Shown: positions 1 to 64,000 of the stretch, piece after piece
Numbering within the stretch: the first letter of the stretch is position 1
How the letters are laid out: the number at the start of each line of letters is the position of its first letter
NCBI GenBank assembly: GCA_016935525.1
Contig: JAFGQU010000021.1
Coordinates: 15,028 to 79,027 of the forward strand
Length of the DNA stretch: 64,000 nucleotides
Direction of reading: 5' to 3'
Origin: Candidatus Omnitrophota bacterium
GTDB taxonomy: Bacteria; Omnitrophota; Gorgyraeia; Duberdicusellales; 4484-171
Notes under the pieces: model-generated
What the model saw: only the letters and a program-made list of their open reading frames with translations
Databases searched by the model: none
What the model was told of the DNA's origin: nothing
Translations under genes and position numbers: made by a program

Positions 1-56
1 TTACCGTCTTACCCGTACCGCCTTTGCCGCTGATGACGACGATCTGTTTCACACTC
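1..56 (-). CDS. MinD/ParA-superfamily P-loop ATPase, N-terminal fragment (gene continues beyond the window start)
   Basis: Reverse complement of 1..56 reads MSVKQIVVISGKGGTGKT (Walker A). The ATG overlaps the stop of the next gene by 4 nt (ATGA). Confidence 0.5.
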
Positions 57-906
57 ATTTTTTCTTCCCATCCCTAATCATCTCAAACATTGCCTGGAAC
101 CGCTCCCGATAATGAGGCAAAACCTCTACTATCGTCATCCCGCGCGAATATGCCGCTGCGATCTCCTTTTCAAACGGTATACGCATCAATACCGCGATAT
201 TTTCCTTCCGGCAGTAATCGTCCGTTTTCCTGTCACCCAAATCGGAACGGTTGATCACCACCCCAAACGGTATGGTTAATTTTCGTAACACTTCTACCGC
301 CAAAATCAAATCATTCAGCCCGAAGGGAGTAGGTTCAGTAACTAAAATACAGAAATCGCTTCCTTTAACGGATTCGATCACCGGACAGGAAGTACCCGGA
401 GGCGCGTCGATAATGTTTACCCCGGCGGGATCGATATATTTCTTTACCGCCCTGATAAGAGGAGGCGACATCGCCTGACCGATATTCAGCTTGCCGTGGA
501 TAAACTCTAAATCCCCACCCCATGAGGTACGGCTGTTTCCTGTTTCGATAACGCCGATCTCTTTATTCACTTCTGTTATCGCTTTCTGCGGGCAAAAATA
601 AGCGCACGCGCCGCAACCATGGCACAGTTCCGAAAAAACCAGCACGTCATTTTTTAATACCGCTAACGCGTTATACACGCACACCTCTTTACAGCGGCCG
701 CACCCGTTACACCTCTCCTTATCGATCTTTGGCACCGGGATAAAAACAGGGACCTTCTCTTTTATCTCCGGCTTCAGGAAAATGTGAGCATTAGGCTCCT
801 CCACATCACAGTCCAGGATCCGGGCGTGAGGGACCGACAAAGCGAGATTAGTCGCGACGGTCGTCTTCCCTGTTCCCCCTTTGCCGCTGGCAATGGAAAT
901 AATCAT
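55..906 (-). CDS. MinD/CooC-like ATPase with inserted 2x[4Fe-4S] ferredoxin domain
   Basis: 283 aa with a GKGGTGKTT Walker A and two CxxCxxCxxxCP ferredoxin motifs (CNGCGRCKEVC, CHGCGACAYFCP). Confidence 0.8.
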   Translation of the reverse strand: MIISIASGKGGTGKTTVATNLALSVPHARILDCDVEEPNAHIFLKPEIKEKVPVFIPVPKIDKERCNGCGRCKEVCVYNALAVLKNDVLVFSELCHGCGACAYFCPQKAITEVNKEIGVIETGNSRTSWGGDLEFIHGKLNIGQAMSPPLIRAVKKYIDPAGVNIIDAPPGTSCPVIESVKGSDFCILVTEPTPFGLNDLILAVEVLRKLTIPFGVVINRSDLGDRKTDDYCRKENIAVLMRIPFEKEIAAAYSRGMTIVEVLPHYRERFQAMFEMIRDGKKK

Positions 907-925
907 AAGTATGCTTTCTGTTGAC

Positions 926-1534
926 TTATATAATCGGATGAAAAGCGATTATTAAATCCTGAAACTTAGTCGCGTATTTTTCCAACCGGAACCCTTTACC
1001 GGCCAAATACGCGGCGGTATGGTTTAAATCAAACCGGCTGGCCGGATGGCGTCTTCCTTCGCTTCGATGGATCTCATCCACCAGTTTCAACCCCTCACGG
1101 TTAAAATCACTTAAAACGACCTTCCCTTCGAACGAGGTAACGCGCGCCAGCTCATCCCCCGCCGGGAAAGGATCTTCCAGATGATGAAACATATTCACGC
1201 AAAAGACGATGTCAAACTGACGGTCCTGAAACGGCAGATGCTCGGCATCGGCTATTTGAAAATTTACTTTTTCTCCCAGGCCGTAATATTCAATATTCAA
1301 TCGGGCGAACTTCTGTTCTTCTGCGGAGATATCGACACTGGTAAAACGGTACCCTTCTTTGGCCAACGCGAGGGTAAAGTACCCTTTACCGGTGCCTACT
1401 TCCAGAATATCGCCGTATAAAGGACAAGATTTATCCAGAATAAACTCCCGTTCTCTTTCGACGTCGTACCCGAAACGCTTATACAGCTCTATCCGTTCGC
1501 GATATTTTTTATGATTTTCTACCATGTATCCCAA
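926..1534 (-). CDS. class I SAM-dependent methyltransferase (type 11)
   Basis: 202 aa with LEVGTGKGYF motif I, an acidic motif II (VDIS) and a DIVFC motif. Confidence 0.75.
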   Translation of the reverse strand: MGYMVENHKKYRERIELYKRFGYDVEREREFILDKSCPLYGDILEVGTGKGYFTLALAKEGYRFTSVDISAEEQKFARLNIEYYGLGEKVNFQIADAEHLPFQDRQFDIVFCVNMFHHLEDPFPAGDELARVTSFEGKVVLSDFNREGLKLVDEIHRSEGRRHPASRFDLNHTAAYLAGKGFRLEKYATKFQDLIIAFHPII

Positions 1535-1535
1535 A

Positions 1536-1766
1536 CTACCCCCTGGTCATCTTCGTGCCGCATTTGGGGCAACTGACCGATACGCAGGGAGTTCCCGGTT
1601 GATGGGCGACATTGGCGCCGCACGCCGGACATACACAATGGCCGCCGGGGCCTCTTCCGGAAAATCCTCCTCCCATACCGCCAGAACCATTTCCCTGCCC
1701 TTTACCGAATCCTCTCCCTGTGCCCGGCCCTTGGCCGGAGGGACCTGTACCATCGCCTCTTGGCAT
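1536..1766 (-). CDS. DUF5320-family protein (Gly/Arg-rich N-terminus, C-terminal Cys4 zinc ribbon)
   Basis: The ORF track gives 1536..1817. The likely true start is the internal ATG at 1766, preceded by AGGAGG, giving MPRGDGTGPSGQGPGTGRG..., which matches the DUF5320 N-terminal signature. C-terminus reads CPACG...CPKCG. Confidence 0.6.
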   Translation of the reverse strand: MPRGDGTGPSGQGPGTGRGFGKGQGNGSGGMGGGFSGRGPGGHCVCPACGANVAHQPGTPCVSVSCPKCGTKMTRG

Positions 1767-1860
1767 TTCGCACCTCCTGATTTTTAAAAGAAAACAATGC
1801 CGGGAACGGCCCGGCACTCTCGAATAATTTTCTCAACGAAACCTTAGTATCCCGGACAAA

Positions 1861-2232
1861 TTATTTCCCCATACCGAAATGCGAATCGACGCTGGGCCCG
1901 TCCGTTGACTGGAATTTTCCGTTTTTGTATTTTTCGATTACCTCACGCACTTTGCCGGACACGCCGGTAATGATAGAAACCCCCGCCGCGTTGAGAGTTT
2001 GATAAGCGTTCGGCCCGACATTTCCGGTCAACACGGATTTGACGCCTTTTTCGGCGATAAGCTGACCGGACTGGATACCCGCCCCGCCGCTACTGTCGAT
2101 ATTGGGATTACGTACCGCTTCGCATTCACCGGATTCGGTGTCGGCGATAATAAAATACGCGCACCGTCCGAACCGCGGGTCGACCTCGGACTGAAGGTCT
2201 TCACCCCGAGACGTAATACATATTTTGCTCAT
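1861..2232 (-). CDS. NifX/NifB-type dinitrogenase FeMo-cofactor-binding family protein (Nitro_FeMo-Co fold)
   Basis: 123 aa containing RFGRCAYFII...AEKGVKSVLTGNVGPNA, typical of the NifX/NafY/DUF-type cofactor-binding family. Confidence 0.7.
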   Translation of the reverse strand: MSKICITSRGEDLQSEVDPRFGRCAYFIIADTESGECEAVRNPNIDSSGGAGIQSGQLIAEKGVKSVLTGNVGPNAYQTLNAAGVSIITGVSGKVREVIEKYKNGKFQSTDGPSVDSHFGMGK

Positions 2233-2243
2233 ACAGAAACCTC

Positions 2244-2651
2244 CTATTCGTGTTGATGATGTTTTTCATCGGGATGATCGCATTCTGTCTTTTCCACACC
2301 GTAACCTTTTCCCGCCCCCGGCCGGCAAAGGCTCTCTCCGCCGTGAAGAGTCCCGGCCATGACTTGATCAATCACCTCATCTATGTTTCCTTCGATCCCC
2401 ATTATTGTTTCGATACCGCTTTCTTCGAACAACATCTGAGCTCTCTGTCCCATTCCTCCGGCAATAATAGCTCTTACGCCTTTCCCTTTTAAAAACATCG
2501 GCAAAAAGCCGGGGTGATGTCCCGGGTTATCGATGACCTCTTTACTCACGATCGAATCTCCCTCGACATCGACAATCGTAAACGAAGGACATCGGCCGAA
2601 ATGGGCCGATACCAGATTACCGTCAGCTGAAATCGCTATTTTCAAAACCAC
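2244..2651 (-). CDS. NifX-like FeMo-co-binding family protein with His-rich C-terminal tail
   Basis: 135 aa containing HFGRCPSFTIVD...VRAIIAGGMGQRA and a C-terminus CDHPDEKHHQHE. Confidence 0.7.
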   Translation of the reverse strand: MVLKIAISADGNLVSAHFGRCPSFTIVDVEGDSIVSKEVIDNPGHHPGFLPMFLKGKGVRAIIAGGMGQRAQMLFEESGIETIMGIEGNIDEVIDQVMAGTLHGGESLCRPGAGKGYGVEKTECDHPDEKHHQHE

Positions 2652-2783
2652 ACCTCCTTAAATCTCCCGACGAACGTTGGAAGATTGAAAAATATTATTG
2701 TGAAACAGGCGGGAATAAAAACTTCACCTTCACATCGTTTTTCGATTGTATCCGGCCGCTCTATTCCCGCCTATCTCTTCCCG

Positions 2784-3155
2784 TTACTCATTGTCTTGCG
2801 ACGCCGCATTCGCTTCCAAATCTTTTATACGCTGATTGATCGCGGCTATCTCTTCCTGCATCGCCCGAGCTTCCTCTTTCAACGCTTTTGCTTCATCCTG
2901 CGCGGATACAGTCGATCTCGCATACGGATTGGCGTAAGGAACGCCATACCCGTAGGGAGACGCCCAGCGCCAGCCGAACCCGCGGCCGAATCCCCGGCCC
3001 CAGCCCCGGCCCCTACCGAATCCACGGCCATATCCGCCGCCGCGGCCGCCGACCGGATTCATGGAGCCCGGCACCGGAAACCCTGCGCAATAACCCGCGC
3101 CGCGTCCGGTCATCGGACCTGCTCCTAAAGGACCTGTTCTATCACCACCTGGCAT
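2784..3155 (-). CDS. DUF5320-family protein (RGG/FGRG-repeat region plus C-terminal coiled coil)
   Basis: The ORF track gives 2784..3164. An RBS AGGAGG lies 8 nt upstream of the ATG at 3155, giving MPGGDRTGPLGAGPMTGRGAGYC.... An RG/RGF-repeat block is followed by a coiled-coil tail. Confidence 0.6.
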   Translation of the reverse strand: MPGGDRTGPLGAGPMTGRGAGYCAGFPVPGSMNPVGGRGGGYGRGFGRGRGWGRGFGRGFGWRWASPYGYGVPYANPYARSTVSAQDEAKALKEEARAMQEEIAAINQRIKDLEANAASQDNE

Positions 3156-3214
3156 CTTACTCACCTCCTTTCTTATTGTAAATGGGACTCATTCTCATTA
3201 ATAAATAAAAAAAA

Positions 3215-3691
3215 TTATTCCCTGTCTTTACACTGTTCGCATAGCCCGTAAAACTGTAAGATATGTTTCATGATTTTAAAATTATATTTCTTCGCAAGAC
3301 CTTTTTCCGTTCTCTTTAACAACTCCACTTCATCGTCGATAAAATCGGTATAATTAATGACCCTCTGGCAACGAAGGCATACCAGGTGATGGTGATGGTC
3401 TTCTTTATCCTCTTTACTCCTTTGCAACTCATATCTGGCCCGTCCGTCGCCAAAATCAAACTTATGGACCATCTGCAACTGGACCAGCAGCTCTAAGGTA
3501 CGGTATACGGTAGACATCCCGCTGGAAGGATGGATTTTATGGACTCTATGGTATATCTCTTCGGCGCTTAAATGTTCCCCGGTCCTGCTTAACACCGCCA
3601 AAATAGCCTGGCGGGACAGGGTAAGCCGGTAACCATACCCTTTAAATCGGCCCTGACACCAGCCCGCTCTTTTTGTAAAGTTATCCGGCAT
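3215..3691 (-). CDS. Fur-family metalloregulator (Fur/Zur/PerR type)
   Basis: 158 aa with an HTH, an HHHH...CxxC metal site (EDHHHHLVCLRCQRV) and a C-terminal CEQC. Confidence 0.8.
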   Translation of the reverse strand: MPDNFTKRAGWCQGRFKGYGYRLTLSRQAILAVLSRTGEHLSAEEIYHRVHKIHPSSGMSTVYRTLELLVQLQMVHKFDFGDGRARYELQRSKEDKEDHHHHLVCLRCQRVINYTDFIDDEVELLKRTEKGLAKKYNFKIMKHILQFYGLCEQCKDRE

Positions 3692-3715
3692 ATGCCTCCT
3701 TATTAGGAATGATTC

Positions 3716-3778
3716 CCACTACCATTTATAGTGTACAACATTCCCGGTTTTTTGTCAAATTTATTTCTGGGGCGTTCC
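3716..3778 (-). promoter_or_regulatory. Putative sigma70 promoter of the fur-led operon with a Fur-box-like palindrome
   Basis: On the minus strand: TTGACA (3763..3768), a 17-nt spacer, TACACT (3740..3745), then the inverted repeat GGAATcATTCC (3716..3726) between the -10 and the RBS. Confidence 0.45.
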
Positions 3779-3821
3779 GCGTTGTCCCGTTGGCATACGC
3801 AGATGATCGCAGATAAGAAAA

Positions 3822-3985
3822 TCTGTACAGTCTACAGTCCATGGACTATCGACCATCGACTATACTCTATCGACTAATCACGCATCCCGTTTTCTCTCTA
3901 ACCGCTATCCGCTAAACGCTATTCACTATTCAACGGGATAACGGGCAAACAGGTTCACCTGACTACTGACTATCGACCAGAGGCT
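3822..3985. repeat. Heptanucleotide-periodic tandem repeat array (GTCTACA/GACTATC/NNCGCTA units)
   Basis: Direct reading shows a 7-nt period: ctgtaca gtctaca gtccatg gactatc gaccatc gactata ..., then accgcta tccgcta aacgcta, then gactact gactatc. Confidence 0.8.
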
Positions 3986-4045
3986 TATTAAGGTGATCCC
4001 GTTAAGACCCGTTCAAGGATAGGGTAACGGTGAGATAGATAGGTA

Positions 4046-4243
4046 TCAAGCAGCGATTTTCCGCACTTTCCCATCTTGCCAGACAGAAATCAATCGTCCG
4101 TTTTTTTTGTGCCGTTCAACAACTTTTTTCACTGCTTTTTTTAAAGCAACCTCTGCTTTATCATGAAGGCTCATACGTTTTTTCATATTTCCACTCCAGT
4201 CTTGTTTATTATTTTCTTCAACAAAGGCATATCTTTCTTGCAT
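4046..4243 (-). CDS. Small basic hypothetical protein, possible partner of the upstream P-loop kinase
   Basis: 65-aa ORF overlapping the 3' end of the zeta-like gene. A more likely start is an internal Met (MKKRMSLHDK...). Confidence 0.25.
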   Translation of the reverse strand: MQERYAFVEENNKQDWSGNMKKRMSLHDKAEVALKKAVKKVVERHKKNGRLISVWQDGKVRKIAA

Positions 4244-4809
4244 ATTTTGTTGTGTTCCATTTTTGCGATCACTTTTGGTTTAATCCCCGAATTATCAAAT
4301 AAGATCCAGGAATCTGACATTTTAATATACACGTGAAAAAAGTTATGGATACTTCTACCGAAACGTCTTTTTATATCGACAACAGGGACATCATGGCCGC
4401 CTTCCGCGACCCTATTTTTAATACGGGCCACAGCTAATTGGGGATCAGGGAGCCATAAAAAGAAAAGATGCAATTGATATCCTTCTTCTTTTAAATTCTG
4501 AAAATGCCTTAGGTAAGTTTTACCGGCAAGCGTCGTCTCAAAACCGAAATCGATCTTCCTCTTCACCATCTCTTTAATCTGGTCCAAAACAAGTTTCCCG
4601 GCTTTGATTGCTACTTGTTGGGGCGAAAATGGAGATAATCCTTGGGCAATAAGATCAGCATTCACAAAATGAGGGCAATGAGCATAATTTGGCAGAAATT
4701 CCTTAGCAAACGTCGTCTTCCCCGACCCGTTGGGGCCGGCTATTATGTACACATTATTTTCCCTTTTCACGGAAATATTATATCGTGTGAGAGGATATTG
4801 GCAAATCAA
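4183..4809 (-). CDS. Zeta-toxin/AAA_33-like P-loop kinase
   Basis: 208 aa with Walker A GPNGSGKTTF, of size and type seen in the zeta-toxin/UNAG-kinase family. Confidence 0.5.
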   Translation of the reverse strand: MICQYPLTRYNISVKRENNVYIIAGPNGSGKTTFAKEFLPNYAHCPHFVNADLIAQGLSPFSPQQVAIKAGKLVLDQIKEMVKRKIDFGFETTLAGKTYLRHFQNLKEEGYQLHLFFLWLPDPQLAVARIKNRVAEGGHDVPVVDIKRRFGRSIHNFFHVYIKMSDSWILFDNSGIKPKVIAKMEHNKICKKDMPLLKKIINKTGVEI

Positions 4810-4841
4810 ATGAACCAGATGACAACCTACGTATCCACCAT

Positions 4842-4949
4842 CTACAGTCTCTGGTCTACGGTCTATGGTCTACGGTCTACGGTCTATGGTCTACGGTCTA
4901 TGGTCTATTGACTACTGACTATCGACCATCAACTATCGACTATCGACGT
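4842..4949. repeat. Heptanucleotide tandem repeat array (YGGTCTA)n followed by (GACTATC)n
   Basis: Reads tctacag tctctgg tctacgg tctatgg tctacgg tctacgg tctatgg ... then gactact gactatc gaccatc aactatc gactatc. Confidence 0.85.
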
Positions 4950-4954
4950 ACCCA

Positions 4955-5923
4955 TCATATCGCTTCGATCGTTGACGGCGGTTTAGTGGCGATATTGTAC
5001 GTGACGCTCACTACCCCGGGAACAGCTTTCAGTATCCGTTGCGCCAATGTTTCCAGCGTCTCATACGGCAGACGGGTAGGGTGCGCCTGACGGGCATCGA
5101 CACTATCCCAACAGCGTATCTCTATCTGCAACCCAAAATCACGTTTATTATCACGCATACCTGTCACGCGGTCCTGATGCAAAATCGCCATATACTGAAA
5201 CGCGCCGCATCCGGCAAGTTCTTCTTCCACGATCACGGTTGCCGCGCGTACAGTAGCGATTCTCTCCCGCGTCGCTTCACCGATCACCCGGGCCGAAAGC
5301 GCCGGGCCGGGAAACGGCATCCGATGATATATCTCTTCCGGTAACCCTACCCCTTGCGCTACTTTTCTCACTCCATCTTTACGTAACTGGACCAGCGGTT
5401 CGATGATCTTGTACCCGAACGCGGCTTGAGGGTCGATCCCCAACTGTTCAAACACGTTATGTTGCCGTTTGATCCCGGCGATAGTTTCATCGATATCGGT
5501 AAGGATAGTCCCCTGCAAAAGATATTGTGCGCCGCTTGACTTTACCAGACGGCCGAATACTTTTTTATAAAAAGTCTGGGTGATCGCTTCTCTTTTTTCT
5601 TCCGGATCGGTGACTCCTTTTAACGCTGAAAAAAACTCATCCTGAGCGTCGATGATCTCTACATTCACCCCCATCTTTTTGAAAATCGCGACAATCCGTT
5701 CCGGTTCACCTTCCCGCATGATCCCGTTATCGATAAAATACGTGTGAAGCCTGTCGCCCAACGCCCGGTGCCCCAGCATCGTCACTGCCGAAGAATCTAC
5801 TCCTCCCGACAACGCGTTAATTGCCAGGCCGTCGCCTACGGTCCGGGAGATTTCCTTTACTTTTTCTTCTACGAACTGTACTACGTTCAGATCCTTTACG
5901 GTGATCTCTTTCGTCATGGTCAT
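4955..5923 (-). CDS. guaA: GMP synthase ATP-pyrophosphatase subunit (GuaA subunit-B-like; no glutamine amidotransferase domain)
   Basis: 322 aa with the PP-loop SGGVDSS. The C-terminal dimerisation region ends KPPSTIEAI, and the internal stretch LPEEIYHRMPFPGP is typical of GMP synthase. Confidence 0.8.
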   Translation of the reverse strand: MTMTKEITVKDLNVVQFVEEKVKEISRTVGDGLAINALSGGVDSSAVTMLGHRALGDRLHTYFIDNGIMREGEPERIVAIFKKMGVNVEIIDAQDEFFSALKGVTDPEEKREAITQTFYKKVFGRLVKSSGAQYLLQGTILTDIDETIAGIKRQHNVFEQLGIDPQAAFGYKIIEPLVQLRKDGVRKVAQGVGLPEEIYHRMPFPGPALSARVIGEATRERIATVRAATVIVEEELAGCGAFQYMAILHQDRVTGMRDNKRDFGLQIEIRCWDSVDARQAHPTRLPYETLETLAQRILKAVPGVVSVTYNIATKPPSTIEAI

Positions 5924-5938
5924 GGGTTTCCTCCTTTG

Positions 5939-8900
5939 TTATGAACCAACGGAAGTGGCGATCTCCCCTTTGCTTAACCATTTATGGTATTCCTGTAACG
6001 ATACCGGCTCGCTGTCGCCGCGCATACTCGCTTCGATCCCGTCTACCGTAGCGCGGGCCGCGGCCATAGTCGTGATATAAGGGACTTTATGCTGGATAGC
6101 CATCATCCGGATATAACTGTCGTCATATTTCCCTTCCCTGCCGATAGGCGTATTGATGACCAGATTGATCTGTTTATTTTTAATGACATCGACGATATTG
6201 GGCCGGCCTTCGTGGATCTTTTTGATCGGCTCGGTCTCCACACCGTGTTCCTGCAAAAACCGGCAGGTATTTTCGGTCGCGTACACATGGAATCCCAGCT
6301 CTTTTAACCGCCACGCGACCGGAAGCAATTCCGGTTTATCTTTATCGCTTACCGTCACCAGCACATTCCCTTCCCGGGGAAGCCGGGTCCCGGCCGCTTC
6401 CTGCGCTTTATAAAATGCCACGCCAAAACTCTTATCAATCCCCATCACCTCGCCGGTCGCGCGCATTTCCGGCCCGAGCACCGGATCGACCTCAGGGAAC
6501 ATGGAGAACGGAAATACCGCCTCTTTCACTCCGACAAAAGGGATCTTTTTCTCGATCAATTCGGGAAAACTTTTCAGTTTTTTGCCCATCATCAGTAACG
6601 TCGCGATCCGGGCGATAGGGATTCCCGTCACTTTCGATACATAAGGCACCGTACGCGACGCCCGCGGGTTCGCTTCCAGAACATACACTTTCCCTTCACA
6701 GATCGCGAACTGGATGTTCATCAATCCGACGACCTTCAGTTCCCGGGCGATCTTGATCGCGTATTCTTTTATTGTTTCCAGCTGTTGCGGCGTGATGTTC
6801 CGCGGAGGGACCCGGCAGGCCGAATCGCCCGAATGGATCCCGGCATGTTCGATATGTTCCATCACTGCCGCCAGATAGATATCTTCACCGTCGGAAAGCG
6901 CGTCGACTTCGGCTTCGATCGCGTTTTCTAAAAACCGGTCGACCAGCATCGGATGTTCCGGACTCAACTCGATCGCCTCTTCGACATATTTTTTCAGCAT
7001 CGATTCGTCAAAAATGATCTCCATCCCTCTTCCGCCGAGCACGAACGAAGGACGCACCATTAACGGATACCCGATCCGGCCGGCGATCTGGACCGCTTCT
7101 TTTAACGACCGGGCCGTACCGCCTTCGGTCTGGACGATCCCCATCTTTTCCATTTTAAGGCGAAACAATTGCCGGTCTTCGGCAAACGCGATGCTTTCCG
7201 GGCTCGTTCCCAAAATGTATACCCCGTTTTTTTCCAACTCCTGGGCGATATTCAAAGGAGTCTGCCCGCCGAACTGGACGATGACCCCTTGCGGTTTTTC
7301 TTTTTCATAAATCGCCAGCACATCTTCTACGGTAAGCGGTTCGAAATAGAGTTTATCGGACGTATCGTAATCGGTCGAAACCGTCTCGGGGTTACAGTTG
7401 ACCATGATCGTTTCATACCCTTCATCGCGTAACGCGAACGCCGCGTGAACACAGGTATAATCGAATTCGATCCCCTGGCCGATACGGTTCGGCCCGCCGC
7501 CGAGGATCATGATCTTTTTATGGTCCGATACCGGGACCTGGTCTTCTCCCGGGCTATACGTAGAATAATAGTATGCCGCGTTTTCCACTCCGCTGACCGG
7601 CACGGCCTCATATCGGGCGTTCCCCATCAACTTCACCCGCCGGCTGCGCACCTGCGATTCTTTGACTTTATACAATCGGGCGAGATATGTATCGCCGACC
7701 CCCCATTGTTTCGCTTTGACCAGGAGTTCATCCGGCAATTTGTTCCAGGGATATTTCAGGAATTCCTCTTCAAAATCGACCAGCTCTTTCATCTGGCCGA
7801 TAAACCATCGGCCGATATACGTGAGCTGATACAGTTCTTCTATCGTCATCCCTTTCCGTAACGCTTCATACATCAAAAATACCCGTTCGCTGGAAGGAAA
7901 CGTCAACCGGCTACGCAATTCATCAAGGCTCAATGACGCGAAACTCCTGGCAAACCCTAACCCGTACCGGGAGATCTCCAGCGACCGGATCGCTTTTTGC
8001 AGCCCTTCTTTAAACGTTTTACCGATACTCATCACCTCACCCACCGCTTTCATCTGAGTACCGAGGATATCTTTCGCCTGAGGAAATTTTTCAAACGCCC
8101 ACCGGGCGAATTTCACTACCACATATTCCCCGCTCGGCGAGTATTTCTCCAGCGTCCCCTCTTTCCAATACGGGATCTCATCCATAGTAAGCCCCGCGGC
8201 AAGTTTGGTAGAAATCCGGGCGATCGGGAATCCCGTCGCCTTTGACGCGAGCGCCGACGACCGTGACGTACGCGGATTGATCTCGATGACGACTAACCGG
8301 TCGTCTACGAGATTATGGGCGAACTGGATGTTCGTACCGCCGACCACACCGATCGCGTCCACGATCTTATAAGAATACTCCTGCATCAATTTCTGCAGTT
8401 TCTCCGGGACCGTCAACATCGGCGCGACACAAAAACTGTCGCCGGTATGGACGCCCATCGCATCGACATTCTCGATAAAACATACGGTGATCTTCTGATT
8501 TTTCTCGTCACGTACGACTTCCAGTTCAAGTTCTTCCCACCCCAGCACCGACTCTTCGATCAATACCTGATGGATAAGGCTTGCCGCGAGTCCCCGCGTC
8601 ACGATCACGGCAAGTTCTTCACGATTATACGCGATCCCCCCTCCGGTCCCGCCCATGGTATATGCCGGCCGGATCACGACCGGATATTTCAATTGTTCGG
8701 CAACCGTTTCAGCCTCTTCGACCGAATGGGCTATTTCCGATTGCGGTAACGCGATCCCCAGTGTACGCATCGTCTCTTTAAACGCGAGACGGTCTTCACC
8801 CCGTTCGATCGCGTCAGCCTGGACCCCGATGATCTTCACCTTATATTTTTCCAACACCCCGTGCTTATATAATGTCGAAGAAAGGTTAAGGCCGGTCTGT

Positions 8901-9175
8901 CCGCCCAGATTCGGCAGTAACGCGTCCGGTTTTTCTTTCGCGATGATCTTCTCCAGGCTTTCGGGAGTGAGCGGTTCGATATAGGTACGGTCGGCCATCA
9001 CCGGATCGGTCATGATCGTCGCCGGATTGGAATTGACCAGCACGATCTCATACCCTTCTTCCCGTAACGCTTTACAGGCCTGAGTACCGGAATAATCGAA
9101 TTCACAGGCCTGGCCGATCACGATCGGGCCGGACCCGATGATCAATACCTTATGGATATCGTTTCTTCTGGGCAT
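5939..9175 (-). CDS. carB: Carbamoyl-phosphate synthase large subunit
   Basis: 1078 aa with two ATP-grasp halves, an oligomerisation domain and an MGS-like domain; highly conserved sequence. Confidence 0.95.
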   Translation of the reverse strand: MPRRNDIHKVLIIGSGPIVIGQACEFDYSGTQACKALREEGYEIVLVNSNPATIMTDPVMADRTYIEPLTPESLEKIIAKEKPDALLPNLGGQTGLNLSSTLYKHGVLEKYKVKIIGVQADAIERGEDRLAFKETMRTLGIALPQSEIAHSVEEAETVAEQLKYPVVIRPAYTMGGTGGGIAYNREELAVIVTRGLAASLIHQVLIEESVLGWEELELEVVRDEKNQKITVCFIENVDAMGVHTGDSFCVAPMLTVPEKLQKLMQEYSYKIVDAIGVVGGTNIQFAHNLVDDRLVVIEINPRTSRSSALASKATGFPIARISTKLAAGLTMDEIPYWKEGTLEKYSPSGEYVVVKFARWAFEKFPQAKDILGTQMKAVGEVMSIGKTFKEGLQKAIRSLEISRYGLGFARSFASLSLDELRSRLTFPSSERVFLMYEALRKGMTIEELYQLTYIGRWFIGQMKELVDFEEEFLKYPWNKLPDELLVKAKQWGVGDTYLARLYKVKESQVRSRRVKLMGNARYEAVPVSGVENAAYYYSTYSPGEDQVPVSDHKKIMILGGGPNRIGQGIEFDYTCVHAAFALRDEGYETIMVNCNPETVSTDYDTSDKLYFEPLTVEDVLAIYEKEKPQGVIVQFGGQTPLNIAQELEKNGVYILGTSPESIAFAEDRQLFRLKMEKMGIVQTEGGTARSLKEAVQIAGRIGYPLMVRPSFVLGGRGMEIIFDESMLKKYVEEAIELSPEHPMLVDRFLENAIEAEVDALSDGEDIYLAAVMEHIEHAGIHSGDSACRVPPRNITPQQLETIKEYAIKIARELKVVGLMNIQFAICEGKVYVLEANPRASRTVPYVSKVTGIPIARIATLLMMGKKLKSFPELIEKKIPFVGVKEAVFPFSMFPEVDPVLGPEMRATGEVMGIDKSFGVAFYKAQEAAGTRLPREGNVLVTVSDKDKPELLPVAWRLKELGFHVYATENTCRFLQEHGVETEPIKKIHEGRPNIVDVIKNKQINLVINTPIGREGKYDDSYIRMMAIQHKVPYITTMAAARATVDGIEASMRGDSEPVSLQEYHKWLSKGEIATSVGS

Positions 9176-9304
9176 AGGTCTCCTTTGATTTTGATTACAG
9201 CGGTTTCTTTAAATGAATTTTGTCCGCGCTATGTATCCCCGGTAATTGTTCTGATGATATGCCTGACAAATAAGAAAATTTTGTTTAAAAATTAAGCAGG
9301 AAAA

Positions 9305-9334
9305 CATAAAAAAAAGCAACCTGTATCAGGTTGC
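9305..9334 (-). terminator. Putative intrinsic terminator (minus strand) between the MATE gene and carB
   Basis: Hairpin gcaacc-tgtatca-ggttgc next to an A8 run on the plus strand, which is a U-run on the minus strand. Confidence 0.45.
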
Positions 9335-9486
9335 TGCGTGCGTTCTGGTTGAAACGGATTGGGTCATGAATGAATACCTTAGGATTATGGACGTATTATT
9401 GAATTGTAGTATCTGTAAGGAAACCCGTCAAGGGAAAAGTAAACCGGCCATAGCCGGGGCGACCGGCCACAGCGGCACCCGCGTTT

Positions 9487-9637
9487 AGTCTACAGTCTCT
9501 GGTCTATGGTCTCTGGTCTCTGGTCTCTGGTCTACGGTCTCTGGTCTATGGTCTACGGTCTATGGTCTCTTGACTACTGACTATCGACTATCGACTATGG
9601 ACTATCGACTATGGACTATCAACCATCGACTATTTAA
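9487..9637. repeat. Heptanucleotide tandem repeat array (TGGTCTM)n then (GACTATS)n; the longest copy in the window
   Basis: About 12 units gtctacag/tctctgg/tctatgg... followed by about 9 units gactact/gactatc/gactatg/gactatc.... Confidence 0.9.
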
Positions 9638-11052
9638 TATTCGCCGTCAATCGCCGTCTCTATGACCGAGACCGGTTCTTCGACGACTTTTATGGTACGC
9701 CAATGCCCGCTCCGGTACCGGAAATACACAAATACCGAGAAAAAAAGAAAGATCGCGACCAATACGCTCCATCCGGTTTCCAGCGGTAACCGGTATACTT
9801 TTAACATGACAAACTGCGCCGGGACAAGTATCCAATGTAACGTAACCGAAAGGCACATCGCCCAGAACGTATCCCCGGCACCGCGTAACGCGCCGGTAAA
9901 CACGACAAACATCGATTCGACCAGGACGTACACGGACGCTAACCGGATCATGAATATCGCCGTTGACCGCGCGGCAAGGAATACCGGATCGGCCCCGGCC
10001 GGTTGGAACACGTCGACCAACAATCCGGGGAACCCCACAAAAAAGATAAACACGACCGCAGAATAAACACATCCCATTTTAAATCCCGACATCGCCGCGC
10101 GATGCGCGGTATCCGGTGATGACGCGCCCATATATCTTCCGACCAGACTGGTCGTACCGATCTCCACTCCCAACAACGGCACGAACGAGACCATATCCCA
10201 ATTGAACATTATCGTCGACGCGGTCGCGGCGATCAGACTTACCGAATGGAATATCATGACCATCACATCGAACGCGACCAGGTTAAGGAACATCTCTACC
10301 CCCGCCGGATACCCGAACCGCACCAGCGTTCCCATCACGTTCCGGTCGAACCGAAACGATCCGGTGATCCCGTATTCTTTACGGTTTGAAGAATTAAAAT
10401 ACGTACCGACCAGCACTATACATCCGCAGAACAGACCGATCACTGTACCGTAGGCCGCGCCCCTGATCCCTAACGCGGGGACCCCCAGTTTCCCGAAAAT
10501 CAGGATATAGTTGGCCACAATATTGACGACCATCGCGACGAACGAAGAGATCATCACGATTTTCGTTTTCCCGATACCGGAAAAAAACGAACTGAACACA
10601 TGCCGCAGGAGCCCGACGATCACCGCGGCAACCAGAATATCGAAATATATTTTCTGATGGATAAGTTGTACCGGATTGATCCCTACCATATCGAACAATC
10701 TATATGCCAGCGGCCGGCACCACACGATCACCGGCCAGGCGATCACGGCAATGATCAACGATTGCGTGATCGTAACGGCGCATTTCTGTTTATACCCGGC
10801 ACCGAGATATTGCGCGACAAGCGCGGTCGCGTATCCGGTCAATCCGACAAAAAAGGTCATCATCATAAACGCGGTAAGCCCTCCGGCCATCGCCGCGCTC
10901 ATCACTTCCGGCCCTAACCGGGACAAAAAGATCCGGTCAGTAAACGTCATGACCGTATAACAGGCGTGCGAGACGACCATCGGTAACGATATCGCGACCA
11001 TCTCGCGGATACTGCCCTGGGCCGGTAGTACGTGTGACTTAAGGTGTGCCAT
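9634..11052 (-). CDS. MATE-family multidrug/oligosaccharidyl-lipid efflux transporter
   Basis: 472 aa with 12 predicted TMs and a MATE-like N-terminus (ISLPMVVSHACYTVMTFTDRIFLSRLG). Confidence 0.8.
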   Translation of the reverse strand: MAHLKSHVLPAQGSIREMVAISLPMVVSHACYTVMTFTDRIFLSRLGPEVMSAAMAGGLTAFMMMTFFVGLTGYATALVAQYLGAGYKQKCAVTITQSLIIAVIAWPVIVWCRPLAYRLFDMVGINPVQLIHQKIYFDILVAAVIVGLLRHVFSSFFSGIGKTKIVMISSFVAMVVNIVANYILIFGKLGVPALGIRGAAYGTVIGLFCGCIVLVGTYFNSSNRKEYGITGSFRFDRNVMGTLVRFGYPAGVEMFLNLVAFDVMVMIFHSVSLIAATASTIMFNWDMVSFVPLLGVEIGTTSLVGRYMGASSPDTAHRAAMSGFKMGCVYSAVVFIFFVGFPGLLVDVFQPAGADPVFLAARSTAIFMIRLASVYVLVESMFVVFTGALRGAGDTFWAMCLSVTLHWILVPAQFVMLKVYRLPLETGWSVLVAIFLFFSVFVYFRYRSGHWRTIKVVEEPVSVIETAIDGEY

Positions 11053-11093
11053 ATCAGGGGATATTATAACATAGGAAAACAGATAACGGTGGG

Positions 11094-11200
11094 TTACAGT
11101 CTCTCTCTGGTCTCTGGTCTCTGGTCCCTTGACTATGGACTATGGACTACTGACCACCGACCATCGACTACTGACCATCGTCTATTGACTATCAACTAAC
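11094..11200. repeat. Heptanucleotide tandem repeat array
   Basis: Reads ctctctggtctctggtctctggtcccttgactatggactatggactactgaccaccgaccatcgactactgaccatcg. Confidence 0.85.
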
Positions 11201-11745
11201 GCTTTATATCGTTCCGGAAACCAGACTTTATATAATTCAAACATTTCTTCTCCTAAATGTTTTTTTAAAATCTCGATTTTACTCTGGCCACTGCCATCAT
11301 CATAATCACCTTCCTGAAGGGCGATGTTTTCAAAGATCACACCTACCCCTTTCTTGGCATCACTGAAAACTTCGTCACCGCGGATGCTGTTATAAAGCAC
11401 CCCGTTTATTCCGTTCACATAAAAACCGGACGGGTAGTTTATCGTCACGCCGCCTTTTTCTTTAGACATTTTTTTAAGTTGATCGATCATAAGAACTTTC
11501 TGTTCGTGGCTCATCAGAATCCACACGATAACCGAATTCCCTTTCTCGATCTGCTCATGGAGATAAACTTCATCCGTCTCTTTAGGAATAACGTTATACA
11601 TAACGGCATGTTCTTTCAACTCTTCACTGGTAATAAGCGACTGATCTTCTATGATCGGCAGCGCCTCGTCAATCACCGCATAACTATTCGCCGTCGCAAC
11701 AACTACCCACCCTATAATCAATAATATGTTTTTCAGTTTATTCAT
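11182..11745 (-). CDS. Secreted hypothetical protein (signal peptide)
   Basis: 187 aa with a hydrophobic N-terminal leader MNKLKNILLIIGWVVVATANSYA. Confidence 0.4.
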   Translation of the reverse strand: MNKLKNILLIIGWVVVATANSYAVIDEALPIIEDQSLITSEELKEHAVMYNVIPKETDEVYLHEQIEKGNSVIVWILMSHEQKVLMIDQLKKMSKEKGGVTINYPSGFYVNGINGVLYNSIRGDEVFSDAKKGVGVIFENIALQEGDYDDGSGQSKIEILKKHLGEEMFELYKVWFPERYKALVDSQ

Positions 11746-12262
11746 TCACAAACGTTTTTCCGTTCCAGGTATATATTTCCCAAGCCGGTTCATCGGCATA
11801 CGACCAACCTTCTTCATCAAACTTCGGCACACCGATTTTTATCGTAGGCGGATTTGATTGAAAATCTGTCTCTATACCGCATCCACTTCCGGTCTCAAAT
11901 ATTTTATACAATTCATCGTCTTTATAACCGTAAACAGCAAGATTCGTATAATGCATTCCGCTTTGCGACCAAGCCACAATTTGATGGGCAGCATCTTTAT
12001 TAAGACTTACAAACTCGACTTTTCCCATATGTTCGGCCATAGAAAATGTGTGTGCTTTTTCCGTATCGGGATCATATACGGTAACGATCCCCTCTTTCGC
12101 ATACGGCGGCGCATCGGTGAACGTACCGTACACCTGATGGACGGTAATGGTTTCAGTTCCTCCGTCACCGTCCAGATCGACGAAATGGGTCTCTAATTCC
12201 GCCGCCGCGGCCGCGCCGCACATAACCCCACACATCAAAATGAGTACAAATAATGATTTCAT
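11738..12262 (-). CDS. Secreted hypothetical protein with DLDGDG (FG-GAP/VCBS-like) motif
   Basis: 174 aa with a signal peptide; overlaps the downstream gene by 8 nt, suggesting an operon. Confidence 0.4.
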   Translation of the reverse strand: MKSLFVLILMCGVMCGAAAAAELETHFVDLDGDGGTETITVHQVYGTFTDAPPYAKEGIVTVYDPDTEKAHTFSMAEHMGKVEFVSLNKDAAHQIVAWSQSGMHYTNLAVYGYKDDELYKIFETGSGCGIETDFQSNPPTIKIGVPKFDEEGWSYADEPAWEIYTWNGKTFVNE

Positions 12263-12275
12263 AAGATAATCGTTA

Positions 12276-12325
12276 GTATATAGTCCATAGACCAGAGACT
12301 GTAGACCATGGACTATTCACCATAT
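12276..12325. repeat. Short heptamer repeat block (mixed orientation: TAGTCCA/TAGACCA/TGGACTA)
   Basis: Reads atagtccatagaccagagactgtagaccatggactat, with 8-bp inverted ends. Confidence 0.7.
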
Positions 12326-12726
12326 ATCGCCGCGATGATCATCCCTTCCAGAGGAGTCTGTATCAACCCCATGATCGTCCAGTACAGAACAACTGTAGGA
12401 GCGACCGTCATAAACGAGTACGTAGCGAACATTCCCGGCAGGATCCCGACCGCCCATACGCATAATCCAAACACGAACCCTTTGGTCAGTTTATTTTTCC
12501 CGGGTAGTCCTTTACGGATCAACGCGTACACCAAAGCTAATATAATACTTATTACCAGACTGCCGATAAAGAACCCGGCGCCCGGCGCGGAATCCATCGG
12601 TTTCCACACATTAGTCGGTTCGAGTTTATAGACCCAGTTAAAAATCCCGGCACAGGTCACCATCCCTGCTATCGCATTAAAAATAGTTACCGCTACGCCA
12701 GCCAAAAGCAGTTTTCCTATCTTCAT
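12313..12726 (-). CDS. Small integral membrane protein (hypothetical)
   Basis: 137 aa with 4 predicted TM segments. Confidence 0.4.
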   Translation of the reverse strand: MKIGKLLLAGVAVTIFNAIAGMVTCAGIFNWVYKLEPTNVWKPMDSAPGAGFFIGSLVISIILALVYALIRKGLPGKNKLTKGFVFGLCVWAVGILPGMFATYSFMTVAPTVVLYWTIMGLIQTPLEGMIIAAIYGE

Positions 12727-12842
12727 ATCCTCCTCCTTTTTTACGTTGAAATGATTATAACTCAGCTATAGATATTTGCAATAAGGGGGTAGTTCGAATG
12801 ATAAAAATGGCTCAGTCCGCCCGTTCGCCCGTTGCCCCGTTT

Positions 12843-12990
12843 TATAAATAAATCCTAAGACCGAAGCACTAAATTCTAAACAAGCTCTAAGCTCTAATTT
12901 CAAAACAGATAAATATTTTTTCATTAGAATTTGGAATTTAGGATTTGTTTTGGATTTAGAATTTAGGGCTTAGAATTTTTAGACTGGTGA
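12843..12990. repeat. Composite inverted repeat built from about 11-nt direct repeats (CTAAATTCTAA / TTAGAATTTAG)
   Basis: Left arm aaatcctaaga...ctaaattctaaacaagctctaagctctaattt. Right arm ttagaatttggaatttaggattt...ggatttagaatttagggcttagaattt. Centre near 12925. Confidence 0.6.
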
Positions 12991-13038
12991 TCTCCCCCCG
13001 CCACCCTGCACCCGGCACCCGAAACTGCTAAGGAACGG

Positions 13039-13440
13039 TTAGCAGGTAGCGGTGAGAGATTTATAGTTTCTATACATCCTTTCGACATTCTTATTATTCA
13101 CGTGATCGTGATGTCTGAACCCTCCGCCGAAATTTTGAGGAATATGCATAAGTTCATGGATGATCACTTTATCCTGTTCTTCGCCGGGAAGCTTATCAAA
13201 CCGTTCAGAAATAAATTCAATAGCATAATACGCCGGACACCCGATAGTTTTCTGCATGATCTTTGCTAATCCGTGACATCGCGCGATCGCGCGCCGTGAA
13301 GTGGACCCCGAACTTCTGAAACACTTGAATAGTTCCGGATGAATGTGAGGGAACAATGTCTTACAGATGTCTTCGGCTTTCTCCTGGAGATCACCCGCGA
13401 ATTCATAACCGATAGTTTTTCTTCTTTTCTTTCGGCGCAT
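13039..13440 (-). CDS. HExxH-motif zinc metallopeptidase-like protein (SprT/DUF45-like)
   Basis: 133 aa with HELMHI followed by a His-rich segment (GGGFRHHDH). Confidence 0.4.
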   Translation of the reverse strand: MRRKKRRKTIGYEFAGDLQEKAEDICKTLFPHIHPELFKCFRSSGSTSRRAIARCHGLAKIMQKTIGCPAYYAIEFISERFDKLPGEEQDKVIIHELMHIPQNFGGGFRHHDHVNNKNVERMYRNYKSLTATC

Positions 13441-13503
13441 GTCTCTTATTGTATCACGGCCGGTTTTTACCGAAAAGTTCGAATATGAAGACTGGCGAAA
13501 AAG

Positions 13504-13536
13504 TCGCTGGTCGATGGTCTATGGTCGTTAGTCAAA
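13504..13536. repeat. Short heptamer repeat remnant (TGGTCGA TGGTCTA TGGTCGT)
   Basis: Reads gctggtcgatggtctatggtcgttagtc at the left edge of the AT-rich island. Confidence 0.5.
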
Positions 13537-13680
13537 AACCAGGCAGGTGTCGGAGCTCACCCCGAATCGAGCTTCGCTCTGGTTCGGGGTCGGTCTTATT
13601 CTGCCTTCGGCAGAATCTCCTAAATACCCACCCATCTAGGGTAGCCCTTCAAGCGCACTTCGCGCGCTTTCCCTCATCTT

Positions 13681-14193
13681 CTATTCGAATTTCCATTTCT
13701 CTTGCCTAAAAAAATCAAACCGATTAAAATACCGGATCTTATAAAAACTGCAGATATTAGGGATTCGATAGGTATTCGTTTTAAAACTCTCATCTGTAAC
13801 CACAGCACAAGAAAACTTTGATTTTCCATTAGTATACTCTCTATTCTCTCTAATCGCCAAAGCAATAACCCAAGGGTCCGCATAAGGAGGTTCTTTATCA
13901 GGGCTAGCAAAGCCAGGATGATCTTTCAAAATATCTATCATAATATCTTGTTGGATGTCGTCTACATCAATAAACATATGTTTATTATCCTTAACCCAAT
14001 CAACCAAACCATCTTCATATCTAACTAATTCATCATGTACTTCTAGTGGAGATATTAGCCGTTCCTCTTGGATCAATTTCTCAATGTTAGGCCAAATTTT
14101 AGGATAAATGTCGGCGGGATGTTGTCGATAAATATTAATCAACGCACTGCTATCAATACAATATTTAATTTTTTCTTCCTCATTGCTACTCAT
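13681..14193 (-). CDS. DUF4411-family (PIN-like) protein
   Basis: 170 aa with an N-terminal YCIDSSALIN and the conserved acidic residues typical of the PIN-like DUF4411 fold. Its start overlaps the stop of the upstream ImmA/IrrE gene by 4 nt. Confidence 0.6.
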   Translation of the reverse strand: MSSNEEEKIKYCIDSSALINIYRQHPADIYPKIWPNIEKLIQEERLISPLEVHDELVRYEDGLVDWVKDNKHMFIDVDDIQQDIMIDILKDHPGFASPDKEPPYADPWVIALAIRENREYTNGKSKFSCAVVTDESFKTNTYRIPNICSFYKIRYFNRFDFFRQEKWKFE

Positions 14194-15320
14194 ACCATCG
14201 CCAACATTCCTACATCATGAAAATATTTAGTTTTTATTCCTAAATAATTAGACATATCAGCAGCAGTAATGAACCCTTTATTACCGGCCTCAAATACCAT
14301 AGAAACATAACGCTTGCCTTTCTCCGAAACACAGCGACCTGCGACAGTACTTCGTCCAAACGCTTTATATGGTTTTTCTTGTCTTTTCATCTCTTCGTAT
14401 AATTGCTGATACTTTCTGAAAGAAATATAATTCAATACTTGGAGACGTCTTAAGAAAACATATTTGCTAACTTTAAATTTTCTGGCAATAGATTTTATAG
14501 TTGGGATATCAAATATTTCATTCTTAAAACTGATCACATTTGTTTTTGGTACTAAAAATGCACCGGAAAAATGATTACTGAAAATTTCTCCGCTCTCTGA
14601 GTGTTGGTCTTCTTTATATTCTGGCAAACACATACCTTCTCTACCAATAAGTATGTGTGCATATTCATGAAATAATGTAAATATTTTTGCATTAATAGCA
14701 TCTTTGGAATTTATGACTATTGCTGGCAACCCTTTCCCATAAAAAGTAAATCCTCGAATTTCATTAACTGGTAAACTAAGTTGAAAAACTAATATATTCT
14801 GACTTTCTACCCATTTTCGCCAAATTTGAAAGGCTTCAAATGAATCACGCCAGTTAAATTGTTCTTCAATCTTTATTCCACAAGTCTGCCTAATCTGCTC
14901 AGCCACTATTTCAGGATTTTCAGAAAGCGAATGCGCTTTAAAATCCGGCCCTTTTACATTCAATTCCATAGCTAATTCTGAAGCCCTAGACTGATACTGT
15001 CGAGCCCTACGTATTAATATTAAGCTTTTGGAAGATATTGGCAGACGTACTTCATTAGGCAAGGTACGAAAATCTTTTAGCAAGACTTTTGTCTTAGGTG
15101 GTTTTGGCAAGAAAAAAGCTGTTAAAGGACGTTTGTAATATGTCGAGAGTTTTCTTAGTTTTGCAATAGTTATATCTACATCTCCCGATTCCCAAGTTTC
15201 GAGCAACTCAGGTTTTACTTTCAATTTTCCAGATATTTCCTCGACACTAAAACCTGCTGTATCGCGAGCCCATTTTAAAGTTGCCGGAGTAATTTTTGCT
15301 ATAATACTCTTATGTCTCAT
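14190..15320 (-). CDS. XRE-type HTH fused to an ImmA/IrrE-family (COG2856) zinc metallopeptidase
   Basis: 376 aa with an N-terminal HTH (TLKWARDTAGFSVEEISGKL...) and the metallopeptidase motif HEYAHILIG. Confidence 0.7.
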   Translation of the reverse strand: MRHKSIIAKITPATLKWARDTAGFSVEEISGKLKVKPELLETWESGDVDITIAKLRKLSTYYKRPLTAFFLPKPPKTKVLLKDFRTLPNEVRLPISSKSLILIRRARQYQSRASELAMELNVKGPDFKAHSLSENPEIVAEQIRQTCGIKIEEQFNWRDSFEAFQIWRKWVESQNILVFQLSLPVNEIRGFTFYGKGLPAIVINSKDAINAKIFTLFHEYAHILIGREGMCLPEYKEDQHSESGEIFSNHFSGAFLVPKTNVISFKNEIFDIPTIKSIARKFKVSKYVFLRRLQVLNYISFRKYQQLYEEMKRQEKPYKAFGRSTVAGRCVSEKGKRYVSMVFEAGNKGFITAADMSNYLGIKTKYFHDVGMLAMV

Positions 15321-15325
15321 ATTTT

Positions 15326-16435
15326 CTAACTAAAGAATTCCCCCTGAAACGCCTCCTGCATTAAAGAATTAAAAAGATTATTTAATTCTTTTTCTGACTC
15401 TTTTTGTTTTTGCTTCAAACTTTCAACTTTTTGAACAAGAGTGGCGAATTTCTTCTGTTGGGGCAAGGGGGGAAGAATTACCTTCAACTTTTCTAATGGT
15501 TTTTGTGTTATTTTTGGCTGCCCAGAAATATCTGCATATCGGTTTAATTGATGGAACCACAATAAATAAAACAAAAATTGTAAGTCAATGTCTTTCTTGA
15601 ACTGCTTTATGTAAATAGCATTATCCGAAACCCAACATTTACCTCTTGTGAGATGAACACAACCACAATAGACACCCACTCGTCCAATAACAATCGTCGG
15701 GAATTCGACTAAATAATCATTAAAATAACCCATAATCCCATTGCCCCCATATGAAGGGTATGGGTATGAATTATCGAGATTTTTCGAAGGGTTAAATTTC
15801 CCACTAGATAAAATAAATAAGTCCTTTCCAAAGGCTATGCCCCACCCTTTTGTATTCTTCACCGGATCGCCGAACATTTCCAAAAATGCTGATTTCAAAA
15901 ATTCATCAGTCAATTTGTTTATGTGGGCTCTCTTTTCAATTGTAGATTCAGCCTTAGCAAGAATTGCCGATGTCTTTATTTTTATCGGCTCCGAAACACT
16001 TGGCACTTTAATTTCTTCAATATCTGACAATCGTATAGATGGGTACGCTTTATCCCGTATAAGCTGACTTGGGCGGAATCGCCTGAACCAATATTTTAGA
16101 AACTCGCTATCAATTTCTTTTTTAGGTATTATTGTCGCAAGGTGGCTGACTACATAACAAGAATTTTGCAATACATAAACTCTGTCTTTTGTCGCTGACA
16201 TGCCACTTTTAGCAAATAAAATTGTTCCTTCAGGAAAAAGTCTTAATTGAAATTTTTTTGCTACATCATCATTAATCTTTTCAAGCGAATTTTCGTCTCC
16301 GCCAGACAATAAAAATTCTAAACTTCCTGCCCTAACAAAAGGGTGTCCTACCTTGCCAAAATACTGCTGACCTTGAGGAGCACCTTGCCCAGCTGAGACT
16401 TCAGCAATAGTTTTTAAATATGTTGTTTGCTTCAT
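15326..16435 (-). CDS. hsdS: Type I restriction-modification specificity subunit
   Basis: 369 aa with the HsdS-typical TRD plus conserved-helix architecture. It overlaps hsdM by 4 nt. Confidence 0.75.
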   Translation of the reverse strand: MKQTTYLKTIAEVSAGQGAPQGQQYFGKVGHPFVRAGSLEFLLSGGDENSLEKINDDVAKKFQLRLFPEGTILFAKSGMSATKDRVYVLQNSCYVVSHLATIIPKKEIDSEFLKYWFRRFRPSQLIRDKAYPSIRLSDIEEIKVPSVSEPIKIKTSAILAKAESTIEKRAHINKLTDEFLKSAFLEMFGDPVKNTKGWGIAFGKDLFILSSGKFNPSKNLDNSYPYPSYGGNGIMGYFNDYLVEFPTIVIGRVGVYCGCVHLTRGKCWVSDNAIYIKQFKKDIDLQFLFYLLWFHQLNRYADISGQPKITQKPLEKLKVILPPLPQQKKFATLVQKVESLKQKQKESEKELNNLFNSLMQEAFQGEFFS

Positions 16436-17943
16436 AGCTCTTTATCGATTTCCATAACTAGGATATCAATTTCTTTCTCTAAATAATGAATTTTCTGAAT
16501 TATGGTTTTTGGATCCTCGTATTCTATTTCTTCGTATTCAATCGGTTTATATCTCGAAATTGAGAGATCATAATCATTTTGTTTTATTTCTTCAAGACCA
16601 ACCCATAGCCATTTATCGCCTTTTTCTGGTTGTCTATTTTTATCACGGACTTTCCATTGTTGAACAATATCCGGGATATCATTCTCTTCAATTTTATTGC
16701 GCTTATCATCAAGGGAATACCCATCTGCCTGCATATCGTAAAACCAAACTTTATCGGTTTTATCGCCTTTAGTAAATACAAGAACTGCCGTTGAAACTCC
16801 AGCGTAAGGCTTGAATACTCCGGCAGGCATAGAAATAACTCCTTCAAGCGCACATTTTTCTAGAATCATTTTCCGAATATCTTTATGAGCATTACTTGAC
16901 CCAAAAAGTACACCGTCAGGCACAATTACACCACACCGACCGCCTGTAGTTAGCATATTTGTAAAAAGATTGATAAATAATAGTTCGGTTTTTGGACGTT
17001 TGCTCTTTCCTGCAATCGTCAAATCTTCACTTATATCGCTACGATCGACACTTCCCTTAAATGGTGGATTAGCAAGGATCACATCATAACAATTTCTTTC
17101 ACTGAAATTTTTTGATAATGTATCTGCATAGCAAATATTTGGGTTGGCGATTCCATGAAGCACCATATTCATTAGCCCTATTCGTACCATCGTAGTATCA
17201 AAATCATAGCCATGAAATGCTTTTTCCCATAGAAAGTTCCACTGTTTCTTATCTACAATTTTATCTCCCACCAAATTATGAGGCGCTCCATCTTCATCGT
17301 ACTCTATTTGGTCAGAGTCGGTATGCATTTTAAGAATATGATTAAAACTGGCAATCAAAAATCCTGCAGTTCCGCAAGCAGGATCACATATTCTTTCACC
17401 TAACCGAGGATCTAACAACTCAACAATCATCCTGATAATGTGCCTAGGAGTTCGAAACTGACCATTTTTACCTGATTGAGATATCTCACTTAAAAGATAC
17501 TCGTAAATATCTCCTTGGATATCTATTCCCTGAGCTGAAATATTGAGTTCATCTATAATTTTAACAGCTTCTTGTAAAAGAGATGCCTTAGGTATTAGAA
17601 ACACCGCGTCTTTCATAGATTCAGCATAAAAATTACCATCTCCACCTAATTGTTTAATGAATTGAAAAACAATATCTCGCACATGTTTAAGCATCCCTTC
17701 TGCATCAAAATACATCCAGTGCGACCATCGGCAATTCTCTTTTTTCGCAAAAATTGACTTATATTCAATATTGCGCCTTTTAGCGGCATTCTTCTGCATA
17801 TTGTCCATATCTTCAAGACGTCTCATAAAAATGAGATAGGAAATTTGCTCTACCGCGACTAATGGATTTGACAATCCTCCAGAATAGAACATGTCCCATA
17901 ATTTGTCGATTTTACTCTTAATTTGTGGATTCGAACTTAACAT
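16432..17943 (-). CDS. hsdM: Type I R-M DNA methyltransferase subunit (N6-adenine)
   Basis: 503 aa with the NPPF catalytic motif (ILANPPFKGS) and a SAM-binding motif. Confidence 0.9.
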   Translation of the reverse strand: MLSSNPQIKSKIDKLWDMFYSGGLSNPLVAVEQISYLIFMRRLEDMDNMQKNAAKRRNIEYKSIFAKKENCRWSHWMYFDAEGMLKHVRDIVFQFIKQLGGDGNFYAESMKDAVFLIPKASLLQEAVKIIDELNISAQGIDIQGDIYEYLLSEISQSGKNGQFRTPRHIIRMIVELLDPRLGERICDPACGTAGFLIASFNHILKMHTDSDQIEYDEDGAPHNLVGDKIVDKKQWNFLWEKAFHGYDFDTTMVRIGLMNMVLHGIANPNICYADTLSKNFSERNCYDVILANPPFKGSVDRSDISEDLTIAGKSKRPKTELLFINLFTNMLTTGGRCGVIVPDGVLFGSSNAHKDIRKMILEKCALEGVISMPAGVFKPYAGVSTAVLVFTKGDKTDKVWFYDMQADGYSLDDKRNKIEENDIPDIVQQWKVRDKNRQPEKGDKWLWVGLEEIKQNDYDLSISRYKPIEYEEIEYEDPKTIIQKIHYLEKEIDILVMEIDKEL

Positions 17944-17957
17944 TTCATCTCCTGTTA

Positions 17958-18073
17958 AATAGGGTAATATTAATTTTATTTTACCCTATTTATATAACAT
18001 ATTACCCTATTTCTGTCAATAGGGTAATTATTGTCAAATATTACCCTATTTATTCATATCATTACCCCATTTT
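17958..18073. promoter_or_regulatory. Array of six copies of the decamer TTACCCTATT (4 direct, 2 inverted) upstream of hsdM
   Basis: The copies are aaatagggtaat, ttaccctattta, attaccctatttc, aatagggtaatta, attaccctattta and attaccccatttt, all in the AT-rich fic-hsdM spacer. Confidence 0.6.
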
Positions 18074-18114
18074 GGTAAGTTCAAAAATTGAATTTACTCA
18101 AATCGTCGTAAATA

Positions 18115-19155
18115 TTACACTTTTTTCCACTTGGCATTACGCCCAATTCCTGTAGATTTTATCTTTCCAGCATCTCTTAAATCTCTCAATACTTTCCTTA
18201 TCATATCGCGGGTCACATTCGGACAAGCCTTTTCTAGTTCTGAAATCGAAAATGGCTTAATAAATCTATTGATTTGGGCGATTATCTGACCTGTCTTAGA
18301 CCTCGTACGCTTAAAAACTCCAACTCTCCCTTCAAATTCTTTATATGCAGCAAGTAACATAGCATGAAAATAATCAAGCCAGGGGAATATATTGTGCTCA
18401 CCTTGATGCCAACCGTTTGAAGAAGCAATAAGAGAATCATAATAACTATCTTTCGACTCTTCAATGATTCGTTCCAAACTTATGTATTTTCCTACACGAT
18501 AACCACATTTGTATAACAATAAAAGGGTTAACAACCGCGCGATCCTCCCGTTCCCATCTTTGAATGGATGAATGCATAGAAAATCAAATATAAACAATGG
18601 GACTAGAATAAGGTGATCATGAATTTCGTCCTCAATATATTTGTTATAAAGCGTGATGGTTTTTTTCATATAATTGGACGTATCTTTTGCGGGTACCGTC
18701 TGGAAACGAATGGTTGTGCTCCCATCAGGATTCTTATCTACAATAGCGTTATCCACTTTTTTCCAAAATCCGGACTTAATAGTTGTATATCGATATAACA
18801 TTGAATGGAATTGCAATATGACATTTTCATCGAGAGGAATATTTTGGTGTGATTGATGGATAAGGTTCAATACATCTTTGTAACCAGCAATTTCTTGTTC
18901 AGGACGGTTACGGGGTTTAGTTTTTTCTTTTACAATATTCTCAATCCTTTTATGCGGTGCCGTTACACCTTCTATCCTATTGGATGCTTCTGTACTTTCT
19001 ACAATCGCACTCTCCAGTAACTTTTCTAATACATCAGGTGACTGTCGAGTATAGAGCTCTTCTTTTCCTTTATATTCTCCTAGTACATGGATTGTCTTTA
19101 ACATTTTTGAATCAAATTTCAATTTTTTTAGATATTTTGACTCTAGCGATTCCAT
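18115..19155 (-). CDS. Fic-family protein (class II, N-terminal inhibitory helix) with C-terminal winged-helix domain
   Basis: 346 aa with the Fic motif HPFKDGNGRIARLL and an upstream [ST]xxxE[GN] inhibitory motif (SNRIEG). The C-terminus is basic and DNA-binding-like. Confidence 0.85.
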   Translation of the reverse strand: MESLESKYLKKLKFDSKMLKTIHVLGEYKGKEELYTRQSPDVLEKLLESAIVESTEASNRIEGVTAPHKRIENIVKEKTKPRNRPEQEIAGYKDVLNLIHQSHQNIPLDENVILQFHSMLYRYTTIKSGFWKKVDNAIVDKNPDGSTTIRFQTVPAKDTSNYMKKTITLYNKYIEDEIHDHLILVPLFIFDFLCIHPFKDGNGRIARLLTLLLLYKCGYRVGKYISLERIIEESKDSYYDSLIASSNGWHQGEHNIFPWLDYFHAMLLAAYKEFEGRVGVFKRTRSKTGQIIAQINRFIKPFSISELEKACPNVTRDMIRKVLRDLRDAGKIKSTGIGRNAKWKKV

Positions 19156-19165
19156 TTCGATCTCC

Positions 19166-21955
19166 TTATACTTTTATACTATTAAAAACTCCTATTATCT
19201 CCTGCAGTTCTTCTTCGGAAAATAACCTTGTAGCTGCATCTATCCCAAACTGGGTAAATGGAGGCTCAAAAAGATCGTCGTATTCAATATGTTTCTTCTT
19301 AGCAAAAACATTCTTTATTGTGCGTAAAAAGCGTATTTGCTCAGCCGTAAGCGCGTAGTGGTTGTTTCTTTCAATAACATAGGTATTAAAGGATTCATTA
19401 ATTATTTCTTCTGGTTCAGGGAATTTATATAAGCCAAGGATGCTCTTTATAAATTGTAAAAAACTACCATAGGGGCAAGCATACGTCTTTCTTAAATTAT
19501 CTTCATTTATATAGAGTTCGGGACTATTTAAGGTATCTTCTAAATCTACCAGGTCTTTGTCGGAAATTGGCTTATTCTGTTTTATTTTGACAAGAGCGGG
19601 ATGCGACTCTGCTAATTCTATGACTCTCTTTTCCACATTCTTTCGATAGCTATACACATAGTCGCCCTCTCCTTCGGGTCCAAATTCTATCCATTTCCTC
19701 TCAATCACTTCATCATCAAGGTCAAGTTTCACAATAGATGGTGGTTCTATCCTTTTATATTTCATTATTTCTGTAAGATTAGTCTTTATGTATTCAATCT
19801 TTTCATAATCAAGTTTATGCCAAAAATCAGAAGATAAAACTTTTATAATATGGCTTTCCTGTTCTTTTACTGCCTTTAGATTGCGCGGCAGACATTTAAT
19901 GTCATTTGTGATGGAAGTTCTGTACTTCTCTAAATCTTCTTTTTTATGGGTGATACAGGCTAAACCAAGATTTTCTACTTTAAGTAAGAATTGGTATTGA
20001 TAAATATTTATATCACTACAACAACGTAACAATGGTGCAATTTCTTGATCGAGAAATTGAATCGATTTAGTATCAACATCATCCCACACCTCTTTAGATA
20101 ATGCCTTATGGATATTACGTAGATTCTCACGAACAGTAATAGAGGGTTCGGGTAAAGATTGAATGTCATTTATGATTTCCTCTTTGACCTTATCAAAATA
20201 AGCTTGGTTAGACTGTCTAAATAGATTGAGCTTCTTTAATCGCACCCTAAATACTTTCACTGGCAAAGCTTCTTGTTGCGCTGGAACTTCGCCTTCTGGT
20301 TTTTCACCAAAATACTGGAAGTTGTTCCAGTGATCTATTATCAAAAATCGATCTTTTTCAATACACCATGATTTCCTTTTTAGCAAATCATCCTCTAATG
20401 TTCGAGTTCCTCGCCCAATCATCTGCCAAAACTTTATTTTGCTAAATACTGGTTTAGCAAACACAAGATTTACAACTTCTCGTATATCAACGCCAGTATC
20501 AAGCATATCTACTGAGATAGCAACACGTGGATAGTTCTCATTTTTGAATTTATCAAGCAGCTTCAGCGGTCTTTCCATCTTCGAATCTATAATATCGACC
20601 AGTTTACCCTGGTACTCTGGATACAATTCATTAAATACCATCCACAATCTTTTTGCATGTTCATGCGAAAGTGCAAATATAATGGATTTACCCGGTACTA
20701 CACCAGAATCATCTTTAAGACATACATCCATAAACTCACGTACTAATGACTCATTTGTACCTAGATTTGTAACCTTTTTTTCCAAATCAGTACCTTCAAA
20801 ATCGATCTCCTCAAGGGTTAACCCTTCTTCAACTAGTTTCTTTTGTATACTTAGCGGCAATTCGTTACCTTTAATTCCTGTAATCTGAAAGTTTGTCTTT
20901 GCAGCATATGGTGGTCGAAAATCAACAAGATACTTATCTTCAATAGCTTGATTGTATGCATAATTAAAAGTGGGGTGCCCATTTTCACAACTAAAAAATT
21001 TAAAAGTATCTCTATCAAGAAAATCGCTGGGAGTCGCAGTTAAACCAATTTGGATGGCATGAAAATAGCTTAGAACATCTTTCCATTTATTATAAATTGA
21101 TCTGTGACACTCATCTGAGATAACTACATCAAAAAATCCTGGAGATACAGAGGAAAAACACCCCATCATTGTCTGAATTGTCGCAACATTCAATCGCTTC
21201 GACTCCTGTAAATCGCCATAGCGTATCCAATGACGAGATTCATTAGGAAGATGCTCTTTAAAATTATCATAAGCCTGTTGCGCTAACGCTTCTCTATCGA
21301 CAAGGAAAAGCACTCTTTGTGCCCATCCTGCTCGGATTAAAACATCTATCAATGCCATAGCTGTTCGTGTTTTCCCTGTGCCAGTTGCCATAACAAGTAG
21401 AAATTTGCGTCTGCTCTTTTGTAAGCCATTAAAAATTCGCTTCAACCCTTCTATCTGGTAATCTCTATTGATAATTTCTGGTTTTATAGGTATTGAATGT
21501 AAATCTTTGCTATGCTCATTCTGATACAGGGTGCGTTCCAAATCTTCACGACTGAAAAATCCATGCACCATAGATGGCGCGTAACGCTGTCTATTCCAAT
21601 ACCATATTTCGTATCCATTCGTTAAAAAGATAAGCGGTTCCCTTCCATATTGTCTTTGTATACCGTCAGCATAGTCCTCGGCCTGCTGTTTTCCTACAAT
21701 TGGATCACGTGAAGTACGCTTTGCTTCTACAATAGCTAAAGGGTCACCAGCACGGTCTAAAAGAAGATAATCAGAAAAACCTGCTGTTTCATATTCCGCT
21801 TCACCATCGGAAATAGGTCGTCGAGTTCCTGCTCCTGCAATTTCAAATTCTGTTAACACGTGAGAATGGTCGTTTATCTGCCAACCAACTTTTTCCAAGC
21901 TTGAGTTTATTATTTTCTTTCTCGTCTGCATTTCTGTAGGATCAATATGATACAT
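19166..21955 (-). CDS. hsdR: Type I restriction enzyme R subunit (helicase/endonuclease)
   Basis: 929 aa with Walker A MATGTGKT and the DEAH box VISDECHRS (SF2 helicase). Confidence 0.9.
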   Translation of the reverse strand: MYHIDPTEMQTRKKIINSSLEKVGWQINDHSHVLTEFEIAGAGTRRPISDGEAEYETAGFSDYLLLDRAGDPLAIVEAKRTSRDPIVGKQQAEDYADGIQRQYGREPLIFLTNGYEIWYWNRQRYAPSMVHGFFSREDLERTLYQNEHSKDLHSIPIKPEIINRDYQIEGLKRIFNGLQKSRRKFLLVMATGTGKTRTAMALIDVLIRAGWAQRVLFLVDREALAQQAYDNFKEHLPNESRHWIRYGDLQESKRLNVATIQTMMGCFSSVSPGFFDVVISDECHRSIYNKWKDVLSYFHAIQIGLTATPSDFLDRDTFKFFSCENGHPTFNYAYNQAIEDKYLVDFRPPYAAKTNFQITGIKGNELPLSIQKKLVEEGLTLEEIDFEGTDLEKKVTNLGTNESLVREFMDVCLKDDSGVVPGKSIIFALSHEHAKRLWMVFNELYPEYQGKLVDIIDSKMERPLKLLDKFKNENYPRVAISVDMLDTGVDIREVVNLVFAKPVFSKIKFWQMIGRGTRTLEDDLLKRKSWCIEKDRFLIIDHWNNFQYFGEKPEGEVPAQQEALPVKVFRVRLKKLNLFRQSNQAYFDKVKEEIINDIQSLPEPSITVRENLRNIHKALSKEVWDDVDTKSIQFLDQEIAPLLRCCSDINIYQYQFLLKVENLGLACITHKKEDLEKYRTSITNDIKCLPRNLKAVKEQESHIIKVLSSDFWHKLDYEKIEYIKTNLTEIMKYKRIEPPSIVKLDLDDEVIERKWIEFGPEGEGDYVYSYRKNVEKRVIELAESHPALVKIKQNKPISDKDLVDLEDTLNSPELYINEDNLRKTYACPYGSFLQFIKSILGLYKFPEPEEIINESFNTYVIERNNHYALTAEQIRFLRTIKNVFAKKKHIEYDDLFEPPFTQFGIDAATRLFSEEELQEIIGVFNSIKV

Positions 21956-21980
21956 AAAAAATAAGCCTCCAATAATATTT

Positions 21981-22706
21981 CTACATCATCCCTGCGTCAG
22001 CAAAACTGAAATGTCGGTTATCTCCTATTATTAAATGATCCAATACTTTTATCCCCATTATCTTACCTGCCTTAATCAACTCTTGATTAAAACGATTATC
22101 GTCAATGCTAGGGTTGCAATCGCCCGAAGGATGGTTATGAACACAGATGATTGCGGCAGCAAAATGCTGCAAGGCTTTCTGGAAAACCTCTCGTATAATT
22201 GGGACGGCTTTGTTAACTGTCCCTTCGGTTATTTCGATGATATCGATGACTCTGTTCTTTGAGTTCAGAAGAATGATTTTGAATACTTCTTTTTTCAGAT
22301 CACGCATGCGCGGCATGAGGATATCAACGACATCTTTTGACGATTTGATCTGAGGCCGATCTTCTTTTACCTCTGTTTCCTTAAACCTCCTGCCTATTTC
22401 TATCGCTGCCTTTATTTGAGCAATCTTAGCTTTTCCTAATCCTTTAATTTCTTCCCATTGGGCTATGTCGGTATGGGCCAGATTACGAAACCCTTTGAAT
22501 TTCTGAAGCACTTTTCGGGAAAGATCGATCGCACTTTCCCCTTTTACCCCGTTACGGATCAAGATCGCCAGCAATTCCGTATCGCTCAGGGTATGCTCTC
22601 CGTTTTTGAACAGTTTTTCCCGGGGTCTATCATCTTCCGGCCAGTTATGTATTGCGGTAGGATACTCTCTATTGCGGCTTTTATACGTAGCTTTCTCTTC
22701 CGACAT
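21981..22706 (-). CDS. radC: RadC-family JAB/MPN domain protein
   Basis: 241 aa with an HhH N-terminus and the JAMM motif HNHPSG. Confidence 0.85.
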   Translation of the reverse strand: MSEEKATYKSRNREYPTAIHNWPEDDRPREKLFKNGEHTLSDTELLAILIRNGVKGESAIDLSRKVLQKFKGFRNLAHTDIAQWEEIKGLGKAKIAQIKAAIEIGRRFKETEVKEDRPQIKSSKDVVDILMPRMRDLKKEVFKIILLNSKNRVIDIIEITEGTVNKAVPIIREVFQKALQHFAAAIICVHNHPSGDCNPSIDDNRFNQELIKAGKIMGIKVLDHLIIGDNRHFSFADAGMM

Positions 22707-22733
22707 ATCTAACTATTCTGCTCCTTTTACCCC

Positions 22734-22758
22734 AAAAAATCAACCCCCAAAACTCCCC
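22734..22758. repeat. Direct repeat AAAATCAACCCC(C)AAAAC, left copy, flanking the RAYT element
   Basis: Matches 23756..23776 (ggaaaatcaaccccaaaaccc). Confidence 0.5.
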
Positions 22759-22797
22759 ACTGTCTCCTCTCCACAACCATCACTCCCCTACCCCTTC

Positions 22798-22816
22798 GGC
22801 AACACCGGATGTTGCC
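22798..22816. repeat. REP-like hairpin GGCAACACC-GG-ATGTTGCC
   Basis: Imperfect palindrome with one mismatch. Confidence 0.6.
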
Positions 22817-22862
22817 AGATGGTCATCTCAAATATCCCTTATTCCACTGTGCTCTTTCTTAA

Positions 22863-22899
22863 GTACCCTTTGGCAACACCGGGTGTTGCCAAAGGGTAC
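22863..22899. repeat. REP-like perfect 18-bp palindrome GTACCCTTTGGCAACACC/GGTGTTGCCAAAGGGTAC
   Basis: Perfect inverted repeat with a 1-nt loop, immediately after the RAYT stop codon. Confidence 0.8.
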
Positions 22900-23580
22900 T
22901 TATGCTATCGACTCATCCTCATCAAACAACAGATGTTTTATTTTGGCTAAATCACGTTGATAGAAAACTCTGTCTTGAACAAAGCTTAAGTACTGTGCCG
23001 GTCTTATTTCAAATAAATCGCCGTACTCGCACATTCTTTTTGCTTTTTTATCCAGTGAAACGTATTCTTTATACGATGAGGCTCTCCAGTCGGCAGGATC
23101 ATTTGTCAAATACGCTGTTACAGGATTGAGATGAACATACCGAGTTAAATGCAATAATTGATCATCGGTTTCCACCCGAACATTCTTAAAACGTGCTTCC
23201 CATAATGGTCCTTTCCGGTCATATTTGGTATTAAAATATCGAGCGTAACTATTCAACAATCTTCGCACAAAATCTGATATTCCATTATCGACTGTCTGTT
23301 TAAGAACTAAATGTATATGAGTCGGCATACTGCAATAAGCGATAATCTGGACAAGTTTTTGGTCAGATTGAGATACGACTGTATTCGTTTCTTTTATCTG
23401 TTCACTAGTCATTCGATCAAACTTGCTGAAGCTTATAGGTCTATCTCGATACTGATAATATTCTATCATTTTTGCCATGCGTATATAATCATAGTCGTTA
23501 TGGAATACTACGTATTTCGCAATCGTACGAGAAAACACATGATAGACCTGTCCCGTAATCAACTTCTGCGTCCGTACCAT
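22900..23580 (-). mobile_element. REP-associated tyrosine transposase (RAYT, IS200/IS605 Y1-transposase-like)
   Basis: 226 aa with the HUH motif MPTHIHLVL and a downstream catalytic Tyr region (NSYARYFN). The gene is flanked by GGCAAC...GTTGCC palindromes. Confidence 0.75.
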
Positions 23581-23593
23581 ACCATCCTCCTTA

Positions 23594-23622
23594 CCTTTGG
23601 CAACCTACGAGGTTGCCAAAGG
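23594..23622. repeat. REP-like hairpin CCTTTGGCAACC-tacga-GGTTGCCAAAGG
   Basis: Perfect 12-bp stem just upstream of the RAYT start. Confidence 0.8.
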
Positions 23623-23755
23623 GTTAAAAAAGAAAGACCTTCGCCCATCACCTGAGCAAAGGTCTCTATTAATTCTTTATACTCCTATAGCTATTATTGT
23701 CAATCCCTATCAGTGATCATCTGGTGTTTTTCAAATCTGCGATCATCTGTGTATA

Positions 23756-23776
23756 GGAAAATCAACCCCAAAACCC
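23756..23776. repeat. Direct repeat AAAATCAACCCCAAAAC, right copy
   Basis: Matches 22734..22758. Confidence 0.5.
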
Positions 23777-23801
23777 TGTCCTATCTCCACCTACGGTGGA
23801 G

Positions 23802-23873
23802 GTCACAGAGACACACGTCACACGTCACACGTGGAAGAACGGAACGCGGGATCCGGAACGCGATACGCGTAAT
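23802..23873. repeat. Heptamer-periodic repeats (GTCACAC x3, then AACGCGN units)
   Basis: Reads gtcacagagacacacgtcacacgtcacacgtg then gaacggaacgcgggatccggaacgcgatacgcgt. Confidence 0.6.
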
Positions 23874-23905
23874 AAAGGGGCGGGTAGAGAGAGATTTGAA
23901 TGGGT

Positions 23906-24799
23906 CTAACTCGGACGGCCTTCTTGCGACTCTTCGGTTTTTTTCCGTTTACTCATGGGCAATACGCCGGCTAAATCACCGATCACATTCACTAGGTCGG
24001 AATCGGAAGGGACTATGATCTTTGTATTCTCCTCTAAAGCCGTCTCCAGAGCCTGGAGCTTCCGCAGGAGCTGGGCATTCCCTATAAAATACTTTTCCGC
24101 CGCTTCGTTTACTAACTTTATCGCTTCGGCTTCTCCCTGGGCCTGGAGTATGCGCGCCTGTCTAATTCCTTCCGCCTGTTTGATGCTTGCCCGTTTTTCT
24201 CCGTCCGCCACAGTTTCCCTGGCGGTCGCAAAATCTACCGCGGCTATTTTTTCGTTTTCGGCTTTCACCACTTTATTCATTGTTTCCTGGACATCTTTCG
24301 GGGGATCGATCTCTTTCAATTCCGTTCGTACTATCTCAATACCCCAAGTACCCGTTTCGTCTTTAAGTGTTCTATGCAGTTCGGAATTGATCTTCCCTCT
24401 TTCGCTATTTGCCGATTTCAAAGTGAGGGTCCCGATTATATTTCTCAATGTCGTCCGGGCAAGGTTCACTATCTGGTACTGGTAATTATTCACATTATAC
24501 TGGGAATTTTTTACGCTTTCTTCATCGGATTTCACTTTAAAATACACCTGAGCATCAACTCGCGCGTTAAGATTATCATTTGTAATGATTTCCTGCGGTT
24601 CGGCATCAACCATTTGTTCGGTAACGTTTATAGTGACCATGCTCTCTATCATAGGGATGATCCAATTAAATCCCGGCGATGCAAACCGGTGATATTTTCC
24701 CAGACGTTCGATCAATCCTCTATGCGTCGGTCTTATTATGCGTATTCCTAAAAAAAACACGACAACCACTACAAGAATTACAGTATACACCGTTCCCAT
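23906..24799 (-). CDS. SPFH/band-7 (stomatin/prohibitin-like) membrane protein
   Basis: 297 aa with an N-terminal TM, an SPFH core and a coiled-coil Ala/Glu-rich C-terminal region. Confidence 0.85.
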   Translation of the reverse strand: MGTVYTVILVVVVVFFLGIRIIRPTHRGLIERLGKYHRFASPGFNWIIPMIESMVTINVTEQMVDAEPQEIITNDNLNARVDAQVYFKVKSDEESVKNSQYNVNNYQYQIVNLARTTLRNIIGTLTLKSANSERGKINSELHRTLKDETGTWGIEIVRTELKEIDPPKDVQETMNKVVKAENEKIAAVDFATARETVADGEKRASIKQAEGIRQARILQAQGEAEAIKLVNEAAEKYFIGNAQLLRKLQALETALEENTKIIVPSDSDLVNVIGDLAGVLPMSKRKKTEESQEGRPS

Positions 24800-24916
24800 A
24801 TGTACCTCCTGATTTGTGTAACTATTCTACCTCAACCAATAGCCGGCTGCAAAAGGTATTCGCAGGAAGATGGGGACAGCGAAACGCGGGGTCCGCTAAA
24901 CGCTCACCGCTGTTTC

Positions 24917-26881
24917 CTATTTTCTGTGAAATGAATTGAATTTATCGGTATATTTGAGGACGGTCCATACAAAAGCGGAATGGCTCCAGGTAAGCGGTGA
25001 GACACAAAGCGGCGAACCGGTGACCGGATGGATCTGTTCGGCAAGTACGCCGGAAGGTAACGCGTTGTTCCCGCACCATTCAAGATACGGTAACGCCGTT
25101 TGTAGTTCTTCCCGGTTTTCGGCAGAATCGATAAAGTATTCGCCTAACCAGAGCGTCGAAATAAACCAGGGGTTACCCGGAATATCTTTTGGACTGTCTT
25201 CAGCCCGTTGATAGACGTCACCCGGGTATCGCGCGCACCCTTCAACCGAAGTTTTTAGCCATAACTGGTCACGTATAGATTTGACTGTTTCGATCATACG
25301 CGGATCTTTAGGTTCGAAAATTCCTAACGTCACCAGGCTTAACAGGCTGATATCAATGGTCTCATCAAGCTTGTACCCTCCGTCTATCCGGGACCCTGAA
25401 CGGGCAAACCGGTTCAGGCCGGCATGGTAAAGATGGTGACTGATCCCCTGCGTCATTTCATCGGCTACGGAATCATACTTTTCAGCTAAAGAGGTATCTT
25501 TAAAGAGTTTCGCGAATTTTGCCGCGGCTCTTAAACCCGCGATCACCGATGCGACCGTATAGGCGTGCAAAGCGTATCGTTCTTCCCAAAGATCATACGA
25601 AGGTAACGGTAATCGGGTCTGCGGGTCACGGTACCGGACCAGAAAGTCGGCGGCTTTTTTAATGAGCGTATTGTACAGCGGCCGGATAAATTCTACGTCT
25701 TTTAAACTCTGGTAATGTATCCATAACGCCCAAAGAGTCAACGCGGTCGAATCTTCCTGGATAGGAAGGACTTCTTTCCCGTCGACTAACCAGGCATGCC
25801 AGTTACTGGCAAGAGATCCGTCCGGATTATAATGTTGGAATAGATAACCTTCTTCCGATAACACCCGCGCGCAAAAATCGAAATATTTCATACAGATATG
25901 CGAGTACCCGGCCTTTGCTAACGCAGCGGCGACAAACGCGCCGTCACGGCCCCACATATATGAATACGTATCTTTTCCGAAACGGACAATATCCGAATCG
26001 TTCGCGGCAATAATGGCACCATGGTTGTCGATCTGCGTTCTCAGGATAAGCAGGCTGCGGCTGAAAATATCGGTGATCGGTTTTGGTAACTTTTTGAGTT
26101 TAAGAGACTGTTTCTGTACCCAGATCGTCCAGTATTTCGACGACCGTTTGATAAGTTCTTCCGGGGTTTTTTGATGGACTTCTAAATTGAGTTTCGCGAC
26201 TTCAGGATACGTCGTGCCCGCAGCCATCCAATAATACGCATTTGTTTTTCCTTGAGCGGGCAATTCCAGCCAAATACCGACGGTAGAATGCGGCGAACCC
26301 CATGCCGACGGATTACCGCTCAAGTTTCCGGTTTCGGTTTCTTTGTCGGCTACTGAATTTTCCGGATTTCCCCGTCTGCCGCAGGTAAAATGTTGTACAC
26401 CCCAAGTGTCATGGGCCCAGCAACTGATAAGAAAATACCGGTGTACCTTGTAGTGGATGATCGAACAACTGCGCGGATCAAAATAGGCAGTACCGCCGAT
26501 ATCGTTCCCATAAAGATAAAAATCATGATTAAAAAAAAGCCGGACTTGCCGGACCCTATCCTGAAGATTGGTTACTTCGATTTTTTTAATGTAGATGTTC
26601 AAATCCAGATCTACGACATCCGCACATCGGAGTTCTAACCCTAACGTATCATTTTTGAGAAAGACGTCCGTTACCAGACTTTTATCATGATACCTTAAAT
26701 CTTTTTCCCATTCCGGACCCATCCGCGAATAGTGTCCGTCCGCCCATACGCCGAAACGGAAAGGATTCCCGCTGGAATGGTTTTCCTGACCGATAAAAGG
26801 GAAATATATGTCCCGGATCTGATAATCCGAATCGAAATTCAAAAGAAAAGAACCGTTACTTACCGGGATGTCTTTAGGCAT
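24917..26881 (-). CDS. Glycoside hydrolase family 15-like protein (glucoamylase/trehalase-type (alpha/alpha)6 barrel)
   Basis: 654 aa of GH15-related length and character, with an N-terminal beta-sandwich and an (alpha/alpha)6 catalytic region. Assignment is by overall resemblance. Confidence 0.6.
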   Translation of the reverse strand: MPKDIPVSNGSFLLNFDSDYQIRDIYFPFIGQENHSSGNPFRFGVWADGHYSRMGPEWEKDLRYHDKSLVTDVFLKNDTLGLELRCADVVDLDLNIYIKKIEVTNLQDRVRQVRLFFNHDFYLYGNDIGGTAYFDPRSCSIIHYKVHRYFLISCWAHDTWGVQHFTCGRRGNPENSVADKETETGNLSGNPSAWGSPHSTVGIWLELPAQGKTNAYYWMAAGTTYPEVAKLNLEVHQKTPEELIKRSSKYWTIWVQKQSLKLKKLPKPITDIFSRSLLILRTQIDNHGAIIAANDSDIVRFGKDTYSYMWGRDGAFVAAALAKAGYSHICMKYFDFCARVLSEEGYLFQHYNPDGSLASNWHAWLVDGKEVLPIQEDSTALTLWALWIHYQSLKDVEFIRPLYNTLIKKAADFLVRYRDPQTRLPLPSYDLWEERYALHAYTVASVIAGLRAAAKFAKLFKDTSLAEKYDSVADEMTQGISHHLYHAGLNRFARSGSRIDGGYKLDETIDISLLSLVTLGIFEPKDPRMIETVKSIRDQLWLKTSVEGCARYPGDVYQRAEDSPKDIPGNPWFISTLWLGEYFIDSAENREELQTALPYLEWCGNNALPSGVLAEQIHPVTGSPLCVSPLTWSHSAFVWTVLKYTDKFNSFHRK

Positions 26882-28095
26882 ACCGTCCTTTCATCTACGA
26901 TCCATTGATACAGTTGTGAATATTTTCCGGCCATACTGGCGATTGAGAAATTATTTTTCACATGCCGGCGGCAGTCACGAGGGTCGATAAGGTAGATCTC
27001 TTCCACAGCCTTGATCATCTCATCGATCGAGTCTACGACGAACCCGGTTTTCCCGTGAACCACGATTTCGGGTACCGACCCTTTACGAAAAGCTATCACC
27101 GGGGTACCGCACGCCATGGATTCGATCAGTACCAGCCCGAACGGTTCGCCCCATTGGATAGGGAAAAGTGTTGCCCGCGCGTGCCGGTACCAGAGTTTTT
27201 TCTGGGCGTTATCGATTTCTCCGATATAGATGATCTGTTTGTCCGAATCAAGAATAGGTTTCATGACTTTTTCATAATAATCCGGCCCGGTAAACGGTTT
27301 GCCCGCGTCCGTGAGCAGGTCGATCGATTTCCTTATTTTTTTGAAAAATACCCGGTCTTTTGCTTTGTTCTGCACATTACCCGCGATGATAAGCCGGGAT
27401 CCGGTTTTTTTCGCGACTTCGATAGCTTTATCCTGCCCTTTATCGCGGGTAATCCTTCCAATCGAGAACAAATAGTCCGGTGGGCCGGGACTGGTTCTGA
27501 ACGGATAGTCATCTACATCAATACCGTGATGGATGACTCTCTGCGCGTTGACTAATTCACGATGCTGCTTTCTCTGGTATTCACTGATCGGGACAAAATA
27601 GGCGCGGGAAGAAGAAACGAGCGATTCGTTCCATCGTTTGAATGAGCCTTCTTCTTCGGCCGGTAAATGGAGAGTCATCACAATAGGAACCGGACTCCCG
27701 GAGACTCCTTTAAAAATATATTCGACCATGACGGCATCATGCATATGGATAATATCGATATCACCTTTTTTTGCCCGTTGAAGAGAGAGGGCAAGATGAC
27801 GGCGCATATGTTCCTGCTGCAAGAGTGTGTTTTCACTCCAGTATTCGTTGAACCCTTTTTCAATAGTCGTGTACTGTTCTCCGATGACACGGGAATCACC
27901 GGAGCAGGCGACGATCGAACGGTACCCTAATCTATGAAGCCCTTTATCGATATTATAAATGACCGTTTCGATCGGGCCGTACCCCAAATTCCGCCGAATC
28001 GGACGGTTTAAAGTCGCTATGTGCAGTATATTCATCTTTTTTCTCGGTTTTATCATATTGATATTTTCCTTTACCATGCCGGAAATACGCGGCAA
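26860..28095 (-). CDS. GT4-family (group 1) glycosyltransferase
   Basis: Contains the EX7E region GEPFGLVLIESMACGTPVIAFRKGSVPEIV. The probable true start is the internal ATG at 28035 (MNILHIATLN...). Confidence 0.75.
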   Translation of the reverse strand: MPRISGMVKENINMIKPRKKMNILHIATLNRPIRRNLGYGPIETVIYNIDKGLHRLGYRSIVACSGDSRVIGEQYTTIEKGFNEYWSENTLLQQEHMRRHLALSLQRAKKGDIDIIHMHDAVMVEYIFKGVSGSPVPIVMTLHLPAEEEGSFKRWNESLVSSSRAYFVPISEYQRKQHRELVNAQRVIHHGIDVDDYPFRTSPGPPDYLFSIGRITRDKGQDKAIEVAKKTGSRLIIAGNVQNKAKDRVFFKKIRKSIDLLTDAGKPFTGPDYYEKVMKPILDSDKQIIYIGEIDNAQKKLWYRHARATLFPIQWGEPFGLVLIESMACGTPVIAFRKGSVPEIVVHGKTGFVVDSIDEMIKAVEEIYLIDPRDCRRHVKNNFSIASMAGKYSQLYQWIVDERTVCLKTSR

Positions 28096-28368
28096 AAAGT
28101 GTTTACCCTACACGGTAAACCAGAGAGAAGAAAATAAAACAGCCTGATTGGAGACGGAATATACGAAGAGACTTCAGGGCGTGTTACATATAAGCTGTCT
28201 CGTTTTGCCGGGGAACAAAGAGAACCGACTTGTTTAGTATAGCATAAAGAGCCGCAAATAGATACAACTAAAAAAGACTCAACCGAGAGGGTGAATAAGG
28301 CGTGAGTGGGCAATAAGGTGAGCCCGTTTTGCCCATGCACTCGTTGGACCCAACGGGAGAACGTGGAT

Positions 28369-29826
28369 TTAGGCTGTTTCGGCGGGAGGTTCGATACAGT
28401 TGGATAAGTTTTCGTTCATACTATCGGGTACCTCGGGAAAATACACACCGATACGGTACAATTCGCTCTCTTGCTTACTTTTATGTTTTACTTTGCAAAT
28501 GAGCTCAAACGGAGACTTGTTTTTAGGACAATATATCCGGCATAAGAGTTCTTCATCAAGAATGTCTTGAGTGGAAAGTAACAACATCCCTTCTTGCGAG
28601 ATATTGGCGATCTGGGGTGGGTTCATATTCTCTTTTCCGGAAGAGTCAACCACCTCTATCCTGGCACCCGGTATGGGGTTAAGTCTTACCAACCTTCTTC
28701 TTTCTAACACTGCCCGGTTTTTCCCTTGCCGTTTTGCCTGACGTAACGCGTTATCGGCAATCCAGATCAATTCTTTAAGGTCTCTTGCGTTACAAGGAAA
28801 AACCGCTACCCCTGCGCTGAACTCTAAGGTAAACTCTCCGGCATCTTTTGCCTGCGGTAAAGTGATTTTTGTCCGGTTGAAATAGTTCCTGACCCTCTCT
28901 AAAACGACTAACGCTTGTTGCGCATCGGTTTCGGGAAAGACAAGCATAAACTCATCACCTCCATATCTGCCGACAATATCTATACTCCTGATACTCCTTT
29001 TAACGACATGAGCAAAAGCTATCAACACATCGTTACCGGCCAGATGGCCATGGTCATCGTTTATTTTTTTGAAATGGTCAATATCGATCATCACGATACT
29101 GAAAGTCTTTTGATACCGTTTGGACCGGGCAAGTTCGGTCTCTAAAAGTTCCATGATCGACCGGAAATTGACACAACCGGTGAGTTCATCATGACTCGCC
29201 AGATTTTTCAATTTCTCTTCGGCTTCTTTGTACGCGGTGATATCTTCAATCGCAAGTAAGATGAGTTGCGTATGGTTGGTTTTACGATAGACCTTACGGG
29301 CGTTGAGGAGCATCGTTCGTGTACCGATACCGGGAAAATCATGTTCGACTTCAAAATCATCAAAACTTGTGGTATGGGGAAGGATATCCTCCAACAATTC
29401 CCGTAATCGCGGGATATCCCATTGACGGTCACCTAGCTCATAGATATGTTGTTTCTCGGTATCTTCAGGTTTTACTTTAAAGAATTGGTAGAACGAACGG
29501 CTGGCGGAAACCACCTTTAAATCCGCGTCCAGAATGATCAAAGAGTCCCGTACGGTATTTATGATGCCGTTGGCGTATTCAAGAGCATCTTCAACAGTTT
29601 GTTCTAATTTTTTACGTTGTTCGATCTCGGCACGGAGGAGCCTCTGAATGACTCGTTCCGCGGACGTACGGGTACTCACCCGGTCTTCAAGAGTCTTCTC
29701 GTATTCTTTTAATTCTTTCTCTTTGTTTTCCAGTCCGGGGCCTATCTTACCAAGCTTCTTTATCTGTTGTTGTAACGCATTGATCGCTTTCATTAATTGT
29801 TGTTTAGCGGTTACCTTTTTTTTCAT
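28369..29826 (-). CDS. Diguanylate cyclase (coiled-coil/PAS-GGDEF) with C-terminal PilZ domain
   Basis: 485 aa with a GGDEF active site (RYGGDEF). The C-terminus carries the PilZ signatures RxxxR (RRRLVR) and (D/N)xSxxG (NISQEG). Confidence 0.8.
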   Translation of the reverse strand: MKKKVTAKQQLMKAINALQQQIKKLGKIGPGLENKEKELKEYEKTLEDRVSTRTSAERVIQRLLRAEIEQRKKLEQTVEDALEYANGIINTVRDSLIILDADLKVVSASRSFYQFFKVKPEDTEKQHIYELGDRQWDIPRLRELLEDILPHTTSFDDFEVEHDFPGIGTRTMLLNARKVYRKTNHTQLILLAIEDITAYKEAEEKLKNLASHDELTGCVNFRSIMELLETELARSKRYQKTFSIVMIDIDHFKKINDDHGHLAGNDVLIAFAHVVKRSIRSIDIVGRYGGDEFMLVFPETDAQQALVVLERVRNYFNRTKITLPQAKDAGEFTLEFSAGVAVFPCNARDLKELIWIADNALRQAKRQGKNRAVLERRRLVRLNPIPGARIEVVDSSGKENMNPPQIANISQEGMLLLSTQDILDEELLCRIYCPKNKSPFELICKVKHKSKQESELYRIGVYFPEVPDSMNENLSNCIEPPAETA

Positions 29827-29975
29827 CTTGTTCTCCCCGGATTTGATTATACTCTCGTTTACGGGAATTGATAGGATTACTTACACCCGTTCCCTTATCC
29901 GGGTAGGACTTCCCTTTTGGAAGTTTCTGCTCCCCGGGGTAGGACATATGCGGCGTCACGCGGATTGATGATGTG

Positions 29976-30305
29976 TTACACCTGACAGCCACACTTTTTG
30001 TTCATTAATATCTTTATTTGCTTTTTACGAGAATCGATGAATACATTCTGCTTCCTGGAACCGGTCGCGAGTTTACGGTTGAGATCACTATAATGGTTAT
30101 ATCCTCTGCTTTTCATTTCGGCAACGAGTGCTTGATGTCGTGCATACAAAGCCGCTAATTTGCCTTTCCATCTAAGGGTCTCGGGATGTTTAGAGTATCC
30201 TTTTTTATTCTTAGTTAAGATCGACCATATCGCGTGCAGTTCTCTATGTTCGCCAAGAAGATGGTTACGACAAAGTTTTTTTGGAGAAATATCCCAGATC
30301 CTCAT
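29976..30305 (-). CDS. Pyrimidine-dimer DNA glycosylase family protein (T4 endonuclease V-like)
   Basis: 109 aa. The N-terminus MRIWDISPKKLCRNHLLGEHRELHAIW parallels the DenV motif LxxQHLxxExREL. Confidence 0.55.
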   Translation of the reverse strand: MRIWDISPKKLCRNHLLGEHRELHAIWSILTKNKKGYSKHPETLRWKGKLAALYARHQALVAEMKSRGYNHYSDLNRKLATGSRKQNVFIDSRKKQIKILMNKKCGCQV

Positions 30306-30406
30306 AATGTTATTCGTTATTTTCTAAAAGAAAACCTTCTGCCCTCTCTTATATCACAGAGATCTAAAGAGTGCAACTTCGGGGGTAGAACACGGAAAAG
30401 CTATTC

Positions 30407-30435
30407 TTGACGCTATAATCCAAATGGGCTATAAT
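30407..30435 (+). promoter_or_regulatory. Sigma70-type promoter upstream of the tRNA-Asn locus
   Basis: TTGACG (30407..30412), a 17-nt spacer, then TATAAT (30430..30435). A second TATAAT lies at 30414..30419. Confidence 0.55.
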
Positions 30436-30506
30436 ACGGTTCTTATAAAGGTAGCAGAACTGTAAGAGTCACCTTCGTTCTTGCATAAAATCGACTAAAC
30501 GTGTAA

Positions 30507-30523
30507 AAATTCCCCGGTAGCTC
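30507..30523 (+). repeat. Partial duplicate of the tRNA-Asn 5' end (aattccccggtagctc) within the tRNA leader
   Basis: Identical 16 nt to 30656..30671. It is followed by an unrelated hairpin cccgag-cgggata-ctcggg. Confidence 0.7.
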
Positions 30524-30659
30524 CCCGAGCGGGATACTCGGGATTAATTCAATTAAGCATTTTTCCTCGTTCACAGTCGAAAAATGCAAGTTTCATTGAA
30601 CAGTCGGTCACCCTCCTTCGCTACCGGAAAAAGCGGAGGAAGCAATGACCTGCATTAAT

Positions 30660-30736
30660 TCCCCGGTAGCTCAGTCGGTATGAGCAACTGACTGTTAATC
30701 AGTGGGTCGTAGGTTCGAGCCCTACCCGGGGAGCCA
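30660..30736 (+). tRNA. tRNA-Asn (anticodon GTT), CCA encoded
   Basis: Cloverleaf: acceptor tccccgg/ccgggga, D-arm gctc/gagc, anticodon stem actga/tcagt with loop ctGTTaa, T-arm gtagg-ttcgagc-cctac, discriminator G and CCA. Confidence 0.85.
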
Positions 30737-30747
30737 TGATAAAAACA

Positions 30748-30779
30748 CCCCCTCTCTTTATGAGAGGGGGTTATTTTTT
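30748..30779 (+). terminator. Intrinsic terminator after tRNA-Asn
   Basis: Hairpin ccccctctc-ttta-gagaggggg followed by ttattttttat. Confidence 0.8.
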
Positions 30780-30780
30780 A

Positions 30781-30975
30781 TCATATGGTTTCCTCCGGAG
30801 GATCGAACCTTGTGCCATGGAAGGCACAAGGGGATGAACTGCGGAGCGAAGCGACCATGAGGTTTGCTCCCTTGGCAGTCCGCGCGAGTCCGACTTTGTC
30901 GGACGGAGCTGCGCGCCCTACCCGGGGAGCCAGAATAAAATATCCCTCGCCCTTTTTGGGTGAGGGATTTTTATT
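30781..30975 (+). repeat. Structured tandem unit A ending in the tRNA-Asn 3' end (ccctacccggggagcca) plus its own terminator
   Basis: Hairpin ccttgtgcc-atggaa-ggcacaagg, a conserved 115-nt core, hairpin gtccgac-ttt-gtcggac, the 3' end gcgccctacccggggagcca at 30932, and terminator 30942..30975. Confidence 0.7.
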
Positions 30976-31163
30976 TCTGACCCTGTGTCGGGTCGAACCT
31001 TGGAGGCGAACCCGACAAGGTGATGAACTGCGGAGCGAAGCGACCATGAGGTTTCTTGCCTTGGCAGTCCGCGCGAGTCCGACTTTGTCGGACGGAGCTG
31101 CGCGCCCTACCCGAGGAGCCGTGACAAAAATACCCCCTCTCGTTATGAGAGGGGGTATTTTTG
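30976..31163 (+). repeat. Structured tandem unit B (about 93% identical core to unit A) with its own terminator
   Basis: Same core, ...gcgccctacccgaggagccg, then terminator accccctctc-gtta-gagagggggt plus a T-run at 31132..31163. Confidence 0.7.
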
Positions 31164-31267
31164 TGTCGTATGGGTTTCCCTCGGTACGCGTGAGGTCCCC
31201 TTTTAAATTCTTTTTCCTTAACCAAAATAATTGTGTTATAATCATTTTCCACACGTAAGGAGGTGAT

Positions 31268-31897
31268 ATGAAATTTGCCTTATTATTGTTACTTCTCTTC
31301 CTTTTCGGCCAACCGGCCGGGGCCCAGAATAAAGCTTACTTGAAAGACGGTAAGATCGTCGTCGAGACGCCCGAAGGCGCCCGTCAACTCGATTATTCGG
31401 CCGATAAAGACGAAACCCGTTACGAGGTGACTAGTCCCGCCGGAAAAAGCTGGAGCGTGCAGAGTGACACAAAAAAGGTGGATGAAGCACTCGGCGTCTA
31501 TATGGAAAAAGGCACCCCGTTATATGAAAAAAACGTGATCATTACCGACGAAGCCGACGGGACTCAAACGATCCATGTCGATTACATCACTAAAAACGAA
31601 AACGAAACAATGCTCTTCTCTCCCGACGGTAATTACGCCTATTACCTGACGACGGCCGAAGACGGGAAAAACAGTATTTACGGGATCAATCTACTTACCA
31701 ATAAAACGTTCTTTATCAGTACGGCAAGCGATTACCGGCTAATCACCTGTACCAACGACCGGACATACCTTGCGTTACGGGCCGGGATAAACAGTACTCT
31801 CTTTATGATCTACGATCTTTCGGGCACCAAAATGGGGTCGGTAGAAAGTACCGACGGATTTTCAGGTATACAGAACGATTTTTGTTTCTCGTTGTAA
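31268..31897 (+). CDS. Secreted hypothetical protein (signal peptide)
   Basis: 209 aa with the leader MKFALLLLLLFLFGQPAGA. Confidence 0.4.
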   Translation: MKFALLLLLLFLFGQPAGAQNKAYLKDGKIVVETPEGARQLDYSADKDETRYEVTSPAGKSWSVQSDTKKVDEALGVYMEKGTPLYEKNVIITDEADGTQTIHVDYITKNENETMLFSPDGNYAYYLTTAEDGKNSIYGINLLTNKTFFISTASDYRLITCTNDRTYLALRAGINSTLFMIYDLSGTKMGSVESTDGFSGIQNDFCFSL

Positions 31898-31913
31898 AGA
31901 AAGGAGCAGGAAG

Positions 31914-32810
31914 ATGAACCGCAAAACTTTTATTTTTACGCTTATCTTCTGCCTGGCCGTAACGGGCATAAGTTTTGCCGCGGGTTTAAAGAAAACCGTG
32001 GCGGTATTCGAATTCGAGAACGATTCGGGATTCACTACCTGGGCGAAAATGGGTGAAGATTTTTCCGACCAGCTTACCGACTCACTGATGCAAAGCGGCG
32101 GATTTATCGTCCTTTCCCGTAAAGACCTTGATGTGGTCATGGCTGAACAGGATCTTGCCGCCAGTAACCGGTTCGCAAAAGCTAAAGCGGCTCAAACCGG
32201 GAAAATCGTACCGGCCCAGATCCTGGTAAAAGGTAAGATCACCGATTTCGAAGAAAATACCTCCGGTTCCGGACAGGGGTTAAGCATTAAAGGGATTTCG
32301 ATCGGGACAAAAAGTTCCGCGGTAAGTATCGGCGTGATCGTCCAGTTGATCGATTCCACTACCGGAGAAGTGCTCGCATCAAAAAGGATCGACGGCGAGG
32401 CAAAATCGGGCGGATTATCGTTAGGATATTCCGGCGCCTGGGATTTCGGTTCATCGAACTTCAAGAAAACACCGGTCGGGAAAGCCGTACAGATGGCAAT
32501 CGACCGGGCGGTCGCCTATATCGCGAAAGAACTTTCCTCTGTTGCCTGGAGCGCGAAAGTGATTACGGTCAAAGACGGCACGATCTTCATCAATGCCGGA
32601 AGTAATGCCGGGGTAAATTCCGGTGATACGTTTACCCTCTACAGCGAAGGTGAAGCCCTGATCGATCCCGATACCGGGATGAATTTAGGAAGTGACCGGA
32701 AGAAGCTGGGAATGATCGTCATATCTTCCGTACAGGAAAAATTCTCGAAAGCTACCACCAGCGGCTTTAATATCGATCAGGTGTCGGTGGGCGACGTTGT
32801 CTTAAAATAG
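31914..32810 (+). CDS. CsgG-family (curli-secretion-channel-like) lipoprotein
   Basis: 298 aa with a signal peptide and the CsgG-type motif KKTVAVFEFENDSG. Confidence 0.55.
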   Translation: MNRKTFIFTLIFCLAVTGISFAAGLKKTVAVFEFENDSGFTTWAKMGEDFSDQLTDSLMQSGGFIVLSRKDLDVVMAEQDLAASNRFAKAKAAQTGKIVPAQILVKGKITDFEENTSGSGQGLSIKGISIGTKSSAVSIGVIVQLIDSTTGEVLASKRIDGEAKSGGLSLGYSGAWDFGSSNFKKTPVGKAVQMAIDRAVAYIAKELSSVAWSAKVITVKDGTIFINAGSNAGVNSGDTFTLYSEGEALIDPDTGMNLGSDRKKLGMIVISSVQEKFSKATTSGFNIDQVSVGDVVLK

Positions 32811-32884
32811 GAAAAATGCGTTCGCATATTTTCCTGATTACAACGATTAAAGACGGATTACGGTGACAATAAAGGAGAAAAAAC

Positions 32885-33079
32885 ATGTACGTAAAAAGTA
32901 TTTTTTTCTGTATTCTCGCCACACTGTTGCTGACCGGATGCGAAACCGCGCAAAAAGCGACGACCGAAACCGGTCGGTATATCGGTAAAGGCGCGAACGT
33001 GGTCGGCGGAATCACCGCCGGCGGGGCCGAAGCGGTAAAAGGCGAAGAGACCAGCGAAGAGAATCCTTACGCCCGATAA
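32885..33079 (+). CDS. Small lipoprotein (hypothetical)
   Basis: 64 aa with the lipobox LLLTGC. Confidence 0.35.
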   Translation: MYVKSIFFCILATLLLTGCETAQKATTETGRYIGKGANVVGGITAGGAEAVKGEETSEENPYAR

Positions 33080-33097
33080 TATTGTTAGTCACATGGG

Positions 33098-33160
33098 AAA
33101 TAGTCGATAGTCAATAGTCCATGATCCGTAGACCATAGACCGGAAACTAGAGACTGTATC
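33098..33160. repeat. Heptanucleotide tandem repeat array, reverse orientation ((GATAGTC)n then (TAGACCR)n)
   Basis: Reads aaatagtcgatagtcaatagtccatgatccgtagaccatagaccggaaactagagactgtatcc. Confidence 0.8.
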
Positions 33161-33215
33161 CCCTCTATCCGCTCATTGATCCCTTATGGTATAATATCCC
33201 AAAAAGGAGGCTGAT

Positions 33216-33470
33216 ATGGAAGAACAGGAGATCGGAATAGTCGACCATTTCTTTAACAAGATCTCGGTCGGGATGATCAAATTGAGTGACGTACTGAAAG
33301 TAGGCGATACGATCCATATTAAAGGAAAACAGACGGATTTTTCTCAAAAAGTCGAATCGATGCGGATAGAATTCGATAGTGTGAATGAAGCAAAATCAGG
33401 CGATAAGGTCGGTATCAAAGTGTCCCAGCCGCTCCATTCCAACGATACCGTGTATAAAGTGACCGTTTAG
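33216..33470 (+). CDS. Small beta-barrel protein resembling EF-Tu domain 2
   Basis: 84 aa; the stretches GMIKLSDVLKVGDTIHIKG...EAKSGDKVGIKV follow the EF-Tu domain-2 pattern. Confidence 0.4.
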   Translation: MEEQEIGIVDHFFNKISVGMIKLSDVLKVGDTIHIKGKQTDFSQKVESMRIEFDSVNEAKSGDKVGIKVSQPLHSNDTVYKVTV

Positions 33471-33502
33471 GAGATAGCCCGTACAATCACAGGAGAAAAA
33501 CC

Positions 33503-33625
33503 ATGAAAAGTCACGATATAAAAAAAGATGCGAAAAAGAAACCGCAGAAAACACTGAAAGAACGACAAGCCGAAAAACGGTTAAAACGGGAACAGGAAAA
33601 AACCGCACCGGGTTGGAATCAATAA
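33503..33625 (+). CDS. Possible 40-aa Lys/Glu-rich small protein
   Basis: ATG preceded by AGGAG; sequence MKSHDIKKDAKKKPQKTLKERQAEKRLKREQEKTAPGWNQ. It is too short to appear in the ORF track. Confidence 0.2.
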   Translation: MKSHDIKKDAKKKPQKTLKERQAEKRLKREQEKTAPGWNQ

Positions 33626-33636
33626 CGAGAAAGCGG

Positions 33637-33725
33637 ATAGCGACTAGCGGTCAGCGGATAGAGTGAAATAGGGAATTAGCAATGTCCAATTAACAATTAG
33701 CAGTTATCAATGAGAGAAAAAATAA
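33637..33725. repeat. Heptamer-periodic region (AGCGNNN x5 then AATNNNN x6)
   Basis: Reads agcggat agcgact agcggtc agcggat agagtga, then aataggg aattagc aatgtcc aattaac aattagc agttatc. Confidence 0.6.
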
Positions 33726-33847
33726 GGAGGAAAACTCCGGATTTTAAGTTGATAATTGCTAAATGTTCATTTTGCATTAATCATTTATATTAGACGTGGT
33801 CTATGTGACGCGCTTGCCCCGTTGCGTAAACTCACGGAGTATCGTGT

Positions 33848-34192
33848 TTAACGGCCTTTACGGGCGGAATAAGCGAAGGGGAGAAAATAATTTTCCCATG
33901 ATTTGGGGGTGGACGAGTACTGATTCGTTCCGAAAAAGTAGTCGACTAACGCTTCTCTCATACGAGTAATCTCTTTAAGCCGCGGAAAAGTCTGCACATC
34001 AACAAGAGTCAAATCGATAAGTTCTAACGCCCGTTCGGCAGCTTGCCGACAATAAGCATGGTTCTCTTTTGATTGCCATCGGAGCGCCCGACTCACTTCA
34101 CTCCCGATATTCGCCATTTGTTCAAGAAACGGAATCTGTTGCCAACGGCCTTGCGCTAAATTTTTATGCTGATAATTCATGTTTTTATCCAT
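33848..34192 (-). CDS. Hypothetical protein with HEPN-like Rx6H motif
   Basis: 114 aa with RALRWQSKENH. It overlaps the upstream gene by 16 nt. Confidence 0.3.
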   Translation of the reverse strand: MDKNMNYQHKNLAQGRWQQIPFLEQMANIGSEVSRALRWQSKENHAYCRQAAERALELIDLTLVDVQTFPRLKEITRMREALVDYFFGTNQYSSTPKSWENYFLPFAYSARKGR

Positions 34193-34518
34193 TGAGAGAT
34201 GATTTCAACGATTTTCTTACGGGTCTGTTCATTCTCTACACTGCGGCTGCTATTGCCCTGAGCCGGACGCATATTGATCATCGAATCGTATTCAATAAAA
34301 TCTTCTTGCGGCATATCCGGATAAAGGTTGATTCCCCAAAGATTCTTTTGGTCTGCCCCATCGTCTAACAGTAATGCTTCTAAATCCGAATGCAGTTCGG
34401 CATCAAGCGCGACAATCCCCCGTTCAATATCGACAACCGCTTTCACCATGTTGCCGAACATTGCTCCGGATATCTTCCTGAGCTCTTCAATAGATAACAT
34501 GTCTCTGATGATTTTCAT
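34177..34518 (-). CDS. Hypothetical protein (upstream partner of the HEPN-like ORF)
   Basis: 113 aa, acidic. Confidence 0.3.
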   Translation of the reverse strand: MKIIRDMLSIEELRKISGAMFGNMVKAVVDIERGIVALDAELHSDLEALLLDDGADQKNLWGINLYPDMPQEDFIEYDSMINMRPAQGNSSRSVENEQTRKKIVEIISQWIKT

Positions 34519-35004
34519 GTCATTTTCCTTTAAAAATATCCGTCAATTATAATACCTGACTTACTCTATCCTTGCAAGGGAAAGAGTTCAGTCTATAATC
34601 TAGAGTATTTAATCTTTAGTGGAAAATTAATACATCAAAAAAAATAATGTAGACTGTCGACGGATGACGTAGGGCGAGTGTTTATCTCGTAGTGGTCGTT
34701 TTGTCTTCTTTTTTCTTCTTCCGCGGAGTGGCCGAGGTCGGCGGCAGGTCTTTATCGATCATGCGTTGATGGATGTTACAATATGCGTTTTCGTTGTACA
34801 TGCTCAACACGTTCTTACAGCCGTGATATTTGCAGATACGCCCTTTTTCGTATGAAGTGACTTTCTTGATACATCCTCCTTGGTTGCTTCAATTATACCA
34901 CTAAACACCTCCGTAAAGTAAACTATGTTCGATCTGCCGATCACGAAAAAAAAGCGGCGGGATATCCCGCCGCTTTTGTCTCATCGCAGATAACCCGGCC
35001 GATA

Positions 35005-35538
35005 TTATTTCATCGTCTTAGAAGGCACCTGTATCGGCGGTTTAGGAACTGCCGGTTGCGATGTCGGCGTAGTTCCCGGTTTCATCGATGAAGATGTTGA
35101 GGGCATCGGCGGTTTTGCGGGAGTCGCCGGGATCGCCGAACTCGTCGGCATCACTGGTTGCGGTCGGACCGTAACCGGTCTTACCATTTTTTGAGTCTTC
35201 GCTTTCAGCGAACTTACTTTTTTCCTCCCGAACAGCCCGGCACTGTACTCTAAAGAAACCTGATCATCGGGCATTAACGCGGCGATATCCATTTTCTTTC
35301 CGTCTTTCTCGATCGGGGTCGATCGGTTCAGTTTGAACACGATCTCTTGTGCATCTTTGGCATCGGGCTGTACGGTGATAGTCGATTTTTCCGTATCGAT
35401 CACCGTGATCTTTCCGGCTACCTTTTCTACGGTCGCCGCTGCAGCCAGGATTTCGGGAGACGAAAACCCTCCGCCTACCAATCCTGCTACCAGGACCAGA
35501 ATCAACCAGAATCTTACCTCACCTCGCATATTCCCCAC
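35005..35538 (-). CDS. Secreted protein with Pro/Thr/Ser-rich C-terminal region
   Basis: 177 aa with an N-terminal TM/signal sequence and a low-complexity PxP tail. Confidence 0.4.
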   Translation of the reverse strand: MGNMRGEVRFWLILVLVAGLVGGGFSSPEILAAAATVEKVAGKITVIDTEKSTITVQPDAKDAQEIVFKLNRSTPIEKDGKKMDIAALMPDDQVSLEYSAGLFGRKKVSSLKAKTQKMVRPVTVRPQPVMPTSSAIPATPAKPPMPSTSSSMKPGTTPTSQPAVPKPPIQVPSKTMK

Positions 35539-36046
35539 CCTCCTTCCTTAAGAGCCTCTTTATGCACTCATCCTGATTTTGCCGCCGCAGAAGAGACTCT
35601 TTCCCTTTAATAAGGCGGCTTTTTTACTGTTTGTATCCGAATACAGTATACTCTCCGCACACAAAAGGAACATAGAAAAAGAAACTATTTTTTCGTTCGA
35701 CACGTCTATTCGATTTTATGGAAACCGCCTGTTTAACCGCTTGCTGAACAAGGGGTTATAAACCCTATTTCTCTTGCAGACAAAAACCCTTGAGGTACAA
35801 TCTATCTTAGATCATACAGTCCATAAAAACAAAGAGATTCCCATGACAATACAATACCTGTTATCGAATAATATGGTTCTACGTGACATCATTTTACAGG
35901 ATCAGTCCAGCACTGATGACCGCACCCACCTGATCCATTATTATTACCTTACCCATTCCAGTAAGAGCCCCCCTGTGTTTCTCTCTCTTTTCTAATGTGC
36001 CGCTCCTGGTACACAAAAAAACACGTCAGTATAAAGAAGGAAACTT

Positions 36047-36406
36047 ATGAGAATTTTAATATCTTTAATCAGTCTCGCTCTTGCTGTGTTCCTCTGTGTG
36101 GGCTGGAGCCAGATGGGGAACGACCAGCAACCCACACCACAGGTGAAAACACAAAAAATAGATGCAAAACAGATCCTGAAAGATTCTGAAGGAATCGTGA
36201 CGGAAATATCGCCCCAGGAGATCGTCATTGAAAAAGAAGATTATACCGGAGAAGAAGAAAGTTATACGATCGATCCTCAGGTAAAAATCGAATCTACCGA
36301 TTCACTTGACGATATCGGAGTCGGCGATATGGTCTCGGTAAAATACGTAACGGATAAAGATAAAAAAATCGTAAAAGTGATCCGGGTCGAAGAATTCAAT
36401 CACTGA
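36047..36406 (+). CDS. Secreted hypothetical protein
   Basis: 119 aa with a signal peptide. Confidence 0.4.
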   Translation: MRILISLISLALAVFLCVGWSQMGNDQQPTPQVKTQKIDAKQILKDSEGIVTEISPQEIVIEKEDYTGEEESYTIDPQVKIESTDSLDDIGVGDMVSVKYVTDKDKKIVKVIRVEEFNH

Positions 36407-36461
36407 TCAGCGAAACCGGTAGCGGGATATACCTTATAGAGAGAAATAAAAAGGAGCCTAT

Positions 36462-36659
36462 ATGGAAACGTTCAGTGACCTGCAGAGATCGAAATATTCA
36501 CAGGAAGATCTCGATAAAATACGTACCAAAGCATATTATATCTGGGAACAGAAGGGAAAACCGACGACAGAAAGCGCGTTAGATCACTGGTTACAAGCCG
36601 AACGGGAACTGCGCCGGGCCGGTATGATCTCAAAAAAAGAGAGTAAAAAAGGGTTCTAA
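36462..36659 (+). CDS. DUF2934-family protein
   Basis: 65 aa containing AYYIWEQKGKP...HWLQAERE. Confidence 0.6.
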   Translation: METFSDLQRSKYSQEDLDKIRTKAYYIWEQKGKPTTESALDHWLQAERELRRAGMISKKESKKGF

Positions 36660-36788
36660 CAATATCATACTATCCGAAAAAGAAATGAGGTAATACCATG
36701 ATAAACAAATTCGATAAGAAAAAACCGCTCTCACCACAACCACCACAACCGGGCCAATCTAAACCATGTTGCTCATAGATCACAAAAG

Positions 36789-36823
36789 ATATATGGAGCA
36801 GGATTTTTTCCTGCTCCATATAT
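36789..36823. terminator. Perfect 14-bp palindromic hairpin ATATATGGAGCAGG-attttt-CCTGCTCCATATAT
   Basis: Lies immediately after a 26-codon ORF and 10 nt before the next gene. Confidence 0.5.
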
Positions 36824-36832
36824 CAATATTTT

Positions 36833-37165
36833 ATGAACTATATCGCGAATAACGGTTACATAAAGGGAAACGGCACCGTCCGTTCTCTATGTATGGAAAA
36901 ACTTAAAGAAAAATCTCAAATAAAAAAAGAACAGATAAAACCGTCTTGTGAAGCGAAACTCATCGTACCGGCTGACGCCTATCAAACTCCGGTCAGTTAT
37001 AGCGTAGGCTGGCTCACTCTTGTGATGGCGTGTATCCCGATCCTGTTCGGCCTGGTAGAAGGAAAAAAGACCGCTCTCGGGATCGGACTGATTCTTATTG
37101 CGATCAGCGTAATAGCTTTTGCGATAGGGTACCGACATAACAAGTCCAAGAAAACACAAAAATAG
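36833..37165 (+). CDS. Small membrane protein (hypothetical)
   Basis: 110 aa with 2 TM segments in the C-terminal half. Confidence 0.35.
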   Translation: MNYIANNGYIKGNGTVRSLCMEKLKEKSQIKKEQIKPSCEAKLIVPADAYQTPVSYSVGWLTLVMACIPILFGLVEGKKTALGIGLILIAISVIAFAIGYRHNKSKKTQK

Positions 37166-37183
37166 AGAAAGACATCGCGTGCG

Positions 37184-37513
37184 ATGAAAACAATCATTCT
37201 CCTCTGTATATCGAACATATTCATGACGATCGCCTGGTACGGCCATCTGAAATACAAAAGTGCGCCGCTGGTGACGGTAATCTTCGTCAGTTGGGGGATT
37301 GCCTTCGCCGAATACTGTTTCCAGGTACCGGCAAACCGTATCGGACATGCGACGTTCACTGCCGCGCAGTTAAAGACGATACAGGAAGTGATCACACTTG
37401 CCGTATTCTGCGCGTTTTCCCTGATCTACCTTAAAGAAGAGATCCGCTGGAACTATCTGGTAGGATTCGCTTTTATCGCGCTTGCGGTATTCTTTATATT
37501 CAAGAAATGGTAA
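37184..37513 (+). CDS. DMT-superfamily small membrane protein (DUF486)
   Basis: 109 aa; SNIFMTIAWYGHLKYK is typical of the DUF486/DMT small family. Confidence 0.6.
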   Translation: MKTIILLCISNIFMTIAWYGHLKYKSAPLVTVIFVSWGIAFAEYCFQVPANRIGHATFTAAQLKTIQEVITLAVFCAFSLIYLKEEIRWNYLVGFAFIALAVFFIFKKW

Positions 37514-37649
37514 AAATGACTTAGTCCCACTCCGAAAAAATATGTTCGTTTGATGACAAAGACACTCCCTCCCTCCAAAAACAAGAAGAAGCAATCTACT
37601 CCTATATAAAAACATTGACATTATACCGGTAAAATCTAAAATATTCTCT

Positions 37650-37985
37650 ATGAACCTTCGGCTTCTTCGTACATTATTGATACTAGCGTTCGTATCGATA
37701 GCCGCGGTTGGACAATCCGTATACGCGACCGATACGCCGCTGTTATCGGAAACGGAAAAAGAGATAGAACTGCGTAAAATAGAACTATTTCAAGGACATT
37801 GCGATGAAAGGATCAAACAGCAATCGCAAGAGGTATCGTCAGTCATCTTAAACGATCAGGCCCGCAGGTCCGCGGTCATTACCGATCATTCTTGTCTTTT
37901 TTCCAATATACCTAAAGATTTTTTTATATTCTCTTCAAAATCGTGTATCCATTCTCCTCCCTGCTGTTACTCACCTTTTTGTTGA
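37650..37985 (+). CDS. Secreted Cys-rich hypothetical protein
   Basis: 111 aa with a signal peptide; weakly supported. Confidence 0.3.
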   Translation: MNLRLLRTLLILAFVSIAAVGQSVYATDTPLLSETEKEIELRKIELFQGHCDERIKQQSQEVSSVILNDQARRSAVITDHSCLFSNIPKDFFIFSSKSCIHSPPCCYSPFC

Positions 37986-38043
37986 TGGATCTTTCAATTT
38001 CATTGGGTAGTTTCAGTAAAAATCAGGAGTGAGAACCATGTGA

Positions 38044-38352
38044 GTGATCATAATGCACAATAACGATGAATATCTTAAACTCGCGTCACGTCTGGCCGAA
38101 CAATGTGCCGCGAAGATCGTCACGATAGACAAACCGGGCATAGGATCGGCAGTAAAAGGCCTGCAGATAGGATTTGTCCTGTCGCACGGGCAGATCATGA
38201 GCGTCTATCACAAAGCGTTAGCGGTATTCTTAAAAGACGAAGCATCGGTCAATGCACTGTTTACGATGATGAGGTCTGACCGGGAACTGGACCGATTGAG
38301 CCTGGAAGATGAAGGATTTATCTGTAATGTTCCGCTAGAATGTGCCGCATAG
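38044..38352 (+). CDS. Hypothetical protein (possible DRTGG-like domain) upstream of the CBS/EIIA gene
   Basis: 102 aa; its stop overlaps the next ORF. Confidence 0.3.
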   Translation: MIIMHNNDEYLKLASRLAEQCAAKIVTIDKPGIGSAVKGLQIGFVLSHGQIMSVYHKALAVFLKDEASVNALFTMMRSDRELDRLSLEDEGFICNVPLECAA

Positions 38353-39295
38353 AAAAAAGAAAAGACTAAAGATGGCAAAACTCACTAATTATGTCCATTA
38401 CGGAGCGATAGTCGATAATCTGGTACCACAAAATAAATATCAAGTGATAAAGATCCTGCTCGATAAACTGTTCGAGTTCTATCCGGATATCGTCCTGAAT
38501 AAAGACGATGTCCTGGCCGCGGTGACCGAACGGGAAGACAGCCAGACGACCGGGATCGGCGCGGGCCTGGCGTTTCCGCATGCCCGTATCGAGAATTGGC
38601 AGGGATTATCGGTCGTCGTCGGGATATGTAAAGACGGGACGGATTTCGAAAGTGTCGACAATATCCCGGTGAAGATGGTATTTCTCATGATTTCCTCTCC
38701 CGACGATTCTTACGCGATCTTAAAGACCATGGCCGGGATCGCGCGGTTTTTCCGGGAAACCGGAGAAAATATCGATTCGTTTATCAACCAGTGTTTTGCC
38801 GAAGGAGGTATTTTCGCTCAGTTAAATAAAAATAATAAAGAGACCGAAAAACAGATCACCGCAAACGATATCGTCCGGCCAGTCCAGAACGTCGTCTCGA
38901 TAGATACTTCTATTGAAGAAGCAACCCAGACCATGCATTTAAACCATCTTGACGTGTTGCCGGTCATAGACGAACACGGCAGGTTTTGCGGAGAACTTTC
39001 CTGTATCGATATCTTTAATTACGAGATGCCCCATTTTTTCAGCCAGTTACAGACCGTATCGTTTGTAAGACACATCGATCCGTTTGAAAAATATTTCCGG
39101 ATAAAACGTGACCTGAAAGTAAAAGATTTTTACCGTAAAGGCCCAAAAGCGTTACGAGCGGACGCGACATTACTTGAGATCGTGTTTGAACTTACCGTAA
39201 AAAACCGCTCGACCGTGTTTGTCGTCGATGGTGACGACCGGTTTATCGGTGCGATAGACCGGTTCTGTATCGTGGATAAAATACTGTTTTTTTAG
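38342..39295 (+). CDS. PTS EIIA(Ntr/Fru)-type domain protein with tandem CBS domains
   Basis: EIIA-2 motifs TGIGAGLAFPHAR, then two CBS repeats. The start may be the second ATG at 38372. Confidence 0.6.
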   Translation: MPHRKKKRLKMAKLTNYVHYGAIVDNLVPQNKYQVIKILLDKLFEFYPDIVLNKDDVLAAVTEREDSQTTGIGAGLAFPHARIENWQGLSVVVGICKDGTDFESVDNIPVKMVFLMISSPDDSYAILKTMAGIARFFRETGENIDSFINQCFAEGGIFAQLNKNNKETEKQITANDIVRPVQNVVSIDTSIEEATQTMHLNHLDVLPVIDEHGRFCGELSCIDIFNYEMPHFFSQLQTVSFVRHIDPFEKYFRIKRDLKVKDFYRKGPKALRADATLLEIVFELTVKNRSTVFVVDGDDRFIGAIDRFCIVDKILFF

Positions 39296-39306
39296 AAGGA
39301 GAGATC

Positions 39307-40599
39307 ATGAAAGCTTTTCTCTCGATCGCTATATTCGTTATCGCTTATTTCTTTATTGCGACCGAAAAGGTCAATAAAACCATCGTTACGATACTGGGCG
39401 CGTGTTGCGTACTATTTTTAAATCTGGTCACGTTCCCGGAGGCGGTGGCGGCGGTCGATTTTAACGTCATATTCCTGCTGGTCGGGATGATGACCTGTGT
39501 CCATATATTATCAAAAACCGGGTTCTTTGAATGGGTTGCCGTAAGTATCGCCAAATATACTAAAGGGAACCCTTACGGAATCATGGTGTTACTGGTTACG
39601 GCTACCGCGGTGCTCTCCTCCGTCCTTGATAACGTGACGACGATCATCCTTTTAGTACCGGTCACGATATTGATCATGCAGCTTTTAGAGATCGATCCGG
39701 TACCATTTATTATATTGGAAGCGATCGCATCCAACATCGGCGGTACCGCGACTCTGATCGGTGATCCCCCGAATATCATCATCGGGTCCCGGGCAAACCT
39801 GTCGTTTAACGATTTCCTGTTCAATCTAGGTCCGGTGATAGTACTGGTATTCGCGTTTTTTCTTTTAACGATCTTCCTCGCGTTCAGAAACCGGTTCCAG
39901 GTGAGCCGGCAGATAAAAGGGCGGGTAATTAATGCCATACCAAGCCTGGCGATCACTGATTTTCCGAGAATGAGAAAAGCGTTAATAATCTTAGCGGTAA
40001 TGTTTATCATGTTTTTCTTGCATGAACTCATCGGATTACAGCCGGGAGTCATCGCGCTCGGCGGAAGCATGGTCATGTTGCTTGCCTGCCGTATCGAGAG
40101 TGACGAGACGTTGATGCGGGTCGAATGGGGTGTCATATTCTTTTTTATCGGTATGTTTATGATCATCTCGGCACTGGAAGTCAACGGAGTGATGTCGCTC
40201 ATTAGTAACAGCGTCATGATGATGGCCGGAAAAAACCTGCTGATCCTCTGTTTTGTAGTCATGTGGGGCGCGGCATTGCTTTCCTCGGTTCTCGATAACA
40301 TCCCGTTTGTCATCGCGATGGTCCCGCTGGTAAAACAGTTTATTACCCATTTCACGTTAGAAAATCCCGGTATGCACTATGCCGCGGTCGCTGAACCGTT
40401 ATGGTGGGCATTGGCTCTGGGTGCCTGTTTAGGCGGGAACGGTACGATCATCGGTTCTTCGGCAAACATCATCATGGCCAAGATAAGTGAGAAAAACGAA
40501 TGTCCGGTGACCTTTAAACGGTTCTTCAAATACGGGGTTTCCTTTACTATTCAATCTCTCCTGATCTGTAGCGTATATCTTTGGTTACGCTATTTTTAA
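39307..40599 (+). CDS. ArsB/NhaD-superfamily anion/citrate permease
   Basis: 430 aa with about 12 TMs and the duplicated motif SSVLDNVTTIILLVP / SSVLDNIPFVIAMVP. Confidence 0.7.
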   Translation: MKAFLSIAIFVIAYFFIATEKVNKTIVTILGACCVLFLNLVTFPEAVAAVDFNVIFLLVGMMTCVHILSKTGFFEWVAVSIAKYTKGNPYGIMVLLVTATAVLSSVLDNVTTIILLVPVTILIMQLLEIDPVPFIILEAIASNIGGTATLIGDPPNIIIGSRANLSFNDFLFNLGPVIVLVFAFFLLTIFLAFRNRFQVSRQIKGRVINAIPSLAITDFPRMRKALIILAVMFIMFFLHELIGLQPGVIALGGSMVMLLACRIESDETLMRVEWGVIFFFIGMFMIISALEVNGVMSLISNSVMMMAGKNLLILCFVVMWGAALLSSVLDNIPFVIAMVPLVKQFITHFTLENPGMHYAAVAEPLWWALALGACLGGNGTIIGSSANIIMAKISEKNECPVTFKRFFKYGVSFTIQSLLICSVYLWLRYF

Positions 40600-40636
40600 T
40601 GTTTCATCTTTCATTTTTCCTCTAATCCTCCACATC

Positions 40637-40652
40637 AAGTGAAAAAATTCAC
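40637..40652. promoter_or_regulatory. Rex-operator-like palindrome GTGAA-aaaa-TTCAC (distal)
   Basis: Reads agtgaaaaaattcact, matching the Rex consensus TTGTGAAnnnnTTCACAA. Confidence 0.5.
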
Positions 40653-40747
40653 TAAAATAGCTATTTCTTAATTATTTGTAAGTAATTGGTTACCAATGCT
40701 TAACGTAAAAAACCCTTAATTTTCAAAAAATATCCCTAAAATGCCTC

Positions 40748-40791
40748 TTGACAAACTTCTCAAAAAGTTCTATACTGTGAAATAATTCACT
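40748..40791 (+). promoter_or_regulatory. rex promoter (TTGACA-17-TATACT) with an overlapping Rex box TGTGAAATAATTCACT
   Basis: -35 at 40748..40753, -10 at 40771..40776, and the Rex box at 40776..40791 directly downstream of the -10. Confidence 0.55.
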
Positions 40792-40799
40792 TAAAAACT

Positions 40800-41411
40800 A
40801 TGAAAGATCTGTCAAACAATACAATCGAACGTATCTGTAAAATATTCGGGTATCTCGATGCTCTTCAGAAAAAAGAAATCGGGTTTATCTCCTCAAGGGA
40901 ACTGGCTCAAGGGTTAGGTACCACCGAATATACCGTACGTAAAGATCTTAGCACCCTGGGCGTAACCGGGCATACCCGACGGGGATATGACGTGAAACTG
41001 TTAAAAACCCAGTTAGGCGAAAAGCTGCATCTCACCCAGAAACGTAAAGCCGGTATCGTAGGACTGGGCAGACTCGGGACGGCATTACTTGATTACGAGA
41101 AGTTTAAAGTCGACGGATTCGAGATCGTTGCCGGATTCGATTGCAGTATTAATAAGTTGGAACGTATCCGTACCCAGATCGATGTGTTCAGCGTGAACGA
41201 TCTCAAACGGGTAGTCGCCGAACGGCATATCGAACTGGGTATTATCGCCGTACCGGAGGCTGCCGCGCAAAATGTTGCCGATACATTATGCGCGGCCGGC
41301 GTGAAAGGAATTTTGAATTTTTCACCGGTAAAAGTGACCGTTCCCGAAGGGATCGTCTATCTTGATATGGATTTTACCAACGCGTTACGGTTCATCGCAG
41401 CGCGGTTATAA
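40800..41411 (+). CDS. rex: Redox-sensing transcriptional repressor Rex
   Basis: 203 aa with a winged helix followed by a Rossmann NADH-binding domain (GIVGLGRLG). Confidence 0.85.
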   Translation: MKDLSNNTIERICKIFGYLDALQKKEIGFISSRELAQGLGTTEYTVRKDLSTLGVTGHTRRGYDVKLLKTQLGEKLHLTQKRKAGIVGLGRLGTALLDYEKFKVDGFEIVAGFDCSINKLERIRTQIDVFSVNDLKRVVAERHIELGIIAVPEAAAQNVADTLCAAGVKGILNFSPVKVTVPEGIVYLDMDFTNALRFIAARL

Positions 41412-41438
41412 GTAGGGAAAAATGGAACAAAAAGGCAG

Positions 41439-41472
41439 ACCCTTGACAATTTTGTACAAAATCATCAAGGGT
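41439..41472. promoter_or_regulatory. 17-bp imperfect inverted repeat ACCCTTGAcaATTTTGT/ACAAAATcaTCAAGGGT upstream of serC
   Basis: Contains the perfect 14-nt palindrome ATTTTGTACAAAAT. Confidence 0.5.
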
Positions 41473-41574
41473 TCAATTCGCGTATGCAACTTATGTGCAC
41501 TTAGTTCCACGTGCGTGGCGTTGCCACAACGGGGCTCACGCCATAAGTTGCGCGCTCATTGAAGGAGGGACATC

Positions 41575-42657
41575 ATGAACAGGATCTATAATTTTAGCGC
41601 AGGACCGGCAACATTACCGAAAGAGGTGCTCGAGAAAGCGGCTGAAGAGATGCTCGATTATAAAGGATGCGGGATGTCGGTGATGGAGATGTCGCATCGC
41701 GGAAAAGAGTTTAAAGGTATTATCGAACGGTGCGAAGCCACATTACGGGAAATAATGGGTATTCCCAATAACTATAGAGTATTGTTTCTTCAGGGCGGCG
41801 CGTCGTTACAGTTTGCAATGGTACCGTTAAACCTGATGACGAAACACAAAAAAGCCGATTATGTGCATACCGGCCAGTGGACTAAAAAAGCGATAACTGA
41901 AGCGAAAAAGTACGGGACCGTCAATATCATCGCCAGTTCCGAAAAAGAAAATTTCACCTATATCCCTAAACTTTCTCCGGCGACGTTTTCAAAAGATGCC
42001 GATTATTTTTATATCGTGACCAATAATACCATCTACGGTACCGCGTATAAGACTCTGCCCGATACCGGGGATGTACCGCTGGTTGCCGATATGTCGTCGA
42101 ATATCCTTTCCGAACCGATAGACGTAACAAAATTCGGGCTGATCTTTGCCGGAGCGCAGAAAAATATCGGGCCGGCCGGAGTGACGCTGGTGATCATCCG
42201 GGAAGATCTTGCCGGGCATGCGCGGGATATCACCCCCACACTCCTTGATTATCAGACCCATATCGAAAGCGGATCGATGTATAACACTCCGCCCTGTTAT
42301 TCTATTTATATCGCGGGGCGGGTGTTTGAATGGATACGACAAAAAGGCGGACTTACCGCGATGAAAAAGATAAATGAAGAAAAAGCTCAACTCCTCTATG
42401 ATTACCTGGATAATTCGAAATTGTTCCGTAGTCCGGTGAAAAAAGAAGACCGGTCATTGATGAACGTGCCGTTTGTGACCGGTAACGCCGAGTTGGATGC
42501 GAAATTTATCGAAGAAGCGGGAAAACGCGGCCTGAAAACCCTGAAAGGACACCGTACTGTCGGCGGGATGAGAGCGAGTATATATAACGCGATGCCGATC
42601 GACGGGATAAAGACGTTGGTCGCGTTTATGAGAGAATTCGAGAAAGAAAATACATAA
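41575..42657 (+). CDS. serC: Phosphoserine aminotransferase
   Basis: 360 aa with FSAGPA at the N-terminus and class V aminotransferase features. Confidence 0.9.
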   Translation: MNRIYNFSAGPATLPKEVLEKAAEEMLDYKGCGMSVMEMSHRGKEFKGIIERCEATLREIMGIPNNYRVLFLQGGASLQFAMVPLNLMTKHKKADYVHTGQWTKKAITEAKKYGTVNIIASSEKENFTYIPKLSPATFSKDADYFYIVTNNTIYGTAYKTLPDTGDVPLVADMSSNILSEPIDVTKFGLIFAGAQKNIGPAGVTLVIIREDLAGHARDITPTLLDYQTHIESGSMYNTPPCYSIYIAGRVFEWIRQKGGLTAMKKINEEKAQLLYDYLDNSKLFRSPVKKEDRSLMNVPFVTGNAELDAKFIEEAGKRGLKTLKGHRTVGGMRASIYNAMPIDGIKTLVAFMREFEKENT

Positions 42658-42735
42658 AACCCTACACGCAAGAAGATCGTCTGCGATTATTTGTTCTAAT
42701 CAGCGATCATCTGCGTACAAAGAAAGGTCCACACC

Positions 42736-43911
42736 ATGTACAAAATAATGAAATTAGATAAGATCGCGCCGGAAGGGTTAGCCCTTTTTCCTCTTGATCA
42801 ATACGAGATCGGCACCGAAATCTCGGAACCCACGGGGATACTTCTGCGTAGTTTCAATATGCACGATATGAAACTGCCCGATTCACTCCTTGCCGTCGGG
42901 AGGGCCGGAGCCGGAGTGAACAACATTCCGATTGAGAAATGCGCCGAAAAAGGCATTATCGTATTCAATACTCCCGGAGCAAATGCGAATGCCGTAAAAG
43001 AGTTGACGATCACCGGGCTGCTTTTGGCGTCACGGGATATCGTCAAGGGGATTAATTTTTCAGAATCGTTGAAAGGAAAAGGGACCGAAGTCCCCCAGCT
43101 GGTTGAGAAAAACAAAAAGAAATTCGCCGGTACCGAAATCAACGGTAAAACTCTGGGAGTACTGGGATTAGGTAAAATCGGGGTGATGGTCGCAAACGCC
43201 GCGCTTGACCTCGGGATGAACGTCGTCGGATACGATCCTTCTATTTCCGTCGAATCGGCGTGGGGGCTGTCCCGGGATGTACAGAGAGCGACCGGACTGG
43301 ATATGTTGCTGGCTAATGCCGATTATCTTTCGTTACATGTACCCCTGGCCGATACTACCCGCGGGATGATCAATGCCGAACGGTTGGCCCGGATGAAAAA
43401 AGGAATACGCATATTGAATTTTTCGCGCGGGGGGATCGTCAATAACGATGATCTGAGTACGGCACTTAAAGAGGGGATTGTCGCAAAATATGTGACTGAT
43501 TTTCCCGATGACGAACTTCTACATATGGAAAATGTGATCGCGATCCCCCATTTGGGCGCCTCCACCGAGGAAGCCGAAAGTAATTGCGCGATCATGGTCG
43601 CCCGACAGATGATCGATTTTATCGAAAGAGGAAATATCAAACATTCGGTCAATTATCCCGATTGCAAACTGGAATTAAGTTCGGATTTCCGCCTTATCGT
43701 GATGAACAAGAATATCCCCAATATGGTCGGGCAGGTATCGACTATCCTGGCGAAATCGAATATTAATATCACCGAGATGTTGAATAAGAGTAGAGGGAAT
43801 TACGCCTGTACGATCATCGATGTTTCCGACCGGCCGGATGAGAAAATAGTAAAATCGATCTCCTCTATCGAAGGGGTCGTGAAGGTAAGGATCCTAGATT
43901 TGAAAAAGTAA
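42736..43911 (+). CDS. serA: D-3-phosphoglycerate dehydrogenase (with C-terminal ACT domain)
   Basis: 391 aa with the 2-hydroxyacid dehydrogenase NAD motif GLGKIG and an ACT-like C-terminus. Confidence 0.9.
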   Translation: MYKIMKLDKIAPEGLALFPLDQYEIGTEISEPTGILLRSFNMHDMKLPDSLLAVGRAGAGVNNIPIEKCAEKGIIVFNTPGANANAVKELTITGLLLASRDIVKGINFSESLKGKGTEVPQLVEKNKKKFAGTEINGKTLGVLGLGKIGVMVANAALDLGMNVVGYDPSISVESAWGLSRDVQRATGLDMLLANADYLSLHVPLADTTRGMINAERLARMKKGIRILNFSRGGIVNNDDLSTALKEGIVAKYVTDFPDDELLHMENVIAIPHLGASTEEAESNCAIMVARQMIDFIERGNIKHSVNYPDCKLELSSDFRLIVMNKNIPNMVGQVSTILAKSNINITEMLNKSRGNYACTIIDVSDRPDEKIVKSISSIEGVVKVRILDLKK

Positions 43912-44189
43912 CCGGGATATTTTTTGGCCGATATATTTTTTTATCTGGCCGGATTTCATCCGGCAATGAAACCCTTCCCCCTCCTCTGAGATCACTTATC
44001 TCAGGGATCCCGTGAGGAGAAATTCTGGCAGTACTTTTTGGCCTCTACTGACCGTTGTAGTGGGCTATACGCTGGATGCACGGTCAGCCGATTAGGGGTT
44101 CCCGGATAAATTCCGCCTTGAAAATCAAAAAAATTACAGTACAATTATACTATCTTTACCTATAAATATACCTGAATAAGAGATACACC

Positions 44190-45308
44190 ATGAACTTCCT
44201 GACTTTTACCGTAAAAGACCTTATCCGCAGAAAAATACGTTATATACTGACTCTCCTGGGCATCACGATCGGGATCGTGACCTGTATCATCATGCTCGCC
44301 TTAAGCGAAGGTATCCGTGACTCCTTTAAGGGAGCCTATATCGAACGTAACATCGATATCGTTGTCTTCGCGAAAGACGAATTCAACCTTCTGGCCAGTC
44401 GTATCGATAATTCCGTAGTCGAAGGGCTGAAAAATATCCATGAAATAGAAAACGCAACCGGCGTTATCCTGGATATCGTTAAATACCGGAAATCATACGT
44501 CCCGGTGTACGGGTGGCCCCTGGACAGCCCGATGTTCGGCGAAATAAAAATAAACGGCCGGCTCCCCCTTTCCGGACAAAGAGAAGTGTTGATCGGCGAA
44601 CTGTTTGCTCAGAATTCCGGAAAAAAAATCGGTGATACGCTGGATATCAAAAGAAAGACATTCCATATCGTAGGGATATTTCAGAGCGATATCCCGTTTG
44701 AAAAATCGGCGTTCATCGTGCCGCTGATCACCCTGCAGCGCCTGGACCGGACCTATAGGGATACGGTTGTCGCGATAAACGTCACATTAAAACCGGCCTA
44801 TCGGATAAAAGAAAAAATTGATTTGGTGACCGCCGAAATAGAGAACACGTTTCCGGAAGTCTCCGCGCAATCCAGTGATATTTTCGGGGAAGAACGTACC
44901 GAGATGATCCTGATGGGTGAAAAATTCGCTCAACTGGTGTTTTTGATCACCTTGTTCGCGGTCATCCTGGGACTCTCTAATACCATGATCACCTCGGTAT
45001 TTGAAAAAAGGAAATTGATGGGATTGTTGATGACTATCGGCTGGAAAAAAAGCGATATCATGAAATCTTTGTTCCTGCAGGCGTTCCTGTTAAGTATCGC
45101 AGGAGGGATCCTGGGAGTCACCATCGGATTCTTTACCACTCATTATATTTTTAACCAGCTCGTCATCCAGATCTTTACCCCTTCCTGGGATTACCTGTTC
45201 GTCTTTAAAGTCATCGGGACGCTTCTTGTGGTGACCGTCACCGCCAGCGTGATATCGTCATGGAGTATCGTCAATATCAATCCGATCGAGGTGATAAAAA
45301 GTGAGTAA
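44190..45308 (+). CDS. ABC transporter permease, FtsX/MacB-like (AttF/AttG-type context)
   Basis: 372 aa with an N-terminal TM, a periplasmic domain and C-terminal TMs of the FtsX fold. Confidence 0.8.
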   Translation: MNFLTFTVKDLIRRKIRYILTLLGITIGIVTCIIMLALSEGIRDSFKGAYIERNIDIVVFAKDEFNLLASRIDNSVVEGLKNIHEIENATGVILDIVKYRKSYVPVYGWPLDSPMFGEIKINGRLPLSGQREVLIGELFAQNSGKKIGDTLDIKRKTFHIVGIFQSDIPFEKSAFIVPLITLQRLDRTYRDTVVAINVTLKPAYRIKEKIDLVTAEIENTFPEVSAQSSDIFGEERTEMILMGEKFAQLVFLITLFAVILGLSNTMITSVFEKRKLMGLLMTIGWKKSDIMKSLFLQAFLLSIAGGILGVTIGFFTTHYIFNQLVIQIFTPSWDYLFVFKVIGTLLVVTVTASVISSWSIVNINPIEVIKSE

Positions 45309-45978
45309 GAAACAACCGCCGTTGCTTAATGTCGATCGAGTTTCTAAATTGTTCACGTCCGGACGTACCCAGGCGCTCAACGATATTTCGTTTAAAGCTC
45401 ATCAGGGCGAATTTCTTTCGATCTACGGCCCCTCGGGAAGCGGTAAGACCACACTGCTATATATCATCGCCGGCCTGATCCGACCGTCGAAAGGAGAGGT
45501 GTTTATCCGGGGAAAATCGTTATCGGCAATACCGAACCTGCCGTGCATGCGTCGCAAGACCATCGGGTTTATCTTTCAGGATTTTTATCTGTACCCCAGT
45601 TTTACCGTATTAGAAAATGTGTTATTACCTAACGTCAATCAGTTTACTCTCGCTAAAAAATGGGTGATAAAAGCCGAAACCCTCCTGCATCAACTGGGTA
45701 TCCACCGTAAAGCCCGCCAGAATATCAATGAACTTTCCTGCGGTGAACGGCAACGGGTATGTATTGCCCGGGCACTCCTGAACGATCCGGCCCTGATCCT
45801 TGCCGATGAACCGACGGGAAGCCTTGATTCGGAAAACTCCATCAACGTGTTGGAAATACTGCAAAAGATCAATGAACAGCGTAACACGACGATACTCATG
45901 GTGACCCATGATACCAGTGTATCAAAATACGCGCACCGGAATATCGAGATCATCGACGGAAAAATAAGGAATCCGTGA
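45301..45978 (+). CDS. ABC transporter ATP-binding protein
   Basis: 225 aa with Walker A GPSGSGKTT, the signature LSCGERQR and a Walker B ILADEPTGSLD. Confidence 0.9.
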   Translation: MSKKQPPLLNVDRVSKLFTSGRTQALNDISFKAHQGEFLSIYGPSGSGKTTLLYIIAGLIRPSKGEVFIRGKSLSAIPNLPCMRRKTIGFIFQDFYLYPSFTVLENVLLPNVNQFTLAKKWVIKAETLLHQLGIHRKARQNINELSCGERQRVCIARALLNDPALILADEPTGSLDSENSINVLEILQKINEQRNTTILMVTHDTSVSKYAHRNIEIIDGKIRNP

Positions 45979-48194
45979 TCATGGAGTATCTCCCGGTCCA
46001 GAACCATATTCGACATACCCCACACAAAAAATCTTACCTCAACGACGAATCACCTCATTTTGATCGAACCGTTGAATGGTGGTTTGTTCAAGGATACTAT
46101 GGATCATCCGGTTTTGGCCGCAGAGATTTCATGGTCAGCTTTTTTCGGCAAAAGGTACCGCAAGACGTAAAAGAGATCGACGGCGATATCTTTCATGTCG
46201 TCATCGCCATATACGATCCGGTACGAAAAGAGTGCCGTCGTAAGATGATCGCCCATAAAAAAGCTCTCGAATCTATGGCTCGTTATGGACCAAAACAGAA
46301 TAAAACCGTCGATTCTTCCCTAGTACGTGCGTATCTCAATGAAATCCTTACCTACGGGCCGGCGGCGGATATCGTGATATCTGAAACCCCCGTGACGATT
46401 TCGGGGACACCGCTTACCTACCGTTGGGATGGATTTGAGCTGGTCCAAAAAGACGGTACGTTCCTGTTGTATTTTCCCGATCTTTTTACCGGGATCCGAT
46501 GCGGGCTTGAGCTGACCCCCGGTTATGCTTCTCTTGATCTAAAACAGATGAATGTCACTAATTCCGATGATATGGCGTATCGCTGTTATCCCCGGATGGA
46601 TGTCCGGGGAACTGACGGAAAAGAACAATTGCGCGGAGAAGCCTGGTTTGATCATCAGTTTGGAGAATATCAGGATACGTTCCTTACGCAAAAAAACGAA
46701 CATGTATTAGGATGGGATTGGATCGCGTTAAACCTTGATGACGGGACTGACGGTATTTTTATGGCTCATCGGGAGATGAATACCGGTATGATAAAAAATA
46801 TCAGTTTAGTCCTCAAAAAATCCGGTGAAGAAGCGGTCTTGTTTAAAGAAGTCCAAGCGACACCTCTTGGTTACTGGGAAAGCCCGAAAACTCATATTGT
46901 CTGGCCGGTAAAATGGCGGATCGAGGTCCCTTCATCCAATATCGATTTTACATTCACACCGGCTTACGATGACCAGGAGATCATGTATCTAGGCCTGATG
47001 CGGGCGATCTGGGAAGGAAGCGGGAACATAACCGGGTCGTTTTCCGGAATCCATATCCAGGGCCGCGGACGGTTAGAACTGTACGGGTACGGATATATTA
47101 CCGATATTAAAAATTATATGGACCATTTTATCAAACGGTTTGACCGGCATATCGAAGAATTTTTCCCGCAAAATATCGATGAAGACTGGTTATGCCGATA
47201 TCTGGGTAAACCGCTGTGGCAACATGATCCCCAGGCGTACCGGTCGGTCCTCACCCGGCCGGTATGGGACCTGATGCAACGTAAAGGAAAACACTGGCGG
47301 ACGGTTTTTGGCGTTTTGTTCCTCGATTCATTAGGATACCCTTCGGGTAAATATGAAGCGTTACTTGCTACCGCTTTGGAACTGAACCATACCGGCGCGT
47401 TAATCATCGATGATATCGAAGATAATTCGTTACTGCGTCGCGGGGATACCTCTATCCATCTTAAATACGGAACCGACATCGCGATCAATGCCGGTAATAC
47501 CCTCTATTTTTTACCGTATGTACAGTTATGGGATCATCCTCATCTCGACCAGGACCAGAAATACGAACTGTACCGGATCATGGTAAAAGTATGGACTCGA
47601 TCGCATTTCGGTCAGGGTGCCGATATTTACTGGTCGAGGAATCTTTCCCGGGAAAACCTGGACGCGTGGCTTGCCGATTCTCTGCCGGAGAAGATCCTTC
47701 AGATGTATTCTTACAAGACTGCCGCGGCCGTAGAAGGAGTCGGAGAATCCGTATGCGTGATCGCCCGGACGGATGACGCGACTAAAGAAGCCTATATGTC
47801 GTTAGGCCGTATCTTCGGTACGGCTTTTCAGATCATCGATGATATTAATAATTTTAACGATTCTAAAGAGTGGCGTAAGACCTGCGGCGAAGATCTCGCG
47901 CGCGGGAAACTCACCTACGTCATCGTCCAGGCCTTGACTCTTCTGGATGCTGAAAAACGGAAACGGTTGACCGATATCCTCCTTTCGGAAACAGAACGTA
48001 CCTCGCCCGATTCGTTTGCTGAAGGGATCAGACTTATTCGGACCTCGGGCGCTCTGGAATTATGCCGTACCCAGGCGCAAAAGATGATCGAAGACCAATG
48101 GAAACAATTTTCTCGCCATGCCGATCCTTCCGACGCAAAGACCATGATCAGAATGCTTATCTGGAGACTCACCAACATCGTCTATGAAAGCTGA
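45975..48194 (+). CDS. Fusion protein: AttH/CrtC-like lipocalin-type domain (N) plus trans-polyprenyl diphosphate synthase (C)
   Basis: The N-terminus has EWWFVQGYYG (EWWY-type motif of CrtC/AttH). The C-terminus has the first DDxxD DDIEDNSLLRRG, the second DDxxN IIDDINNFND, and GKxTY. Confidence 0.65.
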   Translation: MIMEYLPVQNHIRHTPHKKSYLNDESPHFDRTVEWWFVQGYYGSSGFGRRDFMVSFFRQKVPQDVKEIDGDIFHVVIAIYDPVRKECRRKMIAHKKALESMARYGPKQNKTVDSSLVRAYLNEILTYGPAADIVISETPVTISGTPLTYRWDGFELVQKDGTFLLYFPDLFTGIRCGLELTPGYASLDLKQMNVTNSDDMAYRCYPRMDVRGTDGKEQLRGEAWFDHQFGEYQDTFLTQKNEHVLGWDWIALNLDDGTDGIFMAHREMNTGMIKNISLVLKKSGEEAVLFKEVQATPLGYWESPKTHIVWPVKWRIEVPSSNIDFTFTPAYDDQEIMYLGLMRAIWEGSGNITGSFSGIHIQGRGRLELYGYGYITDIKNYMDHFIKRFDRHIEEFFPQNIDEDWLCRYLGKPLWQHDPQAYRSVLTRPVWDLMQRKGKHWRTVFGVLFLDSLGYPSGKYEALLATALELNHTGALIIDDIEDNSLLRRGDTSIHLKYGTDIAINAGNTLYFLPYVQLWDHPHLDQDQKYELYRIMVKVWTRSHFGQGADIYWSRNLSRENLDAWLADSLPEKILQMYSYKTAAAVEGVGESVCVIARTDDATKEAYMSLGRIFGTAFQIIDDINNFNDSKEWRKTCGEDLARGKLTYVIVQALTLLDAEKRKRLTDILLSETERTSPDSFAEGIRLIRTSGALELCRTQAQKMIEDQWKQFSRHADPSDAKTMIRMLIWRLTNIVYES

Positions 48195-49446
48195 CCTCAA
48201 AAACCGCGTACTCATCGTCGGCGGCGGACCGGCAGGGATGATGGCGGCGATCGCCGCGGGAAACAGTACCGATAACGTACTGTTGATCGAACAAAACTCC
48301 TCCTGCGGAAAAAAACTGCTGGTATCGGGTAACGGCCGATGCAATTTTACCAATGCCCGTGATATCCGTTCGTTTCCCGAGCATTTCGCACACGGCGGCA
48401 CATTTTTGCGTGACGCGTTCAATACGTTTTCTAACCGTGACCTTATCGATTTCTTCAAAAACCGCGGGTTATCTTCTCATTGCGAAGAAGACCAAAAGGT
48501 GTTTCCGGTGAGTGACAATGCCGGTGATGTTCTTAACGTATTATTGAAAGAACTGAAAAAGAAAAAAGTAAAGATCCTCTACAATACTGCTCTTGAGAAA
48601 ATACTGCTCTCTGAGAACGCAGTCGAAGGGATACGCCTTTCAAAAAAAGAAATCATCCCCGGCCGCACACTTATCCTTGCGACCGGCGGGATAAGTTATC
48701 CGCATACCGGCTCAGACGGATGTGGATTACGTATCGCCAAAACGCTTCCCCATACCGTCACCCCGCTTCTGGCCGGACTCACCTCGATCCAGAGCGCTCA
48801 AGAATACATCAGACACCTGGAAGGTATTTCGTTAAGAGGAGTAGTCCTTACCTTGCATATCGCCAAGAAAAAGCTGAAATCGCAAAAAGGCGATATTATG
48901 TTTACCCGAAACGGCCTTTCCGGGCCGCTGGCGATGTCGTATAGTTCAAAGATCGCATTAGCAGTGTATGAGCACCGGAACATAAGGATATCGATCGACC
49001 TGTTTCCCGATATGACCAACGAAATGCTCCATCAGACCCTTAAAGACCATTGGCAGGCTCATTCCCGGAAAAACCTCACCAATTCTTTATCCGCTTTTGT
49101 GCCGGAACGGTTTGCTCATACGTTACTTAACATACACAGGATCGATACCGGAAAAACGGTAAGCTATATGACAAAACGCGAACGTACCATTATTACGGGT
49201 TTTTTAAAAAATCTTACGCTCGACATCACCGGATGCGGCCCGGTTGAAAAAGCTATGGTCACCCGCGGCGGGATATCGTTAAAAGAAGTCGATCCCCGGT
49301 CGATGGCCTCGCGGATCATCAAAGGATTATATTTTGCCGGGGAAATGCTGGATATCGACGGTGATACCGGCGGATTTAACCTGCAAGCCGCGTTTTCTAC
49401 CGGATATCTGGCCGGAATACATGCGGCAGGTGAGAAACGAAAATAA
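48184..49446 (+). CDS. HI0933/BaiN-family FAD-dependent flavoprotein
   Basis: 420 aa with an N-terminal GGGPAGMMAAI dinucleotide fold and a C-terminal GGFNLQAAFSTGYLAG. Confidence 0.8.
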   Translation: MKADLKNRVLIVGGGPAGMMAAIAAGNSTDNVLLIEQNSSCGKKLLVSGNGRCNFTNARDIRSFPEHFAHGGTFLRDAFNTFSNRDLIDFFKNRGLSSHCEEDQKVFPVSDNAGDVLNVLLKELKKKKVKILYNTALEKILLSENAVEGIRLSKKEIIPGRTLILATGGISYPHTGSDGCGLRIAKTLPHTVTPLLAGLTSIQSAQEYIRHLEGISLRGVVLTLHIAKKKLKSQKGDIMFTRNGLSGPLAMSYSSKIALAVYEHRNIRISIDLFPDMTNEMLHQTLKDHWQAHSRKNLTNSLSAFVPERFAHTLLNIHRIDTGKTVSYMTKRERTIITGFLKNLTLDITGCGPVEKAMVTRGGISLKEVDPRSMASRIIKGLYFAGEMLDIDGDTGGFNLQAAFSTGYLAGIHAAGEKRK

Positions 49447-49502
49447 ATAATTTTCTTCATAAATAAAGGATATTTAGGTAGAATAATAAAAGGCCTGTAC
49501 AC

Positions 49503-49529
49503 CGCCCGGATAAGGGCGGTTTGTTTTTC
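49503..49529 (+). terminator. Intrinsic terminator
   Basis: Hairpin ccgccc-ggataa-gggcgg followed by tttgttttt. Confidence 0.75.
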
Positions 49530-49556
49530 AACACACCTTAAGAAAGGAGAATCCCG

Positions 49557-50534
49557 GTGCAACCACCTAAAATATACGGGGTCAGCATCTGGTTAGTCGT
49601 CACCCTGGCGATAAGCCTCTTTGTCTTCCTTATCGGGAAACTCATACCTTCCCCGCTCCTTGACCCTTTACTGGTAGCTCTGACGTTAGGGATTATCCTG
49701 CGGTTACTGATCAAATTCAATGATACCTCTCTGGCTCAATTACGTATGGCTCCGGCGTTCCTTATTCCTCCGGGCGTGATCCTCTATGGAGCGGTAAACC
49801 TGAATTTCAGTAAATTAACTCCGCTTGACCCCAATTTCATCTTTTTGATCTTCATTGTATTTCTTATTTATACCATCTCTTGTCTGATGTTTTCGCGTCT
49901 GTTACGCCTAAACGAGCGTACCGGATACCTGATCACTACCGGCTCGACCATCTGCGGCGCCTCCGCCATCACTATTACCTCGCGCGGTATCGATGCTGAA
50001 CCGGAAGAAATCTCGTTAAGCCTTATTCCGATATTTATTGCGGCACTCATCGGTTTGTTTTTTATCATGCCGAACGTAAAAATCATGATGGGCCTTTCCC
50101 CTACCGAATACGGAGTATTTGCCGGAACGGTATTACAGTTTACCGGATTTGTAAAAGCAGCCGTAGCCGATTTGCCCGGCGAAGTTCAAAATATCGCGAT
50201 GTCGGTAAAAGCCGTCCGGTACGTGGGGCTTTTGTTTATGATCCCGCTGTTTGCCAGCATCATAAAAGGGAAACCGTATGTCCCGATGGTCCTCTGGTTT
50301 TTTCTCGGTGCCGGTCTATTATTCTCTTTTTTCCCAACCCTGACGGCGGCCGTAAAACCTTTTTTCAAGACTCTTCTTAACATATTGTGGAGTATGGCGA
50401 TGGCGGCGATCGGTTTAAACGCAAATGCGAAAAAGATATTTTCCCGGGAAGGGTTAAAAGCATTGATAGTAAGCCTTCTGTCATTTTTTATCGCAACCAG
50501 CGTATTTTTAACCGGGATTTTAATACTTAAATAA
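49557..50534 (+). CDS. Polytopic membrane protein, possibly YeiH/UPF0324-type exporter
   Basis: 325 aa with about 10 TMs; family assignment is tentative. Confidence 0.35.
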   Translation: MQPPKIYGVSIWLVVTLAISLFVFLIGKLIPSPLLDPLLVALTLGIILRLLIKFNDTSLAQLRMAPAFLIPPGVILYGAVNLNFSKLTPLDPNFIFLIFIVFLIYTISCLMFSRLLRLNERTGYLITTGSTICGASAITITSRGIDAEPEEISLSLIPIFIAALIGLFFIMPNVKIMMGLSPTEYGVFAGTVLQFTGFVKAAVADLPGEVQNIAMSVKAVRYVGLLFMIPLFASIIKGKPYVPMVLWFFLGAGLLFSFFPTLTAAVKPFFKTLLNILWSMAMAAIGLNANAKKIFSREGLKALIVSLLSFFIATSVFLTGILILK

Positions 50535-50549
50535 ACACGGAATAATACC

Positions 50550-52538
50550 ATGAAAATAGGGTTACGCGTTATCCTGGGGATACTGGCGATTGTCCTGACA
50601 ATCCTGATCTCATCGTTTCTTTCGGTAAATATCAGTGAAAAGGCATTACAGGATTTTATCGGCCATGAGGCAATATCGAAAACCCAGGAGGCACTTGAAA
50701 CGATAGATGATACGATCCTCATCCGCATAGAAGAAGTCGATTTTTTTGCTCACGCTATCTCCTCTCATCCGATACTTGCCGAATCAAACAGATATTTCGA
50801 TACCCACCCGAATCTTGCTAAATACATACAGGAAAAAGATAAAGAATGGATATCTCTGCCTAAAGAAGCCATTACTCCTTTCATAAAAGAAATCGTCGGC
50901 AACCCCCTCTCCCAACAGATACGATGGCGACTGCAGGAAACCCATCCTCAAGAAAAGATATTTGCCGAGGTATTCATCACTAATAAATACGGGGTGAATG
51001 TCGCACAATCGACGAAAACGACCGATTATTATCAGGGTGACGAACTATGGTGGCAACAAGCTAAAGAAACCGGCAGGCATATTGCCGATCTGCAGTTTGA
51101 CGAAAGCAGCGAACAATATGCTATTACTATCGCATCGCGGATCGACGACCAAAACGGAAATTTTGCCGGCGTGATAAAAGCATTACTCACCGTAGATGAA
51201 ATCACTAACCTTATCCAGAAAAATATATTACGGGCACGTGAACAGGTATTGATGACTTTGATCACAAAAGAAGGCAAGATCATTTACTCTTCCGAAGGAT
51301 ACAAACCTTTTCGTGACGTTTCCGATCTCCTTACTTTAAAAAGACAATCGGGTGCCGGAAAAAAATTCCTGATCGTCGAAGACGAAGAAGGGCAAAAAAG
51401 CAAAGGATTTCTGGCCTGGGCCGAATCAGAAGGTTCCCATGAGTTTCCCGGATTTCAATGGATCTTATTCTCGCAATATGAGACGAATACTCTTTTTGCT
51501 CCGATCAAAAGGCTGAAGATCACTCTGCTTACGATCACTCTTTTAGTCACGTTCATCTCGATCATCATCGGGTTCAGTATTTCTTATTCGGTATCTTCCC
51601 CGATCAACAAACTGACCGGGATCGCCCAAAATCTCAGCGAGGGAAGGTTAACCGTAGCGATACCCGACGACCTGAAAAACCTCACCGATGAGATCGGCCA
51701 ATTCGCCAAAGTATTCGATTCAATGCGCCAACGACTTAAAATCACGTACGATAGCCTGGAAAAAAAAGTAAAAGAACGTACTGCCGATCTGGAAAATAAA
51801 ACCTTCCAATTGGAAAAGACTAAAAAAGAACTGGAACGGTCAAATAAAGATCTGGAACAATTCGCGTATGTCGCCTCTCACGACCTCCAGGAACCGTTAA
51901 GAAAGATCATCGCGTTCGGAGACCTGTTCCAGGAAGAAATGGGTAGAAATATCTCGGAAAACGCAAAAGACTATCTCCACCGCATGCAGAATGCGGCTTA
52001 TCGTATGCGTAACCTTATCGAAGGATTACTACAATATTCCCGGCTGAACACCCGGGCATTGCCTTTTGAAGAAGTCGATCTGGAAAAAATCGTCCAAGAT
52101 GTCCTTGGTACTCTGGAATTGACTATTCAGGAAACTGGTGCTACCATTGAGGTCGGGTATCTTCCCCGGATGAAAGCCGATCAGCTGCAGATGGAACAAC
52201 TGTTTCAGAATCTCATCATGAACGCCCTGAAATTCCGTAAACCCGGTCAAAAACCGCGTATTACTATTACCAGCTGGCCGGCACAGATCGGGTGGGTACA
52301 GATCGCCATCCAGGATAACGGTATCGGATTTGACGAAAAATATACCGAACGGATATTTTATCCTTTTCAACGCCTGCATAAATCAGGAGAATTTGAAGGG
52401 GCAGGTATCGGCCTTTCTATATGTAAAAAAATAGTCGAACGTCATGGCGGACAGATCAGCGTCAAGAGTAACCCTCAGGAAGGCAGCACTTTTATTATCC
52501 ATCTGCCTACCCATGAAATCGAAAGGAGTCAAAAATGA
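50550..52538 (+). CDS. Sensor histidine kinase (periplasmic Cache-like domain, HAMP, HisKA, HATPase)
   Basis: 662 aa with two TMs flanking a sensor domain, the H-box VASHDLQEPLR and the G boxes. Confidence 0.85.
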   Translation: MKIGLRVILGILAIVLTILISSFLSVNISEKALQDFIGHEAISKTQEALETIDDTILIRIEEVDFFAHAISSHPILAESNRYFDTHPNLAKYIQEKDKEWISLPKEAITPFIKEIVGNPLSQQIRWRLQETHPQEKIFAEVFITNKYGVNVAQSTKTTDYYQGDELWWQQAKETGRHIADLQFDESSEQYAITIASRIDDQNGNFAGVIKALLTVDEITNLIQKNILRAREQVLMTLITKEGKIIYSSEGYKPFRDVSDLLTLKRQSGAGKKFLIVEDEEGQKSKGFLAWAESEGSHEFPGFQWILFSQYETNTLFAPIKRLKITLLTITLLVTFISIIIGFSISYSVSSPINKLTGIAQNLSEGRLTVAIPDDLKNLTDEIGQFAKVFDSMRQRLKITYDSLEKKVKERTADLENKTFQLEKTKKELERSNKDLEQFAYVASHDLQEPLRKIIAFGDLFQEEMGRNISENAKDYLHRMQNAAYRMRNLIEGLLQYSRLNTRALPFEEVDLEKIVQDVLGTLELTIQETGATIEVGYLPRMKADQLQMEQLFQNLIMNALKFRKPGQKPRITITSWPAQIGWVQIAIQDNGIGFDEKYTERIFYPFQRLHKSGEFEGAGIGLSICKKIVERHGGQISVKSNPQEGSTFIIHLPTHEIERSQK

Positions 52539-52981
52539 TCGAATCCGAAAGAAAAACAATCTCTATTCTAATCGCTGATGATGATGACGATGATGTAATG
52601 CTGGTCACTAAAGCATTGAAAGAGTACCGTTTCCTAAACGACCTTCAACGCGTGCGGGACGGTGAAGAACTTCTGGATTACCTGTTCCATCGTGGGAACT
52701 ATACCGATGCCGATAAATTTCCATTACCAAACCTTATCCTTTTGGATTTAAATATGCCCCGTAAAGACGGACGGGAAGCGTTGAAAGAGATCAAAGATCA
52801 TCATGAACTCCGTAAGATCCCGGTAATCATCCTTACGACTTCGAAAACCGACGAAGATATCGTACGTTCTTACGATTTAGGGGTAAATTCTTTTGTGACC
52901 AAACCGGTAGAATTCAAAGATTTTATGGAAGTAATCAAAAATATCGGCACCTACTGGCTTGAGATAGTCCAGCTTCCTTAA
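52535..52981 (+). CDS. Response regulator, receiver-only (CheY-like)
   Basis: 148 aa with ADDDDDD...DLNMP (phospho-Asp) ...ILTTS. Confidence 0.8.
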   Translation: MIESERKTISILIADDDDDDVMLVTKALKEYRFLNDLQRVRDGEELLDYLFHRGNYTDADKFPLPNLILLDLNMPRKDGREALKEIKDHHELRKIPVIILTTSKTDEDIVRSYDLGVNSFVTKPVEFKDFMEVIKNIGTYWLEIVQLP

Positions 52982-53000
52982 GCGGGAAAGGAGAATACTG

Positions 53001-53387
53001 ATGAATAGGAAAATACTCCTTGTCGATGATGATAAAGAAGATCTCATGTTAATGGAACATTACCTGAAAAAAGCCGGGTTCAACAACCTAAGCAGTGTCT
53101 CCTCCGGCGAAGAAGCGGTTGAATATGTGAAAAAAGAAAAACCGTTCATTATCATCATCGATACTATTCTTTCAGGGATGGACGGGTTTGAGACCTGTCA
53201 GGCACTACGCGCGTTTTGCGGTGGCGAGACAAAGATCATCATATTGACCGGAAATATCGGGGCGGTAGATGTCGATAAAGCAAAAGAATGTGGCGCGACC
53301 GAATGCACGGTAAAAGGCAACAATTATCTGCATCTTGTAGGAGAAGTCCAAAAAATATGTTTGAAACTTAAACAAGAAGAAAGATAG
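53001..53387 (+). CDS. Response regulator, receiver-only
   Basis: 128 aa with LLVDDD...IIIDTILSGMDG...ILTG. Confidence 0.75.
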   Translation: MNRKILLVDDDKEDLMLMEHYLKKAGFNNLSSVSSGEEAVEYVKKEKPFIIIIDTILSGMDGFETCQALRAFCGGETKIIILTGNIGAVDVDKAKECGATECTVKGNNYLHLVGEVQKICLKLKQEER

Positions 53388-53397
53388 CCCTTTATCT

Positions 53398-54120
53398 TTA
53401 CTTGCCAAACTCAGGTAATTTTTCATTTTCCAGGATCACCGGTAACGGTGAGGCATCTATCCTCATCCCCCCATCATGTTCTATCTTGATCGTGTAAAGA
53501 ACCCCGGGAACGAACATAGTACCGGGCGCCTCTATTTGAGCGTTTTTAATCCCCATCCGTTCTTTCGCTTTCGGTTTTAACGCATATTCCCAGAATCGTT
53601 CCCACAACTCTCTTTCAAAACGCCCATGGTACTGGTTCAGGCTATACCCGGCGGGAACAGTATCGATCTGGGTGATCGGGTATTCTTCGGTAGCATTACC
53701 GTGCAACATAAATACTTTCCAGAACAGATAGGCACTCTTTCCCCGTAATCTGTCTTTATTACGGATATGGATATCGTCAAACCGGATGACCAGCGATTGA
53801 AACTGGATGATGTTACCGGAAAAAGTGAAATATTTTGGTTCCAGGGGATCCCCTTGTGTATCATATTCGAGAAATTTGATAGTGGTATAGAGCCGTTGGT
53901 CGTTCTCGTCATATTCGACCGCGGTCACTAAGACGTGCGCGATACGGGAATCAGCTTCAAGACGCCTGATGATCTGGTTGAGGATTTCGATGCGGCGGAT
54001 ATGATTAAGATAGATATGCCCGGCAAGGACCAGGCCTGCGGCCAATAGAATGATGAAAATAATACGATTCATTATTTTTTTCATCGTCCAATTATACCTT
54101 CCGACCAGGCTAAATGCCAA
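53398..54120 (-). CDS. Membrane-anchored hypothetical protein
   Basis: The likely start is MKKIMNRIIFIILLAAG (signal anchor). Confidence 0.35.
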   Translation of the reverse strand: MAFSLVGRYNWTMKKIMNRIIFIILLAAGLVLAGHIYLNHIRRIEILNQIIRRLEADSRIAHVLVTAVEYDENDQRLYTTIKFLEYDTQGDPLEPKYFTFSGNIIQFQSLVIRFDDIHIRNKDRLRGKSAYLFWKVFMLHGNATEEYPITQIDTVPAGYSLNQYHGRFERELWERFWEYALKPKAKERMGIKNAQIEAPGTMFVPGVLYTIKIEHDGGMRIDASPLPVILENEKLPEFGK

Positions 54121-54207
54121 TATAATTTATAAAAGGATAATTTCATATCCTCAAGAACAATGGGCGGAATAAAAGTTTTATGGTAGAATGTCTTTCAAAA
54201 AACATTA

Positions 54208-54594
54208 ATGATCATGCGAATATTCCTTTTACTATCAATACTGATATCTCTTCTGGGGTGCGAGCTCATTCAGAGAGAGTCCCCGGCATATATGGTCATC
54301 GAAATAGCCGTCCATGATAAAAACATGTATGCCCAATATATCGAGGAAGTCTACCCCATCGTAAAAAAATACGGCGGGACATATCTTGTCCGCACCGAAA
54401 ACGTAGCCCCTATTACCGGCAATTGGCACCCTGAACGCATCATCATACTGAGATTCAAATCGATAACCGCTCTCCAGCGATGTTTTCAATCCGCGGAATA
54501 TACACGGATATCTCATCTGCGGGAAGATTCAACGACCTCAAAGGCGATTATTGTTGACGGTTATCCGTCTCTTAAACCGGTAGGCGCACCATGA
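54208..54594 (+). CDS. DUF1330-family protein (with N-terminal lipoprotein-type leader)
   Basis: 128 aa with the core MVIEIAVHD...YGGTYLVR...IIILRF...AIIVDG. Confidence 0.6.
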   Translation: MIMRIFLLLSILISLLGCELIQRESPAYMVIEIAVHDKNMYAQYIEEVYPIVKKYGGTYLVRTENVAPITGNWHPERIIILRFKSITALQRCFQSAEYTRISHLREDSTTSKAIIVDGYPSLKPVGAP

Positions 54595-55283
54595 AAAAAG
54601 ATTTGATCCGGGTTCGCCGGATCATGTTAACACGGTTGGTAGGCGGTTTTTTTCTGGTCTTCAGCCTGCTTTTTTTATGTGCCGGCCGGATCGATTATTG
54701 GCAGGGATGGGGGTTGGTCCTGGTGAGCGCGGCATTATTAGCGAGAACCTGTTTTTTAATAAAAGACAAATATACTCTTTTGCAGGAACGGGTCGAGCCC
54801 GGATCGGGCATGAAATGGTGGGATAAAATATTCCTATTGTTGTTTATTCTTTCTTTTTTGAGCGTTATCGCACTGGCCGGCCTGGAGAGCGGCCGGTTCC
54901 ACCGGACCGGCGCTTTGCCTGGGCTGATCTACCCATTAGGATATCTGCTTTTATTTCTGTCGCACTACGTGACCATATCGGCAATGTGTGCTAACGATTA
55001 TTTTTCAAGCATCGTACGTATACAAAAAGACAGAGATCACAAGGTCATCCAGGAGGGCCTTTACGGAATAATCCGTCATCCCGGTTATAGCGGCGGGATC
55101 CTGTTGGGATTCGCTGTCGCGTTCATGTTAGGTTCGAGATATGCGCTTATCCCGGCGTCGACCATGGCTTTACTGCTTATCGTACGTACTTATTTAGAAG
55201 AGATCACTCTCGAAAAAAATCTACCGGGATATACCGAATACACAAAAAAAGTAAAATACCGCATTGTTCCCGGACTCTGGTAA
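54591..55283 (+). CDS. Isoprenylcysteine carboxyl methyltransferase (ICMT/PEMT)-family membrane methyltransferase
   Basis: 230 aa with multiple TMs and a C-terminal GLYGIIRHPGYSG. Confidence 0.7.
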   Translation: MKKDLIRVRRIMLTRLVGGFFLVFSLLFLCAGRIDYWQGWGLVLVSAALLARTCFLIKDKYTLLQERVEPGSGMKWWDKIFLLLFILSFLSVIALAGLESGRFHRTGALPGLIYPLGYLLLFLSHYVTISAMCANDYFSSIVRIQKDRDHKVIQEGLYGIIRHPGYSGGILLGFAVAFMLGSRYALIPASTMALLLIVRTYLEEITLEKNLPGYTEYTKKVKYRIVPGLW

Positions 55284-55330
55284 AAAAGGGTTTTGACAAT
55301 AGCGTCGAATACAGGTATACCTATACTATT

Positions 55331-56107
55331 ATGGATTTTAAAGACGTCGCCATACACGCTGCCCGGGAAGCCGGAAGCGTCCATGAAAAATATTTTCAGA
55401 AAGATTTTTCTGTAACAGAGAAGACTTCTTCGTTCGATCTGGTGACTGTTGCCGACGTGGAAGCAGAACAGACAATAGTCTCACTTATCAAAAAACAGTA
55501 TCCCGACCATAATTTCCTCTGTGAAGAACAAAAATACGAAAAAACCGCATCACCGTACACCTGGATCATCGACCCTCTAGACGGGACAAACAATTTCTCA
55601 TCGGGGTTGCCGATTTTCTGTGTATCGATCGCTTTGATGGCCCATGACGAGATCATTCTCGGGACGATATACGATGTGACCCGTGACGAACTTTTCTTTG
55701 CCGAAAAAGGAAAAGGCTCTTTTCTTAACGATATTCCGATCAGAGTAAATGAAACCGCCGAACTCCAAAGGTCACTGTTGATCACGGGTTTTTATTATAA
55801 CCGCGGAGAAGAAATGATCGAGACCCTGGAAAACATAAAAAGTTTTTTTAAAAAACCTATTTTGGGGTTACGACGTCTGGGAGCCGCCGCGCTCGACCTT
55901 TGTTATGTCGCATCCGGGCGGGCCGCGGGATTTTGGGAATTTGAATTAAACCCCTGGGATTTTGCTGCCGGTAAACTCATTATCGAAGAAGCTCACGGCA
56001 AGATAACCGATAAGTATGGACAGACGGTCGATGCCGGAAAAAAATCATATATAGTCGCGTCGAACGGAAAAATCCACTCGCAGATGATAAAAATACTGAA
56101 AAGATAA
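55331..56107 (+). CDS. Inositol monophosphatase-family protein (SuhB-like)
   Basis: 258 aa with the metal-binding motifs EEQ and WIIDPLDGTNNF. Confidence 0.85.
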   Translation: MDFKDVAIHAAREAGSVHEKYFQKDFSVTEKTSSFDLVTVADVEAEQTIVSLIKKQYPDHNFLCEEQKYEKTASPYTWIIDPLDGTNNFSSGLPIFCVSIALMAHDEIILGTIYDVTRDELFFAEKGKGSFLNDIPIRVNETAELQRSLLITGFYYNRGEEMIETLENIKSFFKKPILGLRRLGAAALDLCYVASGRAAGFWEFELNPWDFAAGKLIIEEAHGKITDKYGQTVDAGKKSYIVASNGKIHSQMIKILKR

Positions 56108-56116
56108 TATCCCTCC

Positions 56117-57226
56117 ATGAAGATATTAATGCCTTTAAACCCCACTGACAATATTGATATATTGATAAAAGGGGGTGCCGACGAGTTCTATTGCGGGTTT
56201 ATCCCGCCTGAGAGCAAAAATACTTATGTGAATATCCTTACCGAATATGAAAATAATGATTTTACTACCATAGAAGAATTAAAGAATAAAGCTGACATAA
56301 TTCATTCCTATGGAAAAAAAATATTTGTTGTATTGAATTTTCAGTATTATACCGAAGCTTTTTTAGAAATTCTATTATCTACAATCGAAAAATTGAATGA
56401 ACTGCCTATCGACGCGTTCATTTTAAGCGACCTGGGGTTGATCACTCAAGTCCGCGTTCGTTTTCCGGAAATAGAAGTCCACTTATCTACCGTAACCGGC
56501 GCATTCAACACCTACGCCCTACGTTTTTTCCAGGATCTGGGAGTTACCCGGATCGTATTGCCTGACCATTTAAATAACGATGAGATCGCAGCCCTTACCC
56601 AACATGCCCCAAAAATGCAACTGGAAATATTTGTAATGAACAATCGCTGCATTCATCTTGAATGCCTATGCCGGTTCCACCATTGGCAAAAAGGGCAACC
56701 CCACCCCGCACCTTCATCTCTTTCACGTACAACCCTGGGCCATATCAAACGTATCCTCAGGCAATTTCCCCACAAAATATTAGGGTTATTATTCAATAAT
56801 CCGGTTATCAAAAAAGTATTCGAGAATATTCTCAATCAGACAAGAGACCTGCATGGATGCCGTCTTCCCTTTGATGTTTCTCCGCTCAATCTTCCGGCAA
56901 CTCGCGAACGTATTCAGAAAGCTCAAGAATTAGAAAGATATTTCGGACCATTCCATGTGTTTATGCGCTATCCTCCATGCGGCGCCTGCACCTTATATCG
57001 GGCCTGGCACCAGGGCATAGACGTGTTTAAAATAGACGGGAGGTTCAATCCGTTCAGCAAAAAACTCAAAGACCTGCGTTTTATCATAGAATGCGCCGGG
57101 TTCCTCGCTCAGGCAAAAGATGAAAAGGAATTTATTGTATTCTGTAAAAATCGCTTTAAAAAAATATTCGGACATCGTTGTACTCACGAACAATGTTATG
57201 ATCTGAATATCTGGATACAGAATTAA
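56117..57226 (+). CDS. Peptidase-U32-family protein (UbiU/RlhA/TrhP-type putative O2-independent hydroxylase component)
   Basis: 369 aa with the N-terminal U32 TIM-barrel signature (PLNP...GGADEFYCGF) and the Cys clusters CIHLECLC and PPCGAC. Confidence 0.65.
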   Translation: MKILMPLNPTDNIDILIKGGADEFYCGFIPPESKNTYVNILTEYENNDFTTIEELKNKADIIHSYGKKIFVVLNFQYYTEAFLEILLSTIEKLNELPIDAFILSDLGLITQVRVRFPEIEVHLSTVTGAFNTYALRFFQDLGVTRIVLPDHLNNDEIAALTQHAPKMQLEIFVMNNRCIHLECLCRFHHWQKGQPHPAPSSLSRTTLGHIKRILRQFPHKILGLLFNNPVIKKVFENILNQTRDLHGCRLPFDVSPLNLPATRERIQKAQELERYFGPFHVFMRYPPCGACTLYRAWHQGIDVFKIDGRFNPFSKKLKDLRFIIECAGFLAQAKDEKEFIVFCKNRFKKIFGHRCTHEQCYDLNIWIQN

Positions 57227-58029
57227 TGGAACACGCTTATTATCTCACTCACACAGAAAACCTTCAGGACATAGATTTGGAAAATTTTCACCGTATCTAT
57301 TACGGAGCGGAATTTTGCGAATATCTTCTTCCCCGGTGGGAAGAAATAGAGAAAGCGCTCGATTTCTGTAATGAGCAAAAAAAAACATTCAGTTTTCTCA
57401 CCCCTATTGTGTCCGCTTATGGGATAGATGTGTTGATTCCGATATTTAAACGACTCAACACCTACAGTACTACTCATAATAGAAAGGTCGAAGTCATTGT
57501 AAACGATTTAGGGATATTATCCCTCCTTAAAGAATATTCATCGTTAGGAAAAGTAATCGGCCGGCTGCTCAGCAAACAGAGAACCGATCCTCGTATTGTA
57601 CGCTATCAGGATGATTTCACCGAAAGTCAATTGGATACACTGTCTCATTCACAATTTTCAAAAAGTTTCTGCGCCGCCCTTAAGGAATACAATATCATCC
57701 GTATCGAACTAGATAATCCTTTCCAGGGAATAGCCGATAGTTTTATACAGAATGGATTAGGCGTTTCTCTTTACTACCCTCTGGTTTCGATCGCGACGAC
57801 CCGGTTATGCCTTTTCAATATCAATGAGACCTATCACCTGCCCGAAATCAAAGAATGCAAAAAGAAGTCATGTAAGGCTCTGGGCACTTTCCGGCTCACC
57901 CACTCGACCCTTCCTGTTCCAATATTATTACAAGGGAACGCCCAACTGTATGAAAACAAGTCTTTACCTCCTGAATTAGAAAAAAAGGGTATCGATCGTC
58001 TTATCCATAACATTGGAATAGTTACTTGA
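57226..58029 (+). CDS. Second peptidase-U32-like paralogue (UbiV-like partner)
   Basis: 267 aa with the U32-like N-terminus FHRIYYGAEFCEYL. Its start overlaps the upstream stop (ATGA-type overlap). Confidence 0.5.
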   Translation: MEHAYYLTHTENLQDIDLENFHRIYYGAEFCEYLLPRWEEIEKALDFCNEQKKTFSFLTPIVSAYGIDVLIPIFKRLNTYSTTHNRKVEVIVNDLGILSLLKEYSSLGKVIGRLLSKQRTDPRIVRYQDDFTESQLDTLSHSQFSKSFCAALKEYNIIRIELDNPFQGIADSFIQNGLGVSLYYPLVSIATTRLCLFNINETYHLPEIKECKKKSCKALGTFRLTHSTLPVPILLQGNAQLYENKSLPPELEKKGIDRLIHNIGIVT

Positions 58030-58082
58030 ACAGAATATATTATCCTTAAGAATAATATGAGCCATACAGATATAGAAGATTC

Positions 58083-58628
58083 ATGTCTTCATTAAACATC
58101 CCCACTCAATTTCCTGTTTTTACTATCGGCCATAGCACCCGCACTCAGGAAAAATTTCTCGCACTCCTTAATCAGCATGAAATAGATATGCTTGTTGATA
58201 TAAGAACCATTCCTCGTTCGCGACATAACCCTCAATTCAACCGGGAAATATTCGGTACGTTCTTAAGCAATCACCGGATAACCTATCTTCATCGGGACGG
58301 GTTAGGCGGATTACGGAAAATGAATAAAAATTCTCTGAACAACGCGTTAAAAAACAGATCATTCCGTGCGTACGCCGACTATATGGGAACCGATGGATTC
58401 CAACGTCATTTCACCGAACTGGTCCAAGAAACATATACTCACCGGCCGTGCCTTATGTGCGCAGAACTTCTCCCCTGGCGATGTCACCGCTGGCTTCTTG
58501 CCGATGCGTTCCACTTGGTCGGGATAAAGGTAACCCATATTGTTGATGAAACACATACCCAACCACACACTCCCCACCCCCATTTGAAAACAGACCTGTT
58601 CGGCCGCATGGTGTATCAAAATGGATAA
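58083..58628 (+). CDS. DUF488-family protein
   Basis: 181 aa containing FTIGHSTR...LVDIRTIPRSRHNPQF. Confidence 0.7.
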   Translation: MSSLNIPTQFPVFTIGHSTRTQEKFLALLNQHEIDMLVDIRTIPRSRHNPQFNREIFGTFLSNHRITYLHRDGLGGLRKMNKNSLNNALKNRSFRAYADYMGTDGFQRHFTELVQETYTHRPCLMCAELLPWRCHRWLLADAFHLVGIKVTHIVDETHTQPHTPHPHLKTDLFGRMVYQNG

Positions 58629-58630
58629 TT

Positions 58631-58902
58631 TCGTCGCGCGTATTGCGTACTGCGTATCGCGATTTACATGAAATATGTCCGCCTCCGGCAGACGAAATAT
58701 ACTCGCTCGCGCTCGTGGAATATGCTTACGCGAAATGAAATCCCGAAGGGATATCTAGTATTTCCTTGATTCATTTCTCGAGCCGTAAGGCGAAGAGAAA
58801 TACAATTGTATTTCCATCGCATTTGGACTGTATTTCAATAAAACCATTCCGCGCTTCAAATGTATCCCGGACGCGTTACGCGTGTCGCGTTACGCATTAC
58901 GA
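58631..58902. repeat. Convergent-gene spacer bounded by heptamer blocks (GCGTAYY)n / (CGCGTTA)n, with an internal 18-nt palindrome GAAATACAATTGTATTTC
   Basis: Left block tcgtcgcgcgtattgcgtactgcgtatcgcga (58631..58662), right block acgcgttacgcgtgtcgcgttacgcattacga (58871..58902), and the palindrome at 58797..58814. Confidence 0.6.
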
Positions 58903-59505
58903 TTAGAGGATGGGTTTTCGTTCCAGGAGTGCTCTTCCCAGAGTGGCCGAATCGATGTATTCGATCTGTGCGCCTTGGGGGACACCGATGCCGATACGAT
59001 AAATCTTTACCTGATAAGGAGAAAGTTTCTCTATTAAAAACTGGGCGGTAAGTTCTCCTTCGTTATCGGCATCGGTCGAGATGATCACTTCCGTCACCTC
59101 TTGCTTTTCTACCCGGCTGATAAGTTTGCGTATGCTTAAAGAGTCGGGACCGAACCCTTCTAAAGGAGAGATAGATCCTAACAAGACATAATATAATCCT
59201 TTATATTGTGACGTTTTTTCGATCGCAAGGATATCTTTAGGTTCTTCCACCACACAGACTATATGAGTATCCCGTTTAGGATTACTACAGATAGAACAAA
59301 TAGATTGGGACGAAAAGTTATTACATAATTCGCAGGGTTTGATATGGGAATGTACATCGAGGATCTTCCGGCTCAAGTCGGATGATTCTTTTTGCGACAG
59401 TTTCAGTATGTAAAACGCAATACGTTCAGCACTGCGTTTTCCCACACCCGGAAACCGCGATAGATGTTCGATCAATTCGTCTAATTCTTTGGGGAAACTA
59501 CTCAT
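58903..59505 (-). CDS. recR: Recombination protein RecR
   Basis: 200 aa with an HhH, the Cys4 zinc finger CELCNNFSSQSICSIC and a Toprim domain. Confidence 0.9.
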   Translation of the reverse strand: MSSFPKELDELIEHLSRFPGVGKRSAERIAFYILKLSQKESSDLSRKILDVHSHIKPCELCNNFSSQSICSICSNPKRDTHIVCVVEEPKDILAIEKTSQYKGLYYVLLGSISPLEGFGPDSLSIRKLISRVEKQEVTEVIISTDADNEGELTAQFLIEKLSPYQVKIYRIGIGVPQGAQIEYIDSATLGRALLERKPIL

Positions 59506-59512
59506 ATTCTTA

Positions 59513-59607
59513 GGTCACAAAGTCACACGTTTCAAATATTTTTTTTAAATGAGTTATTAATAGCTCTTTCTTTACGTGTGACCTTGTGACGTGTGTCGTG
59601 TGACGTG
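59513..59607. repeat. Inverted GTCACAC-type heptamer blocks flanking an AT-rich core between dnaX and recR
   Basis: Left block ggtcacaaagtcacacgt, right block acgtgtgaccttgtgacgtgtgtcgtgtgacgtg. Confidence 0.6.
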
Positions 59608-61290
59608 TTATACATCAAACGTCCCTTCAAACGTATCGAGGAGGTCATTTACCAGACCTTCCTCACCGGGGAAACCGTATTCTTTGCTCTGCATAGTATC
59701 GGGATTCCCTTTATCGGAAGCCTCTTCTTTCAAGAGAACAAATTTAATCCCGATTGCGGCGTTAAATTTCTTTTTCAGGCATTCTTCCAGATAAGAAGTA
59801 TTTTTAGCCTTCTCGACGATCTCTTTATGAAAAGAATATTGCCGGGAAAACCCTAATGTAAGTCTCTGCTTCTCATAGGAGATCAATGTCGATTCCGCAA
59901 GATACGAAGCAAGTGACATCCGTTCTTTCTTTATCTCAGAAAGGAATTCTTTCCAGCTTTGACGGATATATTCTAACGTCACGGTATCTACGACCTGTTC
60001 GGCCTGCGGCGGATCATCCTGAGAAAGTACCGTGTGAGGACCGTGCCGGGAAGGATTTTCTCCGATACCTTTAGGTGTAAGGATATCTTGTGCCGGCGCA
60101 AAATCGATATTTTTTTCTTTTTGCGGAGTAATTTCCGGTTGAGGTATTACCGGTTTTTGCGCAGACTGCTTTTGTTGAGGCCCGGGATGTTGAGGGTTAT
60201 CCTCAACCTGACAATATTTTATGAAGACTATTTCCAGGGGGATCCGTAACGAATCGAGTTTACGTCCCCAATCTTTTGCATCAAGCAGTAATTCGATCAA
60301 TTTCAGGATATCGGATATCCGGGTTTTTCGAGAAAGCTCTTTCAATATGTCTTTCGTCTGGGGCGACACATAGACCAGATCTTTAAGTACCTGCGGACTC
60401 AATTTCACTAAAGCGATATTACGCAGATGTTCGATGAAATACAGGAGAAAGGCGCCGAGGTCTTTCCCTTCTTCTACCAGGGTATTAAGGAAAGTCAGAG
60501 CATTCACGACATCTTTATTGATGATATAGCGAGTGACGGTATTTAATGTCTCTTCATCGATTATCCCCAGGAAAGAGGTGACTTCACCGGGATCTTTTTT
60601 GTCCAGAAGGATCGGGACAAACTGGTCAAGTAACGATTCGGCGTCACGGATGCTCCCGCCCGATACCCGGGCGATCGGATAAAACAATTTTTTATCCAGG
60701 GAGATATTTTCTTTCTCAGCGATATATTGGAGTTTTTCGACGATCTGTTCTGCCGGTAAAAGGTGAAATTGGAATTTCTGGCAACGGGAAAGGATCGTAG
60801 GCAATATCTTCTGAGGATGAGTCGTCGCAAAGATGAACTTTACATGGTGTGGCGGTTCTTCTAATGTCTTAAGTAACGCGTTGAACCCGTCCGTCGTGAT
60901 CTGATGGACTTCATCGATAATATATATCTTATAACGGGAATAGGTCGGCGAAAGCTTAACGTTTTCGCGTAATGTACGGATATCATCGATCCCGCGGTTA
61001 GAAGCGCCGTCGATCTCGATCACATCCAGAGATACTCCCCGGTCGATTTCGGTACAACTGGTACATTTCCCGCAAGGGGTAAGGGTAGGGCCTTCGAAAC
61101 AATTAAGCGACCTGGCGAGGATCCTCGCCAGACTTGTTTTACCTACCCCCCGGGGACCGCTGAAAAGGTAGGCATGATGGACCCGGTCACTGACAATCGC
61201 TTTTTTAAGTGCCGATACCACATGCGCCTGGCCGACGACTTCCTGGAAATTACGGGGACGATACTTTAGAGCAAATGCTTGATAATCCAT
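59608..61290 (-). CDS. dnaX: DNA polymerase III subunit gamma/tau
   Basis: 560 aa with the AAA+ Walker A GPRGVGKTS, the zinc module CGKCTSC and domain III. Confidence 0.9.
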   Translation of the reverse strand: MDYQAFALKYRPRNFQEVVGQAHVVSALKKAIVSDRVHHAYLFSGPRGVGKTSLARILARSLNCFEGPTLTPCGKCTSCTEIDRGVSLDVIEIDGASNRGIDDIRTLRENVKLSPTYSRYKIYIIDEVHQITTDGFNALLKTLEEPPHHVKFIFATTHPQKILPTILSRCQKFQFHLLPAEQIVEKLQYIAEKENISLDKKLFYPIARVSGGSIRDAESLLDQFVPILLDKKDPGEVTSFLGIIDEETLNTVTRYIINKDVVNALTFLNTLVEEGKDLGAFLLYFIEHLRNIALVKLSPQVLKDLVYVSPQTKDILKELSRKTRISDILKLIELLLDAKDWGRKLDSLRIPLEIVFIKYCQVEDNPQHPGPQQKQSAQKPVIPQPEITPQKEKNIDFAPAQDILTPKGIGENPSRHGPHTVLSQDDPPQAEQVVDTVTLEYIRQSWKEFLSEIKKERMSLASYLAESTLISYEKQRLTLGFSRQYSFHKEIVEKAKNTSYLEECLKKKFNAAIGIKFVLLKEEASDKGNPDTMQSKEYGFPGEEGLVNDLLDTFEGTFDV

Positions 61291-61323
61291 AAATGTCTAA
61301 ATCCTCAATGTTCAAGCACCAAT

Positions 61324-61400
61324 ATATAGTCGATAGTCGTTGGTCGACGGTCTTCAGTAATGAAACCAAAGACTCTAGACCATAGGCTAAAGACCGAAGG
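61324..61400. repeat. Heptanucleotide tandem repeat array (TAGTCGA/TGGTCGA/TAGACCA units)
   Basis: Reads atagtcgatagtcgttggtcgacggtcttcagtaatgaaaccaaagactctagaccataggctaaagaccgaagg. Confidence 0.75.
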
Positions 61401-61438
61401 ATTTTTTGGCCATTGATGTATATTTGAGAATTTACAAT

Positions 61439-61651
61439 TCATCTGTTCAAAGAAAACAACAACCCTATAAAAACGGCATAACTGAGCAATAACGCTACGC
61501 CTTCAAACCGACTTATTTTATCTTTTGCCTTCATCCCTGTAAAGAGAAGAATAGTGAATTTCCTCAGACTAAAAGTCCGAGGCTTCTTCACGTCCCGCCA
61601 AACTCCGTTCGGCGAAACATCCGCCTGAGGCGGATAATTTCTCGCATTCAT
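61439..61651 (-). pseudogene. Relic 3'-end fragment of a CaCA-family antiporter gene (duplicate of the 63175..63265 gene end)
   Basis: Its C-terminus KISRFEGVALLLSYAVFIGLLFS parallels the true gene end KISRFEGMVLLLGYVVFLGIVFTFS. About 85% nucleotide identity over about 90 nt, and the N-terminal part is unrelated. Confidence 0.6.
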
Positions 61652-61844
61652 CCCCGGTCTGAAGCCCGGGGATTTCTGCGTAGAAATTAAAAAGGCAATA
61701 CCGGTAATTCTAATTGTAATGCCAAAAGATCAATAATTACCGAATCATTACAGATGCCAATGCCCTCTCACAAAAATGATATTGAAAGATGCCTATCTCT
61801 TTCCGGAACGGATAACTTGTTGTATTATACCATAAAAACCGCTT

Positions 61845-63005
61845 TCACCGTGCGGCGGTTTTAGTAAACATGTCTGCAAAAAACTGTTTGATGTGTTGCT
61901 GAGCATCCTTCTCGTCAAACCAGTAGCCCACATCAAGCACAAAAGGGGTCATGGTTTTCTGGTCATTGATCAAAACCTGATAGGGAGCTAAAGAAGGTAT
62001 TACTTCACAATGGACGTAGTCAAGAGAACTGGTATCCATATAATCACTTACATAATCACGCACCATTACCTTGATCTTATCGGTTACTCTTACCAGCAGA
62101 GTGGCAACGGCACTTCCTCCGGAATGAGCTAAAAGGCCGATCCGTCGGCTATCAATAACATCCAGATAACTAAGATATTTTAGGACCAATAATGTTTCAT
62201 ACACACGAAGTCCCATAAGGCTGAACCCGTCTGTTAATAAATCCCGTGTGATGCGGTTTTCAACACTAGAATATGACCTCATCGCGCGGAAATAAGGCAT
62301 AACCACCGCATAGCCTTCATTCACTAATTCCCGACCCATATGGTAATCACGGAAAAATACATCAGATTCCCGATGACCGTGCAGCCCGATAACTGCCGGA
62401 TAAGGAGGCGGAATAGTCGCAGGAAGTAACAGTAACACGTGGAATCTCCCGACATGAATATCTTCGAACACAAGTTCTTTCTCCTGGTATCTTTCATAAT
62501 CACGCTGAGCGATAGTAGTGACCACTAACGTCTTTTTATCTAGATCGTCAATTAAAAATCCGATATTCAACCCTTCAATGATCAATTGTTTTAACTCAGC
62601 AGGATCCAATCTGATCCCACCCGATTCTTTCGGTGCCGAAACCGGGATAATCTGCGCTATATTAGGAATACATGTCTTGCCGGCAATAGGGCCTTTATAA
62701 TACCTACTCTCCAATGTTATTATTGTAGATGTATCTTTTTTCCGGATCATCTGATGTATATCATGCTCCAATTCTTCCCAAATAACAGGACGGCGATAAC
62801 GACGATGACGCTGGCTAAAGGTATAGTAGGGAGCAAGCCAATAATCCTGTTCGTAATCTCCCACAATATACGGTGAAGCAAAATCGACCTTTTCAATAAT
62901 ACCGTTATGTTTTCGAGAAGATGACAATAGCATGAATACACCGATAACAACCCCAACAGCAAAAATTGTGAGGCTATTCCTGCATTTTTTACCGAAACCG
63001 CACAT
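61845..63005 (-). CDS. Membrane-anchored alpha/beta-hydrolase-fold protein
   Basis: 386 aa with an N-terminal TM, a GxSxG-type nucleophile elbow (AHSGGS) and conserved His/Asp. Confidence 0.5.
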   Translation of the reverse strand: MCGFGKKCRNSLTIFAVGVVIGVFMLLSSSRKHNGIIEKVDFASPYIVGDYEQDYWLAPYYTFSQRHRRYRRPVIWEELEHDIHQMIRKKDTSTIITLESRYYKGPIAGKTCIPNIAQIIPVSAPKESGGIRLDPAELKQLIIEGLNIGFLIDDLDKKTLVVTTIAQRDYERYQEKELVFEDIHVGRFHVLLLLPATIPPPYPAVIGLHGHRESDVFFRDYHMGRELVNEGYAVVMPYFRAMRSYSSVENRITRDLLTDGFSLMGLRVYETLLVLKYLSYLDVIDSRRIGLLAHSGGSAVATLLVRVTDKIKVMVRDYVSDYMDTSSLDYVHCEVIPSLAPYQVLINDQKTMTPFVLDVGYWFDEKDAQQHIKQFFADMFTKTAAR

Positions 63006-63174
63006 AAAAATCCAGCTGCCCCTCTCTCCTCACATGAGCTCTTGGTAATAATGAATGCTCCCGGCAAGAGATAAAAATGTGATTGCCGTTACCGAAAAAT
63101 ACCTCTCTATATCGTAGATCCCATCCGTATTGATCCCGCTCCTCCGGAAGCGTATATCTGAAGAGATATCAATT

Positions 63175-64000
63175 TCAAGAAAATGTAAATACTATTCCTA
63201 AAAAAACAACATAACCGAGCAATAACACCATGCCTTCAAACCGGCTTATTTTATTTTTTGTCTTCATAACCGCAAAAAGAAGAATACTGAAAAGAATCAA
63301 TACCGGCAACTCGAATTTTAATGCCGAAGAGCCGATAGATAACGGCTCGATACAGGCAACTATCCCTAACACAAAGATGATGTTGAATATATTACTCCCT
63401 ACGATATTGCCGATACTGATCGCGGGCACTTTTTTAAACGCCGCGGTAAGCGATGCGGCAAGTTCCGGCAATGAAGTACCTACCGCAAACATGGTCATTG
63501 CGATGATCCAGGGGCTTATCCCCAGAATCTTTGCTAACGTCACGCCGGATGAGACCATCACATAACTGCCGGCGATGATAGCCGAAAGCGAGATGAGAAA
63601 AAATATCATAATACCCCATCGTGAACGGGTCCGTTCGATAATAGGATAGAACCGGAAATGAGAGATATCGTCTTCAAGAAAAACCGGATTTTGAGCCGAT
63701 TTGAAAGAAAAATAACAGAACGCGATAAAAAGAAGGATAAACACTATCCCCTCCCAACGTTGGATCACCAGGTCAAGACTGAATATATAAAGAAGGACGG
63801 TCACAACTATCATAAACGGAGTCTCCCGCCGCAGGATACTGCGCTCTACCGTAAGCGGCGTAAATAGCGCGCAGAGACCAAGAATGAGCCCGATATTAGC
63901 GATATTACTGCCGACGATATTACCTAACGCGATCGCCGATTGTTTTTCAAATGCGGCGAGGATACCTACACCCGCTTCCGGCGCGCTGGTCCCGAACGCG
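63175..64000 (-). CDS. Na+/Ca2+ (CaCA-family, YrbG-like) antiporter, 5'-partial (continues past the window end)
   Basis: The track ORF 63175..63813 starts at an internal Met. The frame continues upstream through 64000 with the first alpha-repeat GTSAPE...GNIVGSNIANIGLILG, and the second alpha-repeat GTSLPE...GNIVGSNIFNIIFVLG lies downstream. Confidence 0.8.
   Translation of the reverse strand, partial: AFGTSAPEAGVGILAAFEKQSAIALGNIVGSNIANIGLILGLCALFTPLTVERSILRRETPFMIVVTVLLYIFSLDLVIQRWEGIVFILLFIAFCYFSFKSAQNPVFLEDDISHFRFYPIIERTRSRWGIMIFFLISLSAIIAGSYVMVSSGVTLAKILGISPWIIAMTMFAVGTSLPELAASLTAAFKKVPAISIGNIVGSNIFNIIFVLGIVACIEPLSIGSSALKFELPVLILFSILLFAVMKTKNKISRFEGMVLLLGYVVFLGIVFTFS

Follow-up and report, generated by a model that had tools for sequence, protein, structure and literature searches.

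A Fur-headed operon of the orange-protein type in Omnitrophota, with a predicted role in iron-sulfur handling

The window analyzed here, a stretch of 64,000 nucleotides (64 kb) from a Candidatus Omnitrophota bacterium, opens on an eight-gene operon headed by a Fur-family regulator. We propose, at a probability of roughly 0.55, that this operon is an Fe(II)-Fur-repressed, autoregulated system of the orp / IssA kind that holds and transfers Fe-S species. This proposal is built on its gene content, its synteny, its operators and the NifX-DUF5320 fusions of its relatives, all of which were observed directly.

Gene content and kinship to orp and IssA

All eight genes are co-oriented on the minus strand, and Pfam profile searches matched the families named for them in a preliminary description. 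The first gene, fur (3215..3691), encodes a Fur-family regulator of 158 aa (PF01475, 104.7 bits). It is followed by a DUF5320 gene (2784..3155; 123 aa; PF17253, 106.5 bits, 1.7e-30) and by two genes for NifX-like proteins of the IPR003731 / Nitro_FeMo-Co family, NifX1 (2244..2645; PF02579, 83.6 bits, 1.2e-23) and NifX2 (1861..2232; PF02579, 89.9 bits, 1.4e-25). Further downstream lie a small DUF5320-motif gene (1536..1766; 76 aa), a class I SAM-dependent methyltransferase (926..1525; PF08241, 3.4e-23) with no equivalog-level match among curated models, and a MinD/CbiA-type P-loop ATPase with an inserted 2x[4Fe-4S] ferredoxin domain (55..906; PF01656, PF10609 and Fer4 families). Two such ATPases had been described; the first is complete, but the second, which starts at position 58 with an ATGA overlap, continues past the window edge, and only its 5' end (1..58; 19 codons, MSVKQIVVISGKGGTGKTV, Walker A included) lies inside. 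The identical contig L001 shows that this gene codes for a MinD-ferredoxin protein of 292 aa and that the next gene, beyond the window edge, encodes a DUF169 protein (PF02596). In the gap between NifX2 and the small gene, a consensus scan weakly indicated a terminator-like hairpin with a T-run (1796..1818, minus strand); it folds no better than shuffled sequence (z -0.68) and may act as a partial terminator.

NifX1 aligns with positions 265-365 of MrpORP model NF041136 (1.9e-28), carries conserved HFGRC and C...CxH motifs and has PDB matches to 1t3v, 1o13 and 2yx6; it is of the type found as the MrpORP C-terminal domain. This Di-Nase domain of MrpORP binds Fe-S (PMC6345978). NifX2 matches MTH1175 (1eo1, 8.5e-22) and, over its full length, the D. 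gigas orange protein (2wfb, 2.8e-19), and is of the orange-protein / MTH1175 type, that is, of the tail-less IssA clade. Both proteins share their domain family (PF02579 / IPR003731) with the nitrogenase cofactor carriers NifX, NafY and NifB-C, but they lack a nif context, and their nearest groups are the non-nif ones of MTH1175, TM1816 and the orange protein.

The operon can thus be assigned, from its sequence, to the orp (orange-protein complex) type, placed under Fur instead of sigma54/OrpR. The neighborhood had been called experimentally uncharacterized, whereas the orp gene set has in fact been studied in Desulfovibrio, where work has addressed its regulation by sigma54/OrpR/IHF, the way MrpORP binds and transfers Fe-S, and the Mo-Cu cluster carried by the orange protein, its role being "still unclear" according to its authors (PMC6345978, PMC3897727, PMC8359166). 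[quoted passage not shown] The two systems differ in that the Desulfovibrio cluster forms two divergent operons controlled by the sigma54 activator OrpR with IHF and fuses the Di-Nase domain to an Mrp/NBP35 ATPase, while the window has one co-directional string with sigma70 promoters, a predicted Fur-family repressor, a free-standing Di-Nase domain and, in addition, DUF5320 proteins, a methyltransferase and DUF169.

The DUF5320 protein, from a family with 7031 matches, consists of an N-terminal MPGGDRTGP...GYC motif, a Gly/Arg/aromatic region and a C-terminal helix, and AlphaFold2 predicts disorder over residues 1-80 (pLDDT below 50), with a helix modeled confidently at 85-122. Its 57-aa middle (pI 11.6) lacks acidic residues and includes 18 Gly, 12 aromatic, 8 cationic and 6 Pro residues; the corresponding numbers for the 70-aa tail of IssA (pI 10.7) are 15, 14, 7 and 11 (PMC5524996). 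In composition, DUF5320 therefore matches the thioferrate-binding tail of IssA; it also gave a weak compositional match to sulfur-globule envelope proteins (PF17228, E 0.0011). IssA, the thioferrate storage protein of Pyrococcus furiosus, shares with the window the MTH1175-type IPR003731 domain and the cationic, Gly- and aromatic-rich unstructured segment. In the window, however, this segment belongs to a separate protein that has an N-terminal motif of its own and a coiled-coil helix at the C terminus, and the fusion is found in relatives only: when the 120 best relatives of one fusion protein were examined, 107 combined PF02579 with PF17253. Moreover, IssA resides in Thermococcales under the sulfur-responsive SurR network, whereas the window host is bacterial and its system is under predicted Fur control.

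The small protein had been described as DUF5320 with a zinc ribbon. Its MPRGDGTGP motif and, behind a Gly/Arg linker, its six-Cys ribbon CxCPxCG..HQxGxPC..CPKCG (CxCPxCG...PCx4CPxCG) are present, next to weak zinc-ribbon matches, but its PF17253 score of 26.3 bits falls just below the cut-off of 27. Conservation of the Cys/His pattern extends to 7 loci, and in locus L015 the ribbon protein is fused to the C terminus of NifX2.

Regulator, operators and synteny

A consensus scan placed a sigma70-type promoter, TTGACA-17-TACACT (10/12 matches), ahead of fur at 3730..3758 on the minus strand. Two 7-1-7 Fur boxes on the same strand follow: O1 (TGGGAATCATTCCTA, 3704..3718), between the -10 hexamer and the fur ribosome-binding site, and O2 (TGAGAATGAGTCCCA, 3183..3197), in the fur-DUF5320 spacer just before the ribosome-binding site of the DUF5320 gene. 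O2 had been overlooked in the preliminary description, and the palindrome it reported at 3716-3726 (GGAATCATTCC) actually lies at 3706..3716. Within the window this palindrome is not beyond chance (20 matches with <=2 mismatches versus 30.9 expected, and about 60 occurrences of a 5-1-5 palindrome expected per 64 kb); the proposal of a Fur box was borne out only by conservation in relatives, on account of which we accept O1 as a real operator. No additional credible Fur box was found across the 64-kb window, so that no wider regulon emerged.

Indeed, a box occupies the O1 position in 17/17 related loci, in most of them as TGATAATCATTATCA or TGAAAATnATTTTCA and in the window's clade as TGGGAATCATTCCCA, and TTGACA is found at the equivalent place in 16 of the 17. 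Tested independently with the published consensus, 17 of 21 loci had a site with <=3 mismatches upstream of fur, the chance being 0.019 per locus. Similarly, the O2 palindrome TTAATGAAAATnATTTTCATTAA is kept in the fur-DUF5320 spacer of 12 related loci. In most relatives both boxes correspond to WTGAAAATNATTTTCAW, the delta-proteobacterial iron Fur box that precedes feoAB and fur (PMC545781). The window's clade shows TGGGAATnATTCCCA instead, by a shift common to O1 and O2: O1 and O2 of the window deviate from the canonical consensus at 5-6/16 positions, and in L001-L003 the A/T-to-G/C shift is identical in the two boxes. The close relative L002 (81% identical) has feoA and feoB in the same gene string, with no Fur box ahead of feoA. 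The delta-proteobacterial iron Fur regulon (Rodionov et al. 2004) shares with these loci the 17-bp palindrome of the relatives, Fur autoregulation and the feoAB association, but as described it is without DUF5320, NifX-like or MinD-ferredoxin members; the window regulator further differs by an N-terminal extension and its clade by the shifted box.

The nearest curated model of the regulator is Bacillus-type Fur (133 bits, against 89 for PerR and 44 for Zur), and its best solved-structure match is 9ire, a Fur (E 2e-27). All 32 homologs compared retain H40, E88, H99-102, H143 and two CxxC pairs. Residue 113 of the regulatory site is Asn in the window's clade versus Asp or Glu in most homologs, which, together with the shifted boxes, may indicate that metal affinity or specificity differs in this clade. 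The usual first helix is replaced by a conserved 20-residue extension, frequently with a Cys at position 19, and this extension carries the DUF5320 signature in 26 of 120 members, as against 0 of 2333 background ORFs. The arm is predicted to be disordered, lending no support to a cluster site.

The Fur-headed unit recurs widely, and a survey of gene neighborhoods upheld the order Fur, DUF5320, NifX, MinD-ferredoxin across phyla. In 18 of the 20 loci with close Fur homologs (149 bits or more), fur is immediately followed by DUF5320 and/or NifX-like genes, in most cases together with the MinD-ferredoxin pair, whereas none of 67 generic Fur loci has DUF5320, NifX-like or MinD-ferredoxin genes at that place; conversely, Fur lies directly upstream in 3/3 look-ups anchored on DUF5320. 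These loci come from about nine phyla (Omnitrophota, Nitrospirota, Atribacterota, WOR-3, Planctomycetales, Clostridia, Marinimicrobia, Aminicenantes and Eubacteriales). ATPase orthologs score from 1e-103 to 1e-155, and the methyltransferase accompanies Omnitrophota-type loci but is missing from several other phyla. In the Nitrospirota locus, a NifX domain is joined to a CDF metal-efflux protein, and a sulfite-reductase-like gene has a Fur box.

Predicted function and alternatives

From these data we infer which metal is sensed, in which direction the operon is regulated and what its biochemistry is. O1 would cover the transcript start region of the fur promoter, and its predicted function is fur autoregulation and repression. 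The positions of the operators argue for repression by metallated Fur and thus for expression at low free Fe(II). Such expression would suit trafficking or scavenging more than storage in the classical sense. In the mechanism we propose, the dedicated Fur subfamily, in its Fe(II)-loaded form, would bind O1 and O2 and switch the operon off, and low free Fe(II), the normal state of sulfidic anoxic habitats, would derepress it. The two IPR003731 proteins would then hold Fe-S or metal-sulfide clusters, with the NifX1-type carrier (MrpORP C-domain type) supplying Cys/His ligands. The two DUF5320-motif proteins, disordered and cationic through their Gly/Arg-rich stretches, the larger one also aromatic-rich, would serve as separable counterparts of the IssA tail, wrapping or bridging anionic Fe-S species. 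The MinD-type ATPases with built-in 2x[4Fe-4S], probably as a heterodimer, would drive or gate cluster assembly or hand-over. An accessory methyltransferase and a DUF169 protein complete the set of products. Iron would thereby be kept protein-bound as Fe-S and delivered once free Fe(II) becomes scarce. A precedent for an iron-linked IssA-type system is pyrite-grown Methanococcus voltae, in which IssA homologs increase along with FeoB and DtxR, an Fe(II) repressor (PMC8516115).

Several points count against this mechanism. Among them are the deviating boxes and Asn113 of the window's clade, the lack of further credible boxes in the window and of a box ahead of feoA in L002, and the purely architectural likeness to Orp3/4/5/7. 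The IssA of P. furiosus is a storage protein made under sulfur-rich conditions, and repression by iron-loaded Fur follows the opposite logic. In addition, the cluster with which the orange protein was purified is of the Mo-Cu kind, and the link drawn for the Orp complex of Desulfovibrio is to cell division and not to iron (PMC8359166). Storage in the IssA sense, in which the NifX-like and DUF5320 proteins build thioferrate-like particles at plentiful iron and sulfide, is suggested by the tail-like composition of DUF5320, by the widespread fusions that recreate the IssA architecture, by the weak PF17228 match and by the Nitrospirota efflux fusion and sulfite-reductase-like gene. It would call for a non-classical Fur, either an activator or an apo-repressor released by iron. 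Yet O1 downstream of the -10 hexamer and O2 ahead of the next ribosome-binding site are repressor positions, the box is of the type repressing feoAB, and feoAB lies within the L002 string; to our knowledge, apo-Fur regulation is rare and confined to a few species. We therefore consider storage unlikely.

We give little credence to a Fur paralog that senses peroxide or redox state (PerR-like), another metal or Fe-S loading through its DUF5320-like arm. The signature-bearing extension, its frequent Cys19, Asn113 and the redox-sensing Fe-S regulator of Desulfovibrio orp operons (PMC8359166) speak for such a sensor; nevertheless, the classical Fur ligands are all invariant, Fur models outscore those of PerR and Zur, the operator is an iron Fur box rather than a PerR or Zur variant, and the arm is predicted to be disordered. 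Very unlikely, in our view, is an Orp-type device for cell division or positioning, as proposed for Desulfovibrio, with MinD-like ATPases that set the site of the septum or of a cellular structure and a secondary link to Fur. The ATPases do belong to the MinD/ParA superfamily, Desulfovibrio mutants without orp expression are misshapen and MrpORP is polar (PMC8359166, PMC6345978), but those authors leave the role "still unclear," none of the 20 loci shows an fts or min link, and the partners that are conserved comprise proteins binding metal clusters, Feo, ferredoxins and radical-SAM enzymes. Finally, a relic or accessory of nitrogenase or other complex-cofactor (Mo/W, hydrogenase) maturation is scarcely plausible. 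In its favor are the Nitro_FeMo-Co domain, common to NifX, NafY and NifB, and the Mo-Cu-S cluster that the orange protein can bind in vitro (PMC6345978). Against this, the regulator is Fur and not NifA or ModE, and neither the Pfam-scanned window ORFs nor nine related loci with Pfam gene calls contained nitrogenase (nifHDKEN), hydrogenase-maturation (hyp/hyd) or molybdate genes, in agreement with the earlier view that the operon is not a nif relic.

The preferred reading remains that of an iron-repressed system for holding and transferring Fe-S species. Overall, the recurrence of the Fur-headed arrangement in about nine phyla ties a poorly understood set of Fe-S proteins to iron supply.

Composition and surroundings of the operon

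The eight same-strand genes that the preliminary description had seen at positions 1-3778 were confirmed, all of them on the minus strand. The string starts with fur (3691..3215), preceded by a sigma70-type promoter, TTGACA-17-TACACT (3758..3730, minus strand), and continues with a DUF5320 gene (3155..2784) and two genes encoding NifX-like proteins (Nitro_FeMo-Co domain, IPR003731), NifX1 (2645..2244) and NifX2 (2232..1861). These are followed by a gene for a 76-aa protein that combines the DUF5320 N-terminal motif with a six-cysteine ribbon (1766..1536), a class I SAM methyltransferase gene (1525..926), a gene for a MinD/CbiA ATPase with an inserted 2x[4Fe-4S] domain (906..55), and the first 19 codons of a second MinD-ferredoxin ATPase (58..1). 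On an identical 8.7-kb contig, the whole of this second ATPase (292 aa) is encoded, and a DUF169 gene comes next. The spacers of the operon are short, ranging from a 4-nt overlap to about 135 nt. In profile searches, the operon proteins matched the families to which they had been assigned, the 76-aa protein falling just under the PF17253 (DUF5320) cut-off; none of them reached an NCBIfam equivalog cut-off. The window Fur is 100% identical to an NCBI record named Candidatus Omnitrophota, a metagenome-assembled genome. A GC-rich hairpin with a T-run was found between NifX2 and the small ribbon-protein gene (1796-1818, minus strand). We rejected it as a terminator, its folding energy being not better than that of shuffled sequence (z -0.68); that it could reduce expression of the distal genes is conceivable, if weakly so.

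Upstream of the operon lie a zeta-toxin-like gene, a GMP-synthase-like gene and carB and, beyond these, a low-GC island (~13000-23600, ~35% GC). The zeta-toxin-like P-loop kinase gene (4046-4809, minus strand; PF06414, 2.9e-9) sits directly upstream of the fur promoter and overlaps a 65-aa ORF, with which it possibly forms a toxin-antitoxin pair. The island encodes a phage-type metallopeptidase, an HTH plus IrrE/M78 regulator, a Fic protein, RadC, an IS200-like transposase, and a complete type I restriction-modification system (HsdS, HsdM, and HsdR). Several intergenic spacers of the window harbor 7-nt tandem repeat arrays (4841-4947, 9488-9633, and 11104-11198) made of 6 to 11 copies of the heptamers TCTACGG, CTATCGA, GTCTCTG, and GACTATC, and related heptamer words form a short palindrome upstream of the fur promoter (3830-3853). 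We take these arrays to be reminiscent of the heptamer STRR repeats of cyanobacteria.

Recurrence of the gene set and of two predicted Fur operators

A Fur-box-like palindrome, GGAATCATTCC, had been proposed in the fur promoter. It is located at 3706..3716, ten bases off its first placement, and within the window alone it does not exceed chance, with 20 matches at no more than 2 mismatches versus 30.9 expected. Because these statistics were below the chance expectation, we collected relatives, by five look-ups of the closest Fur homologues, from 80 species-representative genome loci retrieved by searching with a subfamily alignment, and from three DUF5320-anchored loci. The genes of all loci were classified by phmmer against the proteins of the window.

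Twenty loci (L001 to L020) encode Fur homologues scoring at least 149 bits, at about 48% identity or more, while ordinary Fur loci remained below 130 bits. Their hosts are Omnitrophota, Nitrospirota, Atribacterota, WOR-3, Planctomycetales, Clostridia, Marinimicrobia, Aminicenantes, and Eubacteriales. DUF5320 and/or NifX-like genes directly follow fur in all of them except two, namely, L016, with a solitary Fur, and L014, which is cut off by the contig end. Further downstream, a small ribbon protein and a pair of MinD-ferredoxin ATPases are usually encoded. By comparison, none of the 67 ordinary-Fur loci had DUF5320, NifX-like, or MinD-ferredoxin genes directly downstream of fur. The neighborhood, initially described as a recurrent one, was thus found by this survey in the order Fur-DUF5320-NifX-MinD-ferredoxin across about nine phyla. 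A Thermodesulfobacteriota locus harbors the same core genes but no Fur, indicating that heading by Fur is one variant of the cluster and not universal. The methyltransferase is confined to Omnitrophota-type loci.

Individual loci depart from this scheme. In L002, an Omnitrophota relative with 81% identity (13556-16465), the MinD-ferredoxin genes are missing from the string, NifX2 is shortened to 49 aa, and feoA, a split feoB, and cbiM follow the methyltransferase gene; a search for a Fur box before this feoA returned none. L091, a metagenomic cluster, has two separate Fur-plus-DUF5320 modules (5803-6645 and 11939-12828) flanking a NifX-DUF5320 fusion and a MinD-ferredoxin pair. In L016 (Melioribacteraceae, 9922-10457), the subfamily Fur gene has one box before and one after it, with no cluster downstream and a convergent next gene. 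Downstream of the ATPase pair, accessory genes recur among six loci (L003, L004, L088, L089, L090, and L092): DUF169, an ARMT1-like damage-control phosphatase, a metallo-beta-lactamase-fold protein, an aspartate decarboxylase, radical-SAM enzymes, Mrp/ParA ATPases, OsmC, and a DnaJ-domain protein.

It is in these relatives that the palindrome gained its support, as it is conserved there at a fixed position. All 17 related loci compared have the same order upstream of fur, that is, a -10 element, a 7-1-7 inverted repeat, CAATAAGGAG, and the start codon, and 16 of them also carry TTGACA. The repeat of this first predicted operator (O1; 3704..3718 in the window) reads TGAAAATnATTTTCA or TGGAAACCATTTTCA in most loci, TGATAATCATTATCA in L004 and L017, TGGGAATCATTCCyA in the window and L003, and TGGGAGTCATTACCA in L002; the canonical box is TGAAAATCATTTTCA. 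A second, longer palindrome, TTAATGAAAATnATTTTCATTAA, was found within the fur-DUF5320 spacer in 12 loci, and its counterpart in the window (O2) is TGAGAATGAGTCCCA (3183..3197). The consensus box of the related loci is identical to WTGAAAATNATTTTCAW, the iron Fur box defined by Rodionov et al. on sequences preceding feoAB and fur in delta-proteobacteria (PMC545781). Taking this literature pattern as an independent query, we scanned the 130 nt upstream of fur and found a site with no more than 3 mismatches in 17 of 21 loci, against a background expectation of 0.019 per locus. Of the four loci lacking such a site, three make up the clade of the window, with its shifted box, and in the fourth the start codon was probably mis-called. 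In silico, then, the predicted target is what a Fur-family protein would be expected to bind, a 7-1-7 (19-bp) AT-rich inverted repeat overlapping the promoter. In the clade of the window, O1 and O2 both show the same A/T-to-G/C change, which argues that one protein reads both sites and that protein and sites drifted together.

To define the regulon, we searched the rest of the 64-kb window, and no credible further Fur box was found. Two matches fall inside genes (24480, in an SPFH gene, and 55384, in an inositol-monophosphatase-like gene), and two weak ones (12746 and 31236) precede genes of unknown function and were not considered credible. In L006, a Nitrospirota relative (6780-6850 and 12059-13300), a third TTGACA / -10 / Fur-box / CAATAAGGA module precedes a gene for a 283-aa NIR_SIR-plus-ferredoxin protein (small sulfite-reductase-like); this cluster also encodes a CDF cation-efflux protein bearing a C-terminal Nitro_FeMo-Co domain.

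The Fur regulator and the DUF5320 proteins

The regulator is a bona fide Fur-family protein. It matches PF01475 with 104.7 bits (cut-off, 23.1) as well as 23 solved Fur-family chains, the best being a Fur (9ire, 2e-27), and its AlphaFold2 model has three helices, a beta wing, and an alpha/beta C-domain. Among NCBIfam equivalog models, Bacillus-type Fur scored highest (133 bits, compared to 89 for PerR and 44 for Zur), yet under the cut-off of 220 bits. The two CxxC pairs expected of a structural Zn site (C105/C108 and C151/C154) and the predicted regulatory-site ligands H40, E88, H99-H102, and H143 are invariant in 32 homologues. Position 113, which aligns with the fifth regulatory-site ligand, is mostly Asp or Glu, but the window protein and the three relatives nearest to it have Asn there. 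Indirectly, these model scores, a box of the type found before feoAB, and the presence of feoAB nearby in L002 hint at an iron-responsive Fur rather than at PerR, Zur, Mur, or Nur.

The usual first helix is replaced in this subfamily by a conserved N-terminal extension with the consensus MPxxxGxGPxWWHGRFRGCGYR (residues 1-20; 3632-3691 in the window). In 26 of 120 subfamily members, the extension starts with MPxx[DN][GR][TS]GP, which is the N-terminal signature of DUF5320 (113 of 120 proteins) and is absent from 2333 unrelated background ORFs; in the window's own Fur it has decayed to MPDNFTKRAG. A recent duplication comprising operator, ribosome-binding site, and first codons was ruled out as the source of the shared motif, as the 5' ends of fur and the DUF5320 gene in L006 are identical at only 19 of 33 DNA positions. 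The likeness is therefore kept at the peptide level.

DUF5320 is a family of 7031 matches for which the literature offered only unrelated passing mentions. The 123-aa DUF5320 protein scored 106.5 bits against PF17253 (threshold, 27), and the 76-aa protein scored 26.3 bits, with a match covering only the N-terminal half of the profile. The conserved N-terminal motif, MPGGDRTGPxGxGPMTGRGAGYC, is joined in the 123-aa protein by a stretch of 57 residues (pI 11.6) that includes 18 Gly, 8 Arg/Lys, 12 aromatic, and 6 Pro residues but none that are acidic. AlphaFold2 modeled a C-terminal helix at residues 85-122 (pLDDT of about 90), whereas residues 1-80 remained below 50, as did the unstructured residues 1-20 of Fur; our structural reading is hence limited to "disordered" plus the C-terminal helix.

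The composition of the DUF5320 stretch nearly equals that of the tail of IssA, the thioferrate storage protein of Pyrococcus, whose 70 unstructured residues include 15 Gly, 7 cationic, 14 aromatic, and 11 Pro residues (pI 10.7) and were proposed to wrap anionic thioferrate (PMC5524996). The N-terminal part of IssA is an IPR003731 domain of the MTH1175 type, and MTH1175 was itself placed in the IssA clade (PMC5524996); MTH1175 is also the best solved relative of NifX2 (8.5e-22, aligned over its full length), a candidate member of this clade. Unlike IssA, NifX1 and NifX2 of the window are tail-less and acidic (pI 5.3 and 5.8), and the tail-like sequence is a separate gene, DUF5320. A functional link between DUF5320 and NifX is supported by gene fusions. 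In L015, NifX2 runs on into the Gly/Arg linker and Cys ribbon of the small protein; in L019, it runs on into (GMGR)n repeats and a coiled coil, and in both L018 and L019, NifX1 is fused to NifX2. Among the best 120 database matches to the L019 fusion, 107 combine PF02579 and PF17253, and another four have a ferredoxin domain as well; these proteins occur in Aminicenantes, Thermodesulfobacteriota, and Lentisphaeria, among others. The window operon thus resembles an IssA-type protein whose domain and tail are encoded separately, within an orp-type cluster. Formation of thioferrate nanoparticles is a trait of IssA, to which the window proteins are likened at the level of sequence.

Relation to the orange-protein complex and proposed role

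The preliminary description had called the neighborhood experimentally uncharacterized, but it is of the same kind as the studied orange-protein (ORP) complex of Desulfovibrio (PMC6345978, PMC3897727, PMC8359166). In D. vulgaris, this complex comprises the related ATPases Orp3 and Orp4, with two [4Fe-4S] motifs each; Orp5, a small [2Fe-2S] protein; Orp8, the orange protein, which contains a Nitro_FeMo-Co domain and binds a Mo-Cu-S cluster; and Orp9/MrpORP, in which an Mrp/NBP35 ATPase is joined to a Di-Nase domain and which binds Fe-S through both domains and transfers clusters to Orp proteins (PMC6345978). The orp genes are arranged as two divergent operons, with activation by sigma54, IHF, and OrpR, an Fe-S-containing redox sensor, and their role is "still unclear" (PMC3897727, PMC8359166). 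In the window, NifX2 matches the D. gigas orange protein (2wfb) over its full length (2.8e-19), and NifX1 aligns with the Di-Nase part of the MrpORP model NF041136 (1.9e-28), two motifs, HFGRC and, near the C terminus, C..CxH, being retained. The two adjacent MinD-like ATPases, with two [4Fe-4S] motifs each, are likened by architecture to Orp3/Orp4 (DVU2103/DVU2104).

There are also differences. An Mrp/NBP35-Di-Nase fusion is absent here, NifX1 covering only residues 265-365 of NF041136 (99.8 bits versus a cut-off of 450); the window's part of the operon has no Mrp gene, and the clusters of L004, L006, L089, and L091 encode Mrp/ParA proteins as separate genes. Instead of a sigma54 promoter and OrpR, we found Fur and a sigma70-type promoter, with no EBP gene in any Fur-headed locus examined. 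Moreover, the genes form one string rather than two divergent operons and include DUF5320 proteins, the methyltransferase (in Omnitrophota-type loci), and DUF169.

Comparison of the sequences establishes a dedicated Fur subfamily with a conserved set of genes, two conserved predicted operators placed as for a repressor, and fusions between domains. We propose that Fe(II)-Fur would occupy O1 and O2 and repress the operon, which would be derepressed when free Fe(II) is low. The NifX-like domains and their cationic disordered partners may then hold Fe-S or metal-sulfide species, with the ATPase pair powering or gating assembly or transfer. The presence of feoA-feoB in the same string of L002 fits expression under perceived Fe(II) limitation. 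So do, by analogy, data on Methanococcus voltae grown on pyrite, where two IssA homologues, FeoB, and the Fe(II) repressor DtxR were upregulated jointly; according to the authors, iron enters as FeS(aq) and so goes unseen by the Fe(II) sensor (PMC8516115).

Other readings appear less probable. True storage, with the products made at high iron, would require a non-classical action of Fur. The Fur paralogue might instead sense redox, another metal, or a loading state via its DUF5320-like arm, and the cluster might serve cell division, as first suggested for Orp; we give both a lower probability than iron-repressed Fe-S handling. A nif or Mo relic is excluded by gene context: the window ORFs that were scanned against Pfam include no gene for nitrogenase or hydrogenase, and the nifHDK/nifEN association that marks NifX/NafY is absent from these ORFs and from the related loci with Pfam gene calls. 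With no nif or hyd gene in the tables of these loci, the earlier view of the operon as something other than a nif relic was borne out.

A bolder version of the proposal would take DUF5320 as the free-standing counterpart of the IssA tail that forms, with tail-less IPR003731 proteins and the MinD-ferredoxin pair, a Fur-switched bacterial Fe-S buffer (a thioferrate-like or cluster-holding condensate or particle) widespread in anaerobic phyla. In this version, the Fur N terminus would share the MPRGDGTGP docking motif with the DUF5320 proteins, which might let the regulator read the state of the buffer in addition to free Fe(II). We consider this version as a whole unlikely, at roughly one chance in seven.

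The components and both parent concepts, orp/IssA-type clusters and Fur regulons, are already known. We found no published description of a cross-phylum Fur-DUF5320-NifX-MinD-ferredoxin operon with paired operators, of DUF5320 being linked to the NifX domain and the tail of IssA, of a DUF5320-like arm on Fur, or of the clade-specific operator shift. The predicted regulation and the synteny are solid, and the biochemistry is inferential. The findings address the role of the orange-protein complex and of the many non-nif NifX-like proteins of anaerobes, as well as the question of how anaerobes store and route iron that is mostly sulfide-bound. That clusters of this kind in about nine phyla have a conserved, dedicated regulator, predicted to respond to iron, provides a concrete, testable expression signal, and the joint drift of operator and regulator in one clade amounts to a natural experiment in Fur specificity. 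DUF5320, with some 7000 members, is tied to the NifX domain by synteny and more than 100 fusions and is similar in sequence to the part of IssA that binds thioferrate, its tail. Confirmation would shift the ORP and IssA-like proteins out of the "cell division?" or "nif-like" categories and into iron-sulfur homeostasis.

Follow-up and report, generated by a model that had tools for sequence, protein, structure and literature searches.

Heptanucleotides are over-represented among the longer simple-sequence repeats of many bacteria, and neither a function nor a mechanism of dispersal has been established for them (PMC4692102, PMC4679880); as these two papers relate it, polymerase slippage was put forward for the heptamer excess (Mrazek 2007). 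The closest described systems are the heptamers GGGAATC of Xanthomonas and GGGGAYT of Nostoc, which form heterogeneous arrays with 2-26 units at hundreds of loci, lie near the neighbouring ORF, and are associated with functionally random genes (Rehm et al. 2015, PMC4692102). In Xanthomonas, 89-93% of them are intergenic, with 70-75 convergent pairs and an under-representation in divergent spacers; their length and sequence differ between related species at conserved sites, most of them are transcribed, and no function was found (PMC4692102).

Cyanobacterial STRR are 7-bp spacer repeats with a potential for hairpins between cistrons, hupS-hupL among them, and a role in transcript stability or translational coupling has been proposed for these hairpins (PMC2670836). 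The TAACTGA heptamers of Beggiatoaceae, cyanobacteria, and Bacteroidetes are intergenic direct repeats with a patchy occurrence across phyla, no evident transfer mechanism, and indels in 7-nt steps between strains; in BOGUAY they are located just upstream of starts in forward orientation, with one indirect repeat noted, and mixed assemblages of several heptamers occur in Bacteroidetes and Microcystis (MacGregor 2015, PMC4679880). Finally, multicopy elements of Geobacter metallireducens are made of 4-5 tandem heptanucleotides (GGACCGG; MTYCTGA), are dispersed, and were proposed to be regulatory (PMC2700814).

The window analysed here, a 64-kb stretch of DNA, belongs to a metagenome-assembled genome (MAG) of Candidatus Omnitrophota, a non-cyanobacterial host; a protein is named Candidatus Omnitrophica/Omnitrophota by NCBI, the nearest homologue of the MATE protein is 67% identical, and no record was found for the exact CarB sequence. 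In this window the GGTCT/GACTA family comprises eight loci, four long and four short or decayed, which share the plan TACAGTCTCT-(GGTCTMY)n-TTGACTACTGACTATC-(GACTAYS)m and in which two opposed, hairpin-capable arms (A, the GTC arm, and B, the GAC arm) are often present. The loci are the following.

Array 1, 3822..3985, + strand: composite and decayed, with three short heptad blocks split by non-repeat sequence; terminal heptads CTGTACAGT CTACAGT, then B-type (GAC-arm) units at 3826-3863, other heptads (CTAWNCG/CTATTCA) at 3898-3932, and the junction 18-mer TGACTACTGACTATCGAC at 3960-3977; its neighbours are a small ORF, 4046-4243(-), and fur, 3215-3691(-).
Array 2, 4841..4949, + strand: strong, with ~9 GGTCTAY and ~6 GACTAYC units in the order CTACAGT CTCTGGT, ~8 GGTCTAY, TTGACTACTGACTATCGAC, and ~4 more GACTAYC-type units; it begins 5 nt past the stop of a guaA-like gene (4955-5923, -), and a promoter-like site for the zeta-like gene (4804->4777) lies downstream of it.
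Array 3, the one first reported, 9487..9637, + strand: strong, with ~11 GGTCTMY followed by ~9 GACTAYS units; it abuts the MATE stop codon (9634-9636); downstream, on the transcribed (-) strand, come first a terminator-like hairpin of its own (9473->9447), then a site resembling a promoter (9431->9403), and finally carB.
Array 4, 11094..11200, + strand: strong, with TACAGTCTCTCT, ~3-4 GGTCTCT units, and ~10 GACTAYS/GACCAYC units; the stop (11182-11184) and last six codons of the ORF 11182-11745(-) are inside the array, and the MATE start is 42 nt downstream of it.
Array 5, 12274..12325, - strand: weak and short, of 4-5 units (ATAGTCC ATAGACC AGAGACTGTAGACC ATGGACTAT); a compact hairpin overlapping the stop codon of the ORF 12313-12726(-).
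Array 6, 13503..13536, + strand: a short single arm of 3.6 units (GTCGCTG GTCGATG GTCTATG GTCGTTA GTC).
Array 7, 33098..33160, - strand: strong, of ~4 + 4 units, (ATAGTCN)x3-4, (RTAGACC)x2 ... AGAGACTGTA; flanking GGGGA/TTCCC lengthen the hairpin, and an ATG at 33217 (+) is 57 nt downstream.
Array 8, 61324..61400, - strand: degenerate, with 4 units and degenerate remnants (ATAGTCG ATAGTCG TTGGTCG ACGGTC ... CTAGACC ATAGGCT AAAGACC), 34 nt upstream of the dnaX start (61290, -).

At least six further arrays of the window are built of heptamers unrelated to GGTCT/GACTA, as listed here.

23812..23832: (CACACGT)x3, in the spacer upstream of a RAYT-like gene; on the opposite strand it reads as the ACGTGTG units of 59574.
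58638..58656: GCGTAYT family (GCGTATT GCGTACT GCGTA), in the spacer downstream of a DUF488 gene.
58871..58901: ACGCGTT ACGCGTG TCGCGTT ACGCATT, abutting the recR stop codon (58903).
59574..59608: five ACGTGTG-type units, between the dnaX stop (59608) and the recR start (59505).
12924..13021: one spacer with two blocks, TTAGRAT-type at 12924-12978 and CCCGSCA-type at 12994-13021.

Neither the two-arm layout nor these further families had been noticed in the sequence-only reading.

The units of the eight arrays are tandem and head-to-tail, with a TRF period of 7, 3-11 copies per block, and 80-100% matches; in particular, the two blocks of array 2 gave 83% and 80% (92% at the 21-nt superperiod) and those of array 3 85% and 83%, and a block-wise drift of the units together with 14- and 21-nt superperiods is seen in the arrays. 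The 10-mer TACAGTCTCT occurs five times, each time at the 5' edge of an array, against ~0.1 expected, and the 18-mer of the arm junction is present in three copies; the window copies have both terminal and junction heptads in common. Direct reading and TRF confirm period-7 repeats of related units at all eight loci listed in the sequence-only reading, as well as its description of a dispersed family lying in spacers in both orientations with differing copy numbers; the 7-nt period stands, whereas the word "strict" is overstated in view of a unit identity of 80-85%, and of the "at least nine" spacers claimed, the ninth is absent from the list.

The periodicity was also evident in the window as a whole, where 29 self-similar segments (918 nt) were counted at lag 7 against 6.2 in dinucleotide-type shuffles. 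Period 7 is the sole non-codon period enriched, lags 4, 5, 8, 10, 11, and 13 being at background, and 16 of the 17 lag-7 segments with a score of at least 9 fall in spacers, which make up 13.5% of the window (binomial p<1e-12, by our own arithmetic). Likewise, 1.1 Mb of fetched carrier DNA contained 386 segments at lag 7 and 5-70 at other lags.

Two circumstances that could have undone the family, confinement to this window or its lineage and origin as an assembly artefact, do not apply. Arrays 1-5 are reproduced at 100% identity by Logan contigs, an independent assembly of run SRR13394437 whose reads are possibly those of the MAG (array 1 is identical in contig L180 and array 3 in contig L001); the other assemblies carrying the window arrays derive from the same sample and are identical, with no copy-number difference among them. 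Similar arrays are present in MAGs of other lineages, including GTDB contigs (L032, a 3.2-Mb "tig", L006, labelled "polypolish", and MFD contigs) whose names and sizes suggest a long-read origin.

MAGs with the GGTCT/GAC two-arm design have been assigned to no fewer than eight phyla. When metagenomes were sampled without bias, the GTC arm came before the GAC arm 15 times and after it once (15:1), and 37 of 43 strand views showed the second arm to be a true inverted copy; in the sample selected by A-runs, most runs have no second arm. Order controls in viral contigs gave 1, 0, and 3 matches for three patterns, too few for use. Between relatives, the orthologous spacers L005 and L039, whose flanks are 73% identical, keep the position of the array and differ in unit number and decay. 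Two copies in one Anaerovoracaceae MAG (L016 and L041) have ~108 nt in common, including a non-heptad loop, with unlike flanks; four copies in a Paludibacter MAG, whose arrays contain a third block, AATCACY, agree in their heptads but neither in their flanks nor at their ends. Full-text literature searches returned no relevant paper for the window units and noise alone for the STRR units. Ideas based on primase sites or on the replication strand were dropped, since the CTA-bearing strand does not coincide with the inferred lagging-strand template; a replication-strand bias is also at odds with the lack of strand preference in Rehm et al. (PMC4692102).

As regards the genes, each of arrays 2-5 adjoins a stop codon or extends over one, and a consensus scan placed promoter-like sites downstream of arrays 2 and 3. 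The neighbours include fur, the guaA-like PP-loop enzyme, carB, the MATE pump, recR, and dnaX, and between 3.7 and 13.7 kb a heptamer array is located in every spacer of at least 50 nt, so that "bracketing" of any gene there is trivial. Two-arm arrays occupy divergent spacers in 2 of 39 GTDB loci and in none of the five divergent spacers of the window; the single-arm, unbiased A-run sample counted 14 divergent and 16 convergent cases, and a preference for 3' ends is thus only modestly supported, genes having been called crudely by longest ORF.

Folded end to end on the A->B strand (GTC arm to GAC arm), the arrays gave z values from -2.2 to -6.0. Array 3, which forms one hairpin over its whole length, has a folding energy of -37.7 kcal/mol in the sense transcript and -58.6 kcal/mol in the other strand; the window arrays, like 18 of 25 co-directional GTDB cases, have the weaker-folding strand as their sense transcript. 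The lengths of the two arms are weakly correlated (rho 0.32, a value inflated by double counting). No T-run, as expected of an intrinsic terminator, follows any of the arrays, the consensus terminator scan identified terminator-like sites beside the arrays and none inside them, and the sole Rfam 15 match at gathering score in the whole window is a tRNA (30660-30733). An RNA hairpin selected via G-U wobble was discarded as well: the A->B strand folds far better, yet the partner arm, on which the first scan pattern had imposed GACT, is mostly the perfect complement GACC in the unbiased sample, and the sense transcript is usually the weaker strand.

On balance, the arrays are probably heptanucleotide simple-sequence repeats of the known STRR, Xanthomonas-Nostoc, and TAACTGA class, driven by slippage, copied whole, and tolerated in 3' spacers; they are probably neither terminators nor cassette boundaries. 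The likeness to cyanobacterial STRR pointed out in the sequence-only reading holds for the 7-bp period, the spacer location, and the ability to form hairpins between cistrons (PMC2670836), and the heptamers of Xanthomonas and Nostoc are an even closer likeness (PMC4692102). With the latter the window arrays share 7-nt units, spacer arrays, convergent inverted pairs, and functionally random neighbours; they differ in the unit (GGTCTAY/GACTAYS), in the host, and in the window arms, which fit a description as direct repeats whose central base is toggled equally well (5/7 for both descriptions). Moreover, a G-quadruplex, the heptamer form of which takes at least four units with at least three G each, is not possible, since the window units carry GG at most.

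In comparison with STRR, both the host, which is not a cyanobacterium, and the unit sequences differ, and the arrays are therefore not STRR in the strict sense. STRR units are CCCCAGT-, TTGGTCA-, and CAACAGT-like; the second of these is close to the TTGGTCT/TGACCA units of the window and of relatives. The TAACTGA heptamers resemble the arrays in being intergenic and patchily distributed across phyla, but their unit is different, and the window arrays abut stops and are two-armed. The Geobacter metallireducens elements, in contrast, are fixed at 4-5 copies, often lie inside genes, and consist of other units.

In the slippage reading, slipped-strand mispairing would lengthen or shorten an array by 7, 14, or 21 nt at a time, and point-mutated units would be re-amplified locally, with blocks of related units as the consequence. 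Many arrays, as their layout suggests, would have gained a second, complementary arm, for which in GGWCT units a single T<->A exchange within the GWC palindrome would be enough because GGUCU pairs with GGACU; the two-arm locus is an imperfect palindrome in which, whichever strand is read, the GTC arm comes before the GAC arm. Whole arrays, to judge from the homology between copies, would be copied to new spacers and would persist where harm is small, mainly just past the stop codons they adjoin. They may be transcribed as 3'-UTR or intercistronic RNA, and any effect would probably be structural, such as a hairpin of RNA or ssDNA that modestly affects where transcripts end or how stable they are. 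Passive slippage leaves unexplained the GGWCT core in at least eight phyla, the fixed arm order, and the arrival of arrays in new spacers.

The two-arm array might instead be a REP/REPIN- or MITE-like mobile hairpin, non-autonomous and dependent for its copying into spacers on a transposase such as a Y1/HUH RAYT with ssDNA hairpins as substrate, heptad slippage being a secondary process; we regard this reading as unlikely. The terminal and junction sequences common to the window copies are in keeping with it, as are the end-to-end folding, with the stem of array 7 extended by flanking bases, the stretch shared by the two Anaerovoracaceae copies but not by their flanks, and the REP-like placement in spacers with avoidance of divergent promoter regions. 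A RAYT-like gene is indeed encoded at 22900-23580, yet it is flanked by its own palindrome CCTTTGGCAAC..GTTGCCAAAGG, present in three copies solely there, and not by heptads, so that the arrays are not classical REPs; a link between the arrays and this gene was accordingly rejected.

REPs are of fixed length, ~20-40 nt, carry a 5' tetranucleotide that is conserved, and do not consist of tandem units. The arrays resemble REP, BIME, and REPIN elements as dispersed imperfect palindromes of many copies in spacers near gene 3' ends, but their length is not fixed, the two arms varying independently by whole heptads, and the palindrome beside the window RAYT-like gene is of a different, classical kind. 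Also against a mobile element are the lack of a second arm in most A-runs of the A-run-selected sample and the four Paludibacter copies, which have heptads alone in common. By direct reading, no target-site duplication is visible at the borders of the six well-defined copies (arrays 1-5 and 7), and the array ends, which in a MITE would be inverted repeats in their own right, pair only within the overall hairpin.

It is quite unlikely that the GGWCT arrays are the footprint of a dedicated cross-phylum machinery, either an enzyme that copies or synthesises arrays or a protein that binds in 7-nt register; such machinery would explain the recurrence of the core in at least eight phyla, the GTC-before-GAC order, and the duplication of whole arrays without target-site duplications.

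Very unlikely, too, is a selection of the arrays as transcription terminators or stabilisers of mRNA 3' ends acting through an RNA hairpin. Their position directly after stop codons, their folding, and the enrichment of two-arm arrays in convergent and depletion in divergent spacers would fit this role, as would the stabilising function proposed for STRR hairpins (PMC2670836). Nevertheless, the arrays have no T-run, array 3 is provided with a separate consensus terminator downstream, the sense transcript is mostly the strand that folds less well, the arm lengths covary weakly, and most arrays of the unbiased sample are single-armed, for which a hairpin is impossible.

That the arrays serve as a platform for a protein which recognises nucleic acid in a 7-nt register, coats the spacer, and regulates the neighbouring genes appears highly improbable; the models considered were, for DNA, the ribbon-helix-helix (RHH) omega protein bound to the heptad operators or centromeres of pSM19035 and, for RNA, HutP. 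HutP reads UAG-N4 triplets, and omega binds in an orientation-dependent manner to heptads of fixed consensus WATCACW, at sites overlapping the promoters of a few plasmid operons. The period of exactly 7, with a CTA-NNNN core on one strand of the window arrays and NNNN-TAG on the other, the fixed -> -> <- <- polarity, which recalls the orientation dependence of omega, the resemblance of the Paludibacter block AATCACY to the omega heptad, and the zeta-like gene adjoining arrays 1 and 2 speak for such a protein. The window arrays are likewise contiguous 7-bp units in direct and inverted order; unlike those of pSM19035, they are chromosomal, numerous, sequence-variable, and located after stops, arrays 2 and 3 being upstream of promoter-like sites and not over them. 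Furthermore, unit sequences drift both inside an array and from one array to another, and a single genome harbours several unrelated heptamer families, which is unexpected for one sequence-specific binder, and dozens of functionally unrelated genes are neighbours in many phyla. A scan of 60 window proteins brought up no RHH/omega- or HutP-like gene, and a connection with an omega/zeta system was set aside, the zeta-like gene being one of many neighbours.

Almost no credence can be given to the proposal of the sequence-only reading that the arrays delimit gene cassettes, which would make them recombination or boundary sites of mobile cassettes: arrays do lie on both sides of the zeta-like and MATE genes and of two small ORFs, but the spacers next to carB, the guaA-like gene, and fur are filled too and housekeeping genes so flanked leave delimiters unsupported, no integrase or recombinase accompanies the arrays, their length and sequence vary unlike attC or att sites, the same array type lies between unrelated genes in many phyla, and both flanking genes are kept at the orthologous spacers L005 and L039.

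Our view of the nature of such repeats is unchanged, the idea of cassette boundaries is unsupported, and Omnitrophota are added as a new host phylum of heptamer arrays. For annotation, the arrays create spurious stop-free ORFs on one strand, and on the other a genuine stop codon may be provided or displaced by an array. A single unit family, GGTCT/GAC, is encountered again and again between Acidobacteriota and Firmicutes, and the rule that the G-richer arm comes first, earlier noted for Xanthomonas alone, is now quantified; the avoidance of exposed C-rich RNA is a testable idea that may account for this order.

The stretch at 9487-9637 (array 3) is a genuine tandem array with a period of 7 nt, in which TRF finds ~11 GTCTCTG-type copies (85% matches) followed by ~8 GACTATC copies (83% matches), and inspection of each of the other loci listed in the sequence-only reading finds related heptamer units there as well. 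The arrays of this family are the following:
3822-3985: array 1, short or decayed
4841-4949: array 2, long
9487-9637: array 3, long
11094-11200: array 4, long
12274-12325: array 5, short or decayed
13503-13536: array 6, short or decayed
33098-33160: array 7, long
61324-61400: array 8, short or decayed

Read in register, every unit carries CTA-NNNN on one strand and NNNN-TAG on the other, and the window arrays share a layout in which a terminal TACAGTCTCT is followed by a GGTCTMY run (the A arm), the junction TTGACTACTGACTATC and a GACTAYS run (the B arm). The 10-mer TACAGTCTCT has five copies in the window, each at an array edge, and the 18-mer TGACTACTGACTATCGAC has three, each where the two arms meet; therefore, the window copies are homologous as whole arrays and are not independent microsatellites. 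Whether the second arm is aligned to the first directly or inverted, 5/7 positions match, because GGTCT and GGACT differ at one central base yet can pair via G-U.

Self-similarity at lag 7 is found in 29 segments of the window (918 nt) versus ~6 in shuffled sequence, while lags 4, 5, 8, 10, 11, and 13 are at background level; lags 6, 9, 12, and 15 are also elevated, presumably due to triplet (codon) periodicity, and lag 14 equals two heptads. The arrays are genuine, depart from random expectation, and are confined to spacers; 16/17 of the stronger lag-7 segments lie within spacers, which make up 13.5% of the window. They are not assembly artefacts, as had been considered possible; in two contigs that Logan built from run SRR13394437, possibly the same reads as those behind the MAG, arrays 1-5 are reproduced exactly. 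The MATE protein beside array 3 is 100% identical to the NCBI entry 'MAG: MATE family efflux transporter [Candidatus Omnitrophica bacterium]', the second-best match being 67% identical.

Unrelated heptamer arrays are also present in the window:
12924: TTAGRAT
12994: CCCGSCA
23812: CACACGT; (CACACGT)3 is the reverse complement of ACGTGTG at 59574
58638: GCGTAYT
58871: ACGCGTT
59574: ACGTGTG

In particular, recR is bracketed by a second heptamer family with ACGYGT cores (GCGTAYT, ACGCGTT, ACGTGTG; 58638-59608), which, together with (CACACGT)3 at 23812, indicates several independent heptamer families in one genome. Heptamer arrays are thus abundant in general here, and the sequence-only reading picked out their most conspicuous family; arrays 1-8 are one homologous family among several.

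Nor are the arrays confined to the window: a scan of GTDB, with one genome per species and a pattern of three GGTCT units and then two of GACTA, returned 51 loci in ~35 MAGs of Acidobacteriota, Bacteroidota, Gammaproteobacteria, Alphaproteobacteria, Firmicutes, Actinobacteriota, Omnitrophota, Planctomycetota, and Deinococcota, so GGTCT/GAC arrays are widespread, and the GGWCT core recurs, across phyla. Contig names and sizes suggest that some of the carrier contigs come from long-read assemblies. No cultured isolate is among the sources of the 51 loci, all of which are metagenome-derived assemblies with MAG in nearly every title; this may only reflect the phyla involved. Two other Omnitrophota carry related units, L014 with (TGGTCTA)4 followed by GACTA units and L053 with GTCTATG and ATTGACC arrays, where period 7 is enriched too. 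Aligned and parsed, the GTDB loci show the construction of the window arrays with drifting units, for example:
(GGTCTTT)n(AAAGACT)m
(GGTCTAC)n(GGACTAC)m
(GGTCTAT)n(TGACTAT)m

In some loci both unit types are interleaved, and in others there is a third block, as in a Paludibacter MAG (L007:3116-3240, L033) where GTCTATG, GACTATT, and AATCACY follow in succession. The AATCACY block resembles WATCACW, the heptad bound by the plasmid protein omega; the likeness is probably a coincidence.

Since the GTDB pattern fixed the partner arm and its order beforehand, metagenomes were probed without this bias, with four GGTCT units alone, which gave at least 120 loci; of the 120 listed, 91 were usable, and 13 eukaryote-type telomere repeats (GGTTTAG) were left out. 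The telomere-type matches, including L062, L067, L074, L101, L121, L139, and L148, consist of GGTTTAG with GGTCTAG variant units; they make up 13/120 of the matches listed to (GGTCTNN)4, and any metagenome scan for heptamers has to reckon with such contaminants. Among the usable loci in the matches listed, at least three GAC units at 7-nt spacing lie downstream of the GGTCT run in 15 and upstream in 1, with ~1 for control trinucleotides in the same test. In these matches the partner arm is usually GACC, the perfect complement, rather than GACT, and in 37/43 strand views the first arm truly recurs in inverted form as the second. The arrays are two-armed with a fixed arm order, and 'GTC arm first, GAC arm second' is identical when read on either strand. 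When all inverted heptamer pairs from the 1.1 Mb of DNA fetched are counted, 52 have the G-richer arm on the 5' side and 10 have the C-richer arm there; for families not selected for, the corresponding figures are 16 versus 4, with some redundancy. One candidate explanation of this order involves Rho: a palindrome with the C-rich arm first would expose unstructured C-rich RNA to Rho in both directions of transcription, and one with the G-rich arm first never would.

Along the transcribed strand, the window arrays are adjacent to stop codons or include them. The MATE stop codon touches array 3, the stop of a guaA-like gene lies 5 nt before the start of array 2, and arrays 4 and 5 contain the stop codons of ORF 11182-11745(-) and ORF 12313-12726(-), respectively (11182-11200; 12313-12325), so that an altered number of units could alter the C-termini of these two proteins. 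The GGTCTAY strand is free of stops in all frames and spurious ORFs therefore run through the arrays, as 4642-4911(+) in the window and seven in the GTDB loci. Past array 3 in the direction of transcription come a separate terminator-like hairpin (9473 to 9447), a promoter-like site (9431 to 9403), and then carB, and past array 2 a promoter-like site (4804 to 4777) ahead of the zeta-like gene, the terminator- and promoter-like sites being consensus matches only. The stop-codon adjacency and the separate terminator- and promoter-like sites give the arrays the look of 3'-UTR or intercistronic sequence, not of terminators or operators. In the carB leader, a strong, terminator-like hairpin that includes a T8 run (AGCAACCTGATACAGGTTGCT TTTTTTTA; 9315-9335), ~140 nt upstream of carB and downstream of a promoter-like site, may be an attenuator.

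By crude longest-ORF gene calls, the neighbouring genes are oriented as follows:
GTDB two-arm arrays: co-directional 25, convergent 12, divergent 2
Unbiased A-run metagenome sample, among the matches listed: co-directional 24, convergent 16, divergent 14

Arrays were found in 0/5 divergent spacers of the window, and avoidance of divergent regions is only modestly supported. The predicted folds, mostly one hairpin from end to end, are listed with the GTC-arm-first (A->B) strand before its complement:
Array 2: z -2.2; complement z -1.4
Array 3: -58.6 kcal/mol, z -6.0; complement -37.7 kcal/mol, z -4.4
Array 4: z -3.8; complement z -3.9
Array 5: z -3.2; complement z -1.4
Array 7: z -5.1; complement z -4.2

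The sense transcript is the worse-folding strand in 18/25 co-directional GTDB cases and for window arrays 1-4 and 7; the predicted hairpin potential is real, yet the strand on which it is strongest is usually not the mRNA. Neither a terminator function nor a role as a specific protein-binding operator is supported, and the proposal that the arrays delimit gene cassettes found no support. Tests of identity with MITEs, intrinsic terminators, omega-type operators, G-quadruplex repeats, and REP/REPIN elements failed, and no Rfam family matched the arrays.

Mobilisation by a RAYT could be considered because 22900-23580(-) encodes a RAYT-like Y1/HUH transposase, a 226-aa protein with an IS200-like Y1 domain, the motifs HIH and RYVHLNP, and a best NCBIfam match to 'REP-associated tyrosine transposase' (E 4e-15, under the curated cut-off). 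Its flanks hold a REP-like palindrome, CCTTTGGCAAC..GTTGCCAAAGG, in three copies (22792-22823, 22860-22902, 23594-23624), the only ones in the window; gene and palindromes form a classical RAYT-plus-REP unit, which lends no support to mobilisation of the heptamer arrays. A low-GC (~35%), almost spacer-free island at 13681-22706, devoid of heptamer arrays, carries a type I restriction-modification system and represents a probable defence island of horizontal origin:
13681-14193: DUF4411
14190-15320: M78/IrrE-like peptidase
15326-16435: HsdS
16432-17943: HsdM
18115-19155: Fic
19166-21955: HsdR
21981-22706: RadC

At ~30000-31000, near a tRNA (30660-30733), gene orientation switches from - to + and GC skew changes sign, which could mark a replication landmark or a rearrangement.

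Arrays of this design change length between related species. In orthologous spacers of two related gammaproteobacterial MAGs (L005, 1444-1697; L039, 1211-1492), whose flanks share 73% identity over 1.1 kb, array position is identical and unit numbers are very different: six TGGTCTT units are intact in one, next to ~10 right-arm units, and the other is decayed from GGTCT to GGTTT (TGGTTTT units) with two right-arm units. Superperiods of 14 and 21 nt in array 2, L132, L158, and L114 fit multi-unit slippage or unequal exchange. Two loci of one Anaerovoracaceae MAG (L016:2148-2429, L041:2679-2894) with different flanks have in common only a ~108-nt element, comprising the heptad arms plus a loop TAAATCGRGCGCC that is conserved but not heptad-based; the element is a dispersed, possibly mobile repeat there.

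The window arrays have most of the descriptive features of a known class of heptamer repeats. GGGAATC arrays, 186 and 183 in two Xanthomonas genomes, are 89-93% intergenic and near the neighbouring ORF, with 70-75 pairs 'with convergent orientation' (inverted repeats) and only 7-8% between divergent ORFs; they differ in length and sequence between the two species at conserved sites, and most are transcribed, with no function found (Rehm et al., PMC4692102). In Beggiatoaceae, cyanobacteria, and Bacteroidetes, TAACTGA repeats and mixed assemblages of heptamers have a patchy distribution, 7-nt indels between strains, and no evident transfer mechanism (MacGregor, PMC4679880); according to the summary of Mrazek's result in that paper, long simple-sequence repeats are dominated by heptanucleotide units, for which polymerase slippage may be the cause. 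In cyanobacteria, STRRs are 7-bp repeats able to form hairpins between cistrons, of unknown function, for which a role in transcript stability was proposed (PMC2670836), and Geobacter metallireducens has multicopy heptanucleotide elements (PMC2700814). The arrays would arise and turn over by slippage, with whole arrays spread by a copying process, and would be transcribed as 3'-UTR RNA, where their effect, if any, may be at most modest and structural.

Follow-up and report, generated by a model that had tools for sequence, protein, structure and literature searches.

A probable horizontally acquired type I restriction-modification cargo with Fic and HTH-ImmA/DUF4411 genes beside a native radC in an Omnitrophota genome

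Six co-oriented minus-strand genes of Candidatus Omnitrophota bacterium (hsdR, fic, hsdM, hsdS, HTH-ImmA, and DUF4411; 13681-21955) are best explained as horizontally acquired defence cargo situated immediately downstream of a native Omnitrophota radC that marks a recurrent landing site, a reading to which we assign a probability of roughly 0.78. Positions refer to the window, the whole stretch of 64,000 nucleotides analysed here, with the features collected in Table 1. The gene identities and single orientation given in the initial annotation are upheld, with Pfam and PADLOC in agreement on all, and with PADLOC matching the SoFic, RmrA, and type I restriction-modification (RM) models and leaving DUF4411 unmatched, the RmrT models included. 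Every catalytic motif checked in the block genes is intact. As a horizontally acquired defence island the block is of an ordinary type, and family membership suggests that it would provide multi-layer defence.

Table 1. Features of the block and its borders in the window.
Feature	Position	Strand	Domains or remarks
Host-type intergenic spacer, left border	13441..13680	.	GC back up to 0.47
DUF4411 protein, 170 aa	13681..14193	-	Pfam PF14367, E 4.7e-30
XRE-type HTH + ImmA/IrrE (M78) metallopeptidase fusion, 376 aa	14190..15320	-	Pfam Peptidase_M78 + HTH_3/HTH_19
HsdS specificity subunit, 369 aa, two target-recognition domains	15326..16435	-	Pfam Methylase_S, two stretches
HsdM methyltransferase, 503 aa	16432..17943	-	Pfam N6_Mtase + HsdM_N
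fic-hsdM spacer with putative operator array	17944..18114	-	Six 11-nt repeats
Class II Fic AMP-transferase, 346 aa	18115..19155	-	N-terminal inhibitory helix, C-terminal winged-helix domain
HsdR restriction/translocase subunit, 929 aa, EcoAI/EcoEI-like	19166..21955	-	Pfam ResIII, EcoEI_R_C, HSDR_N
RadC/YicR-type protein, 241 aa	21981..22706	-	Pfam UPF0758_N + JAB domain
Separate small mobile element	22792..23625	-	Y1 transposase + REP-like palindromes
Y1 (IS200/RAYT-like) transposase	22900-23580	-	Pfam Y1_Tnp, E 3e-10; GC 0.372

The block had been described as more AT-rich than its flanks, and composition is indeed non-uniform by every quantitative measure applied. The block genes, with a GC of 0.343-0.363 and a GC3 of 0.249-0.316, each lie below all 47 other ORFs of the window (GC mean 0.459, minimum 0.372; GC3 mean 0.505, minimum 0.344; p = 9e-8, Mann-Whitney), the tetranucleotide distance from the remaining window is about doubled at 13.5-22.5 kb, and codon-preference distances are 0.16-0.22 for block genes and 0.08-0.17 for other genes. 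The break in composition and codon usage is restricted to the six block genes, and on the radC side is very sharp, lying no more than 25 nt from the radC stop codon. The foreign segment by composition is 13681-21955 (8.3 kb), narrower than the extent of 13441-22706 initially proposed because the composition of radC is native (GC 0.424, GC3 0.446), with the spacer at 13441-13680 likewise of host type; the AT-rich block within that extent stands.

RadC scores 248.9 bits against the NCBIfam RadC equivalog (cutoff 180) and shares the same affinity with Omnitrophota RadCs (69-74% identity, compared with 54-59% to RadCs linked to related cassettes) in each of its three thirds, on which ground a chimeric RadC was rejected; it is a native Omnitrophota gene and the anchor of the hotspot. 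In a survey of the six contexts of its nearest homologues (70-74% identity), a different RM system lies within 10 kb downstream of radC in five: a type II MTase and HNH with OLD and Schlafen genes (L106), MNT/HEPN with a type III system (L107), a type III system (L108), a type I system (L109/L110), and a Fic, a second RadC, and a type III system (L115), the RM system of this last context being preceded by the second, divergent radC copy. The sixth context (L116) carries AbiEi/AbiEii just upstream of radC. Judged from these contexts, the site downstream of radC appears to be a recurrent landing place for RM and other defence genes in this lineage. Defence hotspots flanked by core genes have been described in the pan-genomes of E. 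coli, Pseudomonas, and Acinetobacter (PMC10121019, PMC11723918), and share with this site a fixed neighbour, here radC, and cargo that varies among relatives without a dedicated integrase; in contrast to these, the present cargo has the orientation of radC and an operon-like arrangement with it. Our literature search found no description of radC/yicR as a hotspot anchor, or of an Omnitrophota hotspot.

Defence genes are often AT-rich even after long residence, such that composition alone is weak evidence for acquisition. Furthermore, five other loci retain the tight RadC-HsdR junction, with 5-25 nt between the two genes, and a functional or ancestral linkage between radC and RM genes might also account for this. 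An old resident radC-hsdR-fic-hsdM-hsdS arrangement, vertically inherited and owing its AT-richness to a bias common to RM and defence genes at large, is additionally favoured by the lack of signs of movement at the insertion, where neither mobility genes such as an integrase nor att-like flanking direct repeats were found, the best flanking repeat (78% over 23 nt) probably being due to chance and the sole nearby tRNA lying 8 kb off. An empty site, proposed as a check on acquisition, was likewise not found, nor was a close relative without the block, and synteny in the nearest species representatives extends to nothing beyond a GT1-GH15 gene pair. Vertical inheritance is nonetheless unlikely, given that the nearest RadC relatives bear other cargo. 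The RadC-HsdR-Fic-HsdM(-HsdS) core recurs on AT-rich contigs in L073, L077, L079, L081, and L082, with the genes 3' of hsdS varying between these loci; in L081, fic and hsdM are separated by an inserted Schlafen-type gene. Among such cassettes RadC divergence tracks that of Fic and HsdR, yet RadC of the window is only 53-58% identical to the cassette-linked RadCs, compared with 68-71% for Fic and HsdR, consistent with different histories of RadC and cargo. Likewise, in L073, L081, and L082 radC matches the RM genes in composition, whereas the two are 6 GC and 15 GC3 points apart in the window, and the nearest named relatives of Fic belong to other phyla (Elusimicrobia, 77% and 69%; Desantisbacteria, 67%), with an Omnitrophica Fic just 56% identical. 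The block as a whole is not syntenic in relatives, because none of the 11 related Fic-HsdM loci contains the ImmA-DUF4411 pair.

An assembly or binning artefact, in which the AT-rich block would be DNA of another organism joined to an Omnitrophota contig, is very improbable. Whilst the source is a metagenome-assembled genome and the radC-side break is very sharp, both junctions lie within single contigs of two assemblies (a 17,786-nt Logan contig of run SRR13394437 and an 84,698-nt NCBI contig of an Omnitrophica MAG, to which the RadC, ImmA, and Fic proteins match exactly), operon-like gene spacing and ribosome-binding sites continue across the junctions, and the RadC-HsdR junction recurs in five unrelated contigs. 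The horizontal acquisition first proposed from the sequence is supported by the composition and codon break, the varying radC-side cargo, the unequal divergence of RadC and Fic/HsdR, and the foreign-phylum relatives of Fic.

Both borders carry the elements initially reported. On the left, a heptamer array (GTCGATG x3.6, 13503-13527) is accompanied by three G+C-rich hairpins directly 3' of the DUF4411 stop (13560-13589, 13598-13616, and 13651-13669), with the spacer RNA folding at -88.4 kcal/mol (z = -4.6) and the hairpins probably acting as a transcript end. The heptamer had been taken as a remnant of the island, a view rejected here, since host intergenic DNA is dotted with 18 period-7 arrays, this one included, and none of them falls inside the block. 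On the other side RadC and the REP-associated transposase are both present, the latter in a mobile element of its own and scoring 55.9 bits against NCBIfam REP_Tyr_transpos, under the cutoff of 80. REP-like palindromes flank it at 22792-22823, 22862-22900, and 23590-23625, with the three GGCAAC-N7-GTTGCC palindromes all located around the transposase and none elsewhere in the window.

The type I RM system of the block is complete, with HsdR (PADLOC REase_I, E 4e-157) retaining the GTGKT, DECH, and D...EAK motifs, HsdM (MTase_I, E 2e-175) retaining NPPF, and HsdS matching Specificity_I (E 1.5e-73). Identity to related loci is 75-81% for HsdM and only 30-35% for HsdS. An HsdM2S1 complex would methylate the host genome and an HsdR-containing complex would cut unmodified incoming DNA, forming a first line of defence. 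With a gap of 25 nt, containing GGAGG, between radC and hsdR, radC is probably co-transcribed with hsdR-fic, and hsdR and fic are 10 nt apart; hsdM and hsdS overlap by 4 nt, HTH-ImmA begins 5 nt past hsdS, and a further overlap of 4 nt joins the ImmA stop to the DUF4411 start. The cargo would form two transcription units, radC-hsdR-fic, read from the host side, and hsdM-hsdS-immA-DUF4411, with its own promoter. As in other type I RM systems with embedded accessory genes, among them the EcoprrI locus with its embedded PrrC, a full hsdR/hsdM/hsdS set is accompanied by toxin-type genes inside or at the end of the operon; compared with PrrC and DarTG2 loci, the embedded genes here are the Fic AMP-transferase and the HTH-ImmA/DUF4411 pair.

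Fic carries the HPFKDGNGRIAR and SNRIEG motifs and matches the PADLOC SoFic model (E 2.7e-35). Its closest solved relative is Bordetella bronchiseptica Fic (PDB 8UQU, E 3e-116), of which the N-terminal domain alone is resolved, whilst the full-length fold (AF2 model, pLDDT 91.2), with an H-b-H-H-b-b topology at C-terminal residues 287-345, matches SoFic 3EQX and Dde_2494 4RGL. SoFic is a single-gene system with reported anti-phage activity (PMC12249575). This Fic shares with SoFic (PDB 3EQX, 3ZCN) its class II type, the HxFx(D/E)GNGRxxR motif, the N-terminal SxxxEG inhibitory helix, and the C-terminal winged-helix domain, but differs in having 18-21% identity to it and 43.8 bits against an NCBIfam SoFic equivalog cutoff of 550. 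Fic may be an auto-inhibited AMP-transferase of the SoFic type, probably serving as a back-up toxin in abortive infection.

Downstream of fic no AS1-like small ORF was found, a repeat array standing in its place. Six copies of the 11-nt motif AATAGGGTAAT, direct and inverted and 17-22 nt apart, span 17958-18071; at up to one mismatch the 64 kb contain six matches, all in the fic-hsdM spacer, compared with a chance expectation of 1.8. The array wraps a promoter-like TTGACA-17-TATATA and an AGGAG ribosome-binding site, and is a putative operator of the hsdM-hsdS-immA-DUF4411 operon. Of 26 loci scored, 22 have a related array after fic regardless of the next gene, with the other four falling short. 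An array is also lacking beside three plasmid-borne Fic homologues (46-52% identity), such that the association of Fic with an array does not hold universally.

HTH-ImmA (PADLOC RmrA, E 8e-22; HEYAH zinc motif) is a putative antitoxin or regulator matching PDB 9VZY chain A (E 8e-31), a deposited complex of a homologous HTH protein and DUF4411. A four-sequence DUF4411 profile matches the 'DUF4411 family protein' of 9VZY and 9VZZ (E 2e-18), and with conserved acidic residues D14, E55, D106, and E135 the protein is a putative PIN-like nuclease toxin. The two form an already known, predicted TA-like (Rosmer-like) pair: HTH-DUF955 with DUF4411.1 was predicted as a 'three-component' TA by Matelska et al. 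2017 (PMC5499597), and the DUF4411 pairing appears as a predicted TA in the NetFlax ImmA zone (PMC10440598). As in Rosmer (RmrT/RmrA), relatives of which have reported anti-phage activity (PMC10440598), a small toxin-like gene directly follows, and is overlapped by, an HTH-ImmA/M78 gene; unlike Rosmer, the partner is a PIN-like DUF4411 and the pair is joined to the 3' end of the hsdMS operon. No documentation of anti-phage activity for the HTH-ImmA/DUF4411 pairing was found in the literature searched. HTH-ImmA would bind the nuclease directly and so neutralise it, in the manner of the deposited complex of homologues, and a phage or stress signal would make it release or activate the nuclease in a Rosmer-like manner. 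The pair is autonomous, being kept as a unit in varied contexts in other genomes (L112-L114), and would serve as an exchangeable addition where the locus varies, at the 3' end of hsdS.

The accessory genes may instead be island housekeeping rather than extra anti-phage layers, with Fic chiefly binding DNA to control the hsdMS promoter and ImmA-DUF4411 serving as an addiction module against loss of the island. We hold this view as tentative and somewhat doubtful. The array travels with fic, overlaps the -35, spacer, -10, and 5' UTR of the next operon, and has a motif class that covaries with the Fic winged-helix tail; ImmA-DUF4411 stands alone among housekeeping genes in L113, as is typical of selfish TA modules. 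A precedent exists in an EPEC type I RM system with DarTG2 and RptR, a repressor binding promoter repeats at the site TAGCTA (PMC12255303). Both promoters carry a series of short repeats, but no RptR-like small regulator gene is present here, AATAGGGTAAT is unrelated to the RptR site, and the candidate repeat binder would be the winged-helix tail of Fic itself. Against a purely regulatory Fic, residues H196, F198, D200, G201, N202, G203, R204, R207, S58, E62, and G63 are invariant in 36 subfamily sequences, and this full conservation of the catalytic and inhibitory motifs argues for an enzymatic role, as does the reported anti-phage activity of SoFic and Rosmer relatives for an anti-phage one. 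Regulatory and anti-phage roles of the accessory genes are not mutually exclusive.

The new detail at this locus is the conserved six-repeat array following fic. A strong consensus-like promoter, with the six putative 11-nt operator repeats around it, would drive the hsdM-hsdS-immA-DUF4411 operon, and Fic, through its winged-helix tail the most likely array binder, would set hsdMS operon expression.

Six co-oriented genes, hsdR, fic, hsdM, hsdS, a fused HTH-ImmA gene, and a DUF4411 gene, are set apart from the other ORFs of the window by GC content, GC3, tetranucleotide composition, and a codon preference that differs from that of the host, bearing out the AT-rich, compositionally distinct block described in the initial annotation, all of whose gene calls proved correct against Pfam, PADLOC (defence-gene models), and NCBIfam. 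From DUF4411 to HsdR, the GC content is 0.343-0.363 and GC3 0.249-0.316. All 47 other ORFs of the window lie above these ranges, averaging 0.459 in GC (minimum 0.372) and 0.505 in GC3 (minimum 0.344; Mann-Whitney p = 9e-8), and across 13.5-22.5 kb there is a twofold rise in tetranucleotide distance from the remaining window. The AT-rich island is therefore real, but its proposed extent of 13441-22706 is too wide at both ends. Because RadC is native in composition (GC 0.424, GC3 0.446) and the left spacer (13441-13680) returns to a GC of 0.47, the foreign segment is 13681-21955 (8.3 kb), with its right edge no more than 25 nt from the radC stop codon. An assembly chimera is unlikely to account for this segment, since the RadC, ImmA, and Fic proteins exactly match proteins on an 84,698-nt NCBI 'Candidatus Omnitrophica' MAG contig, and both block junctions are spanned by a separate Logan assembly contig (run SRR13394437).

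In the left spacer (fold z-score -4.6), a short heptamer array is accompanied by three G+C-rich hairpins, and neither the spacer nor any part of the block gave an Rfam match. Rather than a remnant of the island, as had been supposed, the heptamers are a feature of the host, with period-7 arrays of at least three copies lying at 18 intergenic places in the 64 kb and never inside the block. Such arrays are rare, almost absent, in the comparison loci of related MAGs. The units (GTCTATG, GTCTACG, GACTATC, CACACGT, and others) form arrays that look like cyanobacterial STRR-type repeats, with enrichment of HIP1 (GCGATCGC), used as a test of a cyanobacterial reading, not significant.

Genes and repeats of the block and its surroundings, with related features of homologous loci (L handles)
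Feature	Position	Strand	Characteristics
RadC	21981-22706	-	
HsdR	19166-21955	-	ResIII, Helicase_C, HSDR_N; PADLOC REase_I, E 4e-157
Fic	18115-19155	-	PADLOC SoFic, E 2.7e-35
HsdM	16432-17943	-	N6_Mtase and HsdM_N
HsdS	15326-16435	-	two Methylase_S stretches
XRE-HTH fused to ImmA/IrrE M78 peptidase	14190-15320	-	RmrA models, HEYAH
DUF4411	13681-14193	-	four conserved acidic residues
fic-hsdM spacer	17944-18114		171 nt
Repeat array in spacer	17958-18071		six copies of AATAGGGTAAT
Y1 transposase	22900-23580		beyond RadC; element 22792-23625
Heptamer arrays (among others)	4841-4947, 9488-9633, 11104-11198, 12280-12324, 12997-13021, 13503-13527, 23812-23832, 58871-58901, 59574-59608		
fic-linked array, L073	6858-6995		
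fic-linked array, L075	11036-11169		
fic-linked array, L081	9228-9392		
fic-linked array, L115	~11835-11900		
fic-linked arrays, L085, L091, L094, and others			
ImmA-DUF4411, L112			after D12/N6_N4 methyltransferase, unknown gene, and DUF4268 gene
ImmA-DUF4411, L113			alone amid housekeeping genes
ImmA-DUF4411, L114			type I system ~2 kb away
radC context, L106			downstream: type II RM with OLD and Schlafen genes
radC context, L107			downstream: MNT/HEPN and type III
radC context, L108			downstream: type III
radC context, L109/L110			downstream: type I
radC context, L115			downstream: Fic, second divergent RadC, and type III; two radC copies bracket fic
radC context, L116			AbiEi/AbiEii just upstream

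The gene-level features of a type I RM system are all present, with the HsdR motor and nuclease region retaining its GTGKT, DECH, and D...EAK motifs, and HsdM (NPPF intact at residue 292) encoded together with a two-TRD HsdS. HsdR is related to type IB proteins (EcoEI_R_C, E 5e-26), scoring below equivalog level against NCBIfam restrict_EcoAI (258.9 bits, cutoff 550). An HsdM2S1 complex would modify self DNA, with HsdR-containing complexes predicted to cleave DNA left unmodified. The spacing of the gene junctions (25 nt from radC to hsdR, with a GGAGG ribosome-binding site within; 10 nt from hsdR to fic; 171 nt from fic to hsdM; a 4-nt overlap of hsdM and hsdS; 5 nt from hsdS to immA; and a 4-nt overlap of immA and DUF4411) points to transcription as two units, radC-hsdR-fic and hsdM-hsdS-immA-DUF4411.

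By sequence, the terminal module is Rosmer-like rather than a canonical Rosmer system (the RmrT toxin with RmrA, an HTH-M78 protein), because HTH-ImmA, with its zinc motif intact, matches 16 PADLOC models of RmrA (best E 8e-22), whereas its DUF4411 partner matches no PADLOC model, RmrT included. Residues D14, E55, D106, and E135 are invariant among four DUF4411 sequences. DUF4411 is the next gene in all three contexts of ImmA homologues (38-59% identity) that could be read through, and the recurrence of the pair in these contexts (L112, L113, and L114) indicates an autonomous two-gene unit that often, though not invariably, is attached to RM loci. In PDB entry 9VZY, each partner has a matching chain (HTH cro/C1-type, E 8e-31; DUF4411 family protein, E 2e-18), with the DUF4411 match coming from a profile search of PDB sequences, as the single-sequence AlphaFold model was unusable (pLDDT 36.8). 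Direct toxin-antitoxin binding of ImmA and DUF4411 would fit, and by analogy ImmA may hold DUF4411 inactive and free it on a signal. The pairing is known, having been both predicted and crystallised: Matelska et al. 2017 (PMC5499597) predicted this type as a three-component TA, HTH-DUF955 with DUF4411.1, and here too a fused HTH-ImmA lies directly upstream of DUF4411, the pair is conserved, and the acidic PIN-like residues are kept. It also falls within the ImmA/Rosmer zone of NetFlax, for which PIN-like partners are noted (PMC10440598). No publications for PDB codes 8UQU, 9VZY, and 9VZZ were found in the searched literature.

The active-site motif of Fic (HPFKDGNGRIAR, residue 196) is retained, as is its class II inhibitory motif (SNRIEG, residue 58). 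The fold model is of high confidence (pLDDT 91.2), with residues 287-345 adopting a winged-helix topology (H-b-H-H-b-b), and over its full length matches SoFic (3EQX) and Dde_2494 (4RGL); among solved structures, the nearest relative is that of a Bordetella bronchiseptica Fic (8UQU, N-terminal domain). The class II Fic motif, inhibitory helix, and 3EQX fold are shared with SoFic, a single-gene anti-phage system, but the window protein scores only 43.8 bits against NCBIfam ProtAdlyltaseSoFic (cutoff 550), and since this equivalog cutoff is missed, it belongs to a different subfamily that shares this architecture. SoFic has been reported as an abortive-infection toxin (PMC12249575), and by analogy the window Fic would be an auto-inhibited AMP-transferase able to act as such a toxin. 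No AS1-like small antitoxin ORF was found on the same strand 3' of fic, with a 76-aa antisense ORF there dismissed as an artefact of the repeats. The nearest named relatives belong to Elusimicrobia (77% and 69% identity), Desantisbacteria (67%), and Margulisiibacteriota (64%), and an Omnitrophica Fic is just 56% identical; taxonomy labels of MAGs are in general noisy. On the Acidovorax sp. DW039 plasmid pACDW039_1 (L117, ~8090-8300), the start of an ORF resembling the HsdR N-terminus (MTKTEAQTRSELIDQQLALAGWDV...), missing from the PLSDB gene table, lies 3' of a 52%-identical fic, and may mark a degraded type I system.

Within the 64 kb, AATAGGGTAAT is matched six times, always in the fic-hsdM spacer, with direct and inverted copies 17-22 nt apart. 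These copies overlap the -35 element, fill the 17-nt spacer, and follow the -10 element of a promoter-like site (TTGACA-17-TATATA), with the array abutting a ribosome-binding site. Immediately 3' of fic, 22 of 26 loci carry related arrays (three to six copies of an ~11-nt motif), with at least four copies in 12 of the 26, compared with 2.9% of control segments; three plasmid-borne Fic homologues (46-52% identity) have no array. The array is kept regardless of the gene that follows, be it hsdM or a Schlafen-type gene (L081), and is also found ahead of a second radC before a type III system (L115) and before a weakly DUF499-like gene that follows a DUF1156 methyltransferase (L088), leaving fic as the sole gene common to the array loci. 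We found no description of a Fic-linked operator array in the searched literature.

Three proteins of the locus could be considered as binders of this array. The XRE-ImmA protein carries a helix-turn-helix, but as a general binder it was rejected, with arrays occurring in at least 11 loci that have no ImmA-DUF4411. HsdS was likewise rejected, as the motif is common to loci in which HsdS is ~30% identical, and to L115, where a type I system is absent. For Fic, the class of the motif covaries with the sequence of the C-terminal domain: GGGTAAT motifs pair with a ...KWKK(V/I) wing, including in L115, whose Fic is 47% identical overall, AGGTAAT motifs pair with a ...(E/K/L)W(V/I/A)KK wing, and for GTGGTAAT, GTGGGAAT, and AGGTAC motifs both the recognition helix and the wing differ in sequence. 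The covariation is suggestive, though few classes are involved and phylogeny is a confounder. The best reading of these comparisons is that Fic attaches to the array through its winged helix and regulates the operon that follows, probably repressing the hsdMS promoter. RptR, which represses a type I RM/DarTG2 island by binding repeats (PMC12255303), sets a precedent, and in the Fido paper regulation of expression by Fic-HTH fusions was a matter of speculation only.

Taken jointly, our tentative reading, to which we give a probability of about 0.35, is that Fic and its cognate 3' operator array form a portable module, the winged helix binding the array, that inserts into RM operons, and that radC is a lineage-wide hotspot anchor in Omnitrophota. 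The array of such a module would wrap a consensus promoter inside the host RM operon, with examples among type I systems (between hsdR and hsdM), DUF1156/DUF499-like systems, and type III systems (before radC2-mod-res). Fic would thereby control transcription of the methyltransferase/specificity operon. It might in addition serve, while bound to DNA, as a sensor of RM disturbance by DNA mimics or phage factors, which would release or activate it. That Fic or DUF4411 responds to RM inhibition in a PrrC-like manner is speculation.

The radC part of this reading draws on six contexts of the nearest RadC homologues (70-74% identity, those with a named source being Omnitrophota), five of which have RM within 10 kb downstream of radC. 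Since RM or defence genes lie near radC in all six, this small sample of six contexts and the window points to radC as a defence hotspot anchor in this lineage, and no description of such a hotspot in Omnitrophota was found in the searched literature. Schlafen/AlbA_2 genes are also among those within 10 kb downstream in these relatives, and AbiEii precedes radC in three loci. A metagenome search with Fic returned 11 loci, not independent of the query, in which Fic (65-70% identical) is followed by HsdM (75-81%), with HsdS (30-35%) next in the nine that extend far enough, and the order RadC-HsdR-Fic-HsdM seen in all five that reach upstream. ImmA-DUF4411 is present in 0 of the 11, with the genes after hsdS instead varying between unknown proteins (L073 and L082) and an NYN-domain protein (L075), and in L081 the Schlafen-type gene lies between fic and hsdM.

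Comparison with relatives for an empty site, proposed in the initial annotation, yielded none, but did reveal different cargo at radC. The 70 loci from a GH15-neighbour search gave no empty site, with species representatives having just the GT1-GH15 pair in common with the window, and exact-protein look-ups of Band7 and DUF4411 returned solely the same SRR13394437 contig. Among L073, L081, and L082, RadC identity (68-84%) tracks that of Fic and HsdR (73-86%), whereas between these loci and the window RadC is 53-58% and Fic and HsdR are 68-71% identical. A chimeric radC with an internal recombination junction was rejected, as each third of the window RadC resembles the Omnitrophota RadCs more closely than those of the cassettes. 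Together, the comparative evidence and the composition support the view that an AT-rich donor supplied the cargo at the radC site, and the horizontal origin originally proposed is favoured by composition, different cargo at radC in relatives, RadC-versus-cargo divergence, and cross-phylum Fic relatives. The block had no megablast match among plasmids and phages, and no integrase or recombinase lies within or adjoining the block, with the separate Y1 transposase beyond radC being the sole such gene. The only tRNA is at 30660, and the best att-like flanking repeats, a 23-nt, 78% pair (13699 and 22724), were judged to be chance. The Y1 transposase is flanked by three REP-like GGCAAC-N7-GTTGCC palindromes, with no other copy in the 64 kb window; it has a Y1_Tnp domain and scores 55.9 bits against NCBIfam REP_Tyr_transpos (cutoff 80), and may be either a RAYT or an IS200-like enzyme.

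Several other features of the window were observed. Across L003-L072, in MAGs labelled Omnitrophota, Nitrospirota, Thermodesulfobacteriota, Planctomycetota, and others, the proteins of the GT1-GH15 pair (24917-28095) share 70-87% identity without further synteny, and the pair is either unusually conserved or widely transferred. Between the block and the MatE gene (11182-13440) lie four small ORFs of intermediate GC (0.40-0.48), two without a Pfam match, one DUF6789-like, and one PF18894 'putative phage metallopeptidase', which may be older cargo of the radC hotspot. A zeta-toxin/AAA_33-like gene (4183-4809, GC 0.39) lies beside heptamer arrays, with guaA-like and upstream genes on either side, and could represent a further small accessory insertion. 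The short ORFs at 32810-38342, 3' of tRNA-Asn (30660-30736), have a strong positive AT skew and include CsgG-like, DUF5674, and DMT_6 genes, with no Rfam match and no sign of a mobile element there.

Type I RM loci with extra toxin-type genes are well known, and as a defence island this locus is ordinary, with toxin-type defence genes embedded in or appended to a type I RM system that sits at a chromosomal hotspot. Omnitrophota is uncultured, and experimental genetics in the phylum is nearly non-existent; the site just downstream of radC may serve as a predictable place for defence systems, and a cheap handle for mining Omnitrophota MAGs. The type I RM operon is usually thought to be without transcriptional control, and the Fic-linked array bears on its regulation, with the covariation of array and Fic offering a directly testable hypothesis for what role the DNA-binding domain, long unexplained, plays in SoFic-type Fic proteins.
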